A DNA stretch of 64,000 nucleotides from Escherichia coli (lineage in GTDB: Bacteria > Pseudomonadota > Gammaproteobacteria > Enterobacterales > Enterobacteriaceae): NCBI RefSeq assembly GCF_013122565.1, contig NZ_CP053258.1; one strand, given 5' to 3'. Below are positions 1 to 64,000 of this stretch, one piece after another (positions within the stretch are counted from its first letter, which is position 1; each line of letters begins with the position of its first letter). The notes beneath the pieces were generated by a model. The model made no database searches and was not told where the DNA came from. It saw nothing but the letters and a program-made list of their open reading frames with translations. The translations under genes were made by a program, and so were the position numbers.

Positions 1-945
1 AAGATTACTGCACGCAAAAATCCAAAGTACCGCGATGCGCAACATACAGTATTGCAACAGGTTGAGTATCTGGCGCTGGATAATTCGGTCACCGGCTATA
101 ACCGCTATCGCGCGGGAGAGGTCGATCTCACCTGGGTTCCGGCGCAGCAAATTCCCGCCATTGAAAAATCACTGCCTGGCGAGCTACGAATTATCCCGCG
201 GCTGAACAGCGAATATTACAACTTTAACCTTGAGGAACCGCCATTTAACGATGTGCGGGTGCGTCGGGCGCTATATCTTACGGTTGATCGACAGCTTATT
301 GCGCAAAAGGTACTGGGGTTGAGGACGCCCGCAACCACGCTGACGCCGCCAGAGGTAAAAGGCTTTAGCGCGACGACGTTCGATGAACTGCAAAAGCCAA
401 TGAGTGAGCGCGTCGCGATGGCAAAAGCCTTGCTGAAACAGGCGGGATACGACGCCTCTCATCCGCTACGCTTTGAGCTTTTCTACAACAAGTACGATCT
501 GCATGAAAAGACCGCGATAGCGTTGTCTTCCGAATGGAAAAAATGGCTGGGTGCACAGGTGACGCTGCGCACAATGGAGTGGAAAACTTATCTTGATGCC
601 CGACGAGCCGGTAATTTCATGCTGTCTCGGCAGTCGTGGGATGCGACGTATAATGATGCTTCCAGCTTCCTGAACACGCTCAAAAGCGATAGTGAAGAAA
701 ACGTCGGTCACTGGAAAAATGCGCAGTATGACGCCTTACTAAACCAGGCCACGCAGATCACTGATGCGACAAAGCGTAATGCGTTGTATCAGCAGGCAGA
801 AGTGATCATCAACCAACAGGCACCGCTGATTCCTATCTACTATCAGCCGTTAATCAAACTGCTTAAACCCTACGTTGGCGGTTTTCCGCTGCATAATCCC
901 CAGGATTATGTCTACAGCAAAGAGTTGTATATCAAGGCACATTGA
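1..945 (+). CDS. ygiS: Periplasmic solute-binding protein (oligopeptide-binding family), 5'-truncated by window start
   Basis: Open frame from position 1 with no in-frame stop; position 52 is only a TTG; translation resembles family 5 periplasmic binding proteins; sits upstream of parC as in E. coli. Confidence 0.75.
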   Translation, partial: KITARKNPKYRDAQHTVLQQVEYLALDNSVTGYNRYRAGEVDLTWVPAQQIPAIEKSLPGELRIIPRLNSEYYNFNLEEPPFNDVRVRRALYLTVDRQLIAQKVLGLRTPATTLTPPEVKGFSATTFDELQKPMSERVAMAKALLKQAGYDASHPLRFELFYNKYDLHEKTAIALSSEWKKWLGAQVTLRTMEWKTYLDARRAGNFMLSRQSWDATYNDASSFLNTLKSDSEENVGHWKNAQYDALLNQATQITDATKRNALYQQAEVIINQQAPLIPIYYQPLIKLLKPYVGGFPLHNPQDYVYSKELYIKAH

Positions 946-1082
946 TGCCTTTATCGCCGTCGGAGCACGTCCGGCGGCGCTATTCACGCTGATCTCCTGT
1001 GACTCGACGCGGCAGATAATGTAGTATCTCCGGCAATATTGCCCCTTTGAAGGCTGGCGAATAAGTTGAGGAATCAGAATTA

Positions 1083-3341
1083 ATGAGCGATATGGCAGAG
1101 CGCCTTGCGCTACATGAATTTACGGAAAACGCCTACTTAAACTACTCCATGTACGTGATCATGGACCGTGCGTTGCCGTTTATTGGTGATGGTCTGAAAC
1201 CTGTTCAGCGCCGCATTGTGTATGCGATGTCTGAACTGGGCCTGAATGCCAGCGCCAAATTTAAAAAATCGGCCCGTACCGTCGGTGACGTACTGGGTAA
1301 ATACCATCCGCACGGCGATAGCGCCTGTTATGAAGCGATGGTCCTGATGGCGCAGCCGTTCTCTTACCGTTATCCGCTGGTTGATGGTCAGGGGAACTGG
1401 GGCGCGCCGGACGATCCGAAATCGTTCGCGGCAATGCGTTACACCGAATCCCGGTTGTCGAAATATTCCGAGCTGCTATTGAGCGAGTTGGGGCAGGGGA
1501 CGGCTGACTGGGTGCCAAACTTCGACGGCACTTTGCAGGAGCCGAAAATGCTACCTGCCCGTCTGCCAAACATTTTGCTTAACGGCACCACCGGTATTGC
1601 CGTCGGCATGGCGACCGATATTCCACCGCATAACCTGCGTGAAGTGGCTCAGGCGGCAATCGCATTAATCGACCAGCCGAAAACCACGCTCGATCAGCTG
1701 CTGGATATCGTGCAGGGGCCGGATTATCCGACTGAAGCGGAAATTATCACTTCGCGCGCCGAGATCCGTAAAATCTACGAGAACGGACGTGGTTCAGTGC
1801 GTATGCGCGCGGTGTGGAAGAAAGAAGATGGCGCGGTGGTTATCAGCGCATTGCCGCATCAGGTTTCAGGTGCGCGCGTACTGGAGCAAATTGCTGCGCA
1901 AATGCGCAACAAAAAGCTGCCGATGGTTGACGATCTGCGCGATGAATCTGACCACGAGAACCCGACCCGTCTGGTGATTGTGCCGCGTTCCAACCGCGTG
2001 GATATGGATCAGGTGATGAACCACCTCTTCGCTACCACCGATCTGGAAAAGAGCTATCGCATTAACCTCAATATGATCGGTCTGGATGGTCGTCCGGCGG
2101 TGAAAAACCTGCTGGAAATTCTCTCCGAATGGCTGGTGTTCCGCCGCGATACCGTGCGCCGCCGACTGAACTATCATCTGGAGAAAGTCCTCAAGCGCCT
2201 GCATATCCTCGAAGGTTTGCTGGTGGCGTTTCTCAATATCGACGAAGTGATTGAGATCATTCGTAATGAAGATGAACCGAAACCGGCGCTGATGTCGCGG
2301 TTTGGCCTTACGGAAACCCAGGCGGAAGCGATCCTCGAACTGAAACTGCGTCATCTCGCCAAACTGGAAGAGATGAAGATTCGCGGTGAGCAGAGTGAGC
2401 TGGAAAAAGAGCGCGACCAGTTGCAGGGCATTTTGGCTTCCGAGCGTAAAATGAATAACCTGCTGAAGAAAGAACTGCAGGCAGACGCGCAAGCCTACGG
2501 TGACGATCGTCGTTCGCCGTTGCAGGAACGCGAAGAAGCGAAAGCGATGAGCGAGCACGACATGCTGCCGTCTGAACCTGTCACCATTGTGCTGTCGCAG
2601 ATGGGCTGGGTACGCAGCGCTAAAGGCCATGATATCGACGCGCCGGGCCTGAATTATAAAGCGGGTGATAGCTTCAAAGCGGCGGTGAAAGGTAAGAGCA
2701 ACCAACCGGTAGTGTTTGTTGATTCCACCGGTCGTAGCTATGCCATTGACCCGATTACGCTGCCGTCGGCGCGTGGTCAGGGCGAACCGCTCACCGGCAA
2801 ATTAACGTTGCCGCCTGGGGCGACCGTTGACCATATGCTGATGGAAAGCGACGATCAGAAACTGCTGATGGCTTCCGATGCGGGTTACGGTTTCGTCTGC
2901 ACCTTTAACGATCTGGTGGCGCGTAACCGTGCAGGTAAGGCTTTGATCACCTTACCGGAAAATGCCCATGTTATGCCGCCGGTGGTGATTGAAGATGCTT
3001 CCGATATGCTGCTGGCAATCACTCAGGCAGGCCGTATGTTGATGTTCCCGGTAAGTGATCTGCCGCAGCTGTCGAAGGGCAAAGGCAACAAGATTATCAA
3101 CATTCCATCGGCAGAAGCCGCGCGTGGCGAGGATGGTCTGGCGCAACTGTACGTTCTGCCGCCGCAAAGCACGCTGACCATTCATGTTGGGAAACGCAAA
3201 ATTAAACTGCGTCCGGAAGAGCTACAGAAAGTCACTGGCGAACGTGGACGCCGCGGTACGTTGATGCGCGGTTTGCAGCGTATCGATCGTGTTGAGATCG
3301 ACTCTCCTCGCCGTGCCAGCAGCGGTGATAGCGAAGAGTAA
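1083..3341 (+). CDS. parC: DNA topoisomerase IV subunit A
   Basis: 752 aa; N-terminus [32 protein letters not shown]; GyrA/ParC family motifs. Confidence 0.95.
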
Positions 3342-3382
3342 TATGCCGGGGCGGGCGCTGTTTCCTCCCGCTTGCAAGGAAC

Positions 3383-3411
3383 GCCGGATGAAACGTTAAG
3401 TCGTCATCCGG
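3383..3411. repeat. REP-like palindromic hairpin downstream of parC
   Basis: gccggatg ... catccggc inverted repeat. Confidence 0.4.
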
Positions 3412-3574
3412 CAGCGTATTCAACCCCCGGAAACGATAAAAATTCCCTTGAAACCGTTGTTTATTCATGCGTTGCGATTAACAATACGCTTTTCCAGAGA
3501 GCGGCTTTTAACAATGCCCTAACCTGATTTCAGGTGACGTACAATGCCAGTCTCTCAGACCTTCAGAGGGTGTT

Positions 3575-4312
3575 ATGCTATATATCTTTCGTCTTATTAT
3601 TACCGTGATTTACAGCATCTTAGTCTGTGTATTCGGCTCCATTTACTGCCTTTTCAGCCCGCGTAACCCGAAACATGTGGCCACCTTTGGGCATATGTTT
3701 GGCCGTCTTGCGCCGCTGTTCGGCCTGAAAGTTGAGTGCCGCAAACCTGCAGACGCTGAAAGCTACGGCAATGCTATCTATATCGCTAACCACCAGAACA
3801 ACTATGACATGGTGACAGCATCGAACATTGTGCAACCGCCGACGGTGACGGTAGGTAAAAAGAGCTTGCTGTGGATCCCCTTCTTCGGGCAGTTGTACTG
3901 GTTAACCGGCAACTTATTGATCGACAGAAACAATCGCACTAAAGCTCACGGCACTATTGCGGAAGTCGTGAATCACTTCAAAAAACGCCGTATTTCCATC
4001 TGGATGTTCCCGGAAGGAACCCGCAGTCGTGGTCGCGGCCTGCTACCGTTCAAAACCGGGGCATTTCACGCGGCAATTGCGGCAGGCGTCCCGATTATTC
4101 CCGTGTGCGTCTCTACAACTTCGAATAAGATTAATCTTAATCGACTGCACAACGGTCTGGTGATTGTCGAAATGCTGCCGCCAGTTGATGTCAGTCAGTA
4201 TGGCAAAGATCAGGTTCGTGAGCTGGCTGCCCATTGTCGTTCGATAATGGAACAAAAAATCGCCGAGCTCGATAAAGAAGTCGCAGAGCGCGAAGCCGCC
4301 GGAAAAGTTTAA
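3575..4312 (+). CDS. plsC: 1-acyl-sn-glycerol-3-phosphate acyltransferase
   Basis: 245 aa; HxxxxD acyltransferase motif (NHQNNYD); FPEGTR motif. Confidence 0.93.
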   Translation: MLYIFRLIITVIYSILVCVFGSIYCLFSPRNPKHVATFGHMFGRLAPLFGLKVECRKPADAESYGNAIYIANHQNNYDMVTASNIVQPPTVTVGKKSLLWIPFFGQLYWLTGNLLIDRNNRTKAHGTIAEVVNHFKKRRISIWMFPEGTRSRGRGLLPFKTGAFHAAIAAGVPIIPVCVSTTSNKINLNRLHNGLVIVEMLPPVDVSQYGKDQVRELAAHCRSIMEQKIAELDKEVAEREAAGKV

Positions 4313-4386
4313 GTCGGCAATCTGTATTTTTGCGGGGAACACTTTCCTGCACGGTATTACTTTAGCCAGTTTTACATGGAGCAAAT

Positions 4387-5799
4387 ATGTCACTCAGTCG
4401 GCGTCAGTTCATTCAGGCATCGGGGATTGCACTTTGTGCAGGCGCTGTTCCCCTGAAGGCCAGCGCAGCCGGGCAACAGCAACCGCTACCCGTTCCGCCG
4501 CTGCTTGAATCTCGCCGTGGGCAACCGCTGTTTATGACTGTACAACGCGCGCACTGGTCATTTACGCCAGGGACACGCGCGTCGGTCTGGGGAATCAATG
4601 GTCGTTACCTGGGGCCGACTATCCGCGTCTGGAAGGGCGACGATGTTAAGCTTATTTACAGCAACCGGCTGACAGAAAATGTCTCAATGACGGTGGCCGG
4701 GCTACAGGTACCTGGCCCGCTGATGGGCGGGCCGGCACGGATGATGTCGCCAAACGCTGACTGGGCACCCGTACTGCCTATTCGCCAGAACGCAGCTACT
4801 CTGTGGTATCACGCCAATACTCCCAACCGCACGGCTCAGCAGGTCTATAACGGCCTTGCCGGAATGTGGCTGGTGGAAGATGAAGTCAGCAAGTCGCTGC
4901 CTATCCCCAACCATTATGGTGTGGATGATTTTCCGGTCATTATCCAGGATAAACGGCTGGATAACTTTGGTACGCCAGAATACAACGAACCGGGAAGCGG
5001 CGGCTTTGTTGGTGATACACTACTGGTTAACGGTGTGCAAAGCCCGTACGTTGAAGTCTCGCGTGGCTGGGTGCGCTTGCGACTGCTGAACGCGTCGAAC
5101 TCTCGTCGCTATCAACTACAGATGAGCGATGGTCGCCCGTTACATGTGATTTCTGGCGATCAGGGATTCCTGCCTGCTCCTGTATCGGTGAAGCAACTTT
5201 CGCTGGCACCGGGCGAGCGCCGCGAGATTCTGGTGGATATGAGCAACGGTGATGAAGTGTCGATCACCTGTGGCGAAGCGGCGAGCATTGTTGATCGTAT
5301 TCGTGGCTTCTTTGAGCCATCCAGCATTCTGGTTTCTACCCTGGTGCTAACGCTGCGCCCAACCGGCCTTCTGCCGCTGGTCACAGACAGTCTTCCTATG
5401 CGCTTGCTGCCAACTGAAATCATGGCCGGTTCGCCGATTCGCAGTCGCGATATCAGTCTGGGTGATGACCCGGGTATTAATGGACAACTGTGGGACGTCA
5501 ACCGTATTGATGTCACCGCGCAGCAAGGAACGTGGGAACGCTGGACGGTACGCGCGGACGAGCCGCAAGCGTTCCATATTGAAGGTGTGATGTTCCAGAT
5601 CCGTAACGTGAATGGCGCGATGCCGTTCCCGGAAGACAGAGGCTGGAAAGATACCGTTTGGGTTGACGGACAAGTGGAGCTGCTTGTTTATTTCGGTCAG
5701 CCTTCCTGGGCGCACTTCCCGTTCTACTTCAACAGTCAGACGCTGGAAATGGCGGACCGTGGCTCGATAGGGCAACTGTTAGTCAATCCGGTACCGTAA
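4387..5799 (+). CDS. ftsP: Cell division protein FtsP (SufI), multicopper oxidase fold, Tat signal
   Basis: 470 aa; twin-arginine signal MSLSRRQFIQASGIALCAGA. Confidence 0.93.
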   Translation: MSLSRRQFIQASGIALCAGAVPLKASAAGQQQPLPVPPLLESRRGQPLFMTVQRAHWSFTPGTRASVWGINGRYLGPTIRVWKGDDVKLIYSNRLTENVSMTVAGLQVPGPLMGGPARMMSPNADWAPVLPIRQNAATLWYHANTPNRTAQQVYNGLAGMWLVEDEVSKSLPIPNHYGVDDFPVIIQDKRLDNFGTPEYNEPGSGGFVGDTLLVNGVQSPYVEVSRGWVRLRLLNASNSRRYQLQMSDGRPLHVISGDQGFLPAPVSVKQLSLAPGERREILVDMSNGDEVSITCGEAASIVDRIRGFFEPSSILVSTLVLTLRPTGLLPLVTDSLPMRLLPTEIMAGSPIRSRDISLGDDPGINGQLWDVNRIDVTAQQGTWERWTVRADEPQAFHIEGVMFQIRNVNGAMPFPEDRGWKDTVWVDGQVELLVYFGQPSWAHFPFYFNSQTLEMADRGSIGQLLVNPVP

Positions 5800-5849
5800 T
5801 GGACCAATTCATCGCTCCACTGAGTGGTGGGGCGATACAAGGATGAAAC

Positions 5850-7274
5850 ATGGATGGCATGGGATGGATGATTATTTTGGTACTTCCCTTTCTTTGGATG
5901 GGGTATGGACTGGCGTTGTTAATCATAACGGGGTGCGCTTTTGAATCTAAGGGGATTCGTCGCGTTCTGCTATGGGGTGTTGCGCCTCAGTTTATTATTC
6001 TTTGTATTGCGACCTTATTGCTTTACTGGACTAACTCTCGGTTAATTTATGTTTTTGTCTTTTTTCAGCCAGTTTTATGTATCACCACGGCAATTTTTTT
6101 ATTTGCTGGTAAAAAAACACAATATTCCAGATTGCTGTTTACTCTGTCTCATGTGATTTTTCTCGCTGGCGTTTTATATCAGGGGCATAGGGAAAATCTG
6201 CAATACATAATTAATAACGACTGGAAGGAATATAAAATAACGCGTTTATTTGAGCAAGTGCAGGACAATGGGGCGCATGCGCTGAATAACGATGTAACTT
6301 GTTCAGAATTAATGCAACTACTCACACTGGCAGCGGAACGTAATGACGTCAAAGAAGAGACGTTACGTACTCTTATTGCAAAGAAAGTATCGCCATTTCT
6401 GACAATGTCAGATAACTGTACGGGTGAGAATTCAGTAGAGACTTATTCTGTATATACTACGCCTTTTATGGCAGCTATTCAAAATCATAATATACATTCT
6501 GTCCGTTTTTTTAGTCAATTGCTTATGGGAAACTCATCAAAAGCAAAAAATAATCGTGACATTGTGCGCCGGGCAAACCCATTGATCGAAGTGTATAAAT
6601 ATAGTCATGGTTCTAAAAAACAACGTAAGTCAGGGTTAGAAATAAGTAAGCAATTAATGGCCATTATGCCAGAGCTATTAACAGATGCCGTCTGGCGTGC
6701 CGTGCTCAATGTATATGATGCCGATGCAGCACGATGGTTCTGGCGTAAGCAACCACCAGAAAATCGGTTGTATCGCTTAAAGGCTATGGCATTAATACCA
6801 CAAACGGATGCGCTATTGGCGGAGATTCGACAAACTCCAGAGGTACTGAATATCTCGTCTGAGGGAGACCTGAATGAAGAGGAGTTTCTCCATTTCTTAA
6901 TTTATGGAGGAGATACCGCTGTAATACATGCACTGGTTGAAAAAGGAATAGTTAACTGGCAGCACCTTATGAACATTGAGGGGTTTGATAAGGACCCCTT
7001 AATTTGGGCTATTTCAAAACTGGGAGAAAATGACAATGACCGGGAGGTTTTGACATTAATTATTCATGATATTAATGCGCAAAATGCACTGCCGGAGGAT
7101 CGCATAGCCAAATATTTAACGCGGACGGGATCAATGGGCGAGATTTTTTTAAAGGCGGGCGTACATTGTGATAAGTTATATGCGGCAATTGAGTCCGACA
7201 AAAAGCGAAATAATGGTATGTATAGTCAAAACGCCAGGGAAGAAGTGGATCGAGTATGTACGCCCGCAAAATAG
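5850..7274 (+). CDS. Hypothetical membrane protein, N-terminal ~4 TM helices plus ankyrin-repeat-like C-terminal region (paralogue A)
   Basis: 474 aa ORF; AAGGA RBS ~10 nt upstream; hydrophobic N-terminus; ankyrin-like motifs (TPFMAAIQNHNIHSVRFF, GDTAVIHALVEKG); AT-rich codon usage. Confidence 0.6.
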   Translation: MDGMGWMIILVLPFLWMGYGLALLIITGCAFESKGIRRVLLWGVAPQFIILCIATLLLYWTNSRLIYVFVFFQPVLCITTAIFLFAGKKTQYSRLLFTLSHVIFLAGVLYQGHRENLQYIINNDWKEYKITRLFEQVQDNGAHALNNDVTCSELMQLLTLAAERNDVKEETLRTLIAKKVSPFLTMSDNCTGENSVETYSVYTTPFMAAIQNHNIHSVRFFSQLLMGNSSKAKNNRDIVRRANPLIEVYKYSHGSKKQRKSGLEISKQLMAIMPELLTDAVWRAVLNVYDADAARWFWRKQPPENRLYRLKAMALIPQTDALLAEIRQTPEVLNISSEGDLNEEEFLHFLIYGGDTAVIHALVEKGIVNWQHLMNIEGFDKDPLIWAISKLGENDNDREVLTLIIHDINAQNALPEDRIAKYLTRTGSMGEIFLKAGVHCDKLYAAIESDKKRNNGMYSQNAREEVDRVCTPAK

Positions 7275-7319
7275 GTGCAGTTTGGGGCGGTTAAGGAATA
7301 AAAAATAAAGGACTAAGCC

Positions 7320-8729
7320 ATGCGTAATGATGAATTTTTTCACCATTTTACTTTGACACTGTTTATGTTGGGTGGCTATCTACTGACTCTGTTCATCGTT
7401 ATCGTCCTTTCCTTTTTTAGCCCATTATGCCGAAAAATGGTCTTCCATGGCGCATTGCCGCAATTGATGATGGCAATAACGGTGTCGCTCGGTTTATATT
7501 ATCTGGAACGATACTCTTTTGCGGTATGGGCCTTACTGGATTCTTTTTGGATATTATTCCCCTGCCTGTTATTGATCATAGTGATAAATAAATGGTTAAA
7601 GCGTTCCCTTGTATGGATGAGTGCTTGTCATATTATGTGCTTGCTGTTGTTACTCTGGCAGGTGCAGCCCACGTTATTTAAAATCAGCTTTTATCACCAA
7701 CAATTAAGTCACCTGGCTCAGGCAGAGCAGGAAAATTTCCGCACACTGGATGCGATTCACGATACGCAACGTCTGGAAGCGATGTTACTGGTAGCGTTGA
7801 AATCCCCGGAAAATCAAACCTCTGAAAATGCCTTTCGCTATCTGTCAGGGCGAATCTCACCATTTGCTATACCTTCCATTGGCGATGAACAGTATTCTAC
7901 CCGCACTTTTTTTACGATTGCGTTGGAACATTACAACGCCCGCGCCATCCGCGCGTTTAGCCGCTTTCTGCAAGGAAATTCCTCAAAAGCGCAGGAATAT
8001 CGTGCGATTGTTCATCAAAAAAATCCACTGCAGCAGATGTACCGGGGAATAAGTTTGCCAATTCGTTTTAGTGAAGAAGAGATCGCCCGTCACATTATTG
8101 CCGCTCGCGAGATAAGCCTCACCTTACTGCCCCTGATGCCAGAATTATTAAACGAAGAGGCGTATGCAAATGTCATTGATGCTTATGACAGCGCAACGCT
8201 GAAGGCTTTTTGGCAGTTCCAGCTGCCGCCTACGCCGGTTTTGCGCCTGGAAGCGATGTCGGTAATTCCCATGACAGCGGCACTGGTTCAACAGGTGAGA
8301 GAGTCACCAAAACGGCTTGAACTGGAAGATAAAAGTGGCAGGACAGTACTAACTTACATCGTGCGCTTTGGAAATATTGCCGCAGTACAGGCACTGATTG
8401 ACGCTAATCTGATCGACTGGCAACGGCTTCGCCAATCGACAGAAAGGTCAACACCATTATTACTGGCGACCTGGCGACAAAAATACGACGATGATCATGT
8501 AATCTTCCCATTGATTTTAAAGGACATGCTGGCAAAAAATGCGCCACCCTCAGCAGAGGAAATAATGAACTGCCTTAAGGATGGTATGACCGCAGATGAT
8601 TTTTTCTCTGCCGGAATGAGCAACACGCAATTCTGTTCTGCGATTGAACAAAGCCTCCAGGCGAAAACGTCAGTATTACCGGCGAATCGATTACGCCATC
8701 TGCAATCCTCGCTGTGTGCAAAGCTGTAA
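7320..8729 (+). CDS. Hypothetical membrane protein, paralogue of 5850..7274 (paralogue B)
   Basis: 469 aa; AAGGA RBS; shares motifs with upstream ORF (FSRFLQGNSSKAQ vs FSQLLMGNSSKAK; MPELLNEEAYANVIDAYD vs MPELLTDAVWRAVLNVYD). Confidence 0.6.
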   Translation: MRNDEFFHHFTLTLFMLGGYLLTLFIVIVLSFFSPLCRKMVFHGALPQLMMAITVSLGLYYLERYSFAVWALLDSFWILFPCLLLIIVINKWLKRSLVWMSACHIMCLLLLLWQVQPTLFKISFYHQQLSHLAQAEQENFRTLDAIHDTQRLEAMLLVALKSPENQTSENAFRYLSGRISPFAIPSIGDEQYSTRTFFTIALEHYNARAIRAFSRFLQGNSSKAQEYRAIVHQKNPLQQMYRGISLPIRFSEEEIARHIIAAREISLTLLPLMPELLNEEAYANVIDAYDSATLKAFWQFQLPPTPVLRLEAMSVIPMTAALVQQVRESPKRLELEDKSGRTVLTYIVRFGNIAAVQALIDANLIDWQRLRQSTERSTPLLLATWRQKYDDDHVIFPLILKDMLAKNAPPSAEEIMNCLKDGMTADDFFSAGMSNTQFCSAIEQSLQAKTSVLPANRLRHLQSSLCAKL

Positions 8730-8844
8730 CCAACCGGAAGTTAAGTCATCCGCTGAAAACATCGCATTAACTTTTCGATTTCTCTTTCGTTCCGGCTTAT
8801 AATCCCCGGCCTTTGATTATTTTTTTATCATTTCTGGAAGCAAA

Positions 8845-11064
8845 ATGAGCTCTATCTCCCTGATCCAACCGGATCGCGACCTGTTCTCCTGGCCGCAGTA
8901 CTGGGCCGCCTGTTTTGGACCGGCACCGTTTTTGCCGATGTCTCGTGAAGAGATGGATCAACTTGGCTGGGATAGCTGCGACATCATTTTGGTTACTGGC
9001 GACGCGTATGTCGATCACCCAAGCTTCGGGATGGCGATTTGCGGTCGTATGCTGGAAGCGCAGGGCTTTCGCGTCGGGATCATCGCCCAGCCGGACTGGA
9101 GCAGCAAAGACGACTTTATGCGTCTGGGTAAACCGAATCTGTTTTTCGGCGTTACTGCTGGCAACATGGATTCGATGATCAACCGCTATACCGCCGATCG
9201 CCGTTTACGTCATGACGATGCCTACACGCCGGATAACGTCGCGGGTAAGCGACCGGATCGCGCCACACTGGTTTATACCCAGCGTTGTAAAGAGGCGTGG
9301 AAAGATGTGCCGGTGATCCTCGGCGGTATTGAGGCTAGTCTGCGCCGTACCGCGCATTATGATTACTGGTCCGATACCGTGCGCCGTTCCGTGCTGGTGG
9401 ATTCCAAAGCCGACATGCTGATGTTCGGTAACGGTGAGCGTCCGTTGGTGGAGGTGGCGCACCGTCTGGCGATGGGCGAGCCGATTAGTGAAATCCGCGA
9501 TGTGCGTAATACTGCGATTATCGTAAAAGAGGCGTTGCCAGGCTGGAGCGGTGTGGATTCCACCCGTCTCGATACCCCAGGGAAAATCGACCCGATCCCG
9601 CATCCGTATGGCGAAGATCTGCCGTGCGCGGATAACAAACCTGTTGCGCCGAAAAAGCAGGAAGCGAAAGCCGTAACCGTGCAGCCGCCGCGCCCGAAAC
9701 CGTGGGAAAAAACCTACGTATTGCTGCCTTCTTTCGAGAAAGTGAAGGGCGATAAAGTGCTGTACGCCCATGCTTCGCGCATTCTGCACCACGAAACCAA
9801 CCCTGGCTGCGCCCGCGCATTGATGCAAAAACACGGCGACCGCTATGTGTGGATCAACCCGCCTGCTATCCCGCTTTCTACCGAAGAGATGGACAGCGTT
9901 TTTGCGCTGCCGTACAAGCGCGTGCCGCATCCGGCCTATGGCAATGCCCGTATTCCGGCTTACGAAATGATCCGTTTCTCGGTCAACATTATGCGCGGCT
10001 GCTTTGGCGGCTGCTCTTTCTGTTCTATCACTGAGCACGAAGGGCGCATTATTCAGAGCCGTTCGGAAGATTCGATCATTAATGAGATTGAAGCGATCCG
10101 CGACACCGTTCCAGGTTTTACGGGCGTAATTTCCGATCTCGGTGGGCCAACTGCCAACATGTATATGTTGCGCTGCAAATCGCCACGCGCTGAGCAAACC
10201 TGCCGCCGTTTGTCCTGCGTTTACCCGGATATTTGTCCGCATATGGACACGAACCACGAACCAACGATCAACCTCTATCGCCGTGCGCGTGATCTGAAAG
10301 GCATTAAAAAGATCCTGATTGCCTCTGGTGTGCGTTATGACATCGCCGTAGAAGATCCGCGCTATATCAAAGAACTGGCGACCCATCACGTCGGCGGTTA
10401 TCTGAAGATTGCCCCGGAACATACCGAAGAAGGGCCGTTATCGAAGATGATGAAGCCGGGCATGGGCAGCTATGACCGCTTTAAAGAGCTGTTCGATACC
10501 TACTCGAAACAGGCAGGTAAAGAGCAGTATCTGATCCCCTATTTCATCTCCGCGCACCCGGGTACGCGTGATGAAGATATGGTGAATCTGGCGCTGTGGC
10601 TGAAAAAGCATCGTTTCCGTCTCGACCAGGTACAGAACTTCTACCCATCGCCGCTGGCTAACTCGACCACCATGTATTACACCGGGAAAAACCCGCTGGC
10701 GAAGATTGGTTATAAGAGTGAAGACGTCTTCGTACCGAAGGGCGACAAGCAGCGTCGTTTGCATAAAGCGTTGTTGCGTTACCACGATCCGGCAAACTGG
10801 CCGTTAATCCGCCAGGCGCTGGAAGCGATGGGCAAAAAGCATCTGATTGGCAGCCGTCGCGATTGCTTAGTGCCTGCGCCAACCATTGAAGAGATGCGTG
10901 AAGCTCGTCGCCAGAACCGCAATACCCGTCCGGCGTTGACGAAACATACGCCGATGGCGACCCAGCGTCAGACGCCTGCTACGGCAAAAAAAGCGTCGTC
11001 TACGCAATCTCGTCCGGTGAATGCTGGTGCGAAGAAACGCCCTAAAGCGGCGGTTGGACGTTAA
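8845..11064 (+). CDS. ygiQ: Radical SAM superfamily protein YgiQ
   Basis: 739 aa; CxxxCxxC-type motif ([13 protein letters not shown]); position next to ftsP. Confidence 0.9.
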
Positions 11065-11073
11065 ATTCGCTGT

Positions 11074-11099
11074 TCCCGGTAGCAGAATTGCTACCGGGG
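11074..11099. terminator. Hairpin downstream of ygiQ
   Basis: tcccggtagca-gaat-tgctaccggga inverted repeat between convergent genes. Confidence 0.4.
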
Positions 11100-11134
11100 A
11101 TATTACTTCAGAATCTATCTCATTAGGCATTTAT

Positions 11135-11491
11135 TTATATGCCGAAATGTATCATGTGTTTATTTTCTCTGATAGCTTTTTGTATTACTTCTGATAAAGA
11201 AAGAAGTAAAGGATCGTGCTGGAATTTTGTATCCGATACAACAATATGAAGAAACTGATTTAATGAATCTGGTGGGATAATGGTGACTCCGTAGCGAGCA
11301 AGCGCATAACCTGGACGATTTAAACTATGATAGAAGGTTTTTATTGTCTGAAGTTGTTCCCACCATTCATCAATATAAATGTCATCATCAATATAAACGC
11401 AATTATATTTTTCAGGTTCATAGTGACCATAATCTTTATCAGTATCAATTTCATCAATAATACCAAATTCGGTTTTAATCATAATGACCAT
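11135..11491 (-). CDS. Hypothetical small acidic protein
   Basis: 118 aa ORF in strongly AT-rich DNA; no recognisable domain; same strand and immediately downstream of the YqhG-like gene. Confidence 0.45.
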   Translation of the reverse strand: MVIMIKTEFGIIDEIDTDKDYGHYEPEKYNCVYIDDDIYIDEWWEQLQTIKTFYHSLNRPGYALARYGVTIIPPDSLNQFLHIVVSDTKFQHDPLLLSLSEVIQKAIRENKHMIHFGI

Positions 11492-11673
11492 GCTTTTTAA
11501 TTGTTATGCAGAAAAATGCCAGGAAAATGATTTAAATTGAATTTTCTGGGGTGATTTGTAATCTTGCTTGTCATATAGATGAGCCATCCAACGAGGTTGT
11601 GCAACATTTAATGAGGGAGACTGGACCAGAACAAGGCTGGGGATTAATATAGAAATGATTAACAATAGTGGCT

Positions 11674-12597
11674 TCATTTTGTCGTTGTTTCCATATTATT
11701 TTTAGCAGATTCCGCCTGTAATTTTTTGATTTCTTGTTCTCTGTGGCGTGCAAACTCTTTACGGGTCGTGACGCGTTCATACAAAGTAATATCGGTAATC
11801 CCCCCACTCCGCATGCCCAAATGACCTCGTATATCCATATCAAATGTTCCAGCTATCCGGACATAATCGCCATTTAGCTGACGAGCACGAGTTAAGGTCA
11901 CGACTGGGTTTGGGAAATCAATATCCAACCACACGCTATCACTTTGAACAAAATTTTCCCAGGATTCTTTATTTAAATATAAGGCGTTGCCTTCAAACTC
12001 AATATTGCCGACACCTTCGACAACCACCTTTTGCAAATGGTATTTTTCTGGCTGCGCAAGTAGTGCCGTCATTGATATCGAATGAGAAAAATGATCGCTT
12101 GAGGGTTCATTAATTACAGCTCTGCGTTTCATTCGCGTATCTTCACGTATTTCTGCCCGTAGACTGTTAGGCATTTCATTACCATCATCGATGTCTTCTA
12201 TTAGCCAGCGATGATTATCATTTTCACGAACCAGCATCAGCCCCAGTAACCGGTGGACATTGGTGCGATTTTGTTTGATAACCAACTGCAACAGTACATG
12301 CGTTCGGCCGCCATTTAGGTGTGTGCTTTGGATTATTTCTGCAGAAACGAAAGTATCATCAACACAGCGACACAAAAGATTATTATTCAGCCAGGGTGTC
12401 ATTTTGCCAGGAGTAGCGCTCATATTACTTCGCAAATCGAGACTGAATTCATCGGTTATTGGTATATCGCCATTACTGGTCAATGGTTGGTACAAACGTT
12501 CTATCGCTTCATTAATCGATTCTTTGCACAACACGTTTCCGCTGAAGCCACAGAACAGCAGAATAAAAAAACAGGTGTGCCAGCGTCGCATAATCAT
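11674..12597 (-). CDS. Secreted protein, distant YqhG (DUF3828-like) paralogue
   Basis: 307 aa; N-terminal signal peptide (FFILLFCGFSGNVLC); weak shared motifs with YqhG (CxC-D, RWLIEDI vs RWVIDDI). Confidence 0.55.
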   Translation of the reverse strand: MIMRRWHTCFFILLFCGFSGNVLCKESINEAIERLYQPLTSNGDIPITDEFSLDLRSNMSATPGKMTPWLNNNLLCRCVDDTFVSAEIIQSTHLNGGRTHVLLQLVIKQNRTNVHRLLGLMLVRENDNHRWLIEDIDDGNEMPNSLRAEIREDTRMKRRAVINEPSSDHFSHSISMTALLAQPEKYHLQKVVVEGVGNIEFEGNALYLNKESWENFVQSDSVWLDIDFPNPVVTLTRARQLNGDYVRIAGTFDMDIRGHLGMRSGGITDITLYERVTTRKEFARHREQEIKKLQAESAKNNMETTTK

Positions 12598-12636
12598 GCC
12601 CTTATGTTTGGCTTTTTCTTAGCAAACAGCCTCTAA

Positions 12637-12669
12637 CCCGGCAACTGACATGCTGCCGGGGATTTTTTT
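12637..12669 (+). terminator. Intrinsic-terminator-like hairpin plus T-run
   Basis: cccggca...tgccggg stem followed by TTTTTTT on the + strand. Confidence 0.45.
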
Positions 12670-12670
12670 A

Positions 12671-12928
12671 TCATTCTGCGTACATACGCATGCAGCGCAG
12701 GCAATCAAAATAGTCCTGTGCATCAAGACGCGTATTGGCTCTGTTAGCTTCGGATTTGGCAGCATAGATTTGTGGGCGTAGTGCTTTCATATCCTGCTCA
12801 AGCCGGGCGATTTTGGCATTTAATGTTTGTACATTGCTCGCCAGTTGATTGACCTTTTGCTCATTGACGCAGCCACTGAGCAAGCAGGTTGCCAGAACAA
12901 CAGCTCCCACGGTGAAAATCGTTTTCAT
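12671..12928 (-). CDS. yqhH: Lpp-like lipoprotein YqhH
   Basis: 85 aa; lipobox LLSGC; coiled-coil Lpp-like sequence. Confidence 0.9.
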
Positions 12929-12978
12929 ATAGTGTTCCCTTTTATTTATTGTTCCGGCTAATTGTTATTTAATTCAGC

Positions 12979-13905
12979 TCATTGCTTTAATCTGGCGGCG
13001 GTTTTCGCCTCAATCTGCTTAAGTAGGCTGCCGCTGTTCGGGCGGATAAAATCAGCGATTTCCCACTTACCTTCGCGCCGCTGTAAAACCAGCTCTTGCT
13101 CTTCGTTGTTGCCATTGGTCAGCGTAAAACGAACATGAATGCGGGCGGAATCGGCGGTTTTCTCCAGGACTCGAATTTCATCAACGCGTGAAAATAGCGA
13201 CTCTTCGCCAAAACAGATCGGATTGTCGTAAATAAATTGCCGTTCTATTTGCATATCTTCATCGGGATTGTTGGCCGTCTTGAAGGTGGTTTTATAGAAG
13301 GCATTGACCGCCTGGCGGTAAGAGTCGGAAACCACCCACGTCCACGGCCAGCTATAATCAGCAATATGTTCAAAGAGTTCAGCAACAAAGGATTCTGGCT
13401 GTTCTTTTTGCAACGAAGCTAAAGCGGCCAGCGTTTTTTCATTCTCGCTATTAACGGCATGCCAGATACTGCCATGATTGCTGACAATATCATCAATGAC
13501 CCAACGACCATTTTCCGCCACCATTTTCAGTGTCTGTGTGGTCTTTTCTTTATCATCTTTAAAGATACGAAAGCGCACAACGGCATCGGCATGATCGACG
13601 TCAGTTTGGGTTATCGCTACGCTTTCTAACACCAGCTCGCCAAAATCCTGACAATCACAAACCGGATCATAATCCAGCCAGCCAATATTGCCCGGTAGTG
13701 TAAGATTGTCGTTCAGGGTAAGCGCCTGTTGAATACGCGCTGAAGTTATCGCCCGCTCTCCGGTTTCACCGAAATAAGGCGTACTGGCATCTGATTTATA
13801 GTTCTGATAAATCTGCCGGACTGTTTGTTCTACGGTCTGTGAAGGAGGCTGCGCGTGTACGGTAAAACTTGCCAGGGCTGCTAAAAACAGAAGTATTATT
13901 TTCAT
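12979..13905 (-). CDS. yqhG: Secreted protein YqhG (DUF3828)
   Basis: 308 aa; signal peptide MKIILLFLAALASFTVHA. Confidence 0.9.
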   Translation of the reverse strand: MKIILLFLAALASFTVHAQPPSQTVEQTVRQIYQNYKSDASTPYFGETGERAITSARIQQALTLNDNLTLPGNIGWLDYDPVCDCQDFGELVLESVAITQTDVDHADAVVRFRIFKDDKEKTTQTLKMVAENGRWVIDDIVSNHGSIWHAVNSENEKTLAALASLQKEQPESFVAELFEHIADYSWPWTWVVSDSYRQAVNAFYKTTFKTANNPDEDMQIERQFIYDNPICFGEESLFSRVDEIRVLEKTADSARIHVRFTLTNGNNEEQELVLQRREGKWEIADFIRPNSGSLLKQIEAKTAARLKQ

Positions 13906-14104
13906 CTGTTTTTCACCTCTCCGTTGCGTTTATCCCGGGTGTAGATGAGTTGTTCCTTTAAGAGCTTCCGGCTCTGCATGATGATGTCCTTATATTTGGC
14001 ATTCCTGAACAAGGAAGAGTAACAATGGGCAGGACGCGAGGGGAATAAATGATTTCTGAAAAGTCCGGTAGCGGAACATTACCGCCACCGGGAAAATTTG
14101 CACG

Positions 14105-14932
14105 TTAGCCGCCAAACTGGTCAGGATCGGGACCGAGACGCTTGCCCTGATCGAGTTTTGCAATCTCGCCGAGTTCGTCTTTGTCGAGACGGAAATCCCA
14201 GACATCAAAGTTTTCGGCAATACGTGAAGGTGTGACCGATTTCGGGATCACCACCAGGCCGCTATCCAGATGCCAGCGGATAACAATCTGCGCCGGGGTT
14301 TTGCCGTATTTATCTGCCAGATCGCGAATGACTTTCTGATCGAAAACGCCTTTCCCTCCTTGCGCTAATGGGCTCCAGGATTCGGTCTGGATTTTGTGTG
14401 TCGCGTTCCAGGCATGTAGCTGGCGTTGTTGCATCAGCGGGTGAAGTTCGATCTGATTAATAACAGGCGTCACGCCAGTTTCATCAATCAGGCGTTGCAG
14501 GTGATGGATCTGGAAGTTGCACACGCCGATGCTTTTGATTAATCCCTCTTTTTGCAATTCGATCATGCCTTTCCATGCTTCGACATAATGGTCGATAGCG
14601 GGAACGGGCCAGTGCATTAAGTAGAGGTCGATATAATCAAGCTGGAGTTTTTTCAGGCTGTCGAGCAGGGCTTCGCGGGGGCGCTTGTGGTCGTCGTTCC
14701 ACAGCTTAGTGGTGATGAACAGTTCTTCTCTGTTGACTGAGGCATTTTTCAGGGCTTTGCCGACACCTTCTTCGTTCTTATAGGCCGCGGCGGTATCAAT
14801 CGAGCGATAACCCACTTCTAACGCTTTTTGAATGGCGGTGATTACTTCCTCATTACTTGCTTGCCAGACGCCCAGTCCCAGCTGGGGCATGACATTGCCA
14901 TCCTGTAGCTTAATAACGGTTGGATTAGCCAT
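14105..14932 (-). CDS. dkgA: 2,5-diketo-D-gluconate reductase A / methylglyoxal reductase (aldo-keto reductase)
   Basis: 275 aa; MANPTVIKLQDGNVMPQLGLGVWQ. Confidence 0.93.
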   Translation of the reverse strand: MANPTVIKLQDGNVMPQLGLGVWQASNEEVITAIQKALEVGYRSIDTAAAYKNEEGVGKALKNASVNREELFITTKLWNDDHKRPREALLDSLKKLQLDYIDLYLMHWPVPAIDHYVEAWKGMIELQKEGLIKSIGVCNFQIHHLQRLIDETGVTPVINQIELHPLMQQRQLHAWNATHKIQTESWSPLAQGGKGVFDQKVIRDLADKYGKTPAQIVIRWHLDSGLVVIPKSVTPSRIAENFDVWDFRLDKDELGEIAKLDQGKRLGPDPDQFGG

Positions 14933-15036
14933 ACGTTCCTCCTTTATATGAACTCACCGGAGCAGGCTCCGGTGAGGTGTTGTGAACTTAAGTCTGGACG
15001 AAATGCCCGAAAACGAAAGTTTGAGGCGTAAAAAGC

Positions 15037-16200
15037 TTAGCGGGCGGCTTCGTATATACGGCGGCTGACATCCAGCGTAATGTCATGATTTTCGCCCAGT
15101 TGGGTCATGCCGTGCTCTTCCAGTTTTTTCAGCAAAGCCGGGATGGAGCTGCCGTCCAGACCGTAGTCGGAGAGGTGGGTCGGCACGCCTAATTGCTCAA
15201 AGAAATTGCGGGTTGCGGCAATCGCGGCGTCAATACGCTCATCGTCGGAACCTTCAGTGATGTTCCAGACGCGTTCAGCATATTGCAGCAGCTTAGCGCG
15301 CTTGGTATCGCGTTTTTCATTCCACAGTGCAGGCAGGATGATAGCCAGTGTTTGCGCGTGATCCAGACCGTGCATCGCAGTCAGTTCGTGGCCCAGCATA
15401 TGCGTTGCCCAGTCCTGCGGTACGCCAGCGCCGATCAAACCGTTCAGCGCCTGAGTCGCCGCCCACATGACGTTGGCGCGCACATCGTAGTTTTCTGGCT
15501 CTTTCAGGGCTTTCGGACCATCTTCGATCAGCGTCAACAAAATGCCTTCTGCGAAACGGTCCTGAATTTTGGCATCAACCGGTTTGGTAACATACTGTTC
15601 CACGGTGTGTACAAAGGCGTCCACTACGCCGTTAGCCACCTGACGCGGCGGCAGGGTGTAGGTATAAACCGGATCGAGCACGGCAAATACGGGCTGAACA
15701 TGGGCAGAATGGAACGCCTGCTTGTCGCCTGTGGTTTTACGGGAGATCACCGCACCGGCGTTGGATTCTGAACCGGTTGCTGGCAGCGTCAGCACACAGC
15801 CCATCGGGATGGCGCTTTTAATCTCTTTACCGCCCGTTTGCAGAATGTGCCACGGATCGATATTTTCCGGATAGTTAGCCGCTGCGGCGATAAATTTGGT
15901 GCCGTCCAGTACAGAACCGCCGCCAACCGCCAGCAGGAAAGTCACTTTTTGTTCGCGAACCAGTTTCACGGCGTTCATCAGCGTTTCATAAGCCGGGTTT
16001 GGCTCAATACCGCCAAATTCCAGCACGTCCATGCCTTTCAGGGCATCCAGAACTTGATCGAGAACGCCGGTTTTTTTCACGCTGCCGCCGCCGTAGGTAA
16101 TCAATACGCGAGCATCGTGAGGAATTTGTTCGCGTAAACCAGCGATTGCGCCTTTACCAAACAGAATGCGGGTTGGGGTGTGCAGATTAAAGTTGTTCAT
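15037..16200 (-). CDS. yqhD: NADPH-dependent aldehyde reductase (iron-containing alcohol dehydrogenase family)
   Basis: 387 aa from internal Met [17 protein letters not shown] (the ORF-track start at 16224 is 8 codons upstream). Confidence 0.92.
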
Positions 16201-16336
16201 TACTTGCTCCCTTTGCTGGGTCAATATGAGGGCAGAGAACGATCTGCCTGATGTTTTTCATTGTGGTCGCCAGCGCCGTACCTCTCAATGCTTATTTCTG
16301 CCAATGTCTTGCCTATTTCTCCAGAGTGCTGGAGAA

Positions 16337-17293
16337 ATGCTACAAAATTGCGCACAATCAAATTGCCGCATTCTTCCTAAGAAATTACGCGATATGAAAC
16401 GTGAAGAGATTTGCCGCTTGCTGGCGGATAAAGTTAATAAACTGAAAAATAAAGAAAATAGTTTGTCAGAACTGTTGCCCGATGTGCGTTTGTTGTATGG
16501 CGAGACGCCTTTCGCACGCACACCGGTGATGTACGAGCCTGGCATCATAATTCTCTTTTCCGGACATAAAATCGGTTATATCAATGAACGCGTGTTTCGT
16601 TATGATGCCAATGAATACCTGCTGCTGACGGTGCCGTTGCCGTTTGAGTGCGAAACCTATGCCACGTCAGAGGTGCCGCTGGCAGGGTTGCGTCTCAATG
16701 TCGATATTTTGCAGTTACAGGAACTGTTGATGGACATTGGCGAAGATGAGCATTTCCAGCCGTCGATGGCAGCCAGCGGGATTAACTCCGCCACGTTATC
16801 AGAAGAGATTTTATGCGCGGCGGAGCGGTTACTCGACGTGATGGAGCGACCACTGGATGCGCGTATTCTCGGCAAACAGATCATCCGCGAAATTCTGTAC
16901 TACGTGCTGACCGGACCTTGCGGCGGCGCGTTACTGGCGCTGGTCAGTCGCCAGACTCACTTCAGTCTGATTAGCCGCGTGCTGAAACGGATTGAGAATA
17001 AATACACCGAAAACCTGAGCGTCGAGCAACTGGCGGCAGAAGCCAACATGAGCGTATCGGCGTTCCACCATAATTTTAAGTCTGTCACCAGCACCTCGCC
17101 GTTGCAGTATTTGAAGAATTACCGTCTGCATAAGGCGCGGATGATGATCATCCACGACGGCATGAAGGCCAGCGCAGCAGCGATGCGCGTCGGCTATGAA
17201 AGCGCATCGCAATTTAGCCGTGAGTTTAAACGTTATTTCGGTGTGACGCCGGGAGAAGATGCGGCAAGAATGCGGGCGATGCAGGGGAATTAA
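16337..17293 (+). CDS. yqhC: AraC-family transcriptional activator of yqhD-dkgA
   Basis: 318 aa from ATG at 16337; C-terminal AraC HTH; divergent from yqhD. Confidence 0.88.
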
Positions 17294-17332
17294 ATACGTT
17301 CCCGGTACAGCAACCGGGAACGGGGAAAATCG

Positions 17333-17992
17333 TCAGGCGTTACAGTATTTTTTTTTAATCACCACAAACAGCGTGCCTAACAAGCCAGCGGTTAACAAGG
17401 CAATTGGCAGGATCATCAGGAACGTCATTACCTGATCTTCATGGCGTTTAACGAACGGAATCATACTTAAGGCATAGCCGAAACTGGTTACCACGCTGAC
17501 CCACAGCAATCCGCTTAACCAGTTGAAAAACTGGAAACGGCGGTTTGGCAGACCGGAAATTCCCGCCATGGTTGGCAGCAGCGTACGGACAAATGCAAGA
17601 AAACGTCCAGCCAGCAGCGCCAGCAGACCGTGGCGGTCAAACATGCAGGTGGCGCGCTGGTGATATTTAGCAGGAAGCTGTGCCAGCCAGCCTTTCACCG
17701 TTTTGGTATTCCCTAACCAGCGCCCCTGAATATAACTTAGCCAGCAGCCCAGACTTGCTGCGGCGGTCAGAATCGCAATCGTAGGCAGAAAATCCATAAC
17801 CCCCTGGGCAATCAATGCGCCTGCCAGTATCAACAAGCTGTCGCCTGGCAAAAATGAGGCGGGCAGCAGGCCGTTTTCTAAAAACAGCGTGGCAAACATG
17901 ACAAAGTAAACAACGCTAACAATATGAGGATCCGCCAGCGCGGCAAAGTCGTGTTGCCAGAGCGCAGCGATGATATCTTGAATAACAGCCAT
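17333..17992 (-). CDS. yghB: DedA-family inner membrane protein
   Basis: 219 aa; [33 protein letters not shown]. Confidence 0.92.
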
Positions 17993-18131
17993 GGACTTTC
18001 CTGTGGAACAGCGTTTAAGCCTTTATCTGCCTATTGTACTCCTGAATCGTCCGGGACGCCTTGATCCCGGACGCAACAATTTAAGACTTTTCACAATAAA
18101 ATGTCTGCAAAATTGTCCAAAAGTGGCAATG

Positions 18132-19319
18132 TTATACAATCCGCGCAAAACCGGCGTCCAGATCGGCAATCAGATCGTCGACATCTTCCAGACCAATATG
18201 CAGGCGAATCAAGGTCCCGCTAAAATCGATCTCGCCTTGTGGGCGAATGGCGGCGATATGTTCTGGTTGATTTGCCAGGATCAACGATTCATACCCGCCC
18301 CACGAGTAGGCCATGCTGAATAAACTGAAGTTATCCAGATAGTTCGCCAGCTCTTCATCATTGAGTTTTTTCTTAAGCACAAAGGAAAATAGCCCGCTGC
18401 TGCCTGTAAAGTCTCGTTTCCAGAATTCGTGTCCTTTACTGCCAGGCAGGGCAGGGTGGTTAACTCGCGCAACTTGCGGATGTTCTGCCAGCCATTCGGC
18501 CACTTTCAGACTGCTTTCATGATGTTGACGCAAACGCACACCTAATGTGCGCAGGCCACGGCTGGTTATATAGGCGGTATCGGCATCGACCATCTGGCCC
18601 ATCAGATAGGCATTTTCCCGTAGCTGCTCCCAGCAACGGGCATTGCACACGGCAGTGCCAATCATCGCATCTGAATGCCCAACCAGATATTTGGTGGCGG
18701 CCTGAATAGAAACATCGATGCCAAAATCCAGCGCCTTAAACAGCACACCGGCTGCCCAGGTGTTGTCGATCATAATGATGGCATCCGGCACCACACTGCG
18801 CACGGCGGCAACAATCGCCGGAACGTCGTGGACTTCCATAGTGATGGAACCCGGCGATTCCAGAAACACGATTTTAGTGTTTGGCTGCAGATGCTTAACG
18901 ATATCGGCACCAATCAGCGGATCAAACCACGATGTCGTTACGCCCAGTTTGCTGAGGATTTTGCTACAGAAATCCTGACTCGGTTCATAGGCGGTGTTGG
19001 TCATCAACACATGATCGCCCTGTTCGACAAAAGCAAGAATCGAATTAGCAACCGCTGCCGCCCCGCAGGGAAATAGCGCGCAGCCTGCGCCACCTTCCAG
19101 TTCACACATCGCTTGTTGTAAGGAAAAATGGGTTAACGTTCCGCGCCGTCCATAGAACAACTCGCCATTGGCGCGATTGCGCGTCGCGTGCTTTTTGGCT
19201 TCCATACTCTCAAATACCAGCGAAGAAGCGCGCTGAATCACGCTATTTACCGCGCCGAGAGTGTATTTTTTGCTGCGTCCTGCATTCACCAGTTGAGTAT
19301 CAAGCTTTTTGTCCGCCAT
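18132..19319 (-). CDS. metC: Cystathionine beta-lyase (PLP-dependent)
   Basis: 395 aa from Met [15 protein letters not shown] (the ORF-track start at 19454 is upstream). Confidence 0.93.
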
Positions 19320-19338
19320 GTCGGGATTCCTGTTTTTA

Positions 19339-19354
19339 TACGTCTGGATGTCTA
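19339..19354. promoter_or_regulatory. Candidate tandem MetJ boxes upstream of metC
   Basis: tacgtctg-gatgtcta resembles two tandem 8-bp met boxes (consensus AGACGTCT) just upstream of the metC start. Confidence 0.4.
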
Positions 19355-19570
19355 AACTAGCATGAATATTCGCGGGCGCATCCTGAAGAATTGGCATAAA
19401 GCAGAAAATTTTCGCAAATGGCGTGCTGGTGACTTTTTTACTGCGTAAACGCAAGGAAAAGAAAGCAAAGGTACGGCAGTATGCAAATAGTAATGAGAAC
19501 GACTATCAATTCGACGTCGTTTTGATATTATTATGCGCAGATTTTGTGACTTGCGTCCTGGAGATACACA

Positions 19571-20305
19571 GTGGGTAATAATTTAATGCAGACGGACCTT
19601 TCCGTCTGGGGTATGTATCAGCACGCCGATATTGTCGTTAAGTGCGTGATGATTGGGCTTATTTTGGCCTCCGTAGTCACCTGGGCAATCTTCTTCAGTA
19701 AGAGCGTAGAGTTCTTCAATCAGAAGCGTCGCCTTAAGCGCGAGCAGCAACTGCTGGCTGAAGCGCGTTCCTTAAACCAGGCCAACGATATCGCCGCTGA
19801 TTTTGGTAGCAAAAGCTTAAGCCTGCATTTGCTCAATGAAGCGCAGAATGAGCTGGAACTGTCAGAAGGCAGCGACGATAACGAAGGTATTAAAGAACGT
19901 ACCAGCTTCCGTCTGGAGCGTCGGGTCGCCGCAGTAGGTCGTCAAATGGGCCGCGGTAACGGCTATCTGGCAACCATCGGCGCGATTTCGCCGTTCGTTG
20001 GTCTGTTTGGTACGGTCTGGGGCATCATGAACAGCTTTATTGGTATCGCGCAAACGCAGACTACTAACCTGGCAGTCGTTGCGCCGGGTATCGCAGAAGC
20101 TCTGTTAGCAACGGCAATCGGCCTCGTGGCAGCGATTCCTGCGGTCGTTATCTATAACGTATTTGCACGCCAGATTGGCGGCTTTAAAGCGATGCTGGGT
20201 GATGTTGCAGCGCAGGTATTGTTGCTGCAAAGCCGTGACCTGGATCTGGAAGCCAGCGCCGCTGCGCATCCGGTTCGTGTCGCACAAAAATTACGCGCAG
20301 GATAA
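19571..20305 (+). CDS. exbB: Ton system proton-channel protein ExbB
   Basis: 244 aa; GTG start; MGNNLMQTDLSVWGMYQHADIVVKCVMIGLIL. Confidence 0.93.
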   Translation: MGNNLMQTDLSVWGMYQHADIVVKCVMIGLILASVVTWAIFFSKSVEFFNQKRRLKREQQLLAEARSLNQANDIAADFGSKSLSLHLLNEAQNELELSEGSDDNEGIKERTSFRLERRVAAVGRQMGRGNGYLATIGAISPFVGLFGTVWGIMNSFIGIAQTQTTNLAVVAPGIAEALLATAIGLVAAIPAVVIYNVFARQIGGFKAMLGDVAAQVLLLQSRDLDLEASAAAHPVRVAQKLRAG

Positions 20306-20311
20306 TGCCCG

Positions 20312-20737
20312 ATGGCAATGCATCTTAACGAAAACCTCGATGATAACGGCGAAATGCATGATATCAACGTGACGCCGTTTATCGACGTGATGTTGGTTCT
20401 GCTGATTATCTTTATGGTGGCGGCACCGTTAGCGACGGTAGATGTGAAGGTGAACTTGCCTGCTTCTACCAGCACGCCGCAGCCGCGCCCGGAAAAACCG
20501 GTTTATCTGTCGGTGAAGGCAGACAACTCGATGTTTATCGGTAACGATCCGGTCACCGATGAAACAATGATTACGGCGTTGAATGCGTTAACCGAAGGCA
20601 AGAAAGACACCACCATCTTCTTCCGAGCGGATAAAACCGTCGATTACGAGACGTTGATGAAGGTAATGGATACGCTGCATCAGGCGGGTTACCTGAAGAT
20701 AGGTCTGGTCGGCGAAGAAACCGCCAAAGCGAAGTAA
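20312..20737 (+). CDS. exbD: Ton system protein ExbD
   Basis: 141 aa; immediately downstream of exbB. Confidence 0.93.
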   Translation: MAMHLNENLDDNGEMHDINVTPFIDVMLVLLIIFMVAAPLATVDVKVNLPASTSTPQPRPEKPVYLSVKADNSMFIGNDPVTDETMITALNALTEGKKDTTIFFRADKTVDYETLMKVMDTLHQAGYLKIGLVGEETAKAK

Positions 20738-20746
20738 AGTAGAATT

Positions 20747-20960
20747 GCCTGATGCGCTACGCTCATCAGGCCTACAAAATCTATTGCAACATGTTGAATC
20801 TTCGTGCGTTTGTAGGCCGGATAAGGCGTTCACGCCGCATCCGGCATTAGGGGCTCAATGCCTGATGCGCTACGCTCATCAGGCCTACAAAATCTATTGC
20901 AACATGTTGAATCTTCATGCGTTTGTAGGCGGATAAGGCGTTTTCGCCACATCAGGTAAG
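20747..20960. repeat. BIME/REP cluster (two tandem ~100-bp units of palindromic elements)
   Basis: Near-exact direct repeat of gcctgatgcgctacgctcatcaggcctacaaaatctattgcaacatgttgaatcttc...gtaggc(c)ggataaggcgtt; REP-type palindromes. Confidence 0.8.
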
Positions 20961-20977
20961 AGTGAATTCACAATGAT

Positions 20978-21011
20978 GCCCGGTTGCTTTTCACAACCGG
21001 GCATTTTTTTA
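20978..21011 (+). terminator. Rho-independent terminator (hairpin plus T7)
   Basis: gcccggttg-cttttcac-caaccgggc followed by TTTTTTT. Confidence 0.6.
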
Positions 21012-21893
21012 ACCTAAATGCTCGCCGCCGCACACGCCGTGCACTTCTGCGGTGACGTAGCTCGACTCCTGACTTGCCAGATAAACATATACAGGGGCCA
21101 GTTCCGCCGGTTGCCCCGCACGCTTCATCGGCGTTTGCTGACCAAACTGCGGGATCTTATCCTGCGTTTGTCCGCCGGAAATTTGCAGTGCTGTCCAGAT
21201 TGGGCCTGGCGCGACAATATTCACCCGAATACCTTTCTCTGCGACCTGTTTTGCCAGGCCACGGCTGTAGTTCAGAATTGCCGCCTTCGTAGCCGCATAG
21301 TCCAGTAAATGCGGGCTTGGCTGGTATGCCTGGATTGACGAAGTGGTGATGATACTTGCACCTTTCGGTAGCAGGGGGATCGCTTCCTGGGTTAGCCAGA
21401 ACAGCGCGAAAACGTTAATGGCAAAGGTCTTTTGAAACTGTTCGCTGGTGAGGTCTGCAATATCAGGAATGGCAACCTGTTTCCCGGCGACCAGCGCCAT
21501 AATATCCAGCCCGCCTAAGGCCTTATGCGCTTCGTGAACCAGCGAACGGGCAAATTTCTCATCGCTTAAATCGCCTGGCAGCAGAACGGCTTTGCGTCCG
21601 CATTCTTCAATGATCTTTTTCACATCCTGAGCGTCTTCTTCTTCCACGGGAAGATAACTGATCGCCACGTCAGCCCCTTCACGCGCGTAAGCGATGGCGG
21701 CAGCGCGACCGATTCCGGAATCGCCCCCTGTCACCAGGGCTTTACGATCTTTCAGGCGACCGCTACCAACATAGGTTTTCTCGCCGCAATCCGGTACCGG
21801 TGTCATCTTCGCCTGGATGCCTGGCGTCGGTTGTTTCTGTTTGGGATATTCACCAGTGTAATACTGCGTGGTCGGGTCTTTTAAATGAGACAT
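21009..21893 (-). CDS. yghA: Short-chain dehydrogenase/reductase YghA
   Basis: 294 aa; Rossmann motif [10 protein letters not shown]. Confidence 0.9.
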
Positions 21894-22014
21894 CGTTTTT
21901 CTCCCTTCAGGTTCAACGTCCTTTAAGGGTAGACGCTCTCGATGCGTTGATAAGGGAACCAGGAAAATCCCTAAACCTCAGAATTATGCGACAAAGGTTT
22001 AATGGATATGTTGA

Positions 22015-22578
<564 letters not shown>

Positions 22579-22617
22579 TCTGATTCGGGCGCGGTTCTCG
22601 CGCCCGTTATTAACAGG

Positions 22618-23658
22618 TCATTTATCGGAAGACGCCTGCCACAGATTCAGCTCGCCATCGGCGATATGCTGATCAATCTGCGCCAGCTCCTCGGTGCTAA
22701 ATGTCAGATTATTCAGCGCCTGCACGTTCTCCTCTAGTTGCTCCGCGCGGCTGGCACCAATCAATACCGACGTCACGCGATCATCTTTCAGCAACCAGCT
22801 TAACGCCATTTGCGCCATTGATTGTCCACGATGCTGTGCCATGTCATTCAATAATCGCAGGCTGTTGAGGTTGGCTTCGGTGAGCATTTTCGGCGTCAGG
22901 CCACGAACTTTATTCCCTTCACGATGCATCCGTGAATCTTGCGGAATGCCGTTGAGATATTTTCCGGTCAGCAATCCCTGAGCCAGAGGAGTAAAGGCAA
23001 TGCAGCCCACGCCGTTATTTTGCAGGGTATCCAGCAGGCCGCTTTTATCCACCCAGCGGTTCAGCAAATTGTACGAAGGTTGATGAATTAACAACGGAAT
23101 TTTCCACTCGCGCAGTAACTCGACCATTTTTTGCGTCCGCTCTGGCGAGTAAGAGGAGATCCCGACATAAAGCGCCTTACCGCTTTGTACCGCATGAGCC
23201 AGCGCAGAGGCGGTTTCTTCCATCGGCGTATTTTCATCAACGCGATGAGAGTAAAAGATATCGACATACTCAAGCCCCATACGCTTCAGGCTTTGGTCGA
23301 GGCTGGCGAGCAGGTATTTACGTGAACCGCCAGAGCCGTAAGGGCCGGGCCACATATCGTAGCCAGCCTTGGTAGAGATAATCAGTTCATCGCGATAAGC
23401 GGCAAAATCCTCCCGCAGCAGGCGACCAAAGTTCTCTTCTGCGCTTCCTGGAGGCGGCCCGTAATTGTTGGCTAAATCAAAGTGCGTAATGCCTAAATCA
23501 AACGCTTTACGCAGGATCGCACGCTGTGATTCCAGCGCGTTAACGTGACCGAAATTGTGCCATAAACCGAGCGATAACGCGGGCAGGCGTAAACCGCTTT
23601 TTCCGCAATAACGGTACTGCATCTGCCCGTAACGCTCGGGATTCGCTAACCAGACCAT
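22618..23658 (-). CDS. yghZ: Aldo-keto reductase (L-glyceraldehyde-3-phosphate reductase type)
   Basis: 346 aa; MVWLANPERYGQMQYRYCGKSGLRLPALSLGLWHNFG. Confidence 0.92.
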   Translation of the reverse strand: MVWLANPERYGQMQYRYCGKSGLRLPALSLGLWHNFGHVNALESQRAILRKAFDLGITHFDLANNYGPPPGSAEENFGRLLREDFAAYRDELIISTKAGYDMWPGPYGSGGSRKYLLASLDQSLKRMGLEYVDIFYSHRVDENTPMEETASALAHAVQSGKALYVGISSYSPERTQKMVELLREWKIPLLIHQPSYNLLNRWVDKSGLLDTLQNNGVGCIAFTPLAQGLLTGKYLNGIPQDSRMHREGNKVRGLTPKMLTEANLNSLRLLNDMAQHRGQSMAQMALSWLLKDDRVTSVLIGASRAEQLEENVQALNNLTFSTEELAQIDQHIADGELNLWQASSDK

Positions 23659-23811
23659 GACCTCTCCTTTCCACCATTCAATTTCGAAACAATGTTTCTA
23701 GTTTAGCGATTCATCAGTGCGTATCCCGTAGTCTGGCTCACAGAGTGACGAAAAACTGGGCAAAAACACGTGCTTATGCTTTGCTTAAAAAAACACCAAG
23801 TGAGGAGTGCA

Positions 23812-24702
23812 ATGATGCCGCGTTTAACCGCCAAAGATTTCCCACAAGAGTTGCTGGATTACTACGACTATTACGCTCACGGGAAAATCTCGAAACGTGA
23901 GTTCCTCAACCTTGCGGCGAAGTATGCGGTAGGCGGGATGACGGCATTAGCGTTGTTTGATTTGCTCAAGCCAAATTATGCGCTGGCGACTCAGGTAGAG
24001 TTTACCGACCCGGAAATTGTTGCTGAGTACATCACGTATCCTTCGCCAAATGGTCACGGCGAGGTGCGGGGTTATCTGGTGAAGCCCGCAAAGATGAGCG
24101 GCAAAACGCCAGCCGTAGTGGTGGTGCATGAGAATCGTGGACTGAATCCGTATATCGAAGATGTGGCACGGCGAGTGGCGAAGGCGGGGTATATCGCCCT
24201 GGCACCTGACGGCTTAAGTTCCGTTGGAGGTTATCCGGGAAATGATGATAAAGGTCGTGAGCTGCAACAGCAGGTTGATCCAACCAAACTGATGAATGAT
24301 TTCTTTGCCGCAATTGAGTTTATGCAACGCTATCCGCAAGCGACAGGCAAAGTGGGTATTACTGGATTTTGCTATGGCGGTGGCGTATCGAACGCGGCGG
24401 CTGTCGCGTATCCGGAACTGGCCTGCGCGGTGCCGTTTTATGGTCGACAGGCACCCACCGCCGATGTGGCGAAGATTGAAGCGCCTTTACTGCTCCACTA
24501 CGCGGAACTGGACACCCGAATCAACGAGGGCTGGCCCGCTTACGAGGCGGCGTTGAAAGCCAATAATAAGGTTTATGAGGCGTATATCTATCCGGGGGTT
24601 AATCACGGATTCCATAATGATTCCACGCCCCGTTATGACAAATCTGCCGCCGATCTTGCCTGGCAAAGAACGCAGAAATGGTTCGATAAATATCTCTCCT
24701 GA
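23812..24702 (+). CDS. yghX: Dienelactone hydrolase family protein (intact YghX)
   Basis: GAGGAG RBS before ATG at 23812; ~296 aa uninterrupted; alpha/beta hydrolase motifs; the ORF track extends to 23770 via GTG. Confidence 0.8.
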   Translation: MMPRLTAKDFPQELLDYYDYYAHGKISKREFLNLAAKYAVGGMTALALFDLLKPNYALATQVEFTDPEIVAEYITYPSPNGHGEVRGYLVKPAKMSGKTPAVVVVHENRGLNPYIEDVARRVAKAGYIALAPDGLSSVGGYPGNDDKGRELQQQVDPTKLMNDFFAAIEFMQRYPQATGKVGITGFCYGGGVSNAAAVAYPELACAVPFYGRQAPTADVAKIEAPLLLHYAELDTRINEGWPAYEAALKANNKVYEAYIYPGVNHGFHNDSTPRYDKSAADLAWQRTQKWFDKYLS

Positions 24703-24820
24703 TAGGTTTATCTCTTACGGGATTACGTCTTAAACAAGCATGAAAAAATAGCGTGCGCAAAAGTCGTTCTTTGCCTAAAATATCGCTATATATAACAATA
24801 TATAGCGAATGAGGTGAACG

Positions 24821-25108
24821 ATGAATAACCATTTTGGTAAAGGCTTAATGGCGGGATTAAAAGCAACGCATGCCGACAGTGCGGTTAATGTGACTAAATA
24901 CTGTGCCGATTATAAACGCGGTTTTGTATTAGGCTACTCACACCGGATGTACGAAAAGACCGGAGATCGCCAGCTTAGCGCCTGGGAAGCGGGTATTCTG
25001 ACGCGCCGCTATGGACTGGATAAAGAGATGGTAATGGATTTCTTTCGTGAGAATAATTCCTGTTCTACGTTGCGCTTTTTTATGGCCGGTTATCGCCTCG
25101 AAAATTGA
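24821..25108 (+). CDS. yghW: DUF2623 protein YghW
   Basis: 95 aa; [35 protein letters not shown]. Confidence 0.85.
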
Positions 25109-25296
25109 TCAAACATACGTATTATCTTGCTTTAATTAATTACACTAATGCTTCTTCCCTTCGTTTTAGCGCCCCGCCGCAGTATCATGATATCGATAAC
25201 CATAATAAATGTGTGGTAAATGGCGCATCGATCGCATTATTGATTTTGCGATTGAGGCAAAATATATGCCAGGTCTTCGCAACGGAATAACAATAA

Positions 25297-26415
25297 ATGA
25301 CTGGAGATAACACCCTCATCCATTCTCACGGCATTAACCGTCGTGATTTCATGAAGCTTTGTGCAGCATTAGCCGCCACCATGGGGTTAAGTAGCAAAGC
25401 CGCTGCAGAGATGGCCGAATCGGTTACTAACCCGCAGCGTCCGCCAGTTATCTGGATTGGCGCGCAGGAGTGCACCGGTTGTACGGAATCTCTGCTTCGT
25501 GCAACGCATCCAACGGTAGAAAACCTCGTGCTGGAGACTATCTCTCTGGAATATCACGAAGTGCTTTCCGCCGCCTTCGGTCATCAGGTCGAAGAGAACA
25601 AACATAACGCTCTTGAGAAGTACAAAGGGCAGTATGTGTTAGTGGTGGATGGTTCCATCCCATTAAAAGATAATGGGATTTATTGCATGGTCGCCGGTGA
25701 GCCGATTGTGGATCACATCCGCAAAGCGGCGGAAGGCGCAGCAGCGATTATCGCTATCGGTTCCTGCTCTGCGTGGGGCGGTGTTGCCGCAGCTGGAGTT
25801 AACCCGACTGGCGCAGTCAGCCTGCAAGAAGTTCTGCCAGGCAAAACCGTTATCAACATTCCGGGCTGCCCGCCGAACCCGCACAACTTCCTCGCGACCG
25901 TTGCGCACATCATCACTTACGGCAAGCCGCCGAAACTGGATGACAAAAACCGTCCGACCTTCGCCTATGGCCGTCTGATTCACGAACACTGCGAACGTCG
26001 CCCGCACTTCGATGCTGGTCGTTTTGCCAAAGAGTTCGGTGATGAAGGCCACCGCGAAGGCTGGTGCCTGTACCACCTCGGCTGTAAAGGGCCAGAAACT
26101 TACGGCAACTGCTCAACGCTGCAATTCTGCGATGTTGGCGGTGTGTGGCCGGTGGCGATTGGTCACCCGTGCTATGGCTGTAACGAAGAAGGTATCGGCT
26201 TCCATAAAGGCATCCATCAGCTTGCCAACGTCGAAAATCAGACTCCGCGTTCACAGAAACCGGACGTTAATGCTAAAGAAGGCGGCAACGTCTCGGCAGG
26301 CGCTATTGGTTTGCTCGGCGGTGTGGTTGGGCTGGTTGCCGGTGTCAGCGTGATGGCGGTGCGTGAACTGGGTCGTCAGCAAAAGAAAGATAACGCTGAC
26401 TCACGGGGAGAATAA
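25297..26415 (+). CDS. hybO: Hydrogenase 2 small subunit (Tat signal)
   Basis: 372 aa; RRDFMK twin-arginine motif; [NiFe] hydrogenase small-subunit Cys clusters. Confidence 0.95.
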
Positions 26416-26417
26416 CC

Positions 26418-27404
26418 GTGAACAGACGTAATTTTATTAAAGCAGCCTCCTGCGGGGCATTGCTGACGGGCGCGCTGCCGTCTGTCAGTCATGCGGCTGC
26501 TGAAAACCGCCCGCCAATTCCGGGATCGCTGGGGATGTTGTACGACTCGACCTTGTGCGTTGGCTGCCAGGCTTGCGTCACCAAGTGTCAGGATATCAAT
26601 TTCCCTGAACGTAACCCGCAAGGGGAACAGACCTGGTCGAACAACGACAAACTGTCGCCGTATACCAATAACATCATTCAGGTGTGGACCAGCGGCACAG
26701 GGGTCAACAAAGACCAGGAGGAGAACGGCTACGCGTACATTAAGAAACAGTGTATGCACTGCGTCGATCCGAACTGTGTCTCTGTGTGCCCGGTCTCTGC
26801 ACTGAAAAAAGATCCGAAAACCGGCATTGTCCATTACGACAAAGATGTGTGCACCGGCTGCCGTTACTGCATGGTCGCCTGCCCATACAATGTGCCGAAG
26901 TACGACTACAACAACCCGTTTGGTGCGCTGCATAAGTGCGAGCTGTGCAACCAGAAAGGTGTGGAACGTCTCGATAAAGGCGGTCTGCCTGGCTGCGTAG
27001 AAGTGTGCCCGGCGGGCGCGGTGATTTTTGGTACGCGTGAAGAGCTGATGGCGGAGGCGAAAAAACGTCTGGCGCTGAAGCCTGGCAGCGAATACCACTA
27101 TCCGCGTCAGACGCTGAACTCTGGTGACACTTACCTGCATACGGTGCCGAAATATTATCCGCATCTGTACGGCGAGAAAGAGGGCGGCGGTACTCAGGTT
27201 CTGGTACTGACGGGTGTGCCTTATGAAAATCTCGACCTGCCGAAACTGGACGATCTTTCTACCGGTGCGCGTTCCGAAAATATTCAACACACCCTGTATA
27301 AAGGCATGATGCTACCACTGGCTGTGCTGGCGGGCTTAACCGTGCTGGTTCGTCGCAACACCAAAAACGACCATCACGACGGAGGAGACGATCATGAGTC
27401 ATGA
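26418..27404 (+). CDS. hybA: Hydrogenase 2 ferredoxin-type 4Fe-4S subunit
   Basis: 328 aa; GTG start; multiple CxxCxxCxxxCP motifs; Tat signal. Confidence 0.93.
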
Positions 27405-28572
27405 TCCACAACCGCTGGGCGGCAAAATCATCAGTAAACCGGTCATGATTTTTGGACCGTTAATCGTCATCTGTATGCTCCTGATTGTGAAGCGTCTGGT
27501 GTTCGGTCTGGGCTCTGTCTCTGACCTGAACGGCGGCTTCCCGTGGGGCGTGTGGATCGCGTTTGACCTGCTGATTGGCACCGGCTTTGCCTGTGGCGGC
27601 TGGGCGCTGGCGTGGGCGGTATACGTCTTTAACCGTGGGCAATACCATCCGCTGGTGCGTCCGGCGCTGTTGGCGAGTCTGTTCGGTTACTCACTGGGTG
27701 GCTTGTCGATCACTATCGACGTGGGTCGCTACTGGAACCTGCCGTACTTCTACATTCCGGGTCACTTCAACGTGAACTCGGTACTGTTCGAGACGGCGGT
27801 CTGTATGACCATCTACATCGGCGTGATGGCTCTGGAGTTTGCTCCGGCACTGTTTGAACGTCTGGGCTGGAAGGTGTCGCTACAGCGTCTGAACAAGGTG
27901 ATGTTCTTCATCATCGCGCTCGGCGCGCTGTTGCCGACCATGCACCAGTCTTCAATGGGGTCACTGATGATCTCGGCGGGCTACAAGGTGCATCCGCTGT
28001 GGCAGAGCTATGAAATGTTGCCGCTGTTCTCGCTGCTGACGGCGTTCATCATGGGCTTCTCGATTGTCATCTTTGAAGGTTCGCTGGTGCAGGCGGGTCT
28101 GCGTGGCAACGGTCCGGATGAAAAGAGCCTGTTCGTCAAGCTGACCAACACCATCAGTGTGTTGCTGGCAATTTTCATCGTGCTGCGCTTTGGCGAGCTT
28201 ATCTATCGCGACAAGCTGTCGTTAGCGTTTGCCGGTGACTTCTACTCCGTGATGTTCTGGATTGAAGTCCTGCTGATGCTCTTCCCGCTGGTCGTTCTGC
28301 GTGTGGCGAAGCTGCGTAATGATTCCCGCATGCTGTTCCTGTCAGCACTGAGCGCACTGTTAGGTTGTGCAACCTGGCGTCTGACCTATTCGCTGGTGGC
28401 ATTCAACCCGGGCGGCGGTTACGCCTACTTCCCGACCTGGGAAGAACTGTTGATTTCTATTGGTTTTGTGGCTATTGAGATTTGCGCTTACATCGTACTC
28501 ATTCGTCTACTGCCGATACTTCCTCCTTTAAAACAAAACGATCATAATCGTCATGAGGCGAGCAAAGCATGA
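27394..28572 (+). CDS. hybB: Hydrogenase 2 integral membrane cytochrome b-type subunit
   Basis: 392 aa; polytopic membrane protein; operon position. Confidence 0.93.
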
Positions 28573-30272
28573 GCCAGAGAATTACTATTGATCCGGTAAC
28601 CCGTATTGAGGGGCATTTACGCATCGATTGCGAAATCGAAAATGGCGTCGTTTCGAAAGCATGGGCTTCCGGTACCATGTGGCGCGGCATGGAAGAGATC
28701 GTGAAAAACCGCGATCCGCGCGATGCATGGATGATTGTGCAACGTATCTGTGGCGTATGTACTACCACTCACGCGCTGTCTTCCGTTCGTGCGGCAGAAA
28801 GTGCGCTGAATATCGACGTTCCGGTTAACGCGCAATACATCCGTAACATCATTCTGGCTGCGCACACCACGCATGACCATATCGTTCATTTCTATCAGCT
28901 TTCGGCGCTGGACTGGGTGGACATCACTTCTGCACTGCAAGCTGATCCAGCCAAAGCCTCCGAAATGCTGAAAGGTGTTTCGACCTGGCATCTGAACAGT
29001 CCGGAAGAGTTCACCAAAGTTCAGAACAAGATCAAAGATCTGGTTGCCAGCGGTCAGTTGGGTATTTTCGCCAATGGCTACTGGGGTCACCCGGCGATGA
29101 AACTGCCGCCGGAAGTGAACCTGATTGCGGTAGCGCACTACCTGCAAGCGCTGGAGTGCCAGCGTGACGCTAACCGCGTCGTGGCGCTGCTGGGCGGTAA
29201 AACGCCGCACATTCAGAACCTGGCGGTAGGTGGGGTCGCTAACCCGATCAACCTCGACGGTCTGGGCGTGCTGAACCTTGAGCGCCTGATGTACATCAAG
29301 TCTTTCATCGACAAGCTGAGCGACTTTGTTGAGCAGGTTTATAAGGTTGATACCGCCGTTATCGCCGCTTTCTACCCGGAATGGCTGACGCGCGGTAAAG
29401 GTGCAGTGAACTACCTGAGCGTGCCGGAGTTTCCAACCGACAGCAAAAACGGCAGCTTCCTGTTCCCGGGCGGCTACATTGAGAATGCGGATCTGTCCTC
29501 GTATCGTCCGATCACTTCTCATTCCGATGAATACCTGATTAAAGGCATTCAGGAGAGCGCGAAGCACTCCTGGTATAAAGACGAAGCGCCGCAGGCTCCG
29601 TGGGAAGGCACCACCATTCCGGCTTATGATGGTTGGTCTGACGACGGTAAATACTCCTGGGTGAAATCACCGACTTTCTACGGCAAAACGGTAGAAGTGG
29701 GTCCGCTGGCTAACATGCTGGTGAAACTGGCGGCAGGACGTGAGTCTACCCAGAACAAACTGAATGAAATCGTTGCGATTTATCAGAAACTGACTGGCAA
29801 CACGCTGGAAGTGTCACAGCTGCACTCCACGCTGGGCCGTATTATTGGTCGTACCGTTCACTGCTGCGAATTGCAGGATATCCTGCAAAATCAATACAGT
29901 GCACTGATCACCAATATCGGCAAAGGCGATCACACCACCTTCGTGAAACCGAACATTCCGGCAACGGGTGAGTTCAAAGGTGTTGGCTTCCTCGAAGCGC
30001 CGCGCGGTATGCTCTCTCACTGGATGGTGATCAAAGACGGTATCATCAGCAACTACCAGGCAGTTGTTCCATCAACCTGGAACTCTGGCCCGCGTAACTT
30101 CAATGATGACGTCGGTCCTTACGAGCAGTCGCTGGTGGGTACACCGGTTGCTGATCCGAATAAACCGCTGGAAGTGGTGCGTACCATTCACTCCTTCGAC
30201 CCGTGCATGGCCTGTGCGGTACACGTAGTGGATGCCGACGGCAACGAAGTGGTTTCAGTGAAGGTTCTGTAA
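28569..30272 (+). CDS. hybC: Hydrogenase 2 large subunit ([NiFe] catalytic)
   Basis: 567 aa; N-terminal RICGVCTTTH and C-terminal DPCMACAVH nickel-binding motifs. Confidence 0.95.
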   Translation: MSQRITIDPVTRIEGHLRIDCEIENGVVSKAWASGTMWRGMEEIVKNRDPRDAWMIVQRICGVCTTTHALSSVRAAESALNIDVPVNAQYIRNIILAAHTTHDHIVHFYQLSALDWVDITSALQADPAKASEMLKGVSTWHLNSPEEFTKVQNKIKDLVASGQLGIFANGYWGHPAMKLPPEVNLIAVAHYLQALECQRDANRVVALLGGKTPHIQNLAVGGVANPINLDGLGVLNLERLMYIKSFIDKLSDFVEQVYKVDTAVIAAFYPEWLTRGKGAVNYLSVPEFPTDSKNGSFLFPGGYIENADLSSYRPITSHSDEYLIKGIQESAKHSWYKDEAPQAPWEGTTIPAYDGWSDDGKYSWVKSPTFYGKTVEVGPLANMLVKLAAGRESTQNKLNEIVAIYQKLTGNTLEVSQLHSTLGRIIGRTVHCCELQDILQNQYSALITNIGKGDHTTFVKPNIPATGEFKGVGFLEAPRGMLSHWMVIKDGIISNYQAVVPSTWNSGPRNFNDDVGPYEQSLVGTPVADPNKPLEVVRTIHSFDPCMACAVHVVDADGNEVVSVKVL

Positions 30273-30766
30273 TGCGTATTTTAGTCTTAGGGGTCGGCAA
30301 TATTTTGCTGACCGATGAAGCCATCGGCGTGCGGATTGTCGAAGCGTTAGAGCAACGATACATTCTGCCGGATTATGTTGAGATCCTCGATGGCGGCACG
30401 GCGGGAATGGAGCTGCTTGGCGACATGGCAAATCGCGATCATCTGATTATTGCGGATGCCATTGTGTCGAAGAAGAGCGCGCCGGGAACGATGATGATCC
30501 TGCGGGATGAAGAAGTTCCGGCGTTGTTTACCAACAAAATATCTCCGCATCAGCTTGGCCTGGCCGACGTATTGTCGGCCCTGCGCTTCACCGGTGAGTT
30601 TCCGAAAAAGCTGACCCTGGTCGGCGTGATCCCGGAATCGCTGGAGCCACACATCGGCTTAACACCGACGGTTGAAGCAATGATTGAACCTGCGCTTGAG
30701 CAGGTTCTGGCTGCGCTGCGCGAATCAGGCGTGGAAGCCATCCCACGGGAGGCGATTCATGACTGA
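30272..30766 (+). CDS. hybD: Hydrogenase 2 maturation endopeptidase
   Basis: 164 aa from ATG overlapping the hybC stop; MRILVLGVGNILLTDEAIGVRIVE. Confidence 0.92.
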   Translation: MRILVLGVGNILLTDEAIGVRIVEALEQRYILPDYVEILDGGTAGMELLGDMANRDHLIIADAIVSKKSAPGTMMILRDEEVPALFTNKISPHQLGLADVLSALRFTGEFPKKLTLVGVIPESLEPHIGLTPTVEAMIEPALEQVLAALRESGVEAIPREAIHD

Positions 30767-31247
30767 AGAGATAGCAGGTTTCCAGACCTCCCCGAAGGCG
30801 CAAGTACAGGCAGCGTTTGAAGAAATTGCCCGGCGTTCGATGCACGATCTCTCTTTTCTGCATCCTTCAATGCCGGTGTATGTTTCTGACTTTACGCTGT
30901 TTGAAGGTCAGTGGACGGGGTGTGTGATCACCCCGTGGATGCTGAGTGCGGTTATCTTCCCCGGCCCGGATCAACTCTGGCCGCTGCGCAAAGTGAGTGA
31001 AAAAATTGGTCTACAACTGCCGTATGGCACTATGACCTTTACCGTTGGCGAACTGGACGGTGTTTCGCAATATCTCTCCTGTTCGCTGATGTCGCCGCTT
31101 TCGCATAGCATGTCGATTGAAGAGGGCCAACGCCTGACGGATGACTGCGCACGAATGATCCTTTCGCTGCCAGTCACCAATCCGGATGTACCACACGCAG
31201 GGCGTCGCGCCCTGCTGTTTGGCCGCAGGAGTGGCGAAAATGCATGA
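30759..31247 (+). CDS. hybE: Hydrogenase 2 specific chaperone
   Basis: 162 aa from Met MTEEIAGFQTSPKAQ; 8-nt overlap with hybD. Confidence 0.88.
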   Translation: MTEEIAGFQTSPKAQVQAAFEEIARRSMHDLSFLHPSMPVYVSDFTLFEGQWTGCVITPWMLSAVIFPGPDQLWPLRKVSEKIGLQLPYGTMTFTVGELDGVSQYLSCSLMSPLSHSMSIEEGQRLTDDCARMILSLPVTNPDVPHAGRRALLFGRRSGENA

Positions 31248-31581
31248 GTTGTCGCTTTGCCAGAGCGCCCTTGAAATTATCCAACGGCAGGCGGAGCAGC
31301 ACGATGTTAAGCGCGTCACCGCCGTGTGGCTGGAAATTGGCGCGCTCTCCTGCGTTGAGGAGAGCGCCGTCCGTTTTAGTTTTGAAATTGTCTGCCACGG
31401 AACGGTGGCGCAAGGGTGCGATTTACATATCGTCTATAAACCCGCCCAGGCCTGGTGCTGGGATTGCAGCCAGGTGGTGGAGATTCATCAGCACGATGCG
31501 CAGTGTCCGATCTGTCATGGCGAGCGGTTGCGTGTCGATACCGGCGATTCGCTGATCGTCAAAAGTATTGAAGTTGAATAA
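31240..31581 (+). CDS. hybF: Hydrogenase nickel-incorporation protein (HypA paralogue)
   Basis: 113 aa from Met MHELSLCQSALEII; C-terminal CxxC...CxxC zinc motif. Confidence 0.9.
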   Translation: MHELSLCQSALEIIQRQAEQHDVKRVTAVWLEIGALSCVEESAVRFSFEIVCHGTVAQGCDLHIVYKPAQAWCWDCSQVVEIHQHDAQCPICHGERLRVDTGDSLIVKSIEVE

Positions 31582-31593
31582 CCGGAGTTAACA

Positions 31594-31842
31594 ATGTGTA
31601 TTGGCGTTCCAGGCCAGGTGCTGGCTGTCGGTGAAGATATTCACCAGCTTGCGCAGGTTGAAGTATGTGGTATCAAGCGCGACGTGAATATCGCCCTGAT
31701 TTGTGAAGGTAACCCTGCCGATCTGCTGGGCCAGTGGGTGCTGGTACACGTCGGATTTGCCATGAGCATCATCGACGAAGATGAAGCCAAAGCCACATTA
31801 GACGCGCTGCGCCAAATGGATTACGACATTACCAGCGCGTGA
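31594..31842 (+). CDS. hybG: Hydrogenase maturation factor (HypC paralogue)
   Basis: 82 aa; [10 protein letters not shown]-terminus with Cys2. Confidence 0.92.
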
Positions 31843-31854
31843 TGATTAGCTTTT

Positions 31855-31945
31855 GTAGGCCTGATAAGACGCGATAGCGTCGCATCAGGCATTGTGCTCG
31901 ATTGCCGGATGCGGCGTGAATGCCTTATCCGGCCTGGATGGCTTG
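31855..31945. repeat. REP palindromic elements
   Basis: gtaggcctgataagacgcgatagcgtcgcatcaggc ... gccggatgcggcgtgaatgccttatccggcc. Confidence 0.75.
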
Positions 31946-31964
31946 CTGCGACGAACACCAATCC

Positions 31965-32831
31965 TTACCCCTGACGCTTATCTTCCGTATTCGTCTCGAA
32001 ATCACTGGCGTCATGGCGCTCATGCAACTGCTCGTTCAACGGCCCGTTGGTGCGGTTAACAATACGCCCACGTTTCACCGCCGGACGTTCGCCCACTTCT
32101 TTTGCCCAGCGTTGCACATGCTTATAACTACCCGCATCAAGAAACTCTGCGGCATCATACACGCCGCCTAACACCACGTTGCCAAACCACGGCCAAATCG
32201 CCATATCCGCAATGGTGTACTCATCGCCTGCAACAAACTTATGCTGCGCCAGTTGCTTATCCAGCACGTCGAGAAGGCGCTTGGCTTCCATGGTAAAGCG
32301 ATTGATGGCGTACTCAATTTTCACCGGCGCGTAATGGTAAAAGTGACCAAAACCACCGCCGAGGAACGGTGCCGCGCCCTGTAACCAGAACAGCCAGTTC
32401 AGCGTTTCAGTCCGTTTTGCCAGATCCTGCGGCAGGAAGTAGCCAAATTTCTCCGCCAGATAAAGCAGAATCGATCCAGACTCAAACACGCGGATCGGCG
32501 GATTATGCGTATGATCGCGCAGCGCCGGGATCTTCGAGTTTGGGTTTACTTCGACAAAGCCGCTGGAGAATTGATCACCATCGCCTATGCGTATCAGCCA
32601 GGCATCGTACTCTGCGCCAGTAACGCCCAGCGCGAGCAGCTCCTCAAGCATAATCGTTACTTTCTGACCGTTCGGCGTTCCCAGCGAATAAAGTTGTAAT
32701 GGATGTTTGCCCACCGGCAGCGTTTTTTCATGCGTCGGACCAGAAACCGGGCGATTGATATTGGCGAACGCGCCGCCAGCGAATTTATCCCACGTCCAGA
32801 CTTTCGCGGGCTGATAAGTATTGTCTGTCAT
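31965..32831 (-). CDS. yghU: Glutathione S-transferase-like disulfide reductase YghU
   Basis: 288 aa from Met MTDNTYQPAKVWTWDK (the ORF-track start at 32879 is upstream). Confidence 0.9.
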   Translation of the reverse strand: MTDNTYQPAKVWTWDKFAGGAFANINRPVSGPTHEKTLPVGKHPLQLYSLGTPNGQKVTIMLEELLALGVTGAEYDAWLIRIGDGDQFSSGFVEVNPNSKIPALRDHTHNPPIRVFESGSILLYLAEKFGYFLPQDLAKRTETLNWLFWLQGAAPFLGGGFGHFYHYAPVKIEYAINRFTMEAKRLLDVLDKQLAQHKFVAGDEYTIADMAIWPWFGNVVLGGVYDAAEFLDAGSYKHVQRWAKEVGERPAVKRGRIVNRTNGPLNEQLHERHDASDFETNTEDKRQG

Positions 32832-33035
32832 AGTGAGTTGCCTTCTGAGTGGTAGTGTTGAAGCAGTGTAGCAGGTCACTTGCTGTACAGAATGTGAATT
32901 TTTTAACCCTTTGCGCCAGCCGCTGCGATGAGGTGTATGATTAGTCTGACCTCTGTCCGGTTAATGTCGCTGAGCAGGTAATCAGAGCACAACAATTACG
33001 CCAACTGCTTAGGTTGTATTGTTAAAGGTAAAGTG

Positions 33036-34895
33036 ATGAGCAAAGGAACGACCAGCCAGGATGCCCCGTTCGGGACATTATTGGGCTACGCCCCAGGTGG
33101 GGTAGCAATCTACTCTTCAGATTACAGTTCTCTCGATCCGCAGGAATACGAAGATGACGCCGTATTCCGTAGCTATATCGACGACGAATATATGGGCCAC
33201 AAATGGCAATGCGTTGAATTTGCTCGCCGTTTTCTCTTTCTGAACTACGGTGTGGTCTTCACTGACGTCGGCATGGCGTGGGAGATTTTCTCGCTGCGCT
33301 TCCTGCGTGAAGTGGTTAATGACAACATCCTGCCATTGCAGGCATTTCCTAACGGCTCGCCGCGTGCGCCGGTCGCGGGTGCGCTTCTTATCTGGGATAA
33401 AGGCGGTGAATTTAAAGACACTGGCCATGTCGCCATCATTACCCAATTGCATGGCAACAAAGTCCGTATTGCGGAACAGAACGTGATTCATTCCCCGTTG
33501 CCGCAAGGGCAACAGTGGACGCGCGAACTGGAGATGGTGGTCGAAAACGGCTGCTATACCCTTAAAGACACTTTTGATGACACCACCATTCTGGGCTGGA
33601 TGATCCAGACGGAAGATACTGAATACAGCTTACCGCAGCCGGAAATTGCAGGCGAGCTGCTGAAAATCAGCGGAGCGCGTCTGGAAAACAAAGGCCAGTT
33701 TGACGGTAAATGGCTGGATGAAAAAGATCCGCTACAAAACGCCTATGTGCAGGCCAACGGTCAGGTGATCAATCAGGATCCGTATCATTACTACACCATT
33801 ACCGAGAGTGCCGAGCAGGAGCTGATTAAAGCCACCAACGAGCTGCACCTGATGTATCTTCACGCCACCGACAAGGTGCTGAAAGATGACAACCTGCTGG
33901 CGCTGTTCGACATTCCGAAAATCCTCTGGCCACGTTTGCGTCTCTCCTGGCAGCGTCGCCGTCACCATATGATCACCGGTCGTATGGATTTCTGTATGGA
34001 CGAACGTGGCCTGAAGGTCTACGAATACAACGCCGATTCCGCCTCCTGTCATACCGAAGCGGGCTTGATCCTCGAACGTTGGGCGGAGCAGGGCTATAAA
34101 GGCAACGGCTTCAATCCGGCGGAAGGGCTGATTAACGAACTGGCTGGTGCCTGGAAACACAGTCGTGCACGTCCGTTTGTCCATATCATGCAGGACAAAG
34201 ATATCGAGGAAAACTATCACGCGCAGTTTATGGAGCAGGCGCTGCACCAGGCGGGCTTTGAAACGCGTATCTTGCGCGGGCTGGATGAACTGGGCTGGGA
34301 TGCTGCCGGGCAACTGATTGATGGGGAAGGGCGACTGGTTAACTGCGTGTGGAAAACCTGGGCGTGGGAAACTGCGTTTGATCAGATTCGTGAAGTTAGC
34401 GACCGTGAGTTTGCTGCGGTGCCGATCCGTACCGGTCATCCGCAAAATGAAGTGCGTCTTATCGACGTATTGCTGCGCCCGGAAGTGCTGGTCTTTGAGC
34501 CGCTGTGGACGGTGATCCCCGGCAACAAAGCGATTCTGCCGATCCTCTGGTCGCTGTTCCCGCACCATCGCTACCTGCTGGATACCGATTTCAGTGTTAA
34601 TGATGAACTGGTGAAAACAGGTTACGCAGTGAAACCGATCGCCGGTCGCTGTGGTAGCAATATCGACCTCGTCAGCCATCATGAAGAGGTGCTGGACAAA
34701 ACCAGCGGTAAATTTGCCGAGCAGAAAAACATCTATCAGCAACTGTGGTGTTTGCCGAAAGTGGACGGTAAATACATTCAGGTATGTACCTTCACCGTGG
34801 GCGGCAACTACGGTGGGACGTGTTTGCGCGGTGATGAATCACTGGTCATTAAAAAAGAGAGTGATATTGAACCGTTAATTGTGGTGAAAGAGTAA
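33036..34895 (+). CDS. gss: Bifunctional glutathionylspermidine synthetase/amidase
   Basis: 619 aa; MSKGTTSQDAPFGTLLGYAPGGVAIYSSDY; CHAP amidase Cys (KWQCVEF). Confidence 0.93.
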   Translation: MSKGTTSQDAPFGTLLGYAPGGVAIYSSDYSSLDPQEYEDDAVFRSYIDDEYMGHKWQCVEFARRFLFLNYGVVFTDVGMAWEIFSLRFLREVVNDNILPLQAFPNGSPRAPVAGALLIWDKGGEFKDTGHVAIITQLHGNKVRIAEQNVIHSPLPQGQQWTRELEMVVENGCYTLKDTFDDTTILGWMIQTEDTEYSLPQPEIAGELLKISGARLENKGQFDGKWLDEKDPLQNAYVQANGQVINQDPYHYYTITESAEQELIKATNELHLMYLHATDKVLKDDNLLALFDIPKILWPRLRLSWQRRRHHMITGRMDFCMDERGLKVYEYNADSASCHTEAGLILERWAEQGYKGNGFNPAEGLINELAGAWKHSRARPFVHIMQDKDIEENYHAQFMEQALHQAGFETRILRGLDELGWDAAGQLIDGEGRLVNCVWKTWAWETAFDQIREVSDREFAAVPIRTGHPQNEVRLIDVLLRPEVLVFEPLWTVIPGNKAILPILWSLFPHHRYLLDTDFSVNDELVKTGYAVKPIAGRCGSNIDLVSHHEEVLDKTSGKFAEQKNIYQQLWCLPKVDGKYIQVCTFTVGGNYGGTCLRGDESLVIKKESDIEPLIVVKE

Positions 34896-35186
34896 TACAT
34901 GTTGTAACAACCCCGTACTGATTATGAACAATAATTAGTACGGGGATTAATCAAAATATTCAATATTTATATATTCCAATATTTATTCATTTCATATGTG
35001 AATATATTAACCAGCAGAATGCCTGTATTCTGATTATTTCTAAAGATTTTGAATGAATGCTTATTGTCTGATACACAAGAAATAACACTCTTTTTATCGT
35101 TAAAAAATGATATTTCACTTTGCCCACACCGTTAAAGTCACTGATAATGCGTCCGTTCGTAAATTCAAAATGGCGTAATCTAATAT

Positions 35187-36686
35187 ATGCTAAATTTATT
35201 TGTTGGCCTTGATATATATACGGGGCTTTTGTTATTACTTGCTCTGGCATTTGTGTTGTTCTACGAAGCAATCAATGGTTTTCATGACACGGCGAATGCG
35301 GTGGCAACCGTTATTTATACTCGTGCCATGCAGCCACAGCTTGCCGTGGTGATGGCGGCATTTTTTAACTTTTTTGGCGTGTTATTGGGCGGACTTAGCG
35401 TTGCCTATGCCATTGTCCATATGTTGCCAACCGATTTGTTGCTGAATATGGGGTCAACCCACGGTCTGGCGATGGTCTTTTCCATGCTGCTGGCGGCGAT
35501 TATCTGGAACCTGGGAACGTGGTTCTTTGGTTTACCGGCCTCCAGTTCGCACACCTTGATTGGTGCGATTATCGGCATCGGTTTAACCAACGCGCTGTTA
35601 ACCGGCTCATCGGTGATGGATGCGTTAAACCTGCGTGAAGTGACCAAGATTTTCTCCTCACTGATTGTTTCCCCTATCGTCGGTCTGGTCATTGCGGGAG
35701 GCCTGATTTTCCTGCTGCGTCGCTACTGGAGTGGGACGAAAAAGCGTGACCGTATTCACCGCATTCCGGAAGATCGCAAAAAGAAAAAAGGCAAACGTAA
35801 GCCGCCATTCTGGACGCGTATTGCGCTGATTGTTTCCGCTGCGGGCGTGGCTTTTTCGCACGGCGCGAACGACGGGCAGAAAGGGATCGGCCTGGTGATG
35901 CTGGTACTGGTGGGGATTGCTCCTGCTGGCTTCGTCGTCAATATGAATGCGTCCGGCTATGAAATTACCCGCACCCGCGATGCCATCACCAACTTTGAAC
36001 ACTATCTGCAACAGCATCCTGAACTGCCGCAGAAGTTGATTGCGATGGAGCCTTCGCTGCCCGCTGCTCCCACTGACGGCACGCAAGTGACGGAGTTTCA
36101 CTGTCATCCGGCAAATACCTTTGATGCGATTGCGCGCGTTAAAACGATGCTGCCAGGCAACATGGAAAGCTACGAGCCGTTAAGCGTGAGTCAGCGCAGC
36201 CAGCTGCGCCGCATTATGCTGTGCATCTCTGATACTTCCGCGAAGCTGGCGAAACTGCCAGGCGTCAGTAAAGAAGACCAGAACCTGCTGAAAAAACTGC
36301 GCAGCGATATGTTAAGCACCATTGAGTACGCTCCGGTGTGGATCATCATGGCGGTAGCACTGGCGCTCGGCATTGGCACCATGATTGGCTGGCGTCGTGT
36401 AGCGATGACCATCGGTGAGAAGATTGGTAAGCGTGGCATGACGTATGCGCAAGGCATGGCGGCACAAATGACGGCGGCAGTGTCTATCGGCCTTGCCAGT
36501 TATATTGGGATGCCCGTCTCCACAACACACGTACTCTCATCTGCCGTAGCAGGGACGATGGTGGTGGACGGCGGTGGGTTACAGCGTAAAACGGTAACCA
36601 GCATCCTGATGGCGTGGGTGTTTACCTTACCGGCGGCGATTTTTCTTTCTGGTGGGTTGTACTGGATAGCATTGCAGTTGATTTAA
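35187..36686 (+). CDS. pitB: Low-affinity inorganic phosphate transporter
   Basis: 499 aa; PHO4-family signature GANDGQKG. Confidence 0.92.
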
Positions 36687-36695
36687 CCTTCCTGA

Positions 36696-36730
36696 AAATG
36701 CCCGGTCCTGGCGATCGGGCATTTCCATTT
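36696..36730. terminator. Bidirectional terminator hairpin between pitB and yghT
   Basis: aaatgcccg ... cgggcattt inverted repeat followed by ccattttt. Confidence 0.5.
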
Positions 36731-36734
36731 TTGA

Positions 36735-37427
36735 CTAGTGATAACCACGCGCGGTCATAAAATCCGTAATCGCTTTTTCTGCATCAACCAGCACCTGTTC
36801 CAGTGGCTGATTGGCATCGATATCAACCAGTTGTGCACCACCAAAGGTTAACTGTGGCGTTATGGCAATCTTCCTCGCCAGCGATTCCCGTTTATGGTCG
36901 GGTTTACGCGCGCAGGCAACTTCAAGGTCAACATTGAGTTTGATGACCAGATCAGGCTTATGGCTCGCCATCCAGTGAAACGCTTTACGTTCCTGGCTTG
37001 CCAGCCATGAGACAAAACGACTACCTTCAACGTTAGGTGGGAACACCGTACCATCGTAAGCGCCAGGAATTTGGTCCTGAGGATAACGGTCGGTTAGAAC
37101 AATTAACCCGCGACGACGACAGGCAAGCATATGACGAAAGCGCAGTAAGCGACGGGCGACAAACGCTGTAATTACCAGCGCCGGAACTGGTCCTGGCAAT
37201 TTTTTTGCTGTTTTCACCTGATTTCGTTCAATTGTTTTATGTAAGGATTTTCCCATTAACGGTAATTTTGTCACTGCACGACCGACATTTCCGGCCTGTT
37301 TTCCTAAATGAACTCTTTCGGCAGCACCATATTTTTCGACAACGGTAATGAGATGTTCACACACCGTTGACTTGCCTGAACCATCGCTACCAATAACGGC
37401 AATTAATGGAGGTGTTATTGACTGCAT
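36735..37427 (-). CDS. yghT: P-loop NTPase (nucleoside/nucleotide-kinase-like fold) YghT
   Basis: 230 aa; Walker [10 protein letters not shown]. Confidence 0.85.
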
Positions 37428-37600
37428 GAATATATCCTTTAATTTAAATATTCATCCAAAATATTTATTTGGTTAATATGTTTTGATGAAAGCGTAAATC
37501 AGGTCAATGTCATAATTAACCATTGTCACAATAAGGTTGAACGGATATTCTGAGCACGGACCACGTAATATTCAATACATTATTTACTGCCGGGTTTTTC

Positions 37601-38314
37601 GTGAATCAACGTAATATGTCAATAATTAATTCCACGCCAGTGCGTGTTATTGCCATTGTAGGATGTGATGGTTCAGGTAAATCGACCCTCACGGCAAGCC
37701 TGGTAAATGAACTGGCAGCAAGAATGCCAACAGAACGCATTTATCTCGGGCAATCGTCCGGGCGAATTGGCGAATGGATTTCACAGCTCCCTGTTATTGG
37801 CGCACCTTTTGGGCGTTATCTGCGAAGTAAAGCGGCACATGTGCACGAAAAGCCCTCAACACCGCCTGGCAATATTACTGCGCTGGTTATCTATCTGCTT
37901 TCCTGCTGGCGGGCGTACAAGTTTCGCAAAATGTTGTGTAGAAGCCAGCAAGGCCATCTGCTCATCACCGACCGCTACCCGCAGGTTGAAGTGCCGGGTT
38001 TTCGCTTTGATGGCCCGCAATTGGCAAAAACCACGGGCGGTAACGGTTGGATAAAAATGTTAAGGCAGCGCGAGCTGAAGCTGTACCAATGGATGGCGTC
38101 TTATTTGCCCGTATTGTTGATTCGTCTTGGCATTGATGAACAAACCGCGTTTGCGCGTAAACCTGACCACCAACTGGCAGCGTTACAGGAAAAAATCGCC
38201 GTTACGCCGCAACTGACGTTCAACGGTGCCAGGATCCTTGAACTGGATGGTCGGCAACCAGCCGATGAAATTCTGCAAGCGTCACTACGCGCAATTCACG
38301 CCGCGCTTTCCTGA
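37601..38314 (+). CDS. yghS: P-loop NTPase YghS (paralogue of YghT/YghR)
   Basis: 237 aa; Walker A GCDGSGKST; shared ITDRYPQ motif. Confidence 0.85.
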   Translation: MNQRNMSIINSTPVRVIAIVGCDGSGKSTLTASLVNELAARMPTERIYLGQSSGRIGEWISQLPVIGAPFGRYLRSKAAHVHEKPSTPPGNITALVIYLLSCWRAYKFRKMLCRSQQGHLLITDRYPQVEVPGFRFDGPQLAKTTGGNGWIKMLRQRELKLYQWMASYLPVLLIRLGIDEQTAFARKPDHQLAALQEKIAVTPQLTFNGARILELDGRQPADEILQASLRAIHAALS

Positions 38315-38345
38315 TCACCAAAATGGATAGGGGATGATTTAACGA

Positions 38346-39104
38346 ATGGATGCACTACAAACACAAACTGTTAATAGTACAACCGCGCCGCAGCCCAACT
38401 ACATTCCGGGGCTGATTGCGGTGGTCGGGTGTGATGGCACCGGTAAATCCACACTGACCACTGACCTGGTGAAATCGCTGCAACAACACTGGCAAACTGA
38501 GCGGCGCTATCTGGGGCTGCTCTCGGGCGAAGACGGCGACAAAATCAAACGATTGCCGTTGGTTGGTGTCTGGCTCGAACGGCGACTGGCGGCCAAATCC
38601 TCGAAAACCCAAAGCATGAAAACCAAATCTCCAGCGCTATGGGCGGCGGTGATTATGTACTGCTTTTCGCTGCGAAGAATGGCGAATCTACGCAAGGTTC
38701 AGCGACTGGCGCAAAGTGGCGTTCTGGTGGTCAGCGATCGCTTCCCGCAGGCTGAAATTTCGGGCTTTTATTATGACGGACCGGGGATCGGCGTCGAACG
38801 TGCGACCGGGAAAATCAGCATGTTTCTGGCGCAGCGCGAACGGCGTTTATACCAAAAAATGGCGCAATACCGTCCTGAATTAATCATTCGTTTGGGGATT
38901 GATATTGATACTGCCATCTCCCGCAAGCCTGACCATGACTATGCCGAGCTGCAGGACAAAATCGGCGTCATGTCGACGATTGGCTATAACGGCACAAAAA
39001 TTCTTGAGATTGATTCCAGAGCGCCCTACAGCGAAGTGCTGGAACAGGCACAGAAGGCGGTTTCTCTGGTTGCCATCGTTTCTGACCGCCGAAGTTTAAC
39101 TTAA
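38346..39104 (+). CDS. yghR: P-loop NTPase YghR (paralogue of YghS/YghT)
   Basis: 252 aa; Walker A GCDGTGKST; VSDRFPQ motif. Confidence 0.85.
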   Translation: MDALQTQTVNSTTAPQPNYIPGLIAVVGCDGTGKSTLTTDLVKSLQQHWQTERRYLGLLSGEDGDKIKRLPLVGVWLERRLAAKSSKTQSMKTKSPALWAAVIMYCFSLRRMANLRKVQRLAQSGVLVVSDRFPQAEISGFYYDGPGIGVERATGKISMFLAQRERRLYQKMAQYRPELIIRLGIDIDTAISRKPDHDYAELQDKIGVMSTIGYNGTKILEIDSRAPYSEVLEQAQKAVSLVAIVSDRRSLT

Positions 39105-39149
39105 GGCTGGCGGGATACTTTTTACTATCAACGATAAGGTCAGGCTGAA

Positions 39150-40499
39150 TTGGCGGGTTTTAACATCAAACATTGGTTTGCAGATGGCGCGTTTCGCACC
39201 ATTATTCGCAATAGCGCCTGGTTAGGCTCCAGTAATGTCGTGAGCGCCTTGCTGGGTCTGTTGGCGCTCTCGTGTGCCGGTAAAGGGATGACGCCCGCCA
39301 TGTTTGGCGTACTGGTGATTGTGCAATCGTACGCCAAGTCGATCAGCGATTTTATTAAGTTTCAGACATGGCAACTGGTGGTTCAGTACGGAACACCAGC
39401 ATTAACCAACAATAATCCGCAGCAATTCCGCAATGTCGTCTCATTTTCCTTCTCGCTGGATATCGTCAGCGGCGCGGTGGCGATTGTCGGCGGCATTGCC
39501 TTACTGCCATTCCTTTCCCATTCATTAGGTCTGGATGACCAAAGTTTTTGGCTGGCAGCGCTCTATTGCACGCTCATTCCTTCAATGGCTTCCTCCACGC
39601 CGACCGGCATTCTGCGTGCGGTAGATCGCTTCGATCTAATTGCTGTACAGCAAGCGACGAAACCTTTTCTGCGCGCAGCGGGGAGCGTCGTAGCCTGGTA
39701 TTTTGACTTTGGTTTTGCGGGTTTTGTTATCGCCTGGTACGCATCGAATCTGGTTGGCGGCACCATGTACTGGTGGTTTGCCGCGCGCGAATTACGTCGC
39801 AGAAATATCCATAACGCCTTCAAATTGAATCTGTTTGAGTCTGCCCGACACATTAAAGGCGCGTGGAGTTTTGTCTGGTCAACCAACATTGCCCACTCCA
39901 TCTGGTCGGCGCGTAACTCGTGCAGCACAGTGCTGGTGGGGATCGTGTTAGGACCCGCTGCCGCCGGGTTATTTAAAATCGCCATGACATTCTTCGATGC
40001 CGCCGGAACGCCAGCGGGTTTGCTGGGTAAAAGTTTTTACCCAGAGGTGATGCGTTTAGATCCGCGCACCACCAGACCGTGGTTGTTAGGTGTGAAGTCC
40101 GGTTTACTGGCGGGCGGAATTGGTATTCTGGTGGCACTCGCGGTGTTGATCGTCGGCAAGCCGCTCATTTCACTGGTGTTTGGTGTGAAGTATCTCGAAG
40201 CGTATGACCTGATTCAGGTGATGCTGGGCGCAATTGTGATTTCGATGCTGGGCTTCCCGCAGGAGTCATTGCTATTGATGGCGGGAAAACAGCGCGCTTT
40301 TCTCGTGGCGCAAACCATCGCCTCAATCGGCTACATCGTATTGCTGTTCATGTTCTGTCATCTGTTTGGCGTGCTGGGAGCAGCGTTTGCTTACTTCGGT
40401 GGGCAATGTCTGGATGTGGTGCTCTCGCTAATTCCAACCTTAAAGGCATTTTTTCAGCGCCATTCCTTGCTTTATAACGCAGCCGGAGAGAAATCCTGA
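39150..40499 (+). CDS. yghQ: Polytopic inner membrane protein, MOP/Wzx-like flippase superfamily (YghQ); start uncertain
   Basis: Long hydrophobic ORF; the track start at 39150 is TTG; first in-frame ATG near 39288; stop overlaps the start of the next gene. Confidence 0.7.
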   Translation: MAGFNIKHWFADGAFRTIIRNSAWLGSSNVVSALLGLLALSCAGKGMTPAMFGVLVIVQSYAKSISDFIKFQTWQLVVQYGTPALTNNNPQQFRNVVSFSFSLDIVSGAVAIVGGIALLPFLSHSLGLDDQSFWLAALYCTLIPSMASSTPTGILRAVDRFDLIAVQQATKPFLRAAGSVVAWYFDFGFAGFVIAWYASNLVGGTMYWWFAARELRRRNIHNAFKLNLFESARHIKGAWSFVWSTNIAHSIWSARNSCSTVLVGIVLGPAAAGLFKIAMTFFDAAGTPAGLLGKSFYPEVMRLDPRTTRPWLLGVKSGLLAGGIGILVALAVLIVGKPLISLVFGVKYLEAYDLIQVMLGAIVISMLGFPQESLLLMAGKQRAFLVAQTIASIGYIVLLFMFCHLFGVLGAAFAYFGGQCLDVVLSLIPTLKAFFQRHSLLYNAAGEKS

Positions 40500-41323
40500 T
40501 GATGAGAAAATATTTCCCGCTTGAGGCGAGCGAGCGTCTATTTGTTGCGATTGAAGAAGATGATGTCGTTGATGCACAGGTCAGTTTGCCGCCGACTATC
40601 GCACTAAGTTGTACCACCGAAATCATCCATGATAATTACGCGTTATGCCTGCAATTCTGGCTCAATGGCGTCAATCGCCAGGAGTTACTGCGTTTAATAT
40701 GCAAACAGGCCAAAGGCGATGAGCTGACTGCTGATGAGCGCAAACAATTTAAATACATGCGAGCGCGCTACAAGCACCTGCGTTTTGCGCAACGGCTGTA
40801 TTTAAAAAAGCATCAGGCCGGATTTTTATTCGGCAAAACGACCGTTTTTCTGGGACGTTTTCAGGACGGATTTCGTAACGGTAAGAAAAATATTGTGTCG
40901 TATTACGGCAACCTGTTACGAATTTATTTAAGCTCTCCGGTCTGGTCGTTGGTGAACTATTCATTACGCCATAGCCAGTTAGAAAGCGTAAGCGGTTTTA
41001 TTGCCTATCGGCAACAGCAAATGCATACCCTGAAAGAGATTATTGCCAAACCGCGACTAACCGGCAGGGAATTTCATGATGTGCGAAAAATCATCAGCCA
41101 GCAGGTTTCTTATTACGACACCTTAAGATCGCTTGATCCTGAAAATAAAGAGGCGTTACAGATTTCCCGCTTCCTCGCCGCCATTAATGGCCTGATGGGG
41201 GATAAACACGACGACATGGTGGCGGATGATATGGAAAACCGCCAGTCGTATGATGCACCGGTGGCGCTGGATAGCGATATTCGTCAGCGCTTAGAGCTGC
41301 TGATTTCGCGTTTTCCGCTATAA
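40499..41323 (+). CDS. Hypothetical protein (no recognisable domain), translationally coupled to yghQ
   Basis: 274 aa; ATG overlaps the yghQ TGA (ATGA-type junction). Confidence 0.55.
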   Translation: MMRKYFPLEASERLFVAIEEDDVVDAQVSLPPTIALSCTTEIIHDNYALCLQFWLNGVNRQELLRLICKQAKGDELTADERKQFKYMRARYKHLRFAQRLYLKKHQAGFLFGKTTVFLGRFQDGFRNGKKNIVSYYGNLLRIYLSSPVWSLVNYSLRHSQLESVSGFIAYRQQQMHTLKEIIAKPRLTGREFHDVRKIISQQVSYYDTLRSLDPENKEALQISRFLAAINGLMGDKHDDMVADDMENRQSYDAPVALDSDIRQRLELLISRFPL

Positions 41324-41331
41324 CCGGAGCA

Positions 41332-41895
41332 ATGATGTCATCTCGTTTGATTATTGCGCTGATTATCATGCTCTTAGCCCCGGGTGTGCAGGCACACAAT
41401 TTCGTCACTGGCAAAACGGTTACCCCCGTTTATATCCAGGAAGGCGGCGAGCTGCTTCTGAATAGCGACGACGAAATTCACTACCAAAAGTGGAACAGCA
41501 CACAATTGGCGGGAAAAGTTCGCATTATTCAGTATATCGCCGGGCGTAAGTCGGCGAAGAAAAAGAACTCACTGTTAATTAAAGCGGTTGAAGCGGCAAA
41601 CTTTCCGCAGGATCGTTTTCAGCCCACAACCATCGTGAACACCGATGATGCCATCTTTGGTACCGGCTATTTTGTCGTTGGCAAAATCGAAAAAAATAAA
41701 CGCCGCTATCCGTGGGCGCAATTCGTTATTGACGGCAATGGACTGGGACGCATTGCCTGGCGCTTGCCGGAGCAGAGTTCAACCATTCTGGTGCTGAATA
41801 AAGCCGGGCAAATTCAGTGGGCAAAGGACGGCAGCCTGACGCCGGAAGAGGTAGATCATGTCATTGCGTTGGCGCAGAAACTGATCAATGAATAA
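41332..41895 (+). CDS. Periplasmic protein, YtfJ-like family (tentative)
   Basis: 187 aa; signal peptide LIIALIIMLLAPGVQA; size and composition resemble the YtfJ family. Confidence 0.5.
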   Translation: MMSSRLIIALIIMLLAPGVQAHNFVTGKTVTPVYIQEGGELLLNSDDEIHYQKWNSTQLAGKVRIIQYIAGRKSAKKKNSLLIKAVEAANFPQDRFQPTTIVNTDDAIFGTGYFVVGKIEKNKRRYPWAQFVIDGNGLGRIAWRLPEQSSTILVLNKAGQIQWAKDGSLTPEEVDHVIALAQKLINE

Positions 41896-41925
41896 AAAAC
41901 TCAAAGGATTGAGGGCGTTAGTGAG

Positions 41926-42996
41926 ATGAAGCTGGTTGAACACTACATCATGCGTGGTACGCGCCGTTTGGTGCTGATTATCGTCGGTTTTCTGATCTTT
42001 ATTTTCGCCAGCTACTCCGCACAGCGTTATCTGACCGAAGCGGCAAATGGGACATTAGCACTTGATGTTGTGCTGGATATCGTTTTTTACAAGGTGCTGA
42101 TTGCACTGGAGATGTTGTTACCTGTTGGACTGTATGTGTCAGTTGGCGTGACGCTAGGGCAGATGTATACCGACTCGGAAATCACAGCTATCTCTGCGGC
42201 GGGGGGCAGTCCGGGACGCTTGTACAAAGCCGTTCTTTATCTGGCGATACCGCTAAGTATTTTTGTCACCCTTCTGTCGATGTATGGTCGTCCGTGGGCT
42301 TATGCGCAGATTTATCAACTGGAGCAGCAGTCGCAGTCGGAGCTGGATGTTCGCCAGTTGCGGGCAAAGAAATTTAACACTAACGATAACGGACGAATGA
42401 TCCTTTCGCAGACGGTTGATCAGGATAATAATCGCCTGACTGACGCGCTGATTTATACTTCTACTGCCAATCGAACCCGCATTTTCCGCGCCCGTTCGGT
42501 TGATGTGGTTGACCCATCTCCCGAGAAACCGACCGTTATGTTGCACAACGGCACCGCCTATCTTCTCGATCATCAGGGGCGTGACGACAACGAACAGATC
42601 TACCGTAATCTGCAATTACATCTGAATCCGCTGGATCAAAGCCCTAATGTCAAACGCAAAGCGAAATCGGTCACGGAGCTGGCGCGCTCCGTCTTTCCAG
42701 CCGATCATGCCGAACTGCAATGGCGACAAAGCCGTGGCCTGACCGCATTGTTGATGGCGCTGCTGGCCATTTCATTAAGTCGGGTAAAACCGCGGCAGGG
42801 GCGATTTTCAACGTTATTGCCACTGACGTTGCTGTTTATTGCCATTTTTTATGGCGGCGACGTCTGCCGTACGCTGGTGGCTAACGGCGCGATTCCTCTC
42901 ATTCCTGGTTTGTGGTTAGTACCCGGACTCATGCTAATGGGCCTGCTGATGCTGGTTGCACGCGACTTCACTTTGCTGCAGAAATTTTCCCGATGA
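41926..42996 (+). CDS. LptF/LptG-family (YjgP/YjgQ) permease, LptF-like
   Basis: 356 aa; LGQMYTDSEIT and KPRQGRFSTLLP resemble LptF LGKLYTESEIT / NPRQGRVLSMLP; TM-periplasmic domain-TM architecture. Confidence 0.7.
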   Translation: MKLVEHYIMRGTRRLVLIIVGFLIFIFASYSAQRYLTEAANGTLALDVVLDIVFYKVLIALEMLLPVGLYVSVGVTLGQMYTDSEITAISAAGGSPGRLYKAVLYLAIPLSIFVTLLSMYGRPWAYAQIYQLEQQSQSELDVRQLRAKKFNTNDNGRMILSQTVDQDNNRLTDALIYTSTANRTRIFRARSVDVVDPSPEKPTVMLHNGTAYLLDHQGRDDNEQIYRNLQLHLNPLDQSPNVKRKAKSVTELARSVFPADHAELQWRQSRGLTALLMALLAISLSRVKPRQGRFSTLLPLTLLFIAIFYGGDVCRTLVANGAIPLIPGLWLVPGLMLMGLLMLVARDFTLLQKFSR

Positions 42997-44072
42997 ATGT
43001 TTTCAGTCGCTATTTAATCCGTCATCTCTTTCTCGGTTTTGCCGCCGCCGCAGGGCTATTGCTGCCGCTTTTTACCACCTTCAACCTGATTAACGAACTG
43101 GATGATGTCAGCCCGGGCGGTTATCGCTGGACTCAGGCGGTGCTGGTGGTGCTGATGACCTTACCGCGTACACTGGTCGAACTTTCGCCGTTTATCGCAT
43201 TATTGGGAGGGATTGTTGGCCTGGGGCAGTTATCGAAAAACAGTGAGCTTACCGCCATTCGCAGCACTGGGTTTTCTATCTTCCGTATTGCACTGGTGGC
43301 GCTGGTTGCCGGGATATTGTGGACTGTTTCGTTAGGCGCGATAGATGAGTGGGTGGCGTCGCCGTTGCAGCAACAGGCGCTGCAAATCAAATCGACCGCC
43401 ACCGCGTTGGGGGAGGACGATGACATTACCGGCAATATGCTGTGGGCCAGGCGCGGCAATGAATTTGTGACGGTGAAATCGCTGAACGAGCAGGGCCAGC
43501 CGGTGGGCGTGGAGATATTTCATTATCGCGACGATCTCTCGCTCGAATCCTACATTTATGCACGCAGTGCCACCATTAAAGACGACAAAATGTGGAGCCT
43601 GCATGGTGTGAATCATAAAAAATGGCTTAACGGTAAAGAAACGCTGGAAACATCAGATAATCTTGCCTGGCAATCGGCCTTCACCAGTATGGATCTTGAA
43701 GAGCTATCGATGCCGGGGAATACTTTTTCTGTCCGTCAGCTTAATCATTACATCCATTATTTGCAGGAAACCGGGCAACCCAGCAGCGAATACCGCCTTG
43801 CACTGTGGGAAAAACTGGGGCAACCCATCCTGACCCTGGCGATGATTTTGCTGGCTGTGCCGTTTACCTTTAGCGCCCCGCGCTCGCCAGGGATGGGTAG
43901 CCGTCTCGCTGTAGGCGTCATCGTTGGCTTACTCACCTGGATCAGCTATCAAATCATGGTCAATCTGGGGTTGCTATTTGCGTTGAGCGCACCTGTTACC
44001 GCGCTCGGTTTACCGGTAGCGTTTGTACTGGTGGCGTTGAGCCTGGTGTATTGGTATGACAGACAACATTAA
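42993..44072 (+). CDS. LptF/LptG-family permease, LptG-like
   Basis: 359 aa from ATG overlapping the upstream stop; NHYIHYLQETGQ...RSPGMGSRL resembles LptG NYVKYLKSSGQ...RSVPMGVRV. Confidence 0.7.
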   Translation: MNVFSRYLIRHLFLGFAAAAGLLLPLFTTFNLINELDDVSPGGYRWTQAVLVVLMTLPRTLVELSPFIALLGGIVGLGQLSKNSELTAIRSTGFSIFRIALVALVAGILWTVSLGAIDEWVASPLQQQALQIKSTATALGEDDDITGNMLWARRGNEFVTVKSLNEQGQPVGVEIFHYRDDLSLESYIYARSATIKDDKMWSLHGVNHKKWLNGKETLETSDNLAWQSAFTSMDLEELSMPGNTFSVRQLNHYIHYLQETGQPSSEYRLALWEKLGQPILTLAMILLAVPFTFSAPRSPGMGSRLAVGVIVGLLTWISYQIMVNLGLLFALSAPVTALGLPVAFVLVALSLVYWYDRQH

Positions 44073-44106
44073 ACCCGCCGTGGCGCAACACCACGGCGGG
44101 CTCACA

Positions 44107-45195
44107 TTACTGCTTCAGAGTAGCAAATGCCTGAATGATGGTATCGATTTGCTCACGACTGTGGGCAGCGTTTACGCTACAGCGCAGCAGCGTGATGCCT
44201 GCAGGCGCGGCAGGTGGCAGGATAAGATTCACATAAACGCCCAGCGAAATAAGCTCGCGCCAGATGCGTAAACCTTCCTCTTTCGAACCGATTATTACCG
44301 GCACTACCGGACTAATATGTGAACTTAACTCATAACCCAGTTTTTGCAGACCGTCATACAGATGGTTGGCGTTATCCATCAGTTTTTGCCGCAGCTCTGG
44401 TTGTGTGGCAATGGTTCTTAACGACGAGCGCACGGTCGCAATGCAGGACGGAGAAGGAGAGGCGGTAAAAATATACGGGCGGCTGCCGTAGCGCAGCACT
44501 TCCATCGCTTCCGAACCGACAGCAAAACCGCCAATCGAGGCCAGACTTTTACTGAAGGTACCAACGATAATATCCACATCATCTTCAACGCCAACGGCTT
44601 CAGCCAGTCCGCGCCCCGTTGCGCCTAACACGCCAAACGAATGCGCTTCATCGACAATCAAATAACCACCGAGACGACGTTTGATATCAACAATTTCCGC
44701 TAACGGCGCAACGTCACCGAGCATGCTGTAGATACCCTCAACGATGATAATCGCCTCTTTCGCCCGTTCACCGAGGCGAACCATGCGCCGTTCCAGATCT
44801 TTAGCATCGTTATGGCGGAAACGAATAATTTCCGCGCCACCGAGAGAACAGGCGTCATAAATACTGGCGTGGCTGTCGGCATCCAGTAACACCACGGCGT
44901 TATGGTCGGCAAGTGCGCTGATGACGCCTAAATTAGCGGTATAACCGGTTGAAAAAACGATAGCGGTAGGGCGATTGAAAAACTCGGCAATCTCTTTCTC
45001 TAACGCCAGGTGCGGCGCATAACTGCCGTTTGCCATACGAGAACCGGTGGTGCCGGTGCCTTGGGCCGCTAACGCTGCCTGACCTTCGGTGGCGGAATAC
45101 ACTTCATCAATACAGGTGCCAAACGGTGTTAACCCGTTGTCACTAAATTGCAGTCGCTCGCCAGCAAGGCGCGCATATTTATCGTATAGCCCCAT
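44107..45195 (-). CDS. PLP-dependent alpha-oxoamine synthase (BioF/Kbl/serine palmitoyltransferase family)
   Basis: 362 aa; DEAHSFGVLGATGRG and GTFSKSLASIGGF (PLP-lysine motif). Confidence 0.75.
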   Translation of the reverse strand: MGLYDKYARLAGERLQFSDNGLTPFGTCIDEVYSATEGQAALAAQGTGTTGSRMANGSYAPHLALEKEIAEFFNRPTAIVFSTGYTANLGVISALADHNAVVLLDADSHASIYDACSLGGAEIIRFRHNDAKDLERRMVRLGERAKEAIIIVEGIYSMLGDVAPLAEIVDIKRRLGGYLIVDEAHSFGVLGATGRGLAEAVGVEDDVDIIVGTFSKSLASIGGFAVGSEAMEVLRYGSRPYIFTASPSPSCIATVRSSLRTIATQPELRQKLMDNANHLYDGLQKLGYELSSHISPVVPVIIGSKEEGLRIWRELISLGVYVNLILPPAAPAGITLLRCSVNAAHSREQIDTIIQAFATLKQ

Positions 45196-45443
45196 TATTT
45201 ATTCTCCAGCCATGGAAGTAGAGTTTCCATTAATTGCGCAGGGGTTTTGACATCCAGCAGAATATTAATAGGAATGGAAATATCGAATCTGTCTTCCAGC
45301 ATCATTAAGAGATCCATCACTTTGATCGACTCCAGGCCAAGATCGTTGACGAGATCGCTGTCGGGCTTAATTTCCACACCGTTTTCGACCAAATCCTGTA
45401 AACAGGAAAGGATGTAATCCATTACTATTTCACGATTTACCAT
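45195..45443 (-). CDS. Acyl carrier protein
   Basis: 82 aa; phosphopantetheine attachment-like motif DLGLESIK; stop overlaps the downstream start. Confidence 0.7.
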   Translation of the reverse strand: MVNREIVMDYILSCLQDLVENGVEIKPDSDLVNDLGLESIKVMDLLMMLEDRFDISIPINILLDVKTPAQLMETLLPWLENK

Positions 45444-45474
45444 AGAAACGTTAACACACCTTTAAACAAGACAA

Positions 45475-46389
45475 TCAAAATAGCCCGTTGCGTAATGCGT
45501 GTTCCAGGCTAATCCCGGGAAACCAATTAATATCTTCAGAAATACGGTTATTATTTGCCGACCAGTCGGCGTGGGTTAATTCACGAATTTTCGAGCGGGT
45601 CAGCATAGGTTCTTTACCTGCCAGGCGACTCAACGCAGTACTGATATCCGCAAGGCAGGTGAGTACCGGCAGAGGAATGCCAACCATCCGCACAGAACCA
45701 CAACGGGCTTCGGCGGCAAGCTGTCGTACGCGTTGCCAGTCATAGCCGCCAGCGACGCCATCGCATAATTCATAGGTTTGCGTCTGTACAGTTTCGGCGC
45801 TTAACCACTGACCCACGGCTTGCGCGAAATCGGTGACGTGCAGGAAAGAGAGCTGTGTATCTGGCGCACCAAGTCGTGGCAGCAGGCCGCGCAGCATCCA
45901 GTCAAACAGCGGTTTTAACTCTTTATCGCCTGGACCATACACGGCTGTCGGGCGAAAAACGCCCAGCGTAATTTCATCAGCCATTGCAGTCAGCCGTTGT
46001 TCGGCGACGTGTTTGGAATTTGCGTACCAGGAGAGTTCGGGATGGCGCGCCGCCAGCGAAGAGATAAACAGAAAACGTTGGCAAAAGCCGCTCTCTTTTG
46101 CCGCTTGCATCAGGCGCAGGCTGCCGTCAACGTTACAGTGGGTAAAAATCTCTTCTTTGTGTCCGCGCACTTGCCCGGCGCAATGGACCACCGCGCTGGC
46201 TCCGGCAACCAGTTCGCTAAGTGAATGAGTATCTTCCAGCGAACCGCGCACCCAGGTGAGATTGTCATTGACGTGAGCGCGGGCAGTACGCGTCAATGCG
46301 CGAACGTGAAAGCCGCGGGCGAGCAGGTTATCGATAATATATTTACCGATAAACCCGGTAGCGCCCGTCACCGCGACAGTTTGATTCAT
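45475..46389 (-). CDS. NAD(P)-dependent epimerase/dehydratase-family reductase
   Basis: ~304 aa from Met MNQTVAVTGATGFIGKYI (Rossmann GxTGxxG); ATG overlaps the stop of the upstream ligase gene; the ORF track extends to 46599. Confidence 0.7.
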   Translation of the reverse strand: MNQTVAVTGATGFIGKYIIDNLLARGFHVRALTRTARAHVNDNLTWVRGSLEDTHSLSELVAGASAVVHCAGQVRGHKEEIFTHCNVDGSLRLMQAAKESGFCQRFLFISSLAARHPELSWYANSKHVAEQRLTAMADEITLGVFRPTAVYGPGDKELKPLFDWMLRGLLPRLGAPDTQLSFLHVTDFAQAVGQWLSAETVQTQTYELCDGVAGGYDWQRVRQLAAEARCGSVRMVGIPLPVLTCLADISTALSRLAGKEPMLTRSKIRELTHADWSANNNRISEDINWFPGISLEHALRNGLF

Positions 46390-48107
46390 GCCAGGGATTC
46401 CTGCACATGAAGACTGGCAGCATAAGCCTTCTGATAACGTTTTTTCGCTTCCGCACGGGCAGGCTTGCCGGAGGACGTTCGGGGAATACTGTGGGGCGGC
46501 AACAGATCGATAGCCGCGGTCACGCCAAATTCGCTTTGGATCCGTGCCGCCAGCGCGTGGATAAGCTGCCCGCGACGTTCTTCGTCGCTGATCCGACACT
46601 GGATCTGCAAAATGATTTTTTCCTGGGCGGTAACAAAAGCAATCGCATCGCCAGAATGAATTTCCGGTTCCTGTTCCGCAATATATTCAATATCCTGCGG
46701 CCAGATATTACGGCCACGAATAATAATCAGATCTTTAATGCGTCCGGTGACATACAGATAACCGTCCAGCAGATAACCGAGGTCGCCGGTGTCTAACCAG
46801 CCCGTCGCGGCAATCTCGTCTTGCGAAGCCTGGTCGCCAAAGTAACCGCTCATCAGGCTAGGGCCGGAGATGCAAATATGGCCTACCACACGTTCCGCGA
46901 CAGGTATACCTGCTTCATTGCGGATTTCAATGCCATGTTCCGGCAACGCTTTGCCGCAGTTGACGAAAGTCGATACGGCGCGTGTCTCTGCACCCGGCGC
47001 GACGGCTTTACCCTGATATTCGAGGATGTCGCGATCCACTTCGTTAACCACAACCCCGGAGGCTTCATCAGAGAAGCTGACAGCCAGCGCATTTTCTGCC
47101 AGTCCGTAGCACGGCATGAAAGTTTTATTGTCAAAGTTAACCTGACGGAAACATTCAGCGAATTGATGGAGTTGTTCTGCGGAGATGGGTTCTGCACCAA
47201 TACCAGCGACGCGCCAGGAGGAAAGATCCAGTTCAGCGAGATCTTTTTCATTCACGCGGCGCTGGCACAATTCATAGCCAAACGGCGGCGCAACGGAAAC
47301 GGTGCCGCGATTTTTACTGATCAATTTAAGCCATTGCAGAGGACGCATGGCAAAATCCTGAGTGCGCAAATAATCTACTGAAAGCTGCGTGGCGACAGGG
47401 GTCAGGAGAAAGCCGACCAGTCCCATATCATGGTAGAAAGGCAGCCAGGAGACGCAGCGGTCGCCAGGGCGTAATTTAATGCCATCGTGGCTTATAGCAC
47501 GTAGATTAGCCATCACTTCGCGATGGGTGATAATGACGCCACGGGGAAAACGGGTGCTGCCGGAGGTGTACTGGAGGTAGGCGATATCGTTCGGAACTGG
47601 ACGCTGGAGCGCAACATCGGCTTCCGGTAATGCCTTAAACCAGGCGTGGCTTAAAACATGTAATTCGGGATTGTTATGCGTCGCGGCATTGACCAGTGGC
47701 AACCACTCATCACCAGTGATAATGGCTGCGGGCTGGCAACTTGCCAGTAAACCCTGCAGTTTGGCGCTCCAGGAATCCCGCTGACCGACGCCCATTGGAA
47801 TCGCCAACGGGACGGCGACTAAGCCGGCATACTGGCAGGCAAAAAAAGCCTCTACGAACCCGCTACTGGTTTCGGCAATCAGCGCCACGCGATCGCCTTT
47901 TTTCAGGTTCAGCGATAACAACCGCTTCGCACCAGCTTCGGCACGCGCTTTTAACGTCTGATATTCCAGTTGATCTTCAAGTTGGCAACGTCTGTCATAA
48001 AAATTCATTCCAGCGCTACTCAGAGCGGCGTAGTCCAAAGCATCAACCAGCGTTGGAAAATCGGCATAGCGCATAGGTAGGGAATGCGTAAAGATTTTAT
48101 TAGACAT
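46386..48107 (-). CDS. Fatty acyl-AMP ligase / acyl-ACP synthetase (adenylate-forming superfamily)
   Basis: ~573 aa from Met MSNKIFTHSL; AMP-binding motifs YTSGSTRFPRGV, GYGLAE; C-terminal SSGKPAR. Confidence 0.75.
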   Translation of the reverse strand: MSNKIFTHSLPMRYADFPTLVDALDYAALSSAGMNFYDRRCQLEDQLEYQTLKARAEAGAKRLLSLNLKKGDRVALIAETSSGFVEAFFACQYAGLVAVPLAIPMGVGQRDSWSAKLQGLLASCQPAAIITGDEWLPLVNAATHNNPELHVLSHAWFKALPEADVALQRPVPNDIAYLQYTSGSTRFPRGVIITHREVMANLRAISHDGIKLRPGDRCVSWLPFYHDMGLVGFLLTPVATQLSVDYLRTQDFAMRPLQWLKLISKNRGTVSVAPPFGYELCQRRVNEKDLAELDLSSWRVAGIGAEPISAEQLHQFAECFRQVNFDNKTFMPCYGLAENALAVSFSDEASGVVVNEVDRDILEYQGKAVAPGAETRAVSTFVNCGKALPEHGIEIRNEAGIPVAERVVGHICISGPSLMSGYFGDQASQDEIAATGWLDTGDLGYLLDGYLYVTGRIKDLIIIRGRNIWPQDIEYIAEQEPEIHSGDAIAFVTAQEKIILQIQCRISDEERRGQLIHALAARIQSEFGVTAAIDLLPPHSIPRTSSGKPARAEAKKRYQKAYAASLHVQESLA

Positions 48108-48477
48108 ATACACCACGAAAAAATTGGATATCAAAAATAAAATGACAATAATGCGGTGGATTATATAGGCATAAAAGATAAATGAGATAGTATTTTCATC
48201 AGTGTGAAAATGAACATTGATTTAAATAATAGGTTTGGTTTTGTTGTTTTTATTGTGAATGATATTTAATTTATGAATATATTAAGAAGAAGCCTTGTCC
48301 GGTCGCCTTAAATCGACAAAAGGCATTGTGGCGCTTCTGTGTAGTCTCTGACCTTATCTTAATCATTAATAAATACTATTTATTCTTTATTTGTATTCAT
48401 TGGGTTGATTATTAAGATGCCGTTCGTTGCTGTTGTAACCTGTTTGTCACCGTTAATTATTTGTTATCCACAGAGAT
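48108..48477. promoter_or_regulatory. AT-rich divergent intergenic control region between the ligase operon and yghO
   Basis: 370 bp of strongly AT-rich sequence with A/T tracts between divergent gene starts. Confidence 0.5.
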
Positions 48478-49620
48478 ATGGAATGCGATCTGCTGATGAT
48501 TAAAATTGAAAAAGTAATTAATAAAAATGACCTTAAGGCATTTATCGCTTTTCCGTCATCACTTTATCCCGACGATCCAAACTGGATACCCCCTTTATTC
48601 ATTGAACGCAACGAGCATTTGTCTGCGAAAAATCCGGGGACGGACCATATCATCTGGCAGGCGTGGGTGGCAAAAAAAGCGGGGCAGATAGTTGGGCGTA
48701 TTACCGCGCAAATAGATACCTTGCACCGCGAGCGTTACGGCAAAGATACCGGTCATTTCGGCATGATTGACGCCATTGATGATCCGCAGGTTTTTGCCGC
48801 GTTGTTTGGCGCAGCGGAAGCGTGGTTGAAGTCACAAGGTGCAAGTAAGATCAGCGGTCCTTTCAGCCTGAATATCAATCAGGAAAGCGGATTACTGATT
48901 GAAGGTTTCGATACACCACCCTGTGCGATGATGCCGCACGGTAAACCGTGGTATGCCGCGCATATTGAACAATTGGGTTATCACAAAGGCATTGATTTAC
49001 TGGCGTGGTGGATGCAGCGAACCGATCTCACTTTCTCTCCGGCGCTAAAAAAACTGATGGATCAGGTGCGCAAAAAGGTGACCATTCGCTGCATCAATCG
49101 CCAGCGGTTTGCCGAAGAGATGCAGATCCTGCGTGAGATTTTCAACTCTGGCTGGCAGCACAACTGGGGATTTGTGCCGTTTACCGAACATGAATTCGCG
49201 ACCATGGGCGACCAACTTAAATATCTGGTGCCGGACGATATGATCTACATCGCTGAGATTGATTCTGCACCCTGCGCGTTTATTGTCGGCTTGCCGAACA
49301 TCAACGAGGCGATTGCCGATCTGAACGGATCGCTCTTTCCCTTCGGCTGGGCAAAATTGCTGTGGCGTTTGAAAGTCAGCGGTGTGCGAACTGCGCGAGT
49401 ACCGCTGATGGGCGTGCGCGACGAGTATCAGTTCAGCCGCATCGGCCCGGTAATTGCGCTGTTATTGATTGAAGCCTTACGCGATCCGTTTGCCCGCCGG
49501 AAGATCGATGCGCTGGAGATGTCATGGATCCTCGAAACCAATACAGGCATGAATAACATGCTGGAACGCATTGGGGCGGAGCCGTACAAGCGTTACCGAT
49601 TGTATGAAAAGCAGATTTAA
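48478..49620 (+). CDS. yghO: YghO, acyl-CoA N-acyltransferase-like protein (intact)
   Basis: 380 aa uninterrupted ORF; position next to glcC; alternative start at MIKIEK (48496). Confidence 0.7.
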   Translation: MECDLLMIKIEKVINKNDLKAFIAFPSSLYPDDPNWIPPLFIERNEHLSAKNPGTDHIIWQAWVAKKAGQIVGRITAQIDTLHRERYGKDTGHFGMIDAIDDPQVFAALFGAAEAWLKSQGASKISGPFSLNINQESGLLIEGFDTPPCAMMPHGKPWYAAHIEQLGYHKGIDLLAWWMQRTDLTFSPALKKLMDQVRKKVTIRCINRQRFAEEMQILREIFNSGWQHNWGFVPFTEHEFATMGDQLKYLVPDDMIYIAEIDSAPCAFIVGLPNINEAIADLNGSLFPFGWAKLLWRLKVSGVRTARVPLMGVRDEYQFSRIGPVIALLLIEALRDPFARRKIDALEMSWILETNTGMNNMLERIGAEPYKRYRLYEKQI

Positions 49621-49626
49621 TACCAG

Positions 49627-50391
49627 CTAACTCAGGTTCATCTCCAGCGGCACCGCCGAGCGAATCAAATGGTGGCCTTCCAGCTCGATATCGTGGAGAT
49701 TCTTTTTCACGGTCCGCACATGATCGCGTGCTGCGCGCTGGGCGACGTGCGGCAGCCGCTGCAACACCGCGTTGTAGATCCGCGCATGCTGGCGATCGAT
49801 CTGCTTTTTTTGCTGTGGTCGATGGTAGAGATTATTTACGCTGGCAAACACTGAATTAAACATCAGATCGGTCAATGATTGTAGCGTAAACACCAGCACC
49901 TGATTGTGAGAAGCCTGACAAATGGCGAGATGGAAAGCGTGATCCAACTGAGCATGTTCGATCAGCGAAATCTCTTTGTTGTTCTCACTGGCGGCGAGCA
50001 TTTTTTCATAACAGCGGGTTATCACAACAAAATCAGCCTGGGTTCCCAGCGTTGCCGCAAGCCTTGCCGATTCGCCCTCCAGCAATGCGCGAACGTCGAG
50101 CAGATCGTACAGCGTTCGCGGCTGCGTGCTGAACAGATGAATTAGCGGGCTGGTGTCCTGCACCCGATTAAGCCGTGCGACACGAGAATCGCGACCCTGC
50201 GCTGTTTCAATAATCCCGCGCCCGCGCAGCACGGTCAGTCCTTCACGCAGTGCGGAGCGTGAGAAGCCGAGCTTTTCACACAGTCGACGTTCCGAGGGAA
50301 GCGGCTGACCGACCTTCAGTACGCCGTCGATAATTAACCGTTCGATACTCTCTGCAACCACTTCGCAAATAGGGCGACGTTCATCTTTCAT
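49627..50391 (-). CDS. glcC: GntR-family transcriptional activator of the glc operon
   Basis: 254 aa from Met MKDERRPICEVVAESIERLIIDGVLKVGQPLPSER. Confidence 0.92.
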   Translation of the reverse strand: MKDERRPICEVVAESIERLIIDGVLKVGQPLPSERRLCEKLGFSRSALREGLTVLRGRGIIETAQGRDSRVARLNRVQDTSPLIHLFSTQPRTLYDLLDVRALLEGESARLAATLGTQADFVVITRCYEKMLAASENNKEISLIEHAQLDHAFHLAICQASHNQVLVFTLQSLTDLMFNSVFASVNNLYHRPQQKKQIDRQHARIYNAVLQRLPHVAQRAARDHVRTVKKNLHDIELEGHHLIRSAVPLEMNLS

Positions 50392-50641
50392 TCCCGGACC
50401 TCGTACACAGGTAGGACCAATTTTTCTGTTCTTAACTCGCAAAACACGCACATCACGTAAGTGAATATGTTACATCGATTTAACATTAAGTTAACCAAGA
50501 CAAGGTCACAGAGCTGGAAAAAAAATGGTCTGACCGGTAGCTAAAGAGATAGACGAAAACGAAAAGTCCGCTTAATAACTGTTCACAGAAGCAGCGCGCA
50601 AAAATCAGCTGCCACACAACACAACAAAGCGAAGCCTACTC

Positions 50642-52141
50642 ATGAGCATCTTGTACGAAGAGCGTCTTGATGGCGCTTTACCCGATGTCGACCGCACATC
50701 GGTACTGATGGCACTGCGTGAGCATGTCCCTGGACTTGAGATCCTGCATACCGATGAGGAGATCATTCCTTACGAGTGTGACGGGTTGAGCGCGTATCGC
50801 ACGCGTCCATTACTGGTTGTTCTGCCTAATCAGATGGAACAGGTGACAGCGATTCTGGCTGTCTGCCACCGCCTGCGTGTACCGGTGGTGACCCGTGGTG
50901 CAGGCACCGGGCTTTCTGGTGGCGCGCTGCCGCTGGAAAAAGGTGTGTTGTTGGTGATGGCGCGCTTTAAAGAGATCCTCGACATTAACCCCGTTGGTCG
51001 CCGCGCGCGCGTGCAGCCGGGCGTGCGTAACCTGGCGATCTCCCAGGCCGTTGCGCCGCATAATCTCTATTACGCGCCGGATCCTTCCTCACAAATCGCC
51101 TGTTCAATTGGCGGCAATGTGGCGGAAAATGCCGGTGGCGTCCACTGCCTGAAATATGGTCTGACCGTACATAACCTGCTGAAAATTGAAGTGCAAACGC
51201 TGGACGGCGAGGCGCTGACGCTGGGATCGGACGCGCTGGATTCGCCTGGTTTTGACCTGCTGGCGCTGTTCACCGGATCGGAAGGTATGCTCGGCGTGAC
51301 CACCGAAGTAACGGTGAAGCTGTTGCCGAAGCCGCCCGTGGCGCGGGTTCTGTTAGCCAGCTTTGACTCGGTAGAAAAAGCCGGACTTGCAGTTGGTGAC
51401 ATCATCGCCAATGGCATTATCCCCGGCGGGCTGGAGATGATGGATAACCTGTCGATCCGCGCGGCGGAAGATTTTATTCATGCCGGTTATCCCGTCGACG
51501 CCGAAGCAATTTTGTTATGCGAGCTGGACGGCGTGGAGTCTGACGTACAGGAAGACTGCGAGCGGGTTAACGACATCTTGTTGAAAGCGGGCGCGACTGA
51601 CGTCCGTCTGGCACAGGACGAAGCAGAGCGCGTACGTTTCTGGGCCGGTCGCAAAAATGCGTTCCCGGCGGTAGGACGTATCTCCCCGGATTACTACTGC
51701 ATGGATGGCACCATCCCGCGTCGCGCCCTGCCTGGCGTACTGGAAGGCATTGCCCGTTTATCGCAGCAATATGATTTACGTGTTGCCAACGTGTTTCATG
51801 CCGGAGATGGCAACATGCACCCGTTAATCCTTTTCGATGCCAACGAACCCGGTGAATTTGCCCGCGCGGAAGAGCTGGGTGGGAAGATCCTCGAACTCTG
51901 CGTTGAAGTTGGCGGCAGCATCAGTGGGGAACATGGCATCGGGCGAGAAAAAATCAATCAAATGTGCGCCCAGTTCAACAGCGATGAAATCACGACCTTC
52001 CATGCGGTCAAGGCGGCGTTTGACCCCGATGGTTTGCTGAACCCTGGGAAAAACATTCCCACGCTACACCGCTGTGCTGAATTTGGTGCCATGCATGTGC
52101 ATCACGGTCATTTACCTTTCCCTGAACTGGAGCGTTTCTGA
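50642..52141 (+). CDS. glcD: Glycolate oxidase FAD-linked subunit
   Basis: 499 aa; FAD-binding PCMH domain. Confidence 0.93.
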   Translation: MSILYEERLDGALPDVDRTSVLMALREHVPGLEILHTDEEIIPYECDGLSAYRTRPLLVVLPNQMEQVTAILAVCHRLRVPVVTRGAGTGLSGGALPLEKGVLLVMARFKEILDINPVGRRARVQPGVRNLAISQAVAPHNLYYAPDPSSQIACSIGGNVAENAGGVHCLKYGLTVHNLLKIEVQTLDGEALTLGSDALDSPGFDLLALFTGSEGMLGVTTEVTVKLLPKPPVARVLLASFDSVEKAGLAVGDIIANGIIPGGLEMMDNLSIRAAEDFIHAGYPVDAEAILLCELDGVESDVQEDCERVNDILLKAGATDVRLAQDEAERVRFWAGRKNAFPAVGRISPDYYCMDGTIPRRALPGVLEGIARLSQQYDLRVANVFHAGDGNMHPLILFDANEPGEFARAEELGGKILELCVEVGGSISGEHGIGREKINQMCAQFNSDEITTFHAVKAAFDPDGLLNPGKNIPTLHRCAEFGAMHVHHGHLPFPELERF

Positions 52142-53193
52142 TGCTACGCGAGTGTGATTACAGCCAGGCGCTGCTGGAGCAGGTGAATCAGGCAATTAGC
52201 GATAAAACGCCGCTGGTGATTCAGGGCAGCAATAGCAAAGCCTTTTTAGGTCGCCCAGTCACCGGGCAAACGCTGGATGTGCGTTGTCATCGCGGCATTG
52301 TTAATTACGACCCGACCGAGCTGGTGATAACCGCTCGTGCCGGAACGCCGCTGGTGGCGATTGAAGCGGCGCTGGAGAGCTCCGGGCAAATGCTTCCCTG
52401 CGAGCCGCCGCATTATGGTGAAGAAGCCACCTGGGGCGGGATGGTCGCCTGCGGGCTGGCGGGGCCGCGTCGCCCGTGGAGCGGTTCGGTCCGCGATTTT
52501 GTCCTCGGCACGCGCATCATTACCGGCGCTGGAAAACATCTGCGTTTTGGTGGCGAAGTGATGAAAAACGTTGCCGGATACGATCTCTCACGGTTAATGG
52601 CCGGAAGCTACGGTTGTCTTGGCGTGCTCACTGAAATCTCAATGAAAGTGTTACCGCGACCGCGCGCCTCCCTGAGCCTGCGTCGGGAAATCAGCCTGCA
52701 AGAAGCCATGAGTGAAATCGCCCAGTGGCAACTCCAGCCGCTACCCATTAGTGGCTTATGTTACTTCGACAATGCGTTGTGGATCCGCCTTGAGGGCGGC
52801 GAAGGATCGGTAAAAGCAGCGCGTGAACTGCTGGGTGGCGAAGAGGTTGCGGGTCAGTTCTGGCAGCAATTGCGTGAACAACAACTGCCGTTCTTCTCGT
52901 TACCAGGTACCTTATGGCGCATTTCATTACCCAGCGATGCGCCGATGATGGATTTACCCGGCGAGCAACTGATCGACTGGGGCGGGGCGTTACGCTGGCT
53001 GAAATCGACAGCCGATGACAATCAAATCCATCGCATCGCCCGCAACGCTGGCGGTCATGCGACCCGCTTTAGTACCGGAGATGGTGGTTTTGCTCCGCTA
53101 CCGGCTCCTTTATTCCGCTATCACCAGCAGCTTAAACAGCAGCTCGACCCTTGCGGCGTGTTTAACCCCGGTCGCATGTACGCGGAACTTTGA
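52141..53193 (+). CDS. glcE: Glycolate oxidase FAD-binding subunit
   Basis: 350 aa; coupled to glcD. Confidence 0.92.
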   Translation: MLRECDYSQALLEQVNQAISDKTPLVIQGSNSKAFLGRPVTGQTLDVRCHRGIVNYDPTELVITARAGTPLVAIEAALESSGQMLPCEPPHYGEEATWGGMVACGLAGPRRPWSGSVRDFVLGTRIITGAGKHLRFGGEVMKNVAGYDLSRLMAGSYGCLGVLTEISMKVLPRPRASLSLRREISLQEAMSEIAQWQLQPLPISGLCYFDNALWIRLEGGEGSVKAARELLGGEEVAGQFWQQLREQQLPFFSLPGTLWRISLPSDAPMMDLPGEQLIDWGGALRWLKSTADDNQIHRIARNAGGHATRFSTGDGGFAPLPAPLFRYHQQLKQQLDPCGVFNPGRMYAEL

Positions 53194-53203
53194 GGAGCAG
53201 GCT

Positions 53204-54427
53204 ATGCAAACCCAATTAACCGAAGAGATGCGGCAGAACGCGCGTGCGCTGGAAGCCGACAGCATCCTGCGCGCCTGTGTTCACTGCGGATTTTGTACCG
53301 CAACCTGCCCAACCTATCAGCTTCTGGGCGATGAACTGGACGGGCCGCGCGGGCGCATCTATCTGATTAAACAGGTGCTGGAAGGTAACGAAGTCACGCT
53401 TAAAACGCAGGAGCATCTCGATCGCTGCCTCACTTGCCGCAATTGTGAAACCACCTGTCCTTCTGGTGTGCGCTATCACAATTTGCTGGATATCGGGCGT
53501 GATATTGTCGAGCAGAAAGTGAAACGCCCACTGCCGGAGCGAATGCTGCGCGAAGGATTGCGCCAGGTAGTGCCGCGTCCGGCGGTCTTCCGTGCGCTGA
53601 CGCAGGTAGGGCTGGTGCTGCGACCGTTTTTACCGGAGCAGGTCAGAGCAAAACTGCCTGCTGAAACGGTGAAAGCTAAACCGCGTCCGCCGCTGCGCCA
53701 TAAGCGTCGGGTTTTAATGCTGGAAGGCTGCGCCCAGCCTACGCTTTCGCCCAACACCAACGCGGCAACTGCGCGAGTGCTGGATCGTCTGGGGATCAGC
53801 GTCATGCCAGCTAACGAAGCAGGCTGTTGTGGCGCGGTGGACTATCATCTTAATGCGCAGGAGCAAGGGCTGGCACGGGCGCGCAATAATATTGATGCCT
53901 GGTGGCCCGCGATTGAAGCAGGTGCCGAGGCAATTTTGCAAACCGCCAGCGGCTGCGGTGCGTTTGTCAAAGAGTACGGGCAGATGCTGAAAAACGATGC
54001 GCTGTATGCCGATAAAGCGCGTCAGGTCAGTGAACTGGCGGTCGATTTAGTCGAGCTTCTGCGCGAGGAACCGCTGGAAAAACTGGCAATTCGCGGCGAT
54101 AAAAAACTGGCCTTCCACTGCCCGTGTACCCTACAACATGCGCAAAAGCTGAACGGCGAAGTGGAAAAAGTGTTGCTTCGTCTTGGATTTACCTTAACGG
54201 ACGTTCCCGACAGCCATCTGTGCTGCGGTTCAGCGGGAACATATGCGTTAACGCATCCCGATCTGGCACGCCAGCTGCGGGATAACAAAATGAATGCGCT
54301 GGAAAGCGGCAAACCGGAAATGATCGTCACCGCCAACATTGGTTGCCAGACGCATCTGGCGAGCGCCGGTCGTACCTCTGTGCGTCACTGGATTGAAATT
54401 GTAGAACAAGCCCTTGAAAAGGAATAA
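53204..54427 (+). CDS. glcF: Glycolate oxidase iron-sulfur subunit
   Basis: 407 aa from Met MQTQLTEEMRQNA; CxxCxxCxxxCP motifs. Confidence 0.92.
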   Translation: MQTQLTEEMRQNARALEADSILRACVHCGFCTATCPTYQLLGDELDGPRGRIYLIKQVLEGNEVTLKTQEHLDRCLTCRNCETTCPSGVRYHNLLDIGRDIVEQKVKRPLPERMLREGLRQVVPRPAVFRALTQVGLVLRPFLPEQVRAKLPAETVKAKPRPPLRHKRRVLMLEGCAQPTLSPNTNAATARVLDRLGISVMPANEAGCCGAVDYHLNAQEQGLARARNNIDAWWPAIEAGAEAILQTASGCGAFVKEYGQMLKNDALYADKARQVSELAVDLVELLREEPLEKLAIRGDKKLAFHCPCTLQHAQKLNGEVEKVLLRLGFTLTDVPDSHLCCGSAGTYALTHPDLARQLRDNKMNALESGKPEMIVTANIGCQTHLASAGRTSVRHWIEIVEQALEKE

Positions 54428-54431
54428 CAAA

Positions 54432-54836
54432 ATGAAAACTAAAGTCATTCTTAGCCAGCAAATGGCGAGTGCAATTATTGCCGCAGGTCAGGAAGAGGCG
54501 CAGAAAAATAACTGGTCTGTTTCCATTGCTGTTGCCGATGACGGCGGTCATCTGCTGGCGTTAAGTCGCATGGACGATTGCGCGCCGATTGCGGCTTACA
54601 TCTCCCAGGAGAAAGCGCGTACCGCCGCGCTGGGGCGTCGTGAAACTAAGGGCTATGAAGAGATGGTGAACAACGGACGTACCGCGTTCGTGACTGCGCC
54701 GTTATTAACGTCGCTGGAAGGCGGCGTACCGGTTGTTGTTGATGGACAAATTATTGGTGCCGTGGGCGTTTCTGGTTTAACCGGAGTACAGGATGCGCAG
54801 GTCGCGAAAGCGGCAGCAGCGGTGTTGGCGAAATAA
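54432..54836 (+). CDS. glcG: GlcG (heme-binding-like, DUF336)
   Basis: 134 aa from Met MKTKVILSQQMASAIIAAG. Confidence 0.9.
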   Translation: MKTKVILSQQMASAIIAAGQEEAQKNNWSVSIAVADDGGHLLALSRMDDCAPIAAYISQEKARTAALGRRETKGYEEMVNNGRTAFVTAPLLTSLEGGVPVVVDGQIIGAVGVSGLTGVQDAQVAKAAAAVLAK

Positions 54837-54857
54837 GCGAAAACGAGGAGAGAAACA

Positions 54858-57029
54858 ATGAGTCAAACCATAACCCAGGGCCGTTTACGCATTGACGCCA
54901 ATTTTAAACGTTTTGTGGATGAAGAAGTTTTACCGGGAACAGGGCTGGACGCTGCGGCGTTCTGGCGCAATTTTGATGAGATCGTTCACGATCTGGCACC
55001 AGAAAATCGTCAGTTGCTGGCAGAACGCGATCGCATTCAGGCGGCGCTTGATGAGTGGCATCGCAGCAATCCGGGGCCGGTAAAAGATAAAGCGGCCTAT
55101 AAATCTTTCCTGCGTGAACTGGGCTACCTGGTGCCGCAACCGGAGCGCGTGACGGTGGAAACCACGGGCATTGACAGCGAAATCACCAGTCAGGCGGGGC
55201 CACAGCTGGTGGTTCCGGCAATGAACGCCCGCTACGCGCTGAACGCGGCGAACGCTCGCTGGGGCTCACTGTACGATGCGTTATACGGCAGCGACATCAT
55301 CCCGCAGGAAGGGGCGATGGTCAGCGGCTACGATCCGCAACGCGGTGAGCAGGTTATCGCCTGGGTTCGGCGTTTCCTCGATGAATCTCTACCGCTGGAA
55401 AACGGCAGCTATCAGGATGTGGTGGCGTTTAAGGTGGTCGATAAACAATTACGCATCCAGTTGAAAAATGGTAAAGAAACCACGTTACGTACCCCGGCGC
55501 AGTTTGTCGGTTACCGTGGCGATGCCGCTGCGCCGACCTGCATTTTGCTGAAAAATAACGGCCTGCATATTGAACTGCAAATTGATGCCAACGGGCGGAT
55601 TGGCAAAGACGATCCGGCGCACATCAACGATGTTATCGTCGAAGCTGCTATCAGTACCATTCTCGACTGCGAAGATTCGGTCGCGGCGGTTGATGCGGAA
55701 GATAAAATCCTGCTGTACCGCAACCTGCTGGGCCTGATGCAGGGGACTCTGCAAGAGAAAATGGAGAAAAACGGTCGACAAATCGTGCGTAAACTGAATG
55801 ACGATCGTCATTACACCGCCGCCGATGGCTCTGAAATTTCTCTGCACGGACGCTCGCTGCTGTTTATCCGCAACGTGGGTCATTTGATGACCATTCCTGT
55901 GATTTGGGACAGCGAAGGCAATGAAATCCCGGAAGGCATTCTTGATGGCGTCATGACTGGCGCGATTGCCCTCTATGATTTAAAAGTGCAGAAAAACTCG
56001 CGCACTGGCAGCGTCTATATTGTGAAACCGAAAATGCACGGTCCGCAGGAAGTGGCGTTCGCCAACAAACTGTTTACCCGCATTGAGACAATGCTCGGTA
56101 TGGCACCGAATACCCTGAAAATGGGCATTATGGATGAAGAACGTCGGACCTCGCTGAACTTGCGTAGCTGTATCGCTCAGGCGCGCAACCGCGTGGCGTT
56201 CATCAATACCGGTTTCCTCGACCGTACCGGCGATGAAATGCATTCGGTGATGGAAGCTGGCCCGATGCTGCGTAAAAACCAGATGAAATCGACGCCGTGG
56301 ATCAAAGCCTACGAACGTAATAACGTGCTTTCCGGTCTGTTCTGTGGGCTGCGCGGTAAAGCGCAAATCGGTAAAGGCATGTGGGCAATGCCGGACCTGA
56401 TGGCAGACATGTACAGCCAGAAGGGCGACCAACTGCGTGCCGGGGCAAACACAGCCTGGGTTCCGTCACCAACCGCTGCTACGCTCCATGCGCTGCACTA
56501 CCACCAAACCAACGTACAGAGCGTGCAGGCCAACATTGCCCAGAGCGAGTTCAATGCTGAATTTGAACCGCTGCTGGACGATCTGCTGACTATTCCGGTG
56601 GCTGAAAACGATAACTGGTCGGTGGAAGAGATCCAACAAGAGCTGGATAACAACGTGCAGGGGATTCTGGGGTACGTGGTGCGCTGGGTGGAGCAGGGGA
56701 TTGGTTGTTCAAAAGTGCCGGATATTCACAATGTGGCGCTGATGGAAGACCGCGCAACGCTGCGTATCTCCAGCCAGCATATCGCCAACTGGTTACGTCA
56801 CGGTATTCTGACCAAAGAACAGGTGCAGGCGTCGCTGGAGAATATGGCGAAAGTGGTTGATCAGCAAAACGCTGGCGATCCGGCTTATCGTCCGATGGCG
56901 GGGAATTTCGCTAACTCGTGTGCTTTTAAAGCTGCCAGCGATTTGATCTTCCTCGGCGTGAAACAGCCAAACGGTTATACCGAACCGTTATTACACGCCT
57001 GGCGTTTACGCGAAAAAGAAAGTCATTAA
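54858..57029 (+). CDS. glcB: Malate synthase G
   Basis: 723 aa; [31 protein letters not shown]. Confidence 0.95.
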
Positions 57030-57383
57030 TAGCGTCAAAAAAGCCCCGGCAAGTTTTATTGTCGGGGCTATGATAGTAACTGCGGTAGTACATTTATCCC
57101 GGAAATAACCGGAGCGATTATCAGGGTTTAACAATATTAAATACCCGTAGCGCATTACTAGCGGGCCTAAAACAACAATATGGACATCTTAACGATACTC
57201 TGCGCCTGCGTGTGCGGAACAGAAACCCTTACCCGATATACTTGTTATGCCAGAGGTAGCAATTGCGTTAGCGGCGTACTGTTGCTGTAAAGTATAACGC
57301 CTATATTTTACAGTTCAGTCCTCTTTTGCTTATTGCAACCTTAAGTATATCAAGCATATAAAGATAATAAGAGACTGAACAAT

Positions 57384-59066
57384 ATGGTTACCTGGACCCA
57401 AATGTATATGCCGATGGGAGGACTGGGGCTATCCGCTCTGGTCGCCCTGATCCCGATAATATTCTTCTTCGTTGCACTCGCGGTATTACGTCTGAAAGGA
57501 CATGTCGCTGGAGCAATAACCCTTATATTATCTATCCTGATTGCGATATTCGCCTTTAAAATGCCGATTGATATGGCATTTGCTGCTGCGGGCTATGGCT
57601 TTATTTATGGATTATGGCCAATTGCGTGGATTATTGTCGCGGCGGTGTTCCTGTATAAATTAACCGTTGCCAGCGGGCAGTTCGATATTATCCGCAGCTC
57701 GGTTATCTCCATCACTGACGATCAGCGTTTGCAGGTGTTACTGATTGGTTTCTCCTTTGGTGCGTTGCTGGAAGGAGCGGCTGGCTTTGGTGCGCCGGTG
57801 GCGATTACCGGTGCGCTGCTGGTGGGCCTGGGCTTCAAACCGTTATACGCGGCGGGGCTGTGTCTGATTGCCAATACTGCGCCGGTGGCGTTTGGTGCGT
57901 TGGGCGTGCCGATTCTGGTCGCCGGTCAGGTAACGGGAATCGATCCGTTCCACATTGGCGCAATGGCGGGACGTCAGTTACCGTTCCTGTCGGTTCTTGT
58001 GCCGTTCTGGCTGGTAGCAATGATGGACGGCTGGAAAGGGGTGAAAGAGACGTGGCCAGCGGCGCTGGTTGCTGGGGGAAGCTTCGCTGTCACTCAGTTC
58101 TTTACCTCTAATTATATTGGTCCGGAACTGCCGGATATTACTTCGGCGCTGGTGAGTATCGTCTCACTCGCTTTATTCCTTAAAGTCTGGCGGCCGAAAA
58201 ATACCGAAACGGCAATCAGCATGGGACAATCCGCAGGTGCGATGGTGGTAAATAAGCCATCTTCTGGCGGTCCCGTGCCTTCAGAATATAGTCTGGGGCA
58301 AATCATTCGTGCGTGGTCACCGTTTTTAATCTTAACGGTGCTGGTCACCATCTGGACCATGAAGCCGTTTAAAGCGTTATTTGCTCCGGGCGGCGCGTTT
58401 TATTCACTGGTGATTAATTTCCAGATCCCTCATTTGCATCAACAAGTGTTGAAAGCGGCACCCATTGTCGCCCAACCAACGCCAATGGATGCGGTGTTTA
58501 AATTCGACCCTCTCTCGGCTGGCGGCACCGCTATTTTTATTGCGGCGATTATCTCTATCTTCATCCTCGGCGTGGGCATCAAGAAAGGGATTGGCGTCTT
58601 TGCCGAAACGCTAATTAGTCTGAAGTGGCCGATATTGTCGATTGGCATGGTGCTGGCGTTCGCCTTCGTCACCAACTATTCCGGCATGTCCACCACGCTG
58701 GCGCTGGTACTGGCAGGTACAGGCGTGATGTTCCCGTTCTTCTCACCGTTTCTCGGCTGGCTGGGCGTATTCCTTACCGGCTCGGACACCTCCTCTAACG
58801 CCCTGTTTGGTTCACTGCAATCGACCACGGCGCAGCAAATCAACGTCTCTGACACCCTGCTGGTGGCAGCAAATACCAGCGGCGGCGTAACTGGCAAGAT
58901 GATCTCCCCGCAATCTATCGCCGTGGCCTGCGCCGCGACGGGCATGGTGGGCCGGGAATCTGAACTGTTCCGCTACACCGTGAAGCACAGTCTGATTTTT
59001 GCCAGCGTTATCGGCATTATCACGCTGTTGCAGGCGTATGTGTTTACCGGGATGTTGGTAAGTTAA
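57384..59066 (+). CDS. glcA: Glycolate/lactate permease
   Basis: 560 aa; LctP-family polytopic membrane protein. Confidence 0.93.
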
Positions 59067-59091
59067 TAGAATAGTTATGCCTGACGTTAAT

Positions 59092-59125
59092 ACAAACCCA
59101 GTCTATCAGACTGGGTTTGTTAGTA
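59092..59125 (+). terminator. Rho-independent terminator of glcA
   Basis: caaacccagtct-atc-agactgggtttg hairpin followed by a T-rich tract. Confidence 0.65.
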
Positions 59126-59478
59126 TTTCCGATATCAGACAGGGAAAATGCCTGGTCAGAAATGGGGCGTAATTCGGTTTTCTCAAAAAAGTAAAAAACG
59201 CCTTGTGGGCGGGGGATTATCTTACGACATGTAATTTGTTCCATACTTTTAAACTCCCCATTGTTATGAAGTAAAGGCGTTATCTTTTTATCCGTTCAAA
59301 CTTTAGCTCAAATTTGTAGCATGCAGATTCCGGTATTTTTCCTGATACCAGAAAAAAGTCACTGGAGGAAAGGTTGTGATAAAAATCACAAATTAAGTCA
59401 GGTTACTGGAGATAAAGTCTGCAACAGAGAATTATCGTAGTCTGTGTACCTCAACCAGTATTTTAAAGGCTCTGCTAC

Positions 59479-60975
59479 ATGGAAGAAAACACAAGGCAGC
59501 GTACAGAAAATTATATTTCAGCAAAAAACCAGCATCCCGCCTGGATACTCCTTGCCACTCGCCGTGCTCCACTGGTATTGAGTTGCCTGAAAACGCTTTT
59601 TGAAAAATCACATGATGGCATTCCCCTTGAGGAAGCTATTCAGTCTCTTTCCAGTATTCTCATTGAGCATGTGAGTCAGGAACAGTATGACATTAATCAG
59701 GACAATCCATTTCTTCAGGCCAGTCGTGAACTGCGGGAGTGGATTAAACGCCGTTTAATTGTCGAACGGGATGGCCGTATTTTTGCTACCGATGCGCTTG
59801 AGGTCGCGATTACGTTTGTAGAGTCTCTGGATAATCGTTTTATGACCTCTACGGCTTCCCGTTTGTCCACCGTTCAGCGAGAAATTGAAAACCTGGAAAC
59901 ACGGCTTAATCCTAACCCGGCAAACCGGGTTGCAACCTTACGTCGTCGTATTTCTGAACTGGAACGCGAACTACAGGAGGCAGAAGCCGGGCATATTGAG
60001 GTGCTGGAAACGCACCAGGCGGTTGAGCATATTCGTGATGTCTACAATTTAGCTTCCAGCCTGAGGGCTGACTTTCGTCGTGTTGAAGACTCCTGGCGTG
60101 AGGCTGACCGCGCTCTTCGCCAATCCATTATTGGTGAGCAATATCATCGTGGCGATATAGTAGAACGCCTGCTCAACGATCAGGACGCGCTGCTTAATAC
60201 GCCGGAAGGAAGAGTTTTCGACAGCTTTCAGCAACAGCTCCGTCAATCTTCTGAACTTAAAGCGATGAGTGAACGATTACGTGTGATCCTTAGCCATCCT
60301 TCTGCTTCTGATGCGCTTAACCGTCTACAGCGTCACGATCTGCGCTGGCTGGTTAAACGCTTGGTCGATGAATCGCAAACTGTCCTCCAGGCTCGCGCCC
60401 GTAGCGAGCGTGATGTCCGTGGTTTCATGAAAACCGGTCTTGCTGCTGAACATCATCGTGTTGGTCATTTGCTTAATGAGTTTCTGAATCTGGCGTTAAA
60501 ACTCGACTGGCAGCGCCAGATGATTCGTAAACAAGAGGTGCCGCTACCTGCCGTTGGTGTGGCGGTAACAGGCATCCCCGCTATTGAACGTTTACGTTTT
60601 AAAGAAGTGGATGATGAAGCAGAGCAGACGTTGGATCTCAGTAATCATGCGGCAGATTTAACGCAGATTGGCGATGATTTCTGGGATGCCTTCAATGGCC
60701 TCGATCGTGAGGTGTTGATTCAGCAGACGTTGCAGCTTCTGGCAAAAGAGAATCGCCCCGTTGGTTTAGCTGAACTGGCGGAGCTGTTGCCCCCGGCTCA
60801 CGATCTCGAAACATTCGCCGTCTGGATTGGTATGGCGAGAGAAGCGGGTATTGAGGTTATTGATTCACAACGTGAATTTGCTGAGCTTAGTGATGGGGAA
60901 GGTCGCCGCTGGCGATTTAATCTGCCCACCACTGGTCTGGAAAGTCAGGCATTAATGGATATCGATTGGGAGTAA
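59479..60975 (+). CDS. jetA: Wadjet JetA-like protein (MukF-like kleisin, DUF3375-type)
   Basis: 498 aa; first of three genes in MukF/MukE/MukB-like order; size and predicted coiled-coil content match JetA. Confidence 0.55.
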   Translation: MEENTRQRTENYISAKNQHPAWILLATRRAPLVLSCLKTLFEKSHDGIPLEEAIQSLSSILIEHVSQEQYDINQDNPFLQASRELREWIKRRLIVERDGRIFATDALEVAITFVESLDNRFMTSTASRLSTVQREIENLETRLNPNPANRVATLRRRISELERELQEAEAGHIEVLETHQAVEHIRDVYNLASSLRADFRRVEDSWREADRALRQSIIGEQYHRGDIVERLLNDQDALLNTPEGRVFDSFQQQLRQSSELKAMSERLRVILSHPSASDALNRLQRHDLRWLVKRLVDESQTVLQARARSERDVRGFMKTGLAAEHHRVGHLLNEFLNLALKLDWQRQMIRKQEVPLPAVGVAVTGIPAIERLRFKEVDDEAEQTLDLSNHAADLTQIGDDFWDAFNGLDREVLIQQTLQLLAKENRPVGLAELAELLPPAHDLETFAVWIGMAREAGIEVIDSQREFAELSDGEGRRWRFNLPTTGLESQALMDIDWE

Positions 60976-60980
60976 CAGGT

Positions 60981-61730
60981 ATGGCGGGCTTTTTTGACAA
61001 GCTGATTAACCGGAGCGTTACTGCAAATGCAGGCTGTGAACCAGAACCATCGGATGAGGAGGTTACCGATGAGTCGGTTGAAGATAGTTTGGCCAGTAGT
61101 GAAACGCGGACGCTACAAAAAATACGCGAAGCGACTCAGGAATTGCTCAAATACGGCCTGCTGGAAGAGGCCAGTAAGCCTAATCTGTACCGCATCGTAC
61201 TGAGCCATCCTGAAGAGGTTACTCGTATTCTGGAGCCTCTCGATCTGGATATCGGCATTGATGAGATCCGTGGCCTGCTGTATGTCAAAGTCAGGCTTGA
61301 TGAAACGCCTGCGCAGGATGAATGGGCCCACCCTCTGGTGAGACGGCAACGACTTAACCTGGAACAATCTTTATTAGTTGCCATACTGCGCCAACATTTT
61401 GTGGCCTGGGAGCAGGAAAGCGGAACCGGTGCCAGTCAGGCACAGATCGCCATCGATGATCTTCTCCCTCAACTCCAGATTTATCTTGGCGACCCGGGCA
61501 GTGAATCAAAAGAACGCACCCGATTGCTTACCCTGCTGGATCAATTAAAGGGGCATGGGCTGGTGACGTCGCCGGATGCACATGAGCGGATCGTCATCCG
61601 TCCGATCATTGCTCATCTTGCCGATCCGATCAATCTTCAGGCATTACTGGCATGGCTGCGAGAGCAAATTGCCCAGCAAACCTCTCCAAATGACGCGCCA
61701 GAAAAGGATAGCAGCGAGGAGGACGTATGA
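60981..61730 (+). CDS. jetB: Wadjet JetB-like protein (MukE-like, DUF4194-type)
   Basis: ~249 aa from ATG at 60981 with GGGAG RBS; acidic; the ORF track starts at TTG 60966. Confidence 0.55.
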   Translation: MAGFFDKLINRSVTANAGCEPEPSDEEVTDESVEDSLASSETRTLQKIREATQELLKYGLLEEASKPNLYRIVLSHPEEVTRILEPLDLDIGIDEIRGLLYVKVRLDETPAQDEWAHPLVRRQRLNLEQSLLVAILRQHFVAWEQESGTGASQAQIAIDDLLPQLQIYLGDPGSESKERTRLLTLLDQLKGHGLVTSPDAHERIVIRPIIAHLADPINLQALLAWLREQIAQQTSPNDAPEKDSSEEDV

Positions 61731-64000
61731 ATCAGGTATCTGGCCTGGCTGGAAAGGAATCTTTCATTCTTACCCGTATTGAGTTGTTCAACTGGGGCGG
61801 TTTTCATGGATTGCATCAGGCAGCAATCCATCAGGATGGTACCGCCGTTATTGGCCCAACCGGGAGCGGAAAAACGACGTTGGTCGATGCCCTGATGACG
61901 CTGCTCTGCGCCAATCCTCGCTACAATCTTGCCTCAACCGGCGGCCATGAAAGCGACAGGGATCTTATCTCTTACGTGCGTGGCGTATCCGGCCCCGGTG
62001 ATGGCGGTGAGGGGCAATCGCATATTGCCAGACCGGGTAAAACCGTGACAGGTATTGCCGCTACGCTGGAGCGCGAAGGAAAGCAGGTCCGTCTGGGGGC
62101 GTTATTGTGGTTTGATTCCACCAGTTCCAGCGTGACGGATATGAAAAGGCTCTGGCTGTTCAGTGATAATCCCGGGCAGACGCTGGAGCACTGGCTAAAC
62201 GTTTACCATGAGGGTGGTACACGTTTGCTCCGACAGATGGAAAAAGAAGCCATCGGGCTTTGGACATACCCGAATAAAAAGCAGTATCTGGCGCGCCTGC
62301 GGGATTTCTTCGAGGTGGGGGAAAACGCGTTTACGTTGTTAAACCGGGCGGCAGGGTTAAAACAACTCAACAGTATTGATGAGATTTTTCGCGAGCTGGT
62401 GTTAGACGATCACTCCGCCTTTGATCGCGCGGCTGAAGTGGCCAATAGTTTTGATGGTCTGACTGAGATTCATCAGGAACTGGAAACCGCTCGCAAACAA
62501 CAGCAGTCTTTACAACCTGTCGCCCTGAGCTGGGAGAAGTACCAAAAGCAAGAGCGTCAACTGGCTGACTGGCTGACGCTGGAATCGCTGTTACCCCTCT
62601 GGTTTGCACAACAGGCAAGCCACCTCTGGCGGGAAAAGATTAACCTTCTTAACGCAAGGCTCGCTGAGGCACAAACCAGCGAAGAACAGCTCCAGTCACA
62701 GCTTGATTTGCAAAAAAAGGTGGTTAGCGACTGTATGCAGCGCTATCTCCAGGTCGGCGGTGCCAATATTGATGAACTGAACGAGCGTATCAAGGACTGG
62801 CAAAAAACGCTCGGCAGTCGAGAGGCCTTGGCACGTCAATATCAACAGCTGACCCGTAACCTTGGATTGCCGTCTGATCTGAGCCAACCACAGCTGGAGG
62901 CGAATCAGCATGAAGCCGAGGCCCGATGTGAGCAGATCGCCGTTGATATAAAGTTAAAACAGGAAGAAGCGTATCAAAAAGGTGCGCTTAGCCATCACAT
63001 TACCGAAGAGCTTCGGGAACGGGAAAATGAACGCGCCGAGATCGCGCGTCGCCCGGATTCTAACCTTCCCGCACATTATCAGGCGTTTCGTAGTGAGCTG
63101 GCAAAAGCGTTGAACGTGGATGAGTCTGAACTGCCTTTCGTCGCTGAACTGATACAGGTTAAACCGGAAGAGGCGCAATGGCGCGGTGCGATTGAGCGTG
63201 CTGTCGGGAGTAACAGGCTGCGTATTCTGGTTGCGCCTGAATCGGCACAGGAAGCGCTGCGCTGGGTAAATCAGCGCAACAACCGTCTGCATGTGCGGCT
63301 ACTGGAGGTCAAATTACCGCACTCTCCCGCCCGGTTTTTCGACGATGGCTTTACCCGCAAGCTGTTGTGGAAAGATCATCCGTGGCGAGAGGCCGTCAAA
63401 GCATTACTGGCCGAAAGCGACAGGCATTGTGTTGACAGCCCTGAACAACTGCATGACACGCCTCATGCTATGACGGTGCAGGGATTAATGTCTGGTAAAC
63501 AGCGTTTTTATGACAAGCATGATCAGAAACGCCTTGATGAAGACTGGCTGACGGGATTCGATAACCGCGATCGCCTGAACTTCCTTGCTAAAGAAATTGC
63601 CACGCTTCAGGAGCAGGTTAAAACCGCAAACGCGGCATTTGAGTTTGCGAAAGGCGAGGTGGGGCTTTTGCAAAATCAGGCTGCTTCCTTCCAGAAAATA
63701 GAACAAATTGATTTCGATAGCATCGATGTTCCCGGCGCGAAGAGCCAACTGGACGCGCTCAGGGAGCGGCTGGAAAATCTGACCCGCCCGGATTCTGACG
63801 CCAGTGTAGCGAAAGCAAAACTTGATGAGGCTCAAACGATTGAATCTGAACTCGATAAGCAGCTCAGAGCTGCCAATAAAGTCACTAACGTGCTGGATAC
63901 AGAACTCACATTAGCCCGTGCCGCGGAACGTAAGGCCCAGCAAACTGCACAACAAGGTATGAAGGAAGAAGAGCGAGAGTTGTGCGCGTCACATTTTCCA
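61727..64000 (+). CDS. jetC: Wadjet JetC-like SMC-family ATPase, 3'-truncated by window end
   Basis: Uninterrupted frame for 758 codons to the window end; ATG overlaps the jetB stop; N-terminal Walker A GPTGSGKTT; long predicted coiled-coil region. Confidence 0.6.
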   Translation, partial: MNQVSGLAGKESFILTRIELFNWGGFHGLHQAAIHQDGTAVIGPTGSGKTTLVDALMTLLCANPRYNLASTGGHESDRDLISYVRGVSGPGDGGEGQSHIARPGKTVTGIAATLEREGKQVRLGALLWFDSTSSSVTDMKRLWLFSDNPGQTLEHWLNVYHEGGTRLLRQMEKEAIGLWTYPNKKQYLARLRDFFEVGENAFTLLNRAAGLKQLNSIDEIFRELVLDDHSAFDRAAEVANSFDGLTEIHQELETARKQQQSLQPVALSWEKYQKQERQLADWLTLESLLPLWFAQQASHLWREKINLLNARLAEAQTSEEQLQSQLDLQKKVVSDCMQRYLQVGGANIDELNERIKDWQKTLGSREALARQYQQLTRNLGLPSDLSQPQLEANQHEAEARCEQIAVDIKLKQEEAYQKGALSHHITEELRERENERAEIARRPDSNLPAHYQAFRSELAKALNVDESELPFVAELIQVKPEEAQWRGAIERAVGSNRLRILVAPESAQEALRWVNQRNNRLHVRLLEVKLPHSPARFFDDGFTRKLLWKDHPWREAVKALLAESDRHCVDSPEQLHDTPHAMTVQGLMSGKQRFYDKHDQKRLDEDWLTGFDNRDRLNFLAKEIATLQEQVKTANAAFEFAKGEVGLLQNQAASFQKIEQIDFDSIDVPGAKSQLDALRERLENLTRPDSDASVAKAKLDEAQTIESELDKQLRAANKVTNVLDTELTLARAAERKAQQTAQQGMKEEERELCASHFP

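Follow-up and report, generated by a model that had tools for sequence, protein, structure and literature searches.

Short gene overlaps in the hydrogenase-2 (hyb) operon of Escherichia coli: an already known layout, its conservation and its bearing on translational coupling

The hyb operon and its chromosomal setting

The window, i.e. the whole stretch of 64,000 nucleotides of E. coli DNA that was analysed, carries the hydrogenase-2 operon hybOABCDEFG at 25297-31842 on the + strand (Table 1). The eight genes follow one another on one strand in the order O-A-B-C-D-E-F-G with lengths equal to the curated ones, and the translations display twin-arginine signals in HybO and HybA, the motifs RIEGH and DPCxxCxxH in HybC, and the N-terminus MHE in HybF. 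The chromosomal neighbours are conserved as well, namely yghW upstream and yghU together with gss downstream. Nucleotide identity to E. coli hyb amounts to 98.1-98.5%, and the 10-kb query was covered over at least 80% of its length in 5,384 of 5,426 genomes. An E. albertii origin of the operon was considered, HybC being 100% identical, but was rejected as the nucleotide identity is 92.6% vs. 98.1-98.4% to E. coli.

In the literature, hyb is treated as one operon (PMC5902676). Consensus scans of hyb gave no excess of internal promoters (3 vs. 5.6 expected) or of terminators (10 vs. 8.5 expected). A terminator-like hairpin at 31342-31367 within hybF was considered as a possible attenuator or conserved RNA element; its covariation is weak and the stem is mostly accounted for by the conserved peptide. 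The layout of hyb in this genome is ordinary and already known.

Table 1. Genes, SD sequences and junctions of the hyb operon (window coordinates; SD energies in kcal/mol)
Feature	Coordinates	Strand	Description	SD	SD energy
hybO	25297-26415	+	small subunit of hydrogenase-2, 372 aa; opens the operon; Tat signal RRDFMK	weak	-3.5
hybA	26418-27404	+	Fe-S subunit, 328 aa; GTG start; N-terminal Tat motif MNRRNFIK	GGGGAG, 26405-26410, within hybO	-8.1
hybB	27394-28572	+	cytochrome-b-type membrane subunit, 392 aa	GGAGGAG, 27381-27387, within hybA	-9.5
hybC	28569-30272	+	[NiFe] large subunit, 567 aa	GAGG, 28555-28558	-5.6
hybD	30272-30766	+	maturation endopeptidase for the HybC C-terminus, 164 aa	AAGG, 30261-30264, weak	-3.5
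hybE	30759-31247	+	chaperone specific to Hyd-2, 162 aa	GGGAGG, 30747-30752	-10.3
hybF	31240-31581	+	nickel metallochaperone, HypA-type, 113 aa	AGGAG, 31227-31231	-7.0
hybG	31594-31842	+	HypC-type chaperone, 82 aa	GGAG, 31584-31587	-6.1
hybO/hybA			gap of 2 nt; absent from the sequence-only reading
hybA/hybB overlap	27394-27404	+	11 nt, ATGAGTCATGA
hybB/hybC overlap	28569-28572	+	4 nt, ATGA
hybC/hybD overlap	30272-30272	+	1 nt, TAATG
hybD/hybE overlap	30759-30766	+	8 nt, ATGACTGA
hybE/hybF overlap	31240-31247	+	8 nt, ATGCATGA
hybF/hybG			gap of 12 nt; absent from the sequence-only reading

Gene starts and agreement with annotation

The longest open reading frames would place three of the eight starts elsewhere, namely at GTG 30203 for hybD (23 codons further upstream), TTG 30684 for hybE (25 codons) and ATG 31186 for hybF (18 codons); the earlier remark that the chosen starts differ from those of the ORF track is accurate for these three genes. 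The upstream positions were rejected, as they have no SD, are unconserved and, in other genera, frequently run into in-frame stops, and as the chains deposited in the PDB begin at the curated residues. From the curated positions, HybD opens with MRILVLG, the first residues of PDB 1CFZ and 2KML, and HybE with MTEE, the first residues of PDB 2KC5, while HypA structures open with MHE like HybF. In many genera, the longer hybD frame is barred by in-frame stops 3-13 codons upstream. For hybF, MHE stands at the aligned start in 40 of 40 loci (consensus MHE[LIVM]S[LM]C, substitutions being rare), and an in-frame upstream start is absent in 22 of the 40. The hybA GTG is the earliest start downstream of an in-frame stop. 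Among in-frame candidates, the annotated start has the best SD for every hyb gene except hybD, where a TTG 11 codons downstream outscores it.

Taking the overlaps as support for the start choices, as the sequence-only reading did, is partly circular, but the choices themselves are right by independent evidence, i.e. SDs, PDB chains and upstream stops. In practice, three of eight hyb starts were misplaced by the longest-ORF track, where overlap-aware calling is correct.

Comparison with curated annotation returned lengths and overlaps identical to those of K-12 MG1655 (b2990-b2997), the curated starts coinciding with the chosen ones throughout. In K-12, hybOABCDEFG (b2997-b2990) measure 1119, 987, 1179, 1704, 495, 489, 342 and 249 nt, at distances of +2, -11, -4, -1, -8, -8 and +12 nt; the K-12 operon differs by about 1.9% nucleotide divergence, without structural difference. 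Lengths and overlaps are also equal in the RefSeq PGAP annotation of E. coli D8, a strain with 8 amino-acid differences over the eight Hyb proteins. Across the C/D, D/E, E/F and F/G junctions, two changes are found relative to K-12 and D8, at 31223 (synonymous) and 31592 (spacer); over the seven junction windows, the sole difference from D8 is at 31223.

Junctions and their density

All five overlaps previously claimed (A/B, B/C, C/D, D/E and E/F) are present at their positions and with their lengths. Since the seven junctions range from -11 to +12 nt, the internal ribosome-binding sites all lie inside, or at most 12 nt from, the preceding coding sequence. Five of the junctions (O/A, B/C, C/D, D/E and E/F) fall in the class of -8 to +10 nt defined by Huber et al. 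(2023), with A/B (-11) and F/G (+12) just outside. The overlaps are already known from curated annotation and from a published table, all seven K-12 distances being listed in the supplement of Huber et al. (2023).

Overlaps occur at 5/7 hyb junctions vs. 6/31 other same-strand junctions (Fisher one-sided p = 0.014), the latter being taken from the D8 annotation as a proxy for the remainder of the window. With published E. coli frequencies of about 15% and above 30%, the binomial probability of at least five overlaps among seven junctions is 0.001 to 0.03. The operon is denser than average, yet not unusual for its class.

SD strength and accessibility of the start regions

Over the hyb genes of the window, SD energies span -3.5 to -10.3 kcal/mol. 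The fraction of loci with an SD of -5 kcal/mol or lower is 1.00 for hybA, hybB and hybG, 0.98 for hybC, 0.74 for hybE and 0.62 for hybF, against 0.14-0.23 for the coding-sequence background. For hybD, the fraction is 0.04 (median SD -3.9 over 56 loci), against 0.53 in those lineages whose hybD lies apart from hybC. The downstream hyb genes, hybD excepted, each have their own clear SD. The weak AAGG preceding hybD is encoded by conserved Lys-Val codons of HybC.

Accessibility was estimated from in silico folds of 200-240 nt fragments, for which the operon background is 14.5 +/- 3.5 kcal/mol. In the window, the predicted opening energy varies strongly from gene to gene: it is 8.0 kcal/mol for hybO (3rd percentile of that background, i.e. 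open), 9.2 for hybC and 6.5 for hybD, with hybA (15.9), hybB (14.7) and hybF (15.7) close to background. Across lineages, the start is predicted to be open in 88% of 16 lineages scored (20 tested) for hybO and in 95% of 20 lineages for hybC; the hybA and hybB starts are predicted at or above background, hybB above it in most. Only these features, hybA and hybB closed, hybO and hybC open, are predicted consistently over the 20 lineages; the open pattern of the hybD, hybE and hybG ribosome-binding sites was discarded as a conserved trait since it was not reproduced there.

Conservation of the overlaps

What is new is that the overlaps are kept in Enterobacterales and Aeromonas, with spacers in distant hyb-type operons. 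Wherever HybC is at least 69% identical, hybA and hybB overlap, the length in Enterobacterales being -8, -11, -14 or -17 nt. B/C takes two values, -4 (39 loci) and -23 (15 loci of other genera). F/G overlaps in none of the loci compared. D/E spreads from -4 to -17 nt (-8 in 21 loci, -11 in 5, -4 in 4) or is a small gap, as in Aeromonas. Of about 56 Enterobacterales and Aeromonas loci, 52 have C/D at -1, the 1-nt overlap being retained through swaps between TAA and TGA stops, and 32 of 37 loci have E/F at -8; both persist down to a HybC identity of about 71%. At about 60% identity, spacers (+3 to +169 nt) take the place of the overlap at nearly all B/C and C/D junctions.

An alternative is that the overlaps involve no coupling at all. 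They could have arisen as the genome became compact and stop codons drifted, each gene being translated from its own SD, and would be retained in Enterobacterales only by shared ancestry and because any change would affect two proteins together. Lengths do drift in multiples of 3 at A/B, B/C (-4/-23) and D/E, nearly all starts have their own SD, distant relatives work with spacers, and short overlaps are frequent genome-wide (PMC12548453; Saito et al., 2020). Drift of this kind fits poorly, however, with C/D held at -1 despite the TAA/TGA switch and with the constancy of E/F, with an SD of hybD that is poor precisely where the gene overlaps hybC and better where the two are apart, and with the higher density of hyb relative to other same-strand junctions. 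As a full account of the operon, it is a minority reading, to which perhaps one chance in four can be granted.

Translational coupling and stoichiometry

Spacings of -4, -1 and -8 nt are enriched and linked with translational coupling (PMC12548453; PMC10666635). For pairs at -8 to +10 nt, termination-reinitiation rather than mRNA unfolding was argued by Huber et al. (PMC10666635), a view conflicting with that of Saito et al. (2020). For hyb, coupling is plausible on the basis of spacing. A literature search for a coupling experiment on hyb, or for anaerobic ribosome profiling including hybC, returned nothing usable, and for hyb start sites the INRI-seq and TRAINSPOTTER supplements gave no more than an unrelated off-target entry for hybC.

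The sequence-only reading went further and proposed co-translation in stoichiometric amounts. In its full form, every overlap would act by termination-reinitiation and fix structural and maturation proteins at about 1:1. Five junctions do belong to the -8 to +10 nt reinitiation class, which is rich in subunits of complexes (PMC10666635), curation counts O/A, A/B, B/C and F/G among the pairs that form complexes, and the -1 spacing with weak SD at hybC/hybD suits termination-reinitiation. However, six of the seven internal starts have a strong independent SD, depletion of RRF leaves coupling in E. coli unaltered, which speaks against re-initiation as the main mechanism (Saito et al., 2020), and re-initiation is less efficient at -8 than at shorter overlaps, -11 being outside the class (PMC10666635). 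Regarding the fixed ratio, HybC is reported to be in surplus in the cytoplasm, with HybO as the limiting subunit, and Hyd-2 reportedly rose about ten-fold when a plasmid supplied only hybO (PMC5902676), which is a point against 1:1 at the protein level, even if HybO instability rather than unequal synthesis could be the source of the HybC excess. Besides, C/D, D/E and E/F are curated as non-complex (Huber et al., 2023, supplement), and an enzyme of the same type is built from distant hyb-type operons whose spacers run from tens to more than 100 nt. As an overlap does not imply a 1:1 ratio, the stoichiometric claim exceeds its evidence; with HybC in excess of HybO, unequal SDs and predicted accessibilities, and three junctions joining non-partners, it is unsupported, and the reading as a whole is improbable.

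Rather, hyb is an ordinary compact operon in which translation is probably coordinated but not equimolar, with outputs set by the SD and structure of each site. On the polycistronic mRNA, new 30S subunits would initiate at the genes' own SDs for hybA, hybB, hybC, hybE, hybF and hybG. At hybA, hybB and possibly hybF, ribosomes arriving from upstream may help by unfolding the mRNA, since the predicted accessibility of these start regions does not exceed that of average coding sequence. Because of its 1-nt overlap and weak AAGG SD, hybD would be the junction likeliest to rely on ribosomes that have reached the stop of hybC. The amounts made of each protein would then follow per-site SD strength and structure rather than a fixed 1:1.

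A stricter version for this last junction is that hybC/hybD forms a conserved obligate coupling device, HybD synthesis being confined to ribosomes that come straight from completing the C-terminal tail of HybC. If true, the supply and location of HybD would be tied in cis to each new large subunit, its substrate; it is nevertheless a long shot.

Practical meaning

As a discovery, the overlaps matter little, the exact distances being given by curated annotation and the 2023 supplement. The comparison between lineages adds a little to this: the overlaps are conserved in Enterobacterales and Aeromonas but missing from distant hyb-type operons, and hybD is SD-poor only where it overlaps hybC. More practically, in-frame deletions, tags or refactoring of hyb for hydrogenase overproduction can change the expression of the next gene, because each internal ribosome-binding site is embedded in the preceding gene or no more than 12 nt away from it.

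Comparison with known systems

The other E. coli hydrogenase operons are as compact as hyb and likewise combine structural genes followed by protease and chaperone genes. In hya (hydrogenase-1), 4/5 junctions overlap (-4, +18, -4, -4, -4), all overlaps being -4, unlike those of hyb; in hyc (hydrogenase-3), 4/7 overlap (-4, +2, +17, +9, -1, -4, -8); and in hyp, 3/4 (+3, -10, -1, -4). Gene content and order differ from hya, hyc and hyp, hyb having hybA and hybB between the genes of the small and large subunits. The pairs studied by Saito et al. (2020), such as trpB-trpA and rplK-rplA, resemble hyb in their short stop/start overlaps or tiny spacers within one operon, but coupling was measured there, with factors of 1.7 to 7.0, whereas in hyb it is suggested by spacing. 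Further away, the hyb-type operons of Geobacteraceae, Nitrospirae and beta-/gammaproteobacterial MAGs share the order O-A-B-C-D and a HybC about 60% identical, and differ by spacers at B/C and C/D and by a stronger SD of their own for hybD.

Gene content and genomic context

The 10-kb stretch around hybOABCDEFG, the hydrogenase-2 (Hyd-2) operon, is matched in 5,425 of 5,426 complete E. coli genomes with identity up to 98.5%, the annotated features beneath the match being hybO, hybA, hybB and hybC together with their neighbours. Gene coordinates are those of the RefSeq annotation of the best match, strain D8, mapped onto the window, where all eight hyb genes are intact frames with one terminal stop each. 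A consensus scan of 24700-32100 revealed 3 promoter-like sites (5.6 +/- 2.3 expected) and 10 terminator-like sites (8.5 +/- 3.0 expected), hence no excess of either over this interval, which is compatible with a single hyb operon without proving it.

Positions of the hyb genes and of further features in the window
Feature	Position	Strand	Source or remark
hybO	25297-26415	+	D8 RefSeq mapping
hybA	26418-27404	+	GTG start; D8 RefSeq mapping
hybB	27394-28572	+	D8 RefSeq mapping
hybC	28569-30272	+	D8 RefSeq mapping
hybD	30272-30766	+	D8 RefSeq mapping
hybE	30759-31247	+	D8 RefSeq mapping
hybF	31240-31581	+	PGAP name hypA; D8 RefSeq mapping
hybG	31594-31842	+	D8 RefSeq mapping
Hairpin within hybF	31342-31367	+	GC-rich, T-rich tail
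yghX	23770-24702	+	YghX family hydrolase in D8 annotation
First ftsP-ygiQ ORF	5850-7274	+	~470 aa
Second ftsP-ygiQ ORF	7320-8729	+	~470 aa
307-aa ORF	11674-12597	-	no Pfam match
jetA	59479-60975	+	PADLOC, Wadjet type I
jetB	60966-61730	+	PADLOC, Wadjet type I
jetC	from 61727, cut by window end	+	PADLOC, Wadjet type I

In the window, yghX is an intact ORF, unlike in K-12 MG1655 where it is a pseudogene. Two adjoining ORFs between ftsP and ygiQ, with ankyrin-repeat matches below threshold, are missing from D8, and their region is covered to at least 80% in only 7 of the 5,426 complete genomes; a stretch of ~1.6 kb (11066-12636), harbouring the 307-aa ORF, is, at this position, missing from D8 too. 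A type I Wadjet defence system (59479-64000, +; PADLOC E-values 1e-116 to 0) adjoins glcA, where D8 has sslE, and is covered to at least 80% in only 8 complete E. coli genomes; its genes overlap as well, by 10 nt for jetA/jetB and 4 nt for jetB/jetC. No complete E. coli genome in the set exceeds ~98.5% identity over hyb or about 96.8% over 5600-12800, and the best identity over 58800-64000 is 98.7% among the top full-length matches listed. Escherichia albertii differs by its 92.6% nucleotide identity despite 100% HybC identity. The source seems to be an E. coli-type lineage that carries rare accessory content and has no near-identical complete genome in the set.

Junction distances and their conservation

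Read directly and computed from the coordinates, the junctions between neighbouring hyb genes (in nt, negative for an overlap and positive for a gap) are O/A +2, A/B -11, B/C -4 (ATGA), C/D -1 (TAATG), D/E -8, E/F -8 and F/G +12, the five overlaps being identical to those announced by the sequence-only reading. That reading had left its start choices to a comparison with curated annotation; the curated K-12 record (b2990-b2997) has the same gene lengths and overlaps, and thus none of its starts differs. From hybC to hybG, junction sequences are identical in the window, K-12 and D8 except for two C/T differences, one synonymous (31223) and one in a spacer (31592), and over all seven junction windows the sole difference from D8 is at 31223. 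The same seven distances are listed for K-12 by Huber et al. 2023 (supplementary file 3), who classify O/A, A/B, B/C and F/G as complex-forming pairs and the other three (C/D, D/E, E/F) as non-complex (PMC10666635). Among E. coli gene pairs spaced -8 to +10 nt, subunits of heteromeric complexes are over-represented 4.5-fold, and selection for stoichiometry was proposed by the same authors as a general principle (PMC10666635). Both the observation and the idea of stoichiometric co-translation attached to it thus pre-exist, and the overlap layout of hyb is already known and ordinary.

Regarding conservation, a HybC scan with one genome per species yielded 80 loci that range from Escherichia out to Geobacteraceae and Nitrospirae, in which the eight genes were found by tblastn and stops by ORF extension, and starts were placed at the position aligned to E. 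coli Met1 or, failing that, at the closest start codon, calls off the aligned Met1 being approximate and flagged as such. In a close group made up of Enterobacterales, Aeromonas and one Vibrio, where HybC identity is 69% or higher, every locus has an A/B overlap (-8, -11, -14 or -17), B/C measures -4 (39 loci) or -23 (15 loci), C/D is -1 in 52, D/E is -8 in 21, -11 in 5, -4 in 4 or else a small gap, and E/F is -8 in 32 of 37; no locus at all has an F/G overlap. The -23 cases reflect a genuine difference in reading frame at the HybB C-terminus: in Brenneria, Dickeya, Serratia, Yersinia and related loci, hybB runs on to overlap hybC by 23 nt rather than 4, and the ATGA is kept with its TGA out of frame for hybB. 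At ~60% HybC identity, the order O-A-B-C-D is kept and nearly all B/C and C/D junctions are spacers of +3 to +169 nt, which argues that the overlaps are a conserved trait of one lineage and no requirement of the enzyme type. This comparative analysis is new, and the lineage-restricted conservation of the overlaps is a modest addition.

Start codons and ribosome-binding sites

In hybA, hybB, hybC and hybG, no start codon lies between the upstream in-frame stop and the annotated start, so no longer alternative exists. The statement that the chosen starts depart from the ORF track holds for hybD, hybE and hybF, whose longest-ORF starts lie 23, 25 and 18 codons upstream, respectively. The Shine-Dalgarno (SD) match at the annotated starts amounts to -8.1 (hybA), -9.5 (hybB), -5.6 (hybC), -3.5 (hybD), -10.3 (hybE), -7.0 (hybF) and -6.1 kcal/mol (hybG), against 0 to -3.5 kcal/mol for the upstream alternatives, and is the best among in-frame candidates except in hybD, where a TTG 11 codons into the gene has -5.9 kcal/mol. 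Besides, PDB chains of HybD (1CFZ, 2KML) start at MRILVLG, that of HybE (2KC5) at MTEE, and HypA structures at MHE, corresponding in the alignment to residue 19 of the longest hybF ORF. Conservation across other genera extends to the curated ATG but not to the long-ORF starts. Many of these genera have in-frame stops 3-13 codons before the hybD start. MHE is found at the aligned HybF start in 40/40 loci (consensus MHE[LIVM]S[LM]C, rarely substituted), of which 22 lack any upstream in-frame start. As for hybA, the GTG start puts the twin-arginine motif MNRRNFIK at the N-terminus.

Across loci, an SD of -5 kcal/mol or stronger is present in 98-100% for hybA, hybB, hybC and hybG, 74% for hybE and 62% for hybF, the background at random positions inside hybC being 14-23%. 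For hybD it is found in 4% of loci (median -3.9), compared with 53% (median -5.7) in the distant lineages with a spacer between hybC and hybD. The hybC/hybD junction GTNAAGGTNCTGT(A/G)ATG is highly conserved, and the 1-nt overlap is kept while the hybC stop varies between TAA and TGA; this SD-poor junction is another modest addition. Predicted opening energy over -18 to +10 in the window is low for hybO (8.0), hybC (9.2), hybD (6.5), hybE (9.8) and hybG (6.7 kcal/mol), and at operon background (14.5 +/- 3.5 kcal/mol) for hybA (15.9), hybB (14.7) and hybF (15.7). Over 20 lineages this predicted pattern holds only in part, the hybO and hybC starts being consistently open, and those of hybA and hybB consistently no more open than coding background.

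Within hybF, the strongest terminator-like match of the operon is a hairpin (GCGCTCTCC-loop-GGAGAGCGC, MFE -23.1 kcal/mol), kept in many Enterobacterales with some paired synonymous changes. Its covariation is weak (76.1% of cells paired vs. 74.5% in shuffles), two third-position pairs are unpaired in about half of the sequences, and the hairpin probably arises as a side effect of conservation of the ALSC-EESA peptide.

Translational coupling and stoichiometry

Beyond the observed layout, starts, conservation and presence or absence of SD matches, translation would be coordinated along one mRNA, with most hyb genes initiated de novo, each at its own SD, a view supported in E. coli by the finding that depletion of the ribosome recycling factor leaves coupling unchanged (PMC7538156). 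Ribosomes completing hybO and hybA probably help to open the start regions of hybA and hybB, and, of the hyb genes, hybD is the foremost candidate for relying on ribosomes that terminate at the hybC stop. Termination-reinitiation is what Huber et al. prefer for every pair of this short-distance kind (PMC10666635), so the mechanism is still disputed in the field.

Of the interpretation put forward by the sequence-only reading, coupling in hyb is plausible and consistent with the general literature, but equal stoichiometry is unsupported, since an overlap does not fix a ratio, SD strength and predicted accessibility vary several-fold among the genes, and three of the five overlaps link a structural protein or chaperone to a partner curated as non-complex. 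In addition, cytoplasmic HybC was reported in excess with HybO limiting, and a plasmid with hybO alone, the chromosomal hybBCDEFG being kept, raised Hyd-2 about ten-fold over native (Beaton et al., PMC5902676). The literature searched yielded neither measured synthesis rates nor start-site data for hyb, a scarcity in keeping with the low, exclusively anaerobic expression of the operon.

Compactness among hydrogenase operons

Overlaps occur at 5/7 hyb junctions vs. 6/31 other same-strand junctions (one-sided Fisher p = 0.014), the latter counted in the D8 annotation, which stands in for the remainder of the window, and the probability of at least 5 overlaps in 7 is 0.001 to 0.03 from published E. 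coli overlap frequencies (~15% and above 30%), which places hyb at the compact end of the scale. According to a recent review, prokaryotic gene overlaps are enriched at three spacings, -4, -1 and -8 (PMC12548453). Such compactness is typical of its class in K-12, where hya (-4, +18, -4, -4, -4), hyc (-4, +2, +17, +9, -1, -4, -8) and hyp (+3, -10, -1, -4) are compact like hyb.

Follow-up and report, generated by a model that had tools for sequence, protein, structure and literature searches.

An Escherichia locus very probably devoted to sphingolipid synthesis and export, and its loss from K-12 by an IS5-associated deletion

What is the block of genes that surrounds yghQ, yghR, yghS and yghT in many strains of Escherichia coli, and why have these four genes remained uncharacterised in K-12? 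In the window analysed here, a stretch of 64,000 nucleotides of an E. coli genome, 13 genes lie between pitB and glcC at positions 36735-49620: yghT, followed by yghS-yghR-yghQ-orf274-ytfJ-like-lptF2-lptG2, then spt-acpR-cerR-aasR on the minus strand, and finally yghO (Table 1). The first-pass annotation, made from the sequence letters, had described this block as an intact lipid-related unit that is degraded in K-12. ORF calls and family matches confirm the gene content and coordinates that it gave, including a full-length yghO, and the block is, as it stated, free of IS elements, with no transposase ORF in the interval 36735-49620 and no mobility genes in the locus. Gene junctions are tight or overlapping, as in an operon layout, the G+C content is ordinary and resembles that of the flanks, and all genes except spt have the same length as in the reference strain LHM10-1. 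An Rfam scan of 34-52 kb returned no RNA family, and a promoter and terminator scan gave counts equal to the shuffled expectation, two long hairpins at gene ends being the only features that stood out in it.

We consider it very likely that this block is the Escherichia locus for synthesis and export of a sphingolipid (ceramide), a judgement that covers the explanation as a whole, from the pathway, the export and the membership of the accessory module to the ancestry of the locus, its loss from K-12 and the block at Spt. The lipid in question is thus more specific than first supposed, and the locus itself is already known: its enzymes were described in E. coli B in 2022 (PMC9386255) and LptF2/G2 transport in 2026 (bioRxiv 10.64898/2026.04.12.717747).

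Table 1. Features of the locus between pitB and glcC (positions in the window)
Feature	Position	Strand	Assignment and remarks
yghT	36735..37427	-	Thymidylate-kinase-fold P-loop kinase paralog, T-type; 230-aa ORF; monocistronic, divergent from yghS
yghS	37601..38314	+	Thymidylate-kinase-fold kinase paralog; first gene of 7-gene operon
yghR	38346..39104	+	Third thymidylate-kinase-fold kinase paralog; NCBIfam matches, shared motifs
yghQ	39150..40499	+	Candidate MOP-superfamily (Wzx-like) flippase; Pfam, NCBIfam
Segment missing from K-12	40218..48517	.	8.3 kb, with IS5 in its place there
orf274 ("Ybl138")	40499..41323	+	All-helical CHAD-like protein; start overlaps yghQ stop by 1 nt
ytfJ-like	41332..41895	+	Second YtfJ-family gene, predicted periplasmic; TIGR01626
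lptF2	41926..42996	+	LptF-family permease paralog; TIGR04407, 318 bits (cut-off 230)
lptG2	42993..44072	+	LptG-family permease paralog; TIGR04408, 308 bits (cut-off 240)
Hairpin	44070..44104	.	16-bp stem, terminator-like, between convergent lptG2 and spt; consensus scan only
spt	44107..45195	-	Serine palmitoyltransferase (PLP-dependent alpha-oxoamine synthase); NF047599; 362 aa here, 390 when intact
spt deletion junction	45081..45089	.	Single remaining 9-bp repeat copy; alignment to LHM10-1
acpR	45195..45443	-	Specialised acyl carrier protein; 82-aa ORF directly upstream of spt
cerR/epi	45475..46389	-	NAD-dependent epimerase/dehydratase-family reductase; NCBIfam SDR/epimerase matches
aasR	46386..48074	-	Acyl-AcpR synthetase (fatty acyl-AMP ligase family); NF006624
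aasR/yghO intergenic region	48075..48477	.	AT-rich (about 40% G+C), divergent; putative control region
yghO	48478..49620	+	Candidate ceramide synthase (acyl-CoA N-acyltransferase, aca/bCerS ortholog); 380-aa ORF

The core of the locus has an experimental counterpart. Spt, AcpR and AasR of E. coli BL21 were characterised biochemically in 2022, when epi (cerR; ECD_02852 in E. coli B) and yghO (ECD_02850, the ortholog of the ceramide N-acyltransferase gene aca, CC_1154 in Caulobacter) were assigned to the same pathway (PMC9386255). In the window, AasR scores 868 bits against NF006624 (cut-off 600) and is encoded in the same operon as spt; the E. coli enzyme acylates AcpR, which in BL21 carries 4'-phosphopantetheine (PMC9386255). 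The acpR stop codon overlaps the start of spt, as befits a dedicated acyl carrier protein of an spt operon, and the E. albertii AcpR ortholog matches PF00550. The CerR ortholog matches PF01370, which places the protein in the expected reductase family, with a putative catalytic role. YghO itself has no match in Pfam, NCBIfam or PDB sequences, and it is a candidate ceramide synthase on the basis of the 2022 assignment (PMC9386255) and of its neighbourhood: among 62 loci from Enterobacterales, Xanthomonadales and Sphingomonadales that were found through orf274, its homologs cluster with spt in 40. In the proposed pathway, AasR would load a fatty acid onto AcpR and Spt would condense acyl-AcpR with serine to 3-oxosphinganine, both steps as shown for the E. 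coli proteins (PMC9386255); YghO would then N-acylate and CerR reduce the product to dihydroceramide, as suggested by orthology with Caulobacter. In BL21 with empty vectors 3-oxosphinganine was undetectable (PMC9386255), so that the locus may stay silent in laboratory culture, and our literature search found no report of a native sphingolipid of wild-type E. coli.

A route to the outer membrane is suggested by lptF2 and lptG2, an overlapping pair (41926-44072) that lies inside the sphingolipid locus. The housekeeping lptFG genes are essential and map elsewhere, and K-12 is viable in spite of lacking the pair, so LptF2/LptG2 would be second copies and, being absent from K-12, are dispensable. 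There is no ABC ATPase ORF that could encode LptB at 36.7-49.6 kb. In Caulobacter, genetics and pull-downs have established that the LptF2/G2 pair is needed for sphingolipid transport, and the same study draws the locus of E. coli UTI89 in its Fig. 2B (bioRxiv 10.64898/2026.04.12.717747). By analogy, LptF2/LptG2, presumably powered by the housekeeping LptB, would extract the lipid from the inner membrane toward the outer membrane. The adjacent YtfJ-like protein (TIGR01626, 2.3e-63, 213 bits, cut-off 151), for which no solved relative was found, has a hydrophobic signal-like N-terminus, and its gene co-occurs with lptF2G2 in Enterobacterales loci.

The remaining genes form a module of kinases, a flippase and a CHAD-like protein. 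Two predictions of the first-pass annotation, three paralogous P-loop NTPases and a flippase-like protein, are well founded here. YghT, YghS and YghR are true paralogs, 36-46% identical, with the invariant motifs GxDGxGK[ST], DR[YF]PQ and RKPDH in common; the P-loop, DR[YF] and RKPDH motifs are retained in all three paralog groups, and T-type sequences from Sphingomonadales to Enterobacterales form one monophyletic clade. YghT has weak matches to the dTMP-kinase models of NCBIfam, and the dTMP kinase scores of the kinases (22-31 bits) are far below the cut-off of 83. YghQ matches Polysacc_synt (2.7e-8) and Polysacc_synt_3 (1.3e-7) of Pfam and the MOP flippase model of NCBIfam (1.4e-8). The orf274 product has the two four-helix-bundle architecture of a CHAD domain; among 27 family sequences, down to 34% identity, K85, R88, K92, R95, H105, H193, R196, K197, R224 and H237 are invariant and R81, H93 and R264 nearly so, in keeping with the conserved histidines and basic residues of CHAD. 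None of these 27 sequences matched any Pfam family, CHAD included, at E<=0.001, and CHAD was missing even from the weak matches; orf274 likewise had no NCBIfam match, and a profile search against PDB sequences was empty.

In 55 of the 62 loci yghQ is the gene immediately upstream of orf274; two or more kinases are found within 10 kb of orf274 in 54, spt is within 10 kb of the module in 45, and all 13 genes are present in 32. The module accompanies sphingolipid genes in Enterobacterales and Xanthomonadales; in Sphingomonadales, which are sphingolipid producers, it stands alone and is not next to spt. Since module order is shuffled from locus to locus, this association points to a functional link and not to synteny passed on by descent. 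Conserved clustering would therefore place yghT/S/R, yghQ, orf274 and the YtfJ paralog in the same system as the ceramide genes, where, judging from gene neighbourhood and fold, their most likely roles are modification of the head group through phosphotransfer and flipping of the resulting lipid. The conserved combination of kinases, CHAD-like protein and flippase suggests a head-group chemistry unlike the phosphoglycerate pathway of Caulobacter. Homology of YghT/S/R to CpgB, the ceramide kinase of Caulobacter, was considered and rejected: YghS has the thymidylate-kinase fold, whereas CpgB belongs to the diacylglycerol-kinase/LCB5 type and carries a GGDG motif. Nothing relevant emerged from literature searches on the function of yghQRST or on the combination of "CHAD domain" and sphingolipid. 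In Sphingopyxis the module is flanked by genes for efflux components, an ECF sigma factor and a TonB receptor, and a second orf274 paralog in Pluralibacter has unrelated neighbours; both contexts are uninformative.

It could be argued that two unrelated neighbours meet at this site, a ceramide synthesis and export unit and a PPK3-like polyphosphate unit made up of yghT/S/R, orf274 and yghQ. Such a division would accord with the composition of the Sulfolobus PPK3 polyphosphate kinase, two thymidylate-kinase paralogs encoded together with a CHAD protein (PMC12995831), with the CHAD-like fold of orf274 and with the separation of module and spt in Sphingomonadales. We nevertheless regard it as clearly unlikely: the proximity to spt recurs in two orders and in shuffled module order, the taxa with the module are known or predicted sphingolipid producers, the flippase that nearly always belongs to it would be unneeded for soluble polyphosphate metabolism, ppx and sixA are absent, and none of the three kinases has lost its catalytic motifs, in contrast to the inactive regulatory subunit of PPK3. 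The resemblance to the PPK3 operon would offer a lead to a phosphate-based head group. A bolder proposal, which we hold to be rather unlikely, is that YghT/S/R and orf274 would constitute a PPK3-like heteromeric phosphotransferase that draws on or assembles phosphoanhydride chains to equip ceramide with a head group of oligo- or polyphosphate, with YghQ flipping the product and LptB-LptF2G2 exporting it. If true, this would define a new class of highly anionic outer-membrane sphingolipid in Enterobacterales, Xanthomonadales and many Sphingomonadales, and give functions to four long-orphan E. coli y-genes.

The one point on which the earlier description fails is that the locus is not intact in this window. 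Alignment to LHM10-1 reveals an in-frame 84-bp deletion in spt between two copies of GACCTTCGG, a single copy of which remains at the junction, with the loss of 28 residues (EGRIGNKKVILAGTNNYLGLTFNHDAIA). The product lacks profile positions about 37-65, including the conserved active-site motif GTNNYLGL, and scores 535 bits against NF047599 (cut-off 500), as opposed to 600 for the intact allele, which matches the Sphingomonas paucimobilis SPT 2jg2 with an E-value of 2.9e-111. The junction has no match in 5426 complete E. coli genomes, and the exact 362-aa protein was found on one contig only. This private deletion probably stops the pathway of this particular genome at the first step, and the spt allele found here should not be assumed to be active.

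Outside this genome the locus is widespread. At least 80% of the 16-kb region is present in 4043 of the 5426 complete E. coli genomes, and the full locus occupies the same site between pitB and glcC in E. albertii, E. whittamii and the cryptic-clade Escherichia. For all 13 genes, dN/dS relative to E. albertii is 0.02-0.11, the same as for the flanking pitB and glcC, with synonymous divergence at about 0.6-1.4 (0.17 in the case of the 82-codon acpR). In E. coli the locus has been lost independently at least four times in association with an IS or an island, so it is dispensable. These observations are consistent with a locus that is ancestral in Escherichia, maintained by purifying selection and repeatedly lost. 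One might see in it a decaying relic, unexpressed or non-functional in E. coli and heading to loss in all lineages, as the repeated losses, the private spt deletion, the lack of a reported native product and an AT-rich control region that could be silenced would suggest; the low dN/dS of every gene and the retention of the whole locus by three quarters of the complete genomes make this decidedly improbable.

The automatic names "dTMP kinase", "LptF", "LptG" and "lipopolysaccharide biosynthesis protein" are misleading in this locus. Taken at face value, these PGAP product names, together with LptF and LptG model scores above the cut-offs, would point to a polysaccharide or LPS-type pathway, but we judge this very improbable, as the locus has no glycosyltransferase, sugar-nucleotide or polymerase gene, its core is the experimentally verified Spt/AcpR/AasR set (PMC9386255), K-12 makes LPS without this Lpt pair, and the dTMP kinase scores are far too low.

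The arrangement in K-12, which the first-pass annotation had given correctly (a damaged yghO, IS5 and yghQRST), shows how the locus was lost. The gene order in MG1655 is yghT, yghS, yghR, a truncated yghQ, IS5, an N-terminally altered yghO and glcC. BLAST comparison shows that the additional genes, predicted to span about 8 kb, correspond to 8.3 kb (window 40218-48517) that is absent from MG1655 and replaced by a 1195-bp IS5. The breakpoint in yghQ falls at 40217/40218, leaving about 355-356 of its 449 codons, and yghO lacks its first 40 nt. The IS5 copy is complete, with ends GGAAGGTGCGAA(T/C)AAG, and its flanks, TTAG and TTAA, are not a matching target-site duplication. Because IS5 abuts two truncated genes without such a duplication, the K-12 state bears the mark of an IS-associated deletion and not of a simple insertion. 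The yghQ-IS5 junction is present in just 347 of the 5426 complete genomes. An IS5-associated event would accordingly have removed from K-12 the 3' end of yghQ, the 5' end of yghO and everything between them, so that K-12 would keep yghT, yghS, yghR and a yghQ stump with their pathway gone; the loss of the rest of the locus would explain why yghQ, yghR, yghS and yghT lack a K-12 phenotype, as had been surmised. The reverse history, in which the additional 8 kb arrived recently as a foreign island and K-12 is ancestral, could appeal to the patchy distribution of the locus among Enterobacterales genera and to the roughly one quarter of complete E. coli genomes without an intact copy, but it has next to no chance of being correct, being already refuted by an IS5 between two truncated genes that are full length elsewhere, and contradicted by outgroups with the locus at the identical site, by the absence of mobility genes, by G+C like that of the flanks and by a synonymous divergence from E. 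albertii that resembles that of pitB. The proposal of an ancestral lipid-related island lost from K-12 through IS5 is thus supported by the junction, the prevalence, the outgroup site and dN/dS, and neither outcome that would have refuted it according to the first-pass annotation, the same gene content in K-12 or traces of recent foreign acquisition, was observed.

What textbooks say about E. coli membrane lipids derives from K-12, a strain that lost the locus. Judging from their sequences, some three quarters of complete E. coli genomes, B strains and uropathogens among them, appear to retain a ceramide pathway that is maintained by selection and has an Lpt-type exporter of its own, and strains with an intact locus are the place to study yghQ, yghR, yghS and yghT.

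Among known systems, the closest is the same locus in E. coli B / BL21(DE3), ECD_02850-ECD_02854 (Padilla-Gomez et al. 2022, PMC9386255), with the same order aasR, epi/cerR, acpR, spt, yghO; the window allele of Spt differs from that of E. coli B in lacking the 28 residues. That study presents the locus as belonging to E. coli B and ETEC B7A, whereas here it is found in about 75% of complete genomes; yghT/S/R/Q, orf274, the YtfJ paralog, the IS5 deletion in K-12 and prevalence lie outside its discussion. The Caulobacter crescentus locus (CC_1152-CC_1168 / ccna_01210-01226) likewise unites five ceramide-synthesis genes with a second LptF/LptG pair, lacks an LptB copy and has a candidate flippase (PMC11324152; bioRxiv 10.64898/2026.04.12.717747). 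It differs in making ceramide (di)phosphoglycerate via CpgA-D, none of which is encoded inside the E. coli-type locus; in their place the latter encodes three kinases of the thymidylate-kinase fold, along with a CHAD-like protein and a YtfJ paralog, and it lacks LptC2. Compared with the LptB2FGC extractor of LPS, LptF2 and LptG2 exceed the curated LptF and LptG cut-offs but are second copies in a sphingolipid locus, and their presumed cargo is a sphingolipid, not LPS. Relative to the polyphosphate-binding CHAD domains (bioRxiv 10.1101/567040 / PMC6537752), orf274 occurs among lipid genes and not among TTM, PPK or PPX genes. The PPK3 operon of Sulfolobus acidocaldarius (saci_2017-2021; PMC12995831) shares adjacent thymidylate-kinase-fold paralogs and a CHAD(-like) protein, the CHAD likeness being at the fold level only, and most Sphingomonadales modules have exactly two kinase types, like the two PPK3 subunits. 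In sequence the kinases are no closer to the S. tokodaii homolog than to ordinary thymidylate kinases: the profile matches 2plr with an E-value of 0.021, weaker than the 4e-7 obtained for canonical thymidylate kinases. In contrast to PPK3, the E. coli-type locus has no ppx or sixA, YghT/S/R all keep the P-loop and DRx motifs, and the module, with its putative activity, goes together with a MOP flippase and with sphingolipid genes.

At the core of the 13-gene locus between pitB and glcC lies the proteobacterial ceramide pathway. Against the NCBIfam serine palmitoyltransferase equivalog (cut-off 500) the intact E. coli Spt reaches 600 bits, and it matches the Sphingomonas paucimobilis enzyme (2jg2) with an E-value of 2.9e-111. 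Exactly these genes, from E. coli BL21(DE3), were studied by Padilla-Gomez et al. 2022: AcpR (ECD_02853) bears 4'-phosphopantetheine, AasR (ECD_02851) acylates AcpR, Spt (ECD_02854) prefers acyl-AcpR, and ECD_02852 (epi, here cerR) and yghO/ECD_02850 (aca) are listed as orthologs of the reductase and the N-acyltransferase, respectively (PMC9386255). The LptF/LptG-like pair of the locus matches Caulobacter LptF2/LptG2 (Uchendu, Isom and Klein; bioRxiv 10.64898/2026.04.12.717747), whose loss is lethal except in spt or cpgB deletion backgrounds, and which co-purify and each bind the housekeeping LptB; Figure 2B of the same study depicts the locus of E. coli UTI89. The first-pass annotation was thus right to see a lipid-related island here, but the locus has already been identified in the literature as a unit for sphingolipid synthesis and export, and its novelty is accordingly low. 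The remaining interest lies in the prevalence figures, the apparently private spt lesion and the conserved module of kinases, CHAD-like protein and flippase.

ORF listing and family searches confirmed the genes and coordinates first proposed for the locus (see the table) and detected no transposase between pitB and glcC. The G+C content is 0.44-0.55, with similar values in the flanks. Both G+C-rich hairpins are plausible bidirectional terminators, and the extra bases between yghO and glcC in strain LHM10-1, the intact reference, may represent a polymorphism of a small repetitive extragenic element. The automatic names given in LHM10-1 and K-12 MG1655, 'dTMP kinase' for yghT and yghS (window 36735-38314; 22-31 bits, where the cut-off is 83) and 'LPS export ABC transporter permease LptF/LptG' for the paralogous permeases (window 41926-44072), are likely misleading.

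Features of the locus and its borders (window coordinates)
Feature	Coordinates	Strand	Remarks
pitB	35187-36686		left neighbour of locus; low-affinity phosphate transporter
hairpin	36696-36724		G+C-rich, 12 pairs; exactly between convergent pitB and yghT ends
yghT		minus	divergent from yghS operon
yghT-yghS divergent region	37428-37600		listed for FlhDC
yghS-yghR-yghQ-orf274-ytfJ-like-lptF-like-lptG-like	37601-44072	plus	tightly packed operon
hairpin	44070-44104		G+C-rich, 16 pairs; exactly between convergent lptG2 and spt ends
aasR-cerR-acpR-spt	48074 down to 44107	minus	operon convergent with the plus-strand one
aasR-yghO gap			403 bp, AT-rich
yghO		plus	380 aa
yghO-glcC gap	49621-49636		~76 extra bases in LHM10-1 (L001 17811-17897), absent from window and K-12
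glcC	49627 onward	minus	right neighbour of locus

All 13 genes are present at this site in Escherichia albertii (hyb-yghU-gss-pitB-[locus]-glcC-glcD), and E. whittamii and two cryptic-clade Escherichia likewise have the locus there. Nei-Gojobori dN/dS between the window and E. albertii is 0.019-0.110 across the 13 genes, as compared to 0.022 for pitB and 0.042 for glcC, and synonymous divergence is comparable to that of the flanks, with the sole exception of acpR (82 codons, dS 0.17). It follows that the locus is long established in the genus, in keeping with the ancestral island first proposed, and that purifying selection acts on it. A recent island is excluded by the same-site presence in these other Escherichia and by dN/dS and synonymous divergence like those of the flanks.

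In a megablast search with window 34900-51000, at least 80% of the query was covered in 4043 of the 5426 complete E. coli genomes, with product names at the matching places including 'spt: serine palmitoyltransferase'. The closest of these genomes reaches only 98.2% identity over 16 kb, so it seems that either the source lineage is poorly represented in the collection or the region is unusually diverse. K-12 MG1655 covers 48% of the query, matching window 34900-40218 and 48518-51000 by BLAST, and its annotated order is yghT, yghS, yghR, yghQ (partial), IS5, yghO, glcC. Reading of the junctions revealed an IS5 of 1195 bp with its inverted repeats. On the left, K-12 reads ...GACCTGATTTAG where intact strains have ...ATTCAGG, and yghQ ends after codon 355; on the right it reads TTAATAAAAATG, 40 nt into yghO. 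The flanking tetranucleotides differ (TTAG and TTAA), so no target duplication brackets this IS5, the configuration that an IS-associated deletion would be expected to leave. The earlier suggestion that IS5 accompanied the loss in K-12, leaving yghQRST as orphans, is supported. The same yghQ-IS5 junction is found in 347 of the 5426 genomes. In RefSeq, K-12 yghO appears as an intact CDS of 378 aa, with its first codons falling within the end of IS5 (9480-9513 of the K-12 locus, L002); this is a fusion start, and the native N-terminus differs. Separate losses occurred in strain E100341, with IS1 between yghS and yghO, and in ATCC 8739, where pitB through aasR are removed, again with IS1. In strain 319, pitB is truncated, and IS elements and an island carrying effector genes take the place of everything beyond it.

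The locus is not intact in the genome under study, contrary to the first-pass annotation. Compared to LHM10-1, its spt lacks 84 bp, in frame, between two copies of the 9-bp direct repeat GACCTTCGG (junction at window 45081-45089). The deletion takes out 28 residues, 37-64 (EGRIGNKKVILAGTNNYLGLTFNHDAIA), including the motif GTNNYLGL, and corresponds to residues 59-86 of 2jg2, with G71-T-Y73-N74-Y-M-G-M. Across the alpha-oxoamine synthases this (S/T)NxYLG motif is a conserved element that supplies residues to the active site. A 43-nt probe spanning the deletion junction had no match among the 5426 complete E. coli genomes, and the identical 362-aa Spt is on record from only one E. coli contig, 4.82 Mb long (QJU27012.1/WP_171460368.1). 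Either the lesion is private to the strain or the assembly is in error; a real lesion would probably block the first committed step.

Literature searches turned up no sphingolipid reported from wild-type E. coli. In BL21 with empty vectors 3-oxosphinganine was undetectable (PMC9386255), so the locus is probably not expressed when cells grow in rich laboratory medium; the strongly AT-rich stretch between aasR and yghO would be compatible with silencing. The low dN/dS speaks for use of the genes in at least some natural setting. An in vitro genomic SELEX screen lists a low-intensity FlhDC site between yghS and yghT of K-12 (PMC9962212).

A search of 100,044 species-representative genomes with an alignment of homologs of orf274, the gene for a 274-aa protein with a CHAD-like fold, yielded 62 loci, over which the 13 proteins were scored by a tblastn matrix. 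The flippase candidate yghQ lies directly upstream of the orf274 homolog in 55 of the 62; within 10 kb of it, at least two kinases are encoded in 54/62, spt in 45/62 and all 13 genes in 32/62, several loci being cut by contig ends. In Enterobacterales (including Pseudocitrobacter, Hafnia, Citrobacter, Shimwellia, Pluralibacter, Serratia, Pantoea, Erwinia, Sodalis, Rosenbergiella, Mangrovibacter, Cedecea and Rahnella) the modules [yghT | yghS-yghR], [yghQ-orf274-ytfJ], [lptF2-lptG2] and [spt-acpR-cerR-aasR | yghO] occur in several arrangements that vary in order and orientation. Xanthomonadales (Luteibacter, Rhodanobacter, Dyella) have the kinases, the spt operon and yghQ-orf274 together, with yghO too in most loci, and Sphingomonadales, known sphingolipid producers, have a stand-alone kinase-kinase-flippase-orf274 cluster. 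Clustering that is kept despite so much rearrangement argues for a shared function. All three kinase paralog groups retain the P-loop, DR[YF]PQ and RKPDH motifs. In a neighbour-joining tree the T type forms an ancient clade. Gammaproteobacteria and Sphingopyxis have distinct S and R types; in most other Sphingomonadales these two form one undifferentiated group, so the minimal module has two kinase types.

Immediately next to yghT lies pitB, not only in Escherichia but in Pseudocitrobacter, Hafnia paralvei and two Citrobacter species as well (L008-L010, L017, L034, L058); this could be a coincidence or a link to phosphate chemistry. In Luteibacter genomes (L044 10001-11757; L049) two orf274 homologs follow the yghQ homolog in tandem. 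Pluralibacter gergoviae and a Pluralibacter MAG (L021, L028) have, beside the full-locus copy, a second, unlinked orf274 paralog (56-60% identity) among unrelated neighbours (BCCT transporter, LysR regulators, arsB). The Enterobacterales-type locus on a contig assigned to the alphaproteobacterium Martelella alba BGMRC 2031 (L038), with 61-79% protein identity to E. coli and a Serratia-like order, likely reflects misassignment or contamination.

CHAD domains are modules that bind polyphosphate (bioRxiv 10.1101/567040). The heteromeric polyphosphate kinase PPK3 of Sulfolobus acidocaldarius is composed of two thymidylate-kinase paralogs, whose operon also holds ppx, sixA and a CHAD gene; S. tokodaii STK_15430 (PDB 5h70) is a homolog of its catalytic subunit (Hofmann et al. 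2026, PMC12995831). The sequence of 5h70 is identical to that of 2plr, which ranks second among the structural matches of YghS. The parallel is incomplete: the E. coli locus has no ppx or sixA, none of the YghT, YghS and YghR paralogs is degenerate, and by profile the kinases resemble ordinary thymidylate kinases (E 4e-7) more closely than they do 2plr (E 0.021). The orf274 family did not match Pfam CHAD, and literature searches returned no paper joining 'CHAD domain' with 'sphingolipid' and no function assigned to yghQRST. What the PPK3 operon and the locus have in common is adjacent thymidylate-kinase paralogs with a CHAD-like partner, which, in a locus without any glycosyltransferase, suggests phosphate-based head-group chemistry; by this analogy a PPK3-like route to a phosphate head group would be a hypothesis of low probability rather than a finding.

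Follow-up and report, generated by a model that had tools for sequence, protein, structure and literature searches.

The genes yghR, yghS and yghT are long-standing K-12 genes of unknown function, and the closest precedent for their products is the archaeal polyphosphate kinase PPK3, a phosphoanhydride-forming enzyme that consists of two dTMPK paralogs and shares its operon with the gene of a CHAD protein (PMC12995831). In Sulfolobus acidocaldarius the two paralogs are Saci_2019 (cPPK3) and Saci_2020 (rPPK3), and most organisms with PPK3 lack PPK1 and PPK2 (PMC12995831). A second point of reference is the sphingolipid pathway of Caulobacter, in which the ceramide kinase CpgB has an LCB5/DAG-kinase fold with a GGDG motif, and whose gene list contains nucleotidyltransferases, a CDP-alcohol transferase and a phosphoesterase and no P-loop kinase. 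Paralogs of LptF and LptG (LptF2/LptG2) are carried by sphingolipid loci, including that of E. coli UTI89 (bioRxiv 10.64898/2026.04.12.717747). Here we compare these systems with a locus in a window of 64,000 nucleotides from Escherichia coli (contig NZ_CP053258.1), in which the following features were found:

36735..37427, minus strand: yghT, TMK-superfamily P-loop kinase paralog, 230 aa (open reading frame; annotated yghT)
37428..37600, no strand: AT-rich divergent control region of yghT/yghS (GC content of the bin)
37601..38314, plus strand: yghS, TMK-superfamily P-loop kinase paralog, 237 aa, GTG start (open reading frame; annotation)
38346..39104, plus strand: yghR, TMK-superfamily P-loop kinase paralog, 252 aa (open reading frame)
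39150..40499, plus strand: yghQ, MOP/Wzx-like flippase, 449 aa (Pfam Polysacc_synt, 1.1e-10)
40499..41323, plus strand: unannotated protein with a CHAD fold (conserved histidine alpha-helical, polyphosphate-binding), 274 aa
41332..41895, plus strand: YtfJ-family periplasmic protein, 187 aa (Pfam YtfJ_HI0045, 2.7e-59; TIGR01626 over its cut-off)
41926..42996, plus strand: lptF2, LptF paralog, 356 aa (Pfam LptF_LptG, 7.9e-54)
42993..44072, plus strand: lptG2, LptG paralog, 359 aa from the ATG at 42993 (Pfam LptF_LptG, 8e-69)
44107..45195, minus strand: spt, serine palmitoyltransferase (NCBIfam NF047599, 535 bits against a cut-off of 500)
45195..45443, minus strand: acpR-like acyl carrier protein, 82 aa (open reading frame; orthologs with PF00550 PP-binding)
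45475..46389, minus strand: cerR-like NAD-dependent epimerase/reductase, 304 aa from an internal ATG (Pfam Epimerase, 2.6e-23)
46386..48134, minus strand: fatty acyl-AMP ligase (aasR-like ACP-loading enzyme), 582 aa (NCBIfam NF006624, 874 bits against a cut-off of 600)
48478..49620, plus strand: yghO-like protein, 380 aa, putative ceramide synthase (co-conservation with the spt operon)

What the first-pass annotation had termed a lipid island is a predicted E. coli sphingolipid (spt) locus with LptF2/LptG2 and the flippase gene yghQ. The kinase genes had been said to flank this island; instead, all three lie on one side of it, with yghT (minus strand) divergent from yghS-yghR (plus strand), as had been recognised. 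Because yghS-yghR run in the same direction as yghQ, the CHAD-like gene, the ytfJ-like gene and lptF2-lptG2, with gaps of only -4 to 45 nt, this series looks like one operon. The start of the CHAD-like gene overlaps the stop of yghQ, and YghQ scores 34.1 bits against the NCBIfam MOP flippase model, well under the curated cut-off of 273. Orthologs of LptG2 have 359 aa and those of the cerR-like protein 304-305 aa, and the acpR-like gene is an acyl carrier protein gene by annotation. PGAP uses the name spt in other E. coli; the copy in the window has an in-frame deletion of 28 aa (RIGNKKVILAGTNNYLGLTFNHDAITDG is missing relative to the 390-aa orthologs), which probably inactivates spt in this strain. 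The yghO-like protein matched no family in Pfam or NCBIfam, and searches with the same two collections found no CpgB-type kinase, glycosyltransferase or CDP-alcohol transferase in the enterobacterial locus.

By sequence comparison, YghT, YghS and YghR are real paralogs with a similarity far beyond chance (BLASTP: YghT and YghR, 33% identity, E 4e-46; YghS and YghR, 44% identity, E 9e-63), in agreement with the initial description of three paralogous P-loop proteins of 230-252 aa. The Walker A motif described as common to all three is present in each (one of its forms being GCDGTGKST); the second motif, proposed as [IV][TS]DR[YF]PQ, holds for YghS (ITDRYPQ) and YghR (VSDRFPQ) but not for YghT, which has L in place of I/V (LTDRYPQ). 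In the alignment, YghT also contains RKPDH.

The fold of the trio is that of the small nucleotide/nucleoside kinases, as had been suspected, with thymidylate kinase as the best match; P-loop, DRX motif and lid of the dTMPK fold are all present. Compared with thymidylate kinase (Tmk, EC 2.7.4.9; PF02223/TIGR00041), the Ygh proteins share the fold, the P-loop GxDGxGKST, the DR[YF] motif, the lid Arg/Lys and an equivalent of the acceptor-phosphate Arg, but they are only 15-19% identical to it and fall under every curated cut-off (PF02223: 21, 16.3 and 26 bits against 27; TIGR00041: 25.9, 22.1 and 31.1 bits against 83). They further differ by an insertion of about 40 residues and, in profile alignments, by the replacement of the TMK substrate motifs 'REPGG' and 'S..AYQ' with YLGxxSGxxG and PQxExPGxxxDGP. 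The only residue of the dTMP-binding motifs that is kept is R111, which aligns with the Arg of TMK 'SANR', the residue that binds the acceptor phosphate. In 217 sequences, G28, D30, G31, G33, K34, P134, Q135, D144, E165, R193, K194, D196, H197 and K205 are 99-100% conserved within each paralog lineage, and D131 and R132 97-100%; the catalytic columns are all conserved in 68 YghT orthologs and are likewise conserved in 71 YghS orthologs, so that all three paralogs look active. Net charge is +10 to +12 in YghT/S/R versus -6 in E. coli Tmk, and the acceptor-side segment 62-124 has a mean charge of +10.4 across the Ygh proteins, suggesting that this basic acceptor side is friendly to polyanions.

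To follow the linkage of the trio, we used 80 loci from other genomes and counted a neighbour if it was encoded within 10 kb. Spt was found near the kinases in 48 of these, which bears out the co-occurrence that had been proposed as a check; it was present in 32 of the 35 Enterobacterales loci, in several gene orders, and in just 16 of the 45 loci from elsewhere, with Spt-linked loci also in Dyella/Luteibacter, Carnimonas, Methylotenera, Sulfuritalea and Gallionellaceae. A YghQ-like flippase occurs in 60 of the 80 loci and a CHAD-like gene in 49, and in 31 the yghO-like gene is retained together with the spt operon. Serratia, Sodalis and Erwinia have the trio beside FAAL-cerR-acp-spt, yghO, yghQ, the CHAD-like gene, ytfJ and lptF2G2 in differing gene orders, and Sphingomonadales and Acetobacter keep the order S-R-T-yghQ-CHAD. 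Other neighbours give the trio a lipid-phosphate setting: a DgkA-like gene is present in 18 loci, a PAP2 gene in 19, often directly 3' of yghT, a position it takes in many non-enterobacterial loci, and an LpxO-like hydroxylase gene in 23, often directly 3' of yghR. The reported adjacency of the kinase genes to flippase, Lpt-like and lipid-synthesis genes is thus conserved across genera and classes, and conserved linkage with spt, acpR, cerR, the acyl-AMP ligase gene and lptF2/lptG2 places the trio among the members of the sphingolipid locus. More distant members of the family occur in polysaccharide-type clusters with glycosyl- and sulfotransferases, suggesting that the ancestral substrate may not have been a sphingolipid.

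Natural fusions join the paralogs to one another (S-like with R-like in P0121; T-like with R/S-like in P0122 and P0124), and in distant relatives a flippase and a YghRST-like kinase form one protein (P0222, P0265); fusions of GT4 with the kinase also occur. One flippase-kinase fusion is 978 aa long. Together with the identical active-site residues, the fusions suggest a hetero-oligomer or successive steps on one substrate, and they point away from the earlier proposal of one substrate-specific kinase per paralog; the other proposal, a regulatory ATPase set, found no support. The 274-aa protein encoded after yghQ was revealed as a CHAD-fold protein by fold search only, a search of the CHAD-like profile against PDB by sequence giving no match, and it had not been recognised as a CHAD-fold protein before. 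We also considered whether it corresponds to the N-terminal domain of kinase fusions of about 500 aa; BLASTP against P0171 and P0162 gave nothing, that domain is weakly NTP_transf_5-like, and in one locus (L061) the CHAD-like gene is separate.

The literature searched assigns no function to the trio, in line with its initial description as uncharacterised. We propose, with a probability of roughly 45%, that YghT/S/R are catalytically competent phosphotransferases which were recruited away from nucleotide metabolism and provide the proteobacterial sphingolipid locus with its phosphorylation module. Their fold, catalytic motifs, basic character, linkage and fusions, and the CHAD fold of the partner, are the observations from which we infer substrate, product and order of steps, and they suggest that the trio phosphorylates a sphingolipid or its head group, a lipid or sugar substrate being our reading of this context. 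The three proteins would work as one unit, probably a hetero-oligomer, on the cytoplasmic side of the inner membrane, using ATP to add or extend phosphate on a ceramide-derived head group; the most likely chemistry would be a TMK-type transfer onto an existing phosphate, e.g., converting ceramide-1-phosphate into a pyro- or oligophosphate. Its phosphate chain would be bound by the CHAD-fold partner, and the anionic lipid would be turned across the membrane by the Wzx-like YghQ. Extraction towards the outer membrane would fall to LptF2/LptG2, with LptB, as in Caulobacter, as the probable source of power; a periplasmic PAP2 phosphatase could then trim the lipid in other taxa. Against this model, the sphingolipid locus of Caulobacter does without such a kinase and uses an LCB5-type ceramide kinase, Spt is near the kinases in only 16 of the 45 loci outside Enterobacterales, and the invariant D144, E165, D196 and H197 would suit the mechanism of a hydroxyl kinase just as well.

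A more specific version, which we regard as unlikely, is that a sphingolipid with a phosphoanhydride-chain head group (ceramide pyro- or oligophosphate) is produced and exported by YghT/S/R together with the CHAD-fold protein and YghQ. The kinases would then extend ceramide-1-phosphate while the CHAD protein holds the chain, flipping would proceed as by Wzx for Und-PP-linked substrates, and LptB-F2G2 would deliver the product to the outer membrane. Our literature searches found no report of ceramide pyro-, di- or oligophosphate, and such a molecule, if real, would be a lipid class without a report in the literature searched. In a related scenario, the module may anchor inorganic polyphosphate to the envelope or supply it there. 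If the link between the trio and the sphingolipid genes is functional, it would join phosphate-chain chemistry, with archaeal PPK3 as the nearest precedent, to outer-membrane lipid export, could reveal a new anionic surface lipid with a bearing on polymyxin/antiseptic susceptibility and host recognition, and would correct a widespread RefSeq mis-annotation ('dTMP kinase'); in any case, yghR, yghS and yghT now have a concrete, testable context.

The comparison with the Und-PP glycan cycle (Wzx/MurJ, PAP2) is one of functional analogy only: in both, a MOP flippase is coupled to cytoplasmic enzymes that make, or in the case of the trio would make, a lipid-linked phosphoanhydride, and a PAP2 phosphatase is encoded in many loci related to the Ygh locus, but the E. 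coli locus has no polyprenyl-phosphate transferase or glycosyltransferase, and the predicted lipid is ceramide, not undecaprenol. The Caulobacter pathway is encoded in a locus of similar type, sharing spt, acpR, cerR, an acyl-ACP synthetase, a candidate ceramide synthase, a putative flippase and LptF/LptG paralogs, and one would expect the head group to be anionic if export is of the Lpt type. The Caulobacter locus contains nucleotidyl- and CDP-alcohol transferases but neither a TMK-like nor a CHAD gene, whereas the enterobacterial locus shows the reverse. We looked for a TMK-like gene in the Caulobacter sphingolipid locus and found none in the published gene list; homology of YghTSR to CpgB was also rejected, the former having a P-loop TMK fold and no DAGK_cat match.

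The likeness to PPK3 suggests a different reading, which is unlikely: the trio and the CHAD protein may form a PPK3-like, hetero-oligomeric, soluble polyphosphate kinase or polyP-dependent nucleotide kinase that makes or consumes polyP, with the sphingolipid linkage due only to a shared programme, e.g., phosphate economy or envelope stress. Both systems consist of side-by-side dTMPK-fold paralogs, once annotated as thymidylate kinases, which lack dTMP-binding residues, have a basic substrate side and share a gene cluster with a CHAD-domain protein; hetero-oligomers were shown for PPK3 and are implied by the fusions for the Ygh trio, and the cPPK3 homolog ST1543 is among the best structural matches of the Ygh proteins. 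However, the Ygh trio comprises three catalytically intact paralogs and has no inactive regulatory subunit like rPPK3, which has lost the DRX Arg, D131-R132 being kept in every Ygh lineage. The Ygh profile is also nearer to canonical TMKs (1.9e-11) than to ST1543 (1e-5, P-loop only), and no PPX, PPK1 or SixA-type neighbour was found in 85 loci or in the window. E. coli already encodes ppk (PPK1) and ppx, whereas PPK3 occurs mostly where PPK1 and PPK2 are missing. Finally, such a kinase would leave unexplained why the trio is surrounded by genes for a Wzx-like flippase, LptF2/G2 and the synthesis of sphingolipids, with a tight flippase and spt linkage that withstands rearrangement and flippase-kinase fusions.

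It is rather improbable that the three proteins are hydroxyl kinases, each acting on a different OH (C1-OH, C3-OH or acyl-chain OH) of a sphingolipid or its precursor and together standing in for the LCB5-type CpgB of Caulobacter, as the earlier proposal of substrate-specific kinases would have it. Since the locus lacks the Caulobacter head-group enzymes, the sole obvious head-group candidates are the trio and the CHAD-fold protein; hydroxyls are the targets of dNK and of the gluconate, shikimate and chloramphenicol kinases, which are related and have the same fold, any of the invariant D144, E165, D196 and H197 could act as the base, and the LpxO-like gene that often follows yghR encodes an acyl hydroxylase. 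Against three different acceptor sites stand the active-site motifs and the invariant residues of the acceptor side, which are identical in all lineages; the proteins also match phosphate-acceptor kinases (TMK) best and keep the Arg for the acceptor phosphate. Moreover, 18 loci have an extra DgkA-like lipid kinase, in principle able to make ceramide-1-phosphate, and the CHAD partner suggests phosphate chains, not monoesters.

That YghT/S/R serve as additional thymidylate or nucleotide kinases with no connection to the lipid genes is very improbable, despite their RefSeq/PGAP names ('dTMP kinase', 'nucleoside/nucleotide kinase family protein'), the TMK fold and the full-length, if weak, alignment of TIGR00041. 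Annotations on TMK paralogs can mislead, as Saci_2019 and Saci_2020 have no dTMPK activity (PMC12995831). The curated thresholds are all missed widely, the dTMP-recognition motifs are absent, a canonical tmk is present elsewhere in the genome, and linkage to sphingolipid and flippase genes is kept across classes; yghTSR are also non-essential and often left behind or lost together with the adjacent locus. Judged by sequence, the proteins resemble thymidylate kinase but are almost certainly not dTMP kinases.

The idea that the trio provides missing ATPase subunits for the LptF2/LptG2 permease or the flippase, for which one could cite the lack of an LptB paralog in the locus and the operon shared by yghS-yghR and lptF2-lptG2, is close to refuted, because the fold is TMK and not an ABC nucleotide-binding domain (ABC_tran matches the P-loop only, E 0.006-0.03), Caulobacter LptF2/G2 bind the housekeeping LptB, and MOP flippases are not known to use ATPases.

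Of 5426 complete E. coli genomes, 4784 carry the kinase genes (95-99% DNA identity) and 4186 the spt genes; about three quarters of these genomes, and many Enterobacterales, thus still carry the sphingolipid locus, whereas some 600 E. coli genomes, K-12 included, retain yghRST without spt genes. In K-12, yghO adjoins an IS5 insertion and a deletion scar, and yghRST there appear to have been left stranded when an IS5-associated deletion destroyed the sphingolipid locus. The retention of yghRST after loss of spt, and the intact kinases beside the damaged spt in the window, suggest that the trio may have a role independent of ceramide. We found no paper assigning a phenotype to yghRST and no E. 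coli sphingolipid study naming them; in a silkworm virulence screen, yghRST single knockouts scored 80-100, like most strains tabulated, compared with 0 for mlaA. A role as a defence system was considered and rejected, since matches to the anti-phage models of PADLOC were of P-loop length only (E 2e-4 or weaker).

The bin 37001-38000, in which the yghT/yghS spacer lies, has 45% GC versus about 52% in the flanks. Promoter and terminator scans gave results at chance level, the single promoter-like site in the spacer (37523-37551, plus strand) not exceeding chance expectation. Overexpression of SlyA induced yghS 3.1-fold (PMC5797941), and an FlhDC SELEX peak lies within the yghS/yghT spacer (PMC9962212).

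The interval 36735-39104 holds exactly three open reading frames, in a gene order that runs gss, pitB, yghT, yghS, yghR, yghQ and on to glcC-glcDEFGBA:

36735-37427, minus strand, yghT, ORF of 230 aa
37601-38314, plus strand, yghS, ORF of 237 aa
38346-39104, plus strand, yghR, ORF of 252 aa

The three proteins are clear paralogs, as the first-pass annotation had proposed (YghT versus YghR, 33% identity, E 4e-46; YghS versus YghR, 44% identity, E 9e-63), and carry the Walker A and DR[YF]PQ motifs that it gave, the one departure being LTDRYPQ in YghT. The genes have long been named but not characterised: the yghT-yghS-yghR DNA is matched at 95-99% identity in 4784 of 5426 complete E. coli genomes, the K-12 annotation lists all three as putative ATP-binding proteins, and RefSeq names YghS and YghT "dTMP kinase" and YghR "nucleoside/nucleotide kinase family protein" or "hypothetical protein". 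A hairpin with a 12-bp stem and T-runs (36696-36724), inside the 48-nt gap between the convergent pitB and yghT, is a plausible bidirectional terminator for both.

The genes 3' of yghR are spaced by gaps of -4 to 45 nt, and a convergent group follows them:

downstream of yghR, yghQ, MOP/Wzx-like flippase
40499-41323, plus strand, after yghQ, gene for a 274-aa "hypothetical" protein with a predicted CHAD (polyphosphate-binding) fold
downstream of yghR, YtfJ-family protein gene
downstream of yghR, LptF and LptG paralogs (lptF2, lptG2)
44107-45195, minus strand, convergent to the yghR-lptG2 genes, serine palmitoyltransferase gene spt (NCBIfam SPT, 535 bits; cut-off 500)
in the convergent group with spt, acyl carrier protein gene
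in the same group, CerR-like reductase gene
in the same group, fatty acyl-AMP ligase gene (874 bits; cut-off 600)
after the convergent group, yghO-like gene

What had been called a lipid island is the predicted E. coli sphingolipid locus. PGAP already uses the name spt here, E. coli is one of the Spt-bearing gamma-proteobacteria named by Padilla-Gomez et al. (PMC9386255), and a 2026 preprint, which found LptF2/LptG2 to be required for sphingolipid export and to bind LptB, depicts "sphingolipid operons" of E. coli UTI89 alongside those of Caulobacter (10.64898/2026.04.12.717747). Neither these two papers nor other searchable literature discusses yghR, yghS or yghT. The mechanical ORF of the CerR-like reductase (45475-46599, minus strand) begins 70 codons 5' of the likely true start, an ATG giving MNQTVAVTGATG and 304 aa as in the orthologs; the apparent overlap of ~210 nt with the acyl-AMP ligase gene is explained by this upstream start, and shrinks to only 4 nt with the shorter one. 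GC content falls to 45% in 37001-38000 (the yghT/yghS divergent promoter region and gene starts) against ~52% in the flanks, a dip that is consistent with yghS being induced by SlyA, as reported, and hints that the locus is under H-NS-type silencing, which would explain why its lipid product is unseen in standard cultures.

To survey conservation of the linkage, one genome per species was scanned, which gave 80 kinase loci, and these were searched by tblastn with the proteins of the window. Spt was encoded within 10 kb in 48 of them: 16 of the 45 loci outside the Enterobacterales (among them Dyella/Luteibacter, Carnimonas, Methylotenera, Sulfuritalea, Gallionellaceae and a number of MAGs from gamma- and beta-proteobacteria) and 32 of the 35 within, where a contig of only 4.4 kb and loci truncated on one side to ~0.5-2 kb of flank are among the three that lack it. 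A YghQ-like flippase was present in 60 loci and the CHAD-like gene in 49. Serratia liquefaciens, Sodalis ligni and Erwinia sorbitola keep the layout of minus-strand yghT followed by yghS and yghR beside all sphingolipid genes, the blocks of which are reordered. The Sphingomonadales, classic sphingolipid producers with scattered pathway genes, keep yghS, yghR, yghT, yghQ and the CHAD-like gene together, as does Acetobacter; Halioglobus keeps the three kinases, the flippase and LptF2/G2-like genes. Many loci add lipid-modifying genes (e.g., L002, 1419-1781; L061, 6653-7192 and 10726-11334): a DgkA-like kinase (PF01219) in 18, a small PAP2 phosphatase (PF01569) in 19, most often as the next gene downstream of yghT, and an LpxO-like acyl hydroxylase (Asp/Asn beta-hydroxylase family, PF05118) in 23, most often as the next gene downstream of yghR; none of the three occurs at the corresponding place in the E. 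coli window. Because the linkage is conserved and lipid-phosphate enzymes have been recruited to it, a functional link between the kinases and the lipid locus is well supported, and the earlier hunch from gene context was substantially right. Placing yghR, yghS and yghT in this lipid locus in three classes of proteobacteria is new.

Matches of the three proteins to thymidylate kinase (TMK) profiles were below threshold (Pfam, 16-26 bits, cut-off 27; NCBIfam, 22-31 bits, cut-off 83), and a PADLOC search returned no match extending past the P-loop. The small nucleoside/nucleotide kinase fold suspected at first reading was recovered in an AlphaFold model of YghR (59 homologs; pLDDT 90.5), the best structural matches of which are thymidylate kinases (Foldseek, E ~3e-7). 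In profile alignments to solved TMKs, the P-loop, DR motif, lid and "SANR" arginine (R111 in YghR), which in TMK structures contacts the phosphate of the acceptor, are retained, and the dTMP-recognition segments are replaced. A canonical tmk is present elsewhere in the genome. The proteins are strongly basic (net charge +10 to +12, versus -6 in Tmk), the acceptor-side segment (residues 62-124) averaging +10.4 over 217 family members. From model and alignments we conclude that they are predicted dTMPK-superfamily phosphotransferases with an acceptor other than dTMP, probably polyanionic or membrane-proximal, and that the name "dTMP kinase" is very likely wrong. Among 214 orthologs extracted from the 80 genomes, every catalytic column (G28, D30, G31, G33, K34, D131, R132, P134, Q135, D144, E165, R193, K194, D196, H197, K205) reaches 99-100% conservation in all three lineages, so that none appears to be a pseudo-kinase and all look active.

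A profile search over 1.84 billion representative proteins gave 2193 relatives. The best 150 include four tandem fusions, also new, of which P0121 joins a YghS-like to a YghR-like domain and P0122 and P0124 a YghT-like to a YghR/S-like domain; this is classical evidence for action as one unit, and the paralogs probably work together. A weakly NTP_transf_5-like N-terminal extension occurs in 63 others of the 150; P0222 and P0265 combine a MOP flippase, this domain and the kinase (978-1038 aa), P0259 a GT4 glycosyltransferase and the kinase (669 aa), and distant members such as P0171 the NTP_transf_5-like domain and the kinase (~500 aa). The gene for one such ~500-aa protein (L005, 8457-12233) has a flippase gene on one side and GT4 genes on the other, with two sulfotransferase genes upstream. 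Since the more distant relatives occupy polysaccharide-type clusters with sulfo- and glycosyltransferases, the flippase rather than ceramide may be the common denominator of the family.

The Caulobacter head-group enzymes, a CpgB-type (LCB5-fold) ceramide kinase, a glycosyltransferase and a CDP-alcohol transferase, are all absent from the enterobacterial locus, which leaves the three kinases and the CHAD-like protein as its sole head-group candidates. At the cytoplasmic face, the kinases would phosphorylate ceramide (or ceramide-1-phosphate), possibly to a pyro- or oligophosphate, YghQ would flip the product and LptB-F2G2 would export it. We put this general model at roughly 45%; a ceramide phosphoanhydride as the specific product is unlikely. 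TMK-type chemistry, which places phosphate onto phosphate, fits the model, as do the retained acceptor-phosphate arginine and basic surface, the predicted phosphate-chain-binding partner, the frequent DgkA-like and PAP2 neighbours, and the lipid-pyrophosphate-linked substrates that Wzx-type flippases normally handle. PPK3, the archaeal heteromeric polyphosphate kinase built from dTMPK paralogs, shares a striking and newly noted set of features with the trio (TMK-fold paralogs, CHAD partner, basic substrate side); however, the regulatory subunit rPPK3 lacks the DRX arginine that all Ygh paralogs retain, neither PPX nor PPK1 is encoded at any locus examined, E. coli carries its own ppk and ppx, and the Ygh profile favours canonical TMKs over the cPPK3 homolog ST1543. 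Membership in PPK3 is not established, and a soluble PPK3-like polyphosphate enzyme has perhaps one chance in five. Three hydroxyl kinases are rather improbable. Genuine nucleotide kinases, for all their shared fold, are very improbable given the sub-threshold scores, replaced dTMP segments and separate tmk, and transporter ATPases are the least credible. With the predicted CHAD-fold partner, which is new as well, the locus assignment, the paralog fusions and the PPK3 parallel give genes of long-standing unknown function a specific hypothesis that can be tested.

Some observations are caveats to a ceramide substrate: only a third of the non-enterobacterial loci have spt nearby, and the kinases outlast spt in ~600 E. 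coli genomes (kinases in 4784, spt operon in 4186, lptF2G2 segment in 4175) and stay intact, with the rest of the locus, in the window, where spt has an in-frame 84-bp (28-aa) deletion (362 aa versus 390 aa in other Escherichia). The lost residues, RIGNKKVILAGTNNYLGLTFNHDAITDG, include NNYLGL, a segment conserved among alpha-oxoamine synthases, and the aligned pieces overlap by ~8-9 bp at the junction, suggesting microhomology. Because this Spt is probably inactive, the lineage may be losing the pathway. In K-12 MG1655 (L086, 3122000-3137000; features 7044-10409), IS5 separates yghO from a yghQ truncated to 1068 bp (1350 bp in the window), and a deletion took all genes from the CHAD-like gene through the acyl-AMP ligase, so that yghQRST and yghO are remnants of the sphingolipid locus. 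An independent decay is seen in E. coli MB53 (L001, 24836-27737), in which IS1A cuts the YtfJ-family gene and glcA comes straight after it, so that this strain lacks lptF2/G2, spt and its operon partners, yghO and glcC-glcB.

What the first reader, a model, noticed from the sequence alone, without database searches (positions are those of the whole stretch)
39150..44072. Second LptF/LptG-like permease pair with a YtfJ-like periplasmic protein, a flippase-like protein and an unknown 274-aa protein, all translationally coupled
Genes at 41926..42996 and 42993..44072 are clear paralogues of the LPS-transport permeases LptF and LptG (shared motifs LGxxYTxSEIT, KPRQGR, RSPGMG) but sit outside the essential lptFG locus and have no adjacent LptB-type ATPase. 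They follow yghQ (MOP/Wzx-like membrane protein), an unknown 274-aa protein and a signal-peptide-bearing YtfJ-like protein, with overlapping stop/start codons at 40497..40501 and 42993..42996 that imply an operon. The arrangement converges on the lipid biosynthesis operon, suggesting an export or extraction route for a non-LPS lipid. As far as I recall this block is absent from K-12.
Basis: partly seen in the sequence, partly recalled or inferred. Interest (0 to 1): 0.75.

Follow-up and report, generated by a model that had tools for sequence, protein, structure and literature searches.

The report
E. coli sphingolipid-locus LptF2/LptG2 export genes

Summary
yghQ (39150-40499), a 274-aa gene, a YtfJ paralogue, and a second lptF/lptG pair (41926-44072) lie head to tail. 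They converge on aasR-cerR-acpR-spt, with yghO (ceramide synthase) beyond.

- **Not the canonical pair.** The pair is 28-29% identical to LptF/LptG, which are present in 5425 of 5426 complete E. coli genomes. The island is intact in 4053 of 5426, and IS5 replaces it in K-12.
- **Conserved linkage.** All 13 genes stay linked in 44 Enterobacterales species genomes despite at least four gene orders. dN/dS is 0.03-0.14.
- **No dedicated ATPase.** No LptA, LptB or LptC homologue is nearby. The LptB-coupling glutamates are kept, and several LPS-phosphate contacts are replaced by acidic residues.
- **Already published.** A 2026 preprint shows that Caulobacter LptF2/LptG2 are needed when anionic sphingolipid is made and that they bind housekeeping LptB. 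Its Figure 2B draws the E. coli UTI89 locus. E. coli BL21 Spt/AcpR/AasR make 3-oxosphinganine.

New here:
- The 274-aa protein has a CHAD (polyphosphate-binding) fold.
- Across sphingolipid-producing Proteobacteria it travels with YghQ and the YghR/S/T P-loop proteins.
- YtfJ2 is a cysteine-free thioredoxin-fold protein.
- This window's spt carries a private 28-codon deletion.

The parts
36735..37427 (-). yghT, a P-loop (dTMP-kinase-like) protein transcribed divergently from yghS
   Evidence: Weak NCBIfam dTMP-kinase hits. RefSeq names it yghT. Conserved with the module in 70 of the 79 loci examined.
37601..38314 (+). yghS, a P-loop protein and probably the first gene of the plus-strand unit
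   Evidence: A homologue with 56% identity lies next to a distant CHAD-like gene in L006.
38346..39104 (+). yghR, a P-loop protein
39150..40499 (+). Full-length yghQ, a MOP-superfamily (Wzx-like) membrane protein and candidate inner-membrane flippase
   Evidence: Pfam Polysacc_synt 2.7e-8 and Polysacc_synt_3 1.3e-7. NCBIfam MOP flippase 1.4e-8. Several hydrophobic segments. Truncated by IS5 in K-12.
40499..41323 (+). 274-aa cytoplasmic all-helical CHAD-fold protein (named 'Ybl138' in UniProt)
41332..41895 (+). YtfJ2, a periplasmic YtfJ-family paralogue with a signal peptide
41926..42996 (+). lptF2, an LptF-type permease paralogue
   Evidence: TIGR04407 at 318 bits. Pfam 9e-54 over the full length. 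29% identical to K-12 LptF. Coupling-helix Glu conserved in 41 of 41.
42993..44072 (+). lptG2, an LptG-type permease paralogue with a 4-nt ATGA overlap with lptF2
   Evidence: TIGR04408 at 308 bits. Pfam 7e-69. 28% identical to K-12 LptG. Positions equivalent to K34, K40 and K41 are never basic.
44070..44104 (.). 16-bp GC-rich hairpin between the convergent lptG2 and spt stop codons, probably a bidirectional terminator
44107..45195 (-). spt (serine palmitoyltransferase), here carrying a private in-frame 28-codon deletion
   Evidence: NF047599 at 535 bits. Alignment with intact copies. The deletion junction is absent from 5426 genomes.
45195..45443 (-). acpR, the specialised acyl carrier protein
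   Evidence: Annotation. PP-binding domain in orthologues. PMC9386255.
45475..46389 (-). cerR/epi, an NAD-dependent epimerase/dehydratase-family ceramide reductase
   Evidence: PMC9386255.
46386..48074 (-). aasR, a fatty acyl-AMP ligase (acyl-AcpR synthetase). Start as in RefSeq; the longest ORF runs to 48134.
   Evidence: PMC9386255.
48478..49620 (+). yghO, the acyl-CoA N-acyltransferase (aca / bacterial ceramide synthase)
   Evidence: PMC9386255 Fig. 9 legend.

Best explanation
Window 36.7-49.6 kb is the E. coli sphingolipid island, and the five genes of the finding are its probable transport half.

1. aasR, acpR and spt, then yghO and cerR, build a ceramide at the inner membrane. This is shown in part for the E. 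coli BL21 enzymes.
2. YghQ, a MOP-family membrane protein, probably flips the lipid or its precursor to the periplasmic leaflet. This is inferred.
3. LptF2 and LptG2 form the membrane part of an ABC extractor with no ATPase of its own. It borrows the housekeeping LptB dimer, pulls the sphingolipid out of the inner membrane and hands it to the Lpt bridge. This is shown for the Caulobacter counterparts and inferred here.
4. The cytoplasmic CHAD-fold protein works with the three P-loop proteins YghR/S/T, probably on a phosphate-rich head group or its donor. This is inferred from linkage and fold.
5. YtfJ2 is a periplasmic, non-redox thioredoxin-fold protein that accompanies LptF2/LptG2 only in Enterobacterales. 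Its role is unknown, possibly head-group binding or hand-off.
For: Identity and family:
- Gene identities and HMM scores are above curated cut-offs.
- The pair is a paralogue, not the canonical one.
- There is no LptA, LptB or LptC in the window and no LptB-like gene within the cluster in the related loci; a few loci carry unrelated ABC ATPases several kb away.

Conservation:
- The 13 genes are linked in 44 Enterobacterales species genomes in at least four gene orders. ytfJ2 is in 44 of 44 and lptG2 in 42 of 44. All gaps fall in truncated loci or beyond the 10-kb flank.
- dN/dS is 0.03-0.14 for all 13 genes.

Residues (LPS contact list from PMC6744409):
- Coupling-helix glutamates are conserved: LptF E84 in 41 of 41 and LptG E88 in 40 of 41. 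Their role is from my memory of the Lpt literature.
- LptF R33 and K317 and LptG K62 and R136 stay basic.
- LptG K34, K40 and K41 become N/D/T, E/D and D.

Literature:
- Caulobacter lptF2/G2/C2 can be deleted only when spt or cpgB is absent. F2 and G2 co-purify with each other and with LptB. Figure 2B draws the E. coli UTI89 locus.
- The E. coli BL21 AasR/AcpR/Spt trio makes 3-oxosphinganine, and yghO is assigned as aca.

CHAD fold. Linkage of CHAD with the P-loop proteins and YghQ outside Enterobacterales.
Against: - No paper I searched reports a sphingolipid from wild-type E. coli. BL21 carrying empty vectors showed no 3-oxosphinganine on TLC, so the island may be silent in the laboratory.
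- All transport evidence comes from Caulobacter, and I could not test orthology to its proteins.
- The E. coli island lacks the Caulobacter head-group genes (cpgABC and others), so the exported lipid is unknown.
- In Sphingomonadales and Acetobacteraceae, the YghQ/CHAD/P-loop module lies away from spt and next to a GT4 glycosyltransferase. It may therefore serve another glycolipid.
- In this window spt has lost 28 codons, including the NNYLGL motif. This strain may make no substrate at all.
Confidence: 0.7

Rival explanations
1. The yghS-to-lptG2 unit handles a different envelope glycolipid or polysaccharide-linked lipid, not the ceramide. An undecaprenyl-linked or glycosylated lipid would be flipped by YghQ and extracted by LptF2/LptG2. 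Its position next to spt in Enterobacterales would then be a secondary association.
For: - YghQ belongs to the MOP/Wzx family, whose usual substrates are undecaprenyl-PP-linked sugars (family knowledge).
- In 19 Sphingomonadales and 6 Acetobacteraceae loci the P-loop/YghQ/CHAD module has no spt within 10 kb.
- A GT4 glycosyltransferase lies beside it in Sphingobium L058 and in the metagenome contig L006.
Against: - The module's taxonomic range is almost only sphingolipid-producing lineages: Sphingomonadales, Acetobacteraceae, Zymomonas, Rhodanobacteraceae and spt-bearing Enterobacterales.
- In Rhodanobacteraceae the spt operon is inserted between the P-loop genes and yghQ.
- Sphingomonad sphingolipid genes are known to be scattered over the genome.
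- Sphingomonad sphingolipids are glycosylated, so a neighbouring GT4 fits a sphingolipid role.
Confidence: 0.15
2. The island is a silent or decaying accessory locus. In this strain in particular, LptF2/LptG2 have no substrate and no current function.
For: - The island is missing or partial in about a quarter of complete E. coli genomes and was removed by IS5 in K-12.
- spt here carries a private 28-codon deletion.
- No native product was seen in BL21.
Against: - All 13 ORFs are intact apart from that in-frame deletion.
- dN/dS is 0.03-0.14 against E. whittamii and Pseudocitrobacter.
- The cluster is retained across at least 14 enterobacterial genera.
Confidence: 0.1
3. LptF2/LptG2 are spare LPS permeases. 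They would export a modified LPS or lipid A variant under particular conditions, not a sphingolipid.
For: - Both score above the curated LptF and LptG equivalog cut-offs.
- Four cavity basic residues are retained.
Against: - Residues contacting the 4'-phosphate and inner core (LptG K40 and K41, LptF K322) and LptG K34 are replaced, with K40 and K41 invariably acidic. A K34E substitution is lethal in canonical LptG.
- The genes are linked to spt, not to lipid A or core genes.
- The Caulobacter genetics tie the paralogues to sphingolipid synthesis.
Confidence: 0.05

Closest known systems
Caulobacter crescentus LptF2/LptG2 (CCNA_01214/CCNA_01213; CC_1156/CC_1155) in the sphingolipid locus
   Same: - A second LptF/LptG pair encoded beside spt, acpR, cerR, aasR and bCerS.
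- No dedicated ATPase.
- A candidate flippase gene in the same locus.
- The preprint's Figure 2B draws the E. coli UTI89 locus alongside it and states that lptF2/G2 occur in many alpha- and gammaproteobacterial sphingolipid loci.
   Different: - E. coli has no LptC2; the preprint says LptC2 is restricted to Caulobacter.
- The island lacks the cpgABC-type head-group genes.
- It carries instead YghR/S/T, a CHAD-fold protein and a YtfJ paralogue.
- Nothing has been tested in E. coli.
Canonical E. coli LptB2FGC LPS extractor
   Same: - Same family and full-length architecture.
- Conserved coupling-helix glutamates.
- Part of the basic cavity cluster is retained.
   Different: - Only 28-29% identity.
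- Non-essential accessory locus, present in 75% of genomes against 100% for the canonical genes.
- LptG K34, K40, K41 and R133 and LptF K322 are replaced.
- Linked to spt rather than pepA.
CHAD domains (Ricinus CHAD 6qv5, Chlorobium 3e0s, Streptomyces PptA 6rn5, E. coli YgiF C-terminal domain)
   Same: - Conserved His, Arg and Lys residues.
- Homologues at 26-42% identity are annotated as CHAD in UniProt.
   Different: - The E. coli protein matches no Pfam family, CHAD included.
- No profile match to PDB CHAD sequences or to YgiF.
- It sits in a lipid locus rather than with CYTH, PPK or PPX genes.
- Polyphosphate binding is untested.
E. coli K-12 YtfJ (b4216), family PF09695
   Same: - 54% identity.
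- Signal peptide.
- Same family HMM.
   Different: - A second copy, embedded directly downstream of the CHAD gene in all 44 Enterobacterales loci.
- The function of either copy is unknown.

Membership tests
LptF/LptG permease family (PF03739; TIGR04407/TIGR04408) | Full-length match to the family HMM above the curated cut-off | tested here: met
   LptF2 scores 318 bits against a cut-off of 230 and LptG2 308 against 240. Pfam matches cover model positions 1-352 of 353.
LptF/LptG permease family (PF03739; TIGR04407/TIGR04408) | Coupling-helix glutamate that docks on LptB (LptF E84, LptG E88) | tested here: met
   Conserved in 41 of 41 LptF2 and 40 of 41 LptG2 sequences. The role of these residues is from my memory of the Lpt literature.
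Canonical LPS exporter LptFG | The genome's only, universally present pair (next to pepA) | tested here: not met
   Canonical lptFG is present in 5425 of 5426 genomes at another locus. The window pair is 28-29% identical to it.
Canonical LPS exporter LptFG | Basic residues contacting the lipid A 1'- and 4'-phosphates and the inner core (LptG K34, K40, K41, K62, R133, R136; LptF R33, K317, K322) | tested here: not met
   LptG K34 becomes N/D/T, K40 becomes E/D, K41 becomes D, R133 becomes L/Q, and LptF K322 becomes N. LptF R33 and K317(R) and LptG K62(R) and R136(K) are kept. Contact list from PMC6744409.
Sphingolipid-locus LptF2/LptG2 (Caulobacter type) | Second pair encoded with the spt/acpR/cerR/aasR/bCerS genes | tested here: met
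   Linkage is kept through at least four gene orders.
Sphingolipid-locus LptF2/LptG2 (Caulobacter type) | No dedicated LptB-type ATPase in the locus | tested here: met
   No LptB hit in the 64-kb window. The related loci show only unrelated ABC ATPases several kb away, in a few loci.
Sphingolipid-locus LptF2/LptG2 (Caulobacter type) | Physical complex with housekeeping LptB, and deletion tolerated only when sphingolipid synthesis is off | not testable with these tools
   Shown only for Caulobacter.
Sphingolipid-locus LptF2/LptG2 (Caulobacter type) | Phylogenetic orthology to CCNA_01213/CCNA_01214 | not tested
   I could not obtain Caulobacter or sphingomonad LptF/LptG sequences. The protein search returned only Enterobacterales at 64% identity or more. 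I rely on Figure 2B of the preprint.
MOP flippase superfamily (YghQ) | Match to the Polysacc_synt / MOP profiles and a polytopic membrane protein | tested here: met
   Pfam 2.7e-8 and 1.3e-7. NCBIfam MOP flippase 1.4e-8, far below its equivalog cut-off. Hydropathy shows multiple TM segments.
YtfJ_HI0045 (PF09695/TIGR01626) | Family HMM above cut-off, and secreted | tested here: met
   213 bits against a cut-off of 151. Pfam 3e-59. N-terminal hydrophobic signal ending in AHN.
Thiol-disulfide oxidoreductases of the thioredoxin fold (DsbE/ResA/peroxiredoxin) | Redox-active cysteine(s) at the N-terminus of helix 1 | tested here: not met
   [not shown]
CHAD domain (PF05235) | Match to the sequence profile | tested here: not met
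   No Pfam hit. The family profile finds no PDB CHAD sequence. hhalign against YgiF gives probability 0.4%.
CHAD domain (PF05235) | Two four-helix-bundle fold with conserved His and basic residues | tested here: met
   [not shown]
CHAD domain (PF05235) | Binds inorganic polyphosphate | not testable with these tools
   Needs a binding assay.

The most novel reading that the evidence does not exclude
The CHAD-fold protein, the YghR/S/T P-loop proteins and the MOP protein YghQ form an undescribed, conserved module. It would build and flip a phosphate-rich head group on bacterial sphingolipids in Sphingomonadales, Acetobacteraceae, Rhodanobacteraceae and Enterobacterales, and it is distinct from the Caulobacter CpgABC route. 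In Enterobacterales, YtfJ2 plus LptB2F2G2 would then export this new anionic or zwitterionic sphingolipid. Most natural E. coli would therefore carry a surface lipid that has never been observed.
Probability: 0.25. Interest if true: 0.7.

Novelty: already known. Interest (0 to 1): 0.4.

Why it matters
E. coli is the reference organism for outer-membrane biogenesis, yet K-12 has lost this island. Three quarters of sequenced E. coli carry a full ceramide pathway plus a dedicated Lpt-type extractor that would compete for LptB. If the island is expressed in the host, wild E. coli may display a sphingolipid that affects barrier function, polymyxin or bile sensitivity, and host signalling.

The core idea is already published: sphingolipid export through LptF2/LptG2 sharing LptB, with the E. 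coli locus drawn in the same figure. The scan therefore rediscovered it rather than discovering it.

What remains open, and is sharpened here:
- which lipid E. coli makes;
- what the CHAD-fold protein, YghR/S/T and YtfJ2 do.

Tried and rejected
- NCBIfam on eight long or fused CHAD-family proteins (P0124, P0251, P0254 and others) gave no family for the extra regions.
- Profile searches of the CHAD-like family against PDB sequences found nothing. hhalign against E. coli YgiF also found nothing. The CHAD link is therefore at the level of fold and annotation only.
- The 60-sequence alignment A2 was too diverse for the search for related loci, so I used the 16-sequence A3.
- YghS against PDB sequences gave only Walker-A-level hits, and YtfJ2 against PDB sequences gave nothing meaningful.
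- The protein search with LptG2 returned only Enterobacterales at 64% identity or more. I therefore could not build a phylogeny with the Caulobacter or sphingomonad pairs.
- K-12 literature on yghQ, yghR, yghS and yghT (chlorhexidine adaptation, silkworm screen) concerns the truncated remnant and is uninformative.
- I considered and rejected three ideas. The pair is not the canonical lptFG. YtfJ2 is not an LptC/LptA-like bridge protein, because it has a thioredoxin fold rather than a beta-jellyroll. YtfJ2 is not a redox enzyme, because it has no conserved cysteines.
- Consensus promoter and terminator counts are no better than shuffled sequence, apart from the strong 44070-44104 hairpin.

Full report
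**Observation.**
- yghQ: 39150-40499, 449 aa, TTG start
- a 274-aa ORF: 40499-41323
- a YtfJ-like ORF: 41332-41895
- lptF2: 41926-42996
- lptG2: 42993-44072

The overlaps TGATG (40497-40501) and ATGA (42993-42996) are real. The other two junctions are short gaps of 8 and 30 nt. 'All translationally coupled' is therefore only half true, although an operon remains likely. A 16-bp GC-rich hairpin at 44070-44104 separates the convergent stops of lptG2 and spt. RefSeq annotates the same genes in E. coli LHM10-1.

**Family assignments.**
- LptF2 and LptG2 exceed the curated NCBIfam equivalog cut-offs for LptF (318 against 230 bits) and LptG (308 against 240). They match Pfam LptF_LptG over its whole length.
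- The YtfJ-like protein matches TIGR01626/PF09695.
- YghQ gives modest Polysacc_synt/MOP matches.
- The 274-aa protein matches nothing.

**Not the canonical pair.** K-12 LptF and LptG (locus L003) are 29% and 28% identical to LptF2 and LptG2. Canonical lptFG DNA is found in 5425 of 5426 complete E. coli genomes. The 12-kb island is at least 80% covered in 4053 of 5426. In K-12 lineages an IS5 replaces everything between a truncated yghQ and yghO. No LptA, LptB or LptC homologue occurs in the 64-kb window. The related loci carry no LptB-like gene inside the cluster; seven hits to unrelated ABC ATPases lie several kb away in six loci.

**What the neighbourhood is.** The converging operon is aasR (fatty acyl-AMP ligase), cerR/epi, acpR and spt, and yghO lies beyond it.
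- PMC9386255 shows that E. coli BL21 AasR, AcpR and Spt together make 3-oxosphinganine. It assigns yghO as the N-acyltransferase 'aca'.
- PMC11324152 proposed that Caulobacter CC_1156, CC_1155 and CC_1168 (LptF2, LptG2, LptC2) and a flippase, CC_1166, transport sphingolipids.
- A 2026 preprint (10.64898/2026.04.12.717747) shows that these genes can be deleted only when spt or cpgB is absent. LptF2 and LptG2 co-purify with each other and with the single LptB. Its Figure 2B draws the E. coli UTI89 locus and states that lptF2/G2 occur in many alpha- and gammaproteobacterial sphingolipid loci, whereas lptC2 is restricted to Caulobacter.

**Co-occurrence.** I anchored on the 274-aa protein and fetched 79 species-level genome loci, then located homologues of all 13 island proteins in them.

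| Group | Loci | P-loops (any) | yghQ | CHAD gene | ytfJ2 | lptF2 / lptG2 | spt |
|---|---|---|---|---|---|---|---|
| Enterobacterales | 44 | 39 | 41 | 44 | 44 | 40 / 42 | 39 |
| Rhodanobacteraceae | 5 | 5 | 5 | 5 | 0 | 0 / 0 | 5 |
| Sphingomonadales | 19 | 17 | 17 | 19 | 0 | 0 / 0 | 0 |
| Acetobacteraceae | 6 | 4 | 4 | 6 | 0 | 0 / 0 | 0 |
| Other / MAGs | 5 | 5 | 1 | 5 | 0 | 0 / 0 | 0 |

- In Enterobacterales every absence falls in a truncated locus or beyond the 10-kb flank. The genera include Escherichia, Pseudocitrobacter, Hafnia, Sodalis, Pantoea, Serratia, Erwinia, Citrobacter, Mangrovibacter, Tatumella, Klebsiella indica, Cedecea, Rosenbergiella and Rahnella.
- The genes occur in at least four different orders, so the linkage survives rearrangement.
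- dN/dS between the window and E. whittamii is 0.03-0.14 for all 13 genes.

YtfJ2 and LptF2/LptG2 are thus an enterobacterial addition to a broader core module.

**Substrate clues.** I aligned K-12 LptF and LptG with 41 orthologues of each paralogue and read off the LPS contacts listed in PMC6744409.
- The coupling-helix glutamates are conserved, which fits use of LptB.
- LptF R33 and K317 (as R; this position is alignment-sensitive) and LptG K62 (as R) and R136 (as K/R) stay basic.
- LptG K34 is never basic. K40 and K41 are invariably acidic. R133, LptF K322 and Q248 are lost.
- The acyl-contact residue LptG I66 becomes D/N/E.

This argues against LPS as the substrate. It fits a smaller lipid with one anionic group, perhaps with a cationic or metal-bridged moiety. 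That last step is inference.

**The 274-aa protein.** About 207 clusters at 50% identity exist. A 21-sequence alignment gave an AlphaFold2 model with pLDDT 90.7, all helical.
- Foldseek against AFDB finds family members from Sphingomonas, Zymomonas, Acetobacter, Komagataeibacter and Gluconobacter, most annotated as 'CHAD domain-containing protein'.
- Sequence profiles do not connect it to CHAD.
- Family-wide invariant residues are R88, D123, H193, R196 and D238. Near-invariant residues are K92, R95, H105, K197 and H237.
- Distant homologues on metagenome contigs sit next to proteins 49-56% identical to YghT and YghS.

It is best described as a divergent stand-alone CHAD-fold protein that works with the YghR/S/T P-loop proteins. 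CHAD domains bind polyphosphate, from my knowledge of the literature, so a phosphate-rich ligand is plausible but untested.

**YtfJ2.**
- It is 54% identical to K-12 YtfJ.
- It has a signal peptide. The window's copy has no cysteine, and the mature parts of the orthologues share no conserved cysteine.
- The CxxC position is occupied by an invariant A-G-R..K loop.

It is therefore neither an LptC/LptA-type jellyroll nor a redox enzyme. It always follows the CHAD gene directly, even where lptF2G2 is divergent or distant.

**Caveats.**
- No paper I searched shows a sphingolipid in wild-type E. coli, and BL21 with empty vectors made no visible 3-oxosphinganine.
- The island lacks the Caulobacter head-group genes, so the product is unknown.
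- The spt of this window has an in-frame 28-codon deletion that removes EGRIGNKKVILAGTNNYLGLTFNHDAIA. Its junction occurs in none of 5426 complete genomes, so this strain may not make the lipid.
- I could not test orthology to the Caulobacter pair.

**Verdict.** It is a good rediscovery of the sphingolipid-locus LptF2/LptG2 system. The residual novelty lies in the CHAD-fold/P-loop/YghQ core module, in YtfJ2, and in the unidentified E. coli lipid.

Noticed in passing
window 45087/45088 (within spt, 44107-45195, minus strand): spt carries an in-frame 84-nt (28-codon) deletion that removes the conserved NNYLGL region. About 7 nt of microhomology lies at the junction. The junction 60-mer is absent from all 5426 complete E. 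coli genomes, so the deletion is strain-private or an assembly error, and it probably inactivates Spt.
   Followed up: yes
window 36735-41323; loci L045-L087: The P-loop proteins YghR/S/T, the MOP protein YghQ and the CHAD-fold protein form a core module. It also occurs in Rhodanobacteraceae (with the spt operon inserted), Sphingomonadales and Acetobacteraceae, all sphingolipid-producing lineages, without ytfJ2 or lptF2G2 nearby. Some loci carry two tandem CHAD copies (L045, L052, L084) or a fused tandem protein (P0124 in L006).
   Followed up: partly
L058 11721-12806 (minus strand); L006 3282-4376: A GT4-family glycosyltransferase lies beside the P-loop/YghQ/CHAD module in Sphingobium wenxiniae and on a metagenome contig. 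This hints at a glycosylated product in those organisms.
   Followed up: partly
window 40499-41895 and 42993-44072: Synonymous divergence from E. whittamii is about twice as high for the CHAD gene, ytfJ2 and lptG2 (dS 0.68-0.73) as for the flanking genes (0.26-0.35). G+C dips to 0.47-0.49 around 40-42 kb. Together these suggest recombination mosaicism inside the island.
   Followed up: no
window 44107-48134 (minus strand): The biosynthetic operon is also tightly packed. acpR and spt overlap by 1 nt at 45195, and aasR and cerR overlap by 4 nt at 46386-46389. The 374-aa ORF listed at 45475-46599 is an upstream extension of the 304-aa cerR.
   Followed up: partly
window 37428-37600 and 48135-48477: The two divergent intergenic regions (yghT/yghS and aasR/yghO) are AT-rich, with G+C of about 0.40-0.45. 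They are the likely control regions, and H-NS-type silencing could explain the lack of product in laboratory cultures. I did not test this.
   Followed up: no
L038 (NZ_SZPQ01000026.1, labelled Martelella alba): This contig, labelled as an alphaproteobacterium, carries the complete enterobacterial-type island at 61-75% protein identity to E. coli. It is probably contamination or a mislabelled assembly.
   Followed up: no
proteins P0294 and P0032 (E. coli): Some E. coli records hold chimeric gene products that join type II secretion domains (GspC, GspM) to LptG2 or to the CHAD-fold protein. This suggests deletions that fuse the island to the nearby gsp cluster in some strains.
   Followed up: no
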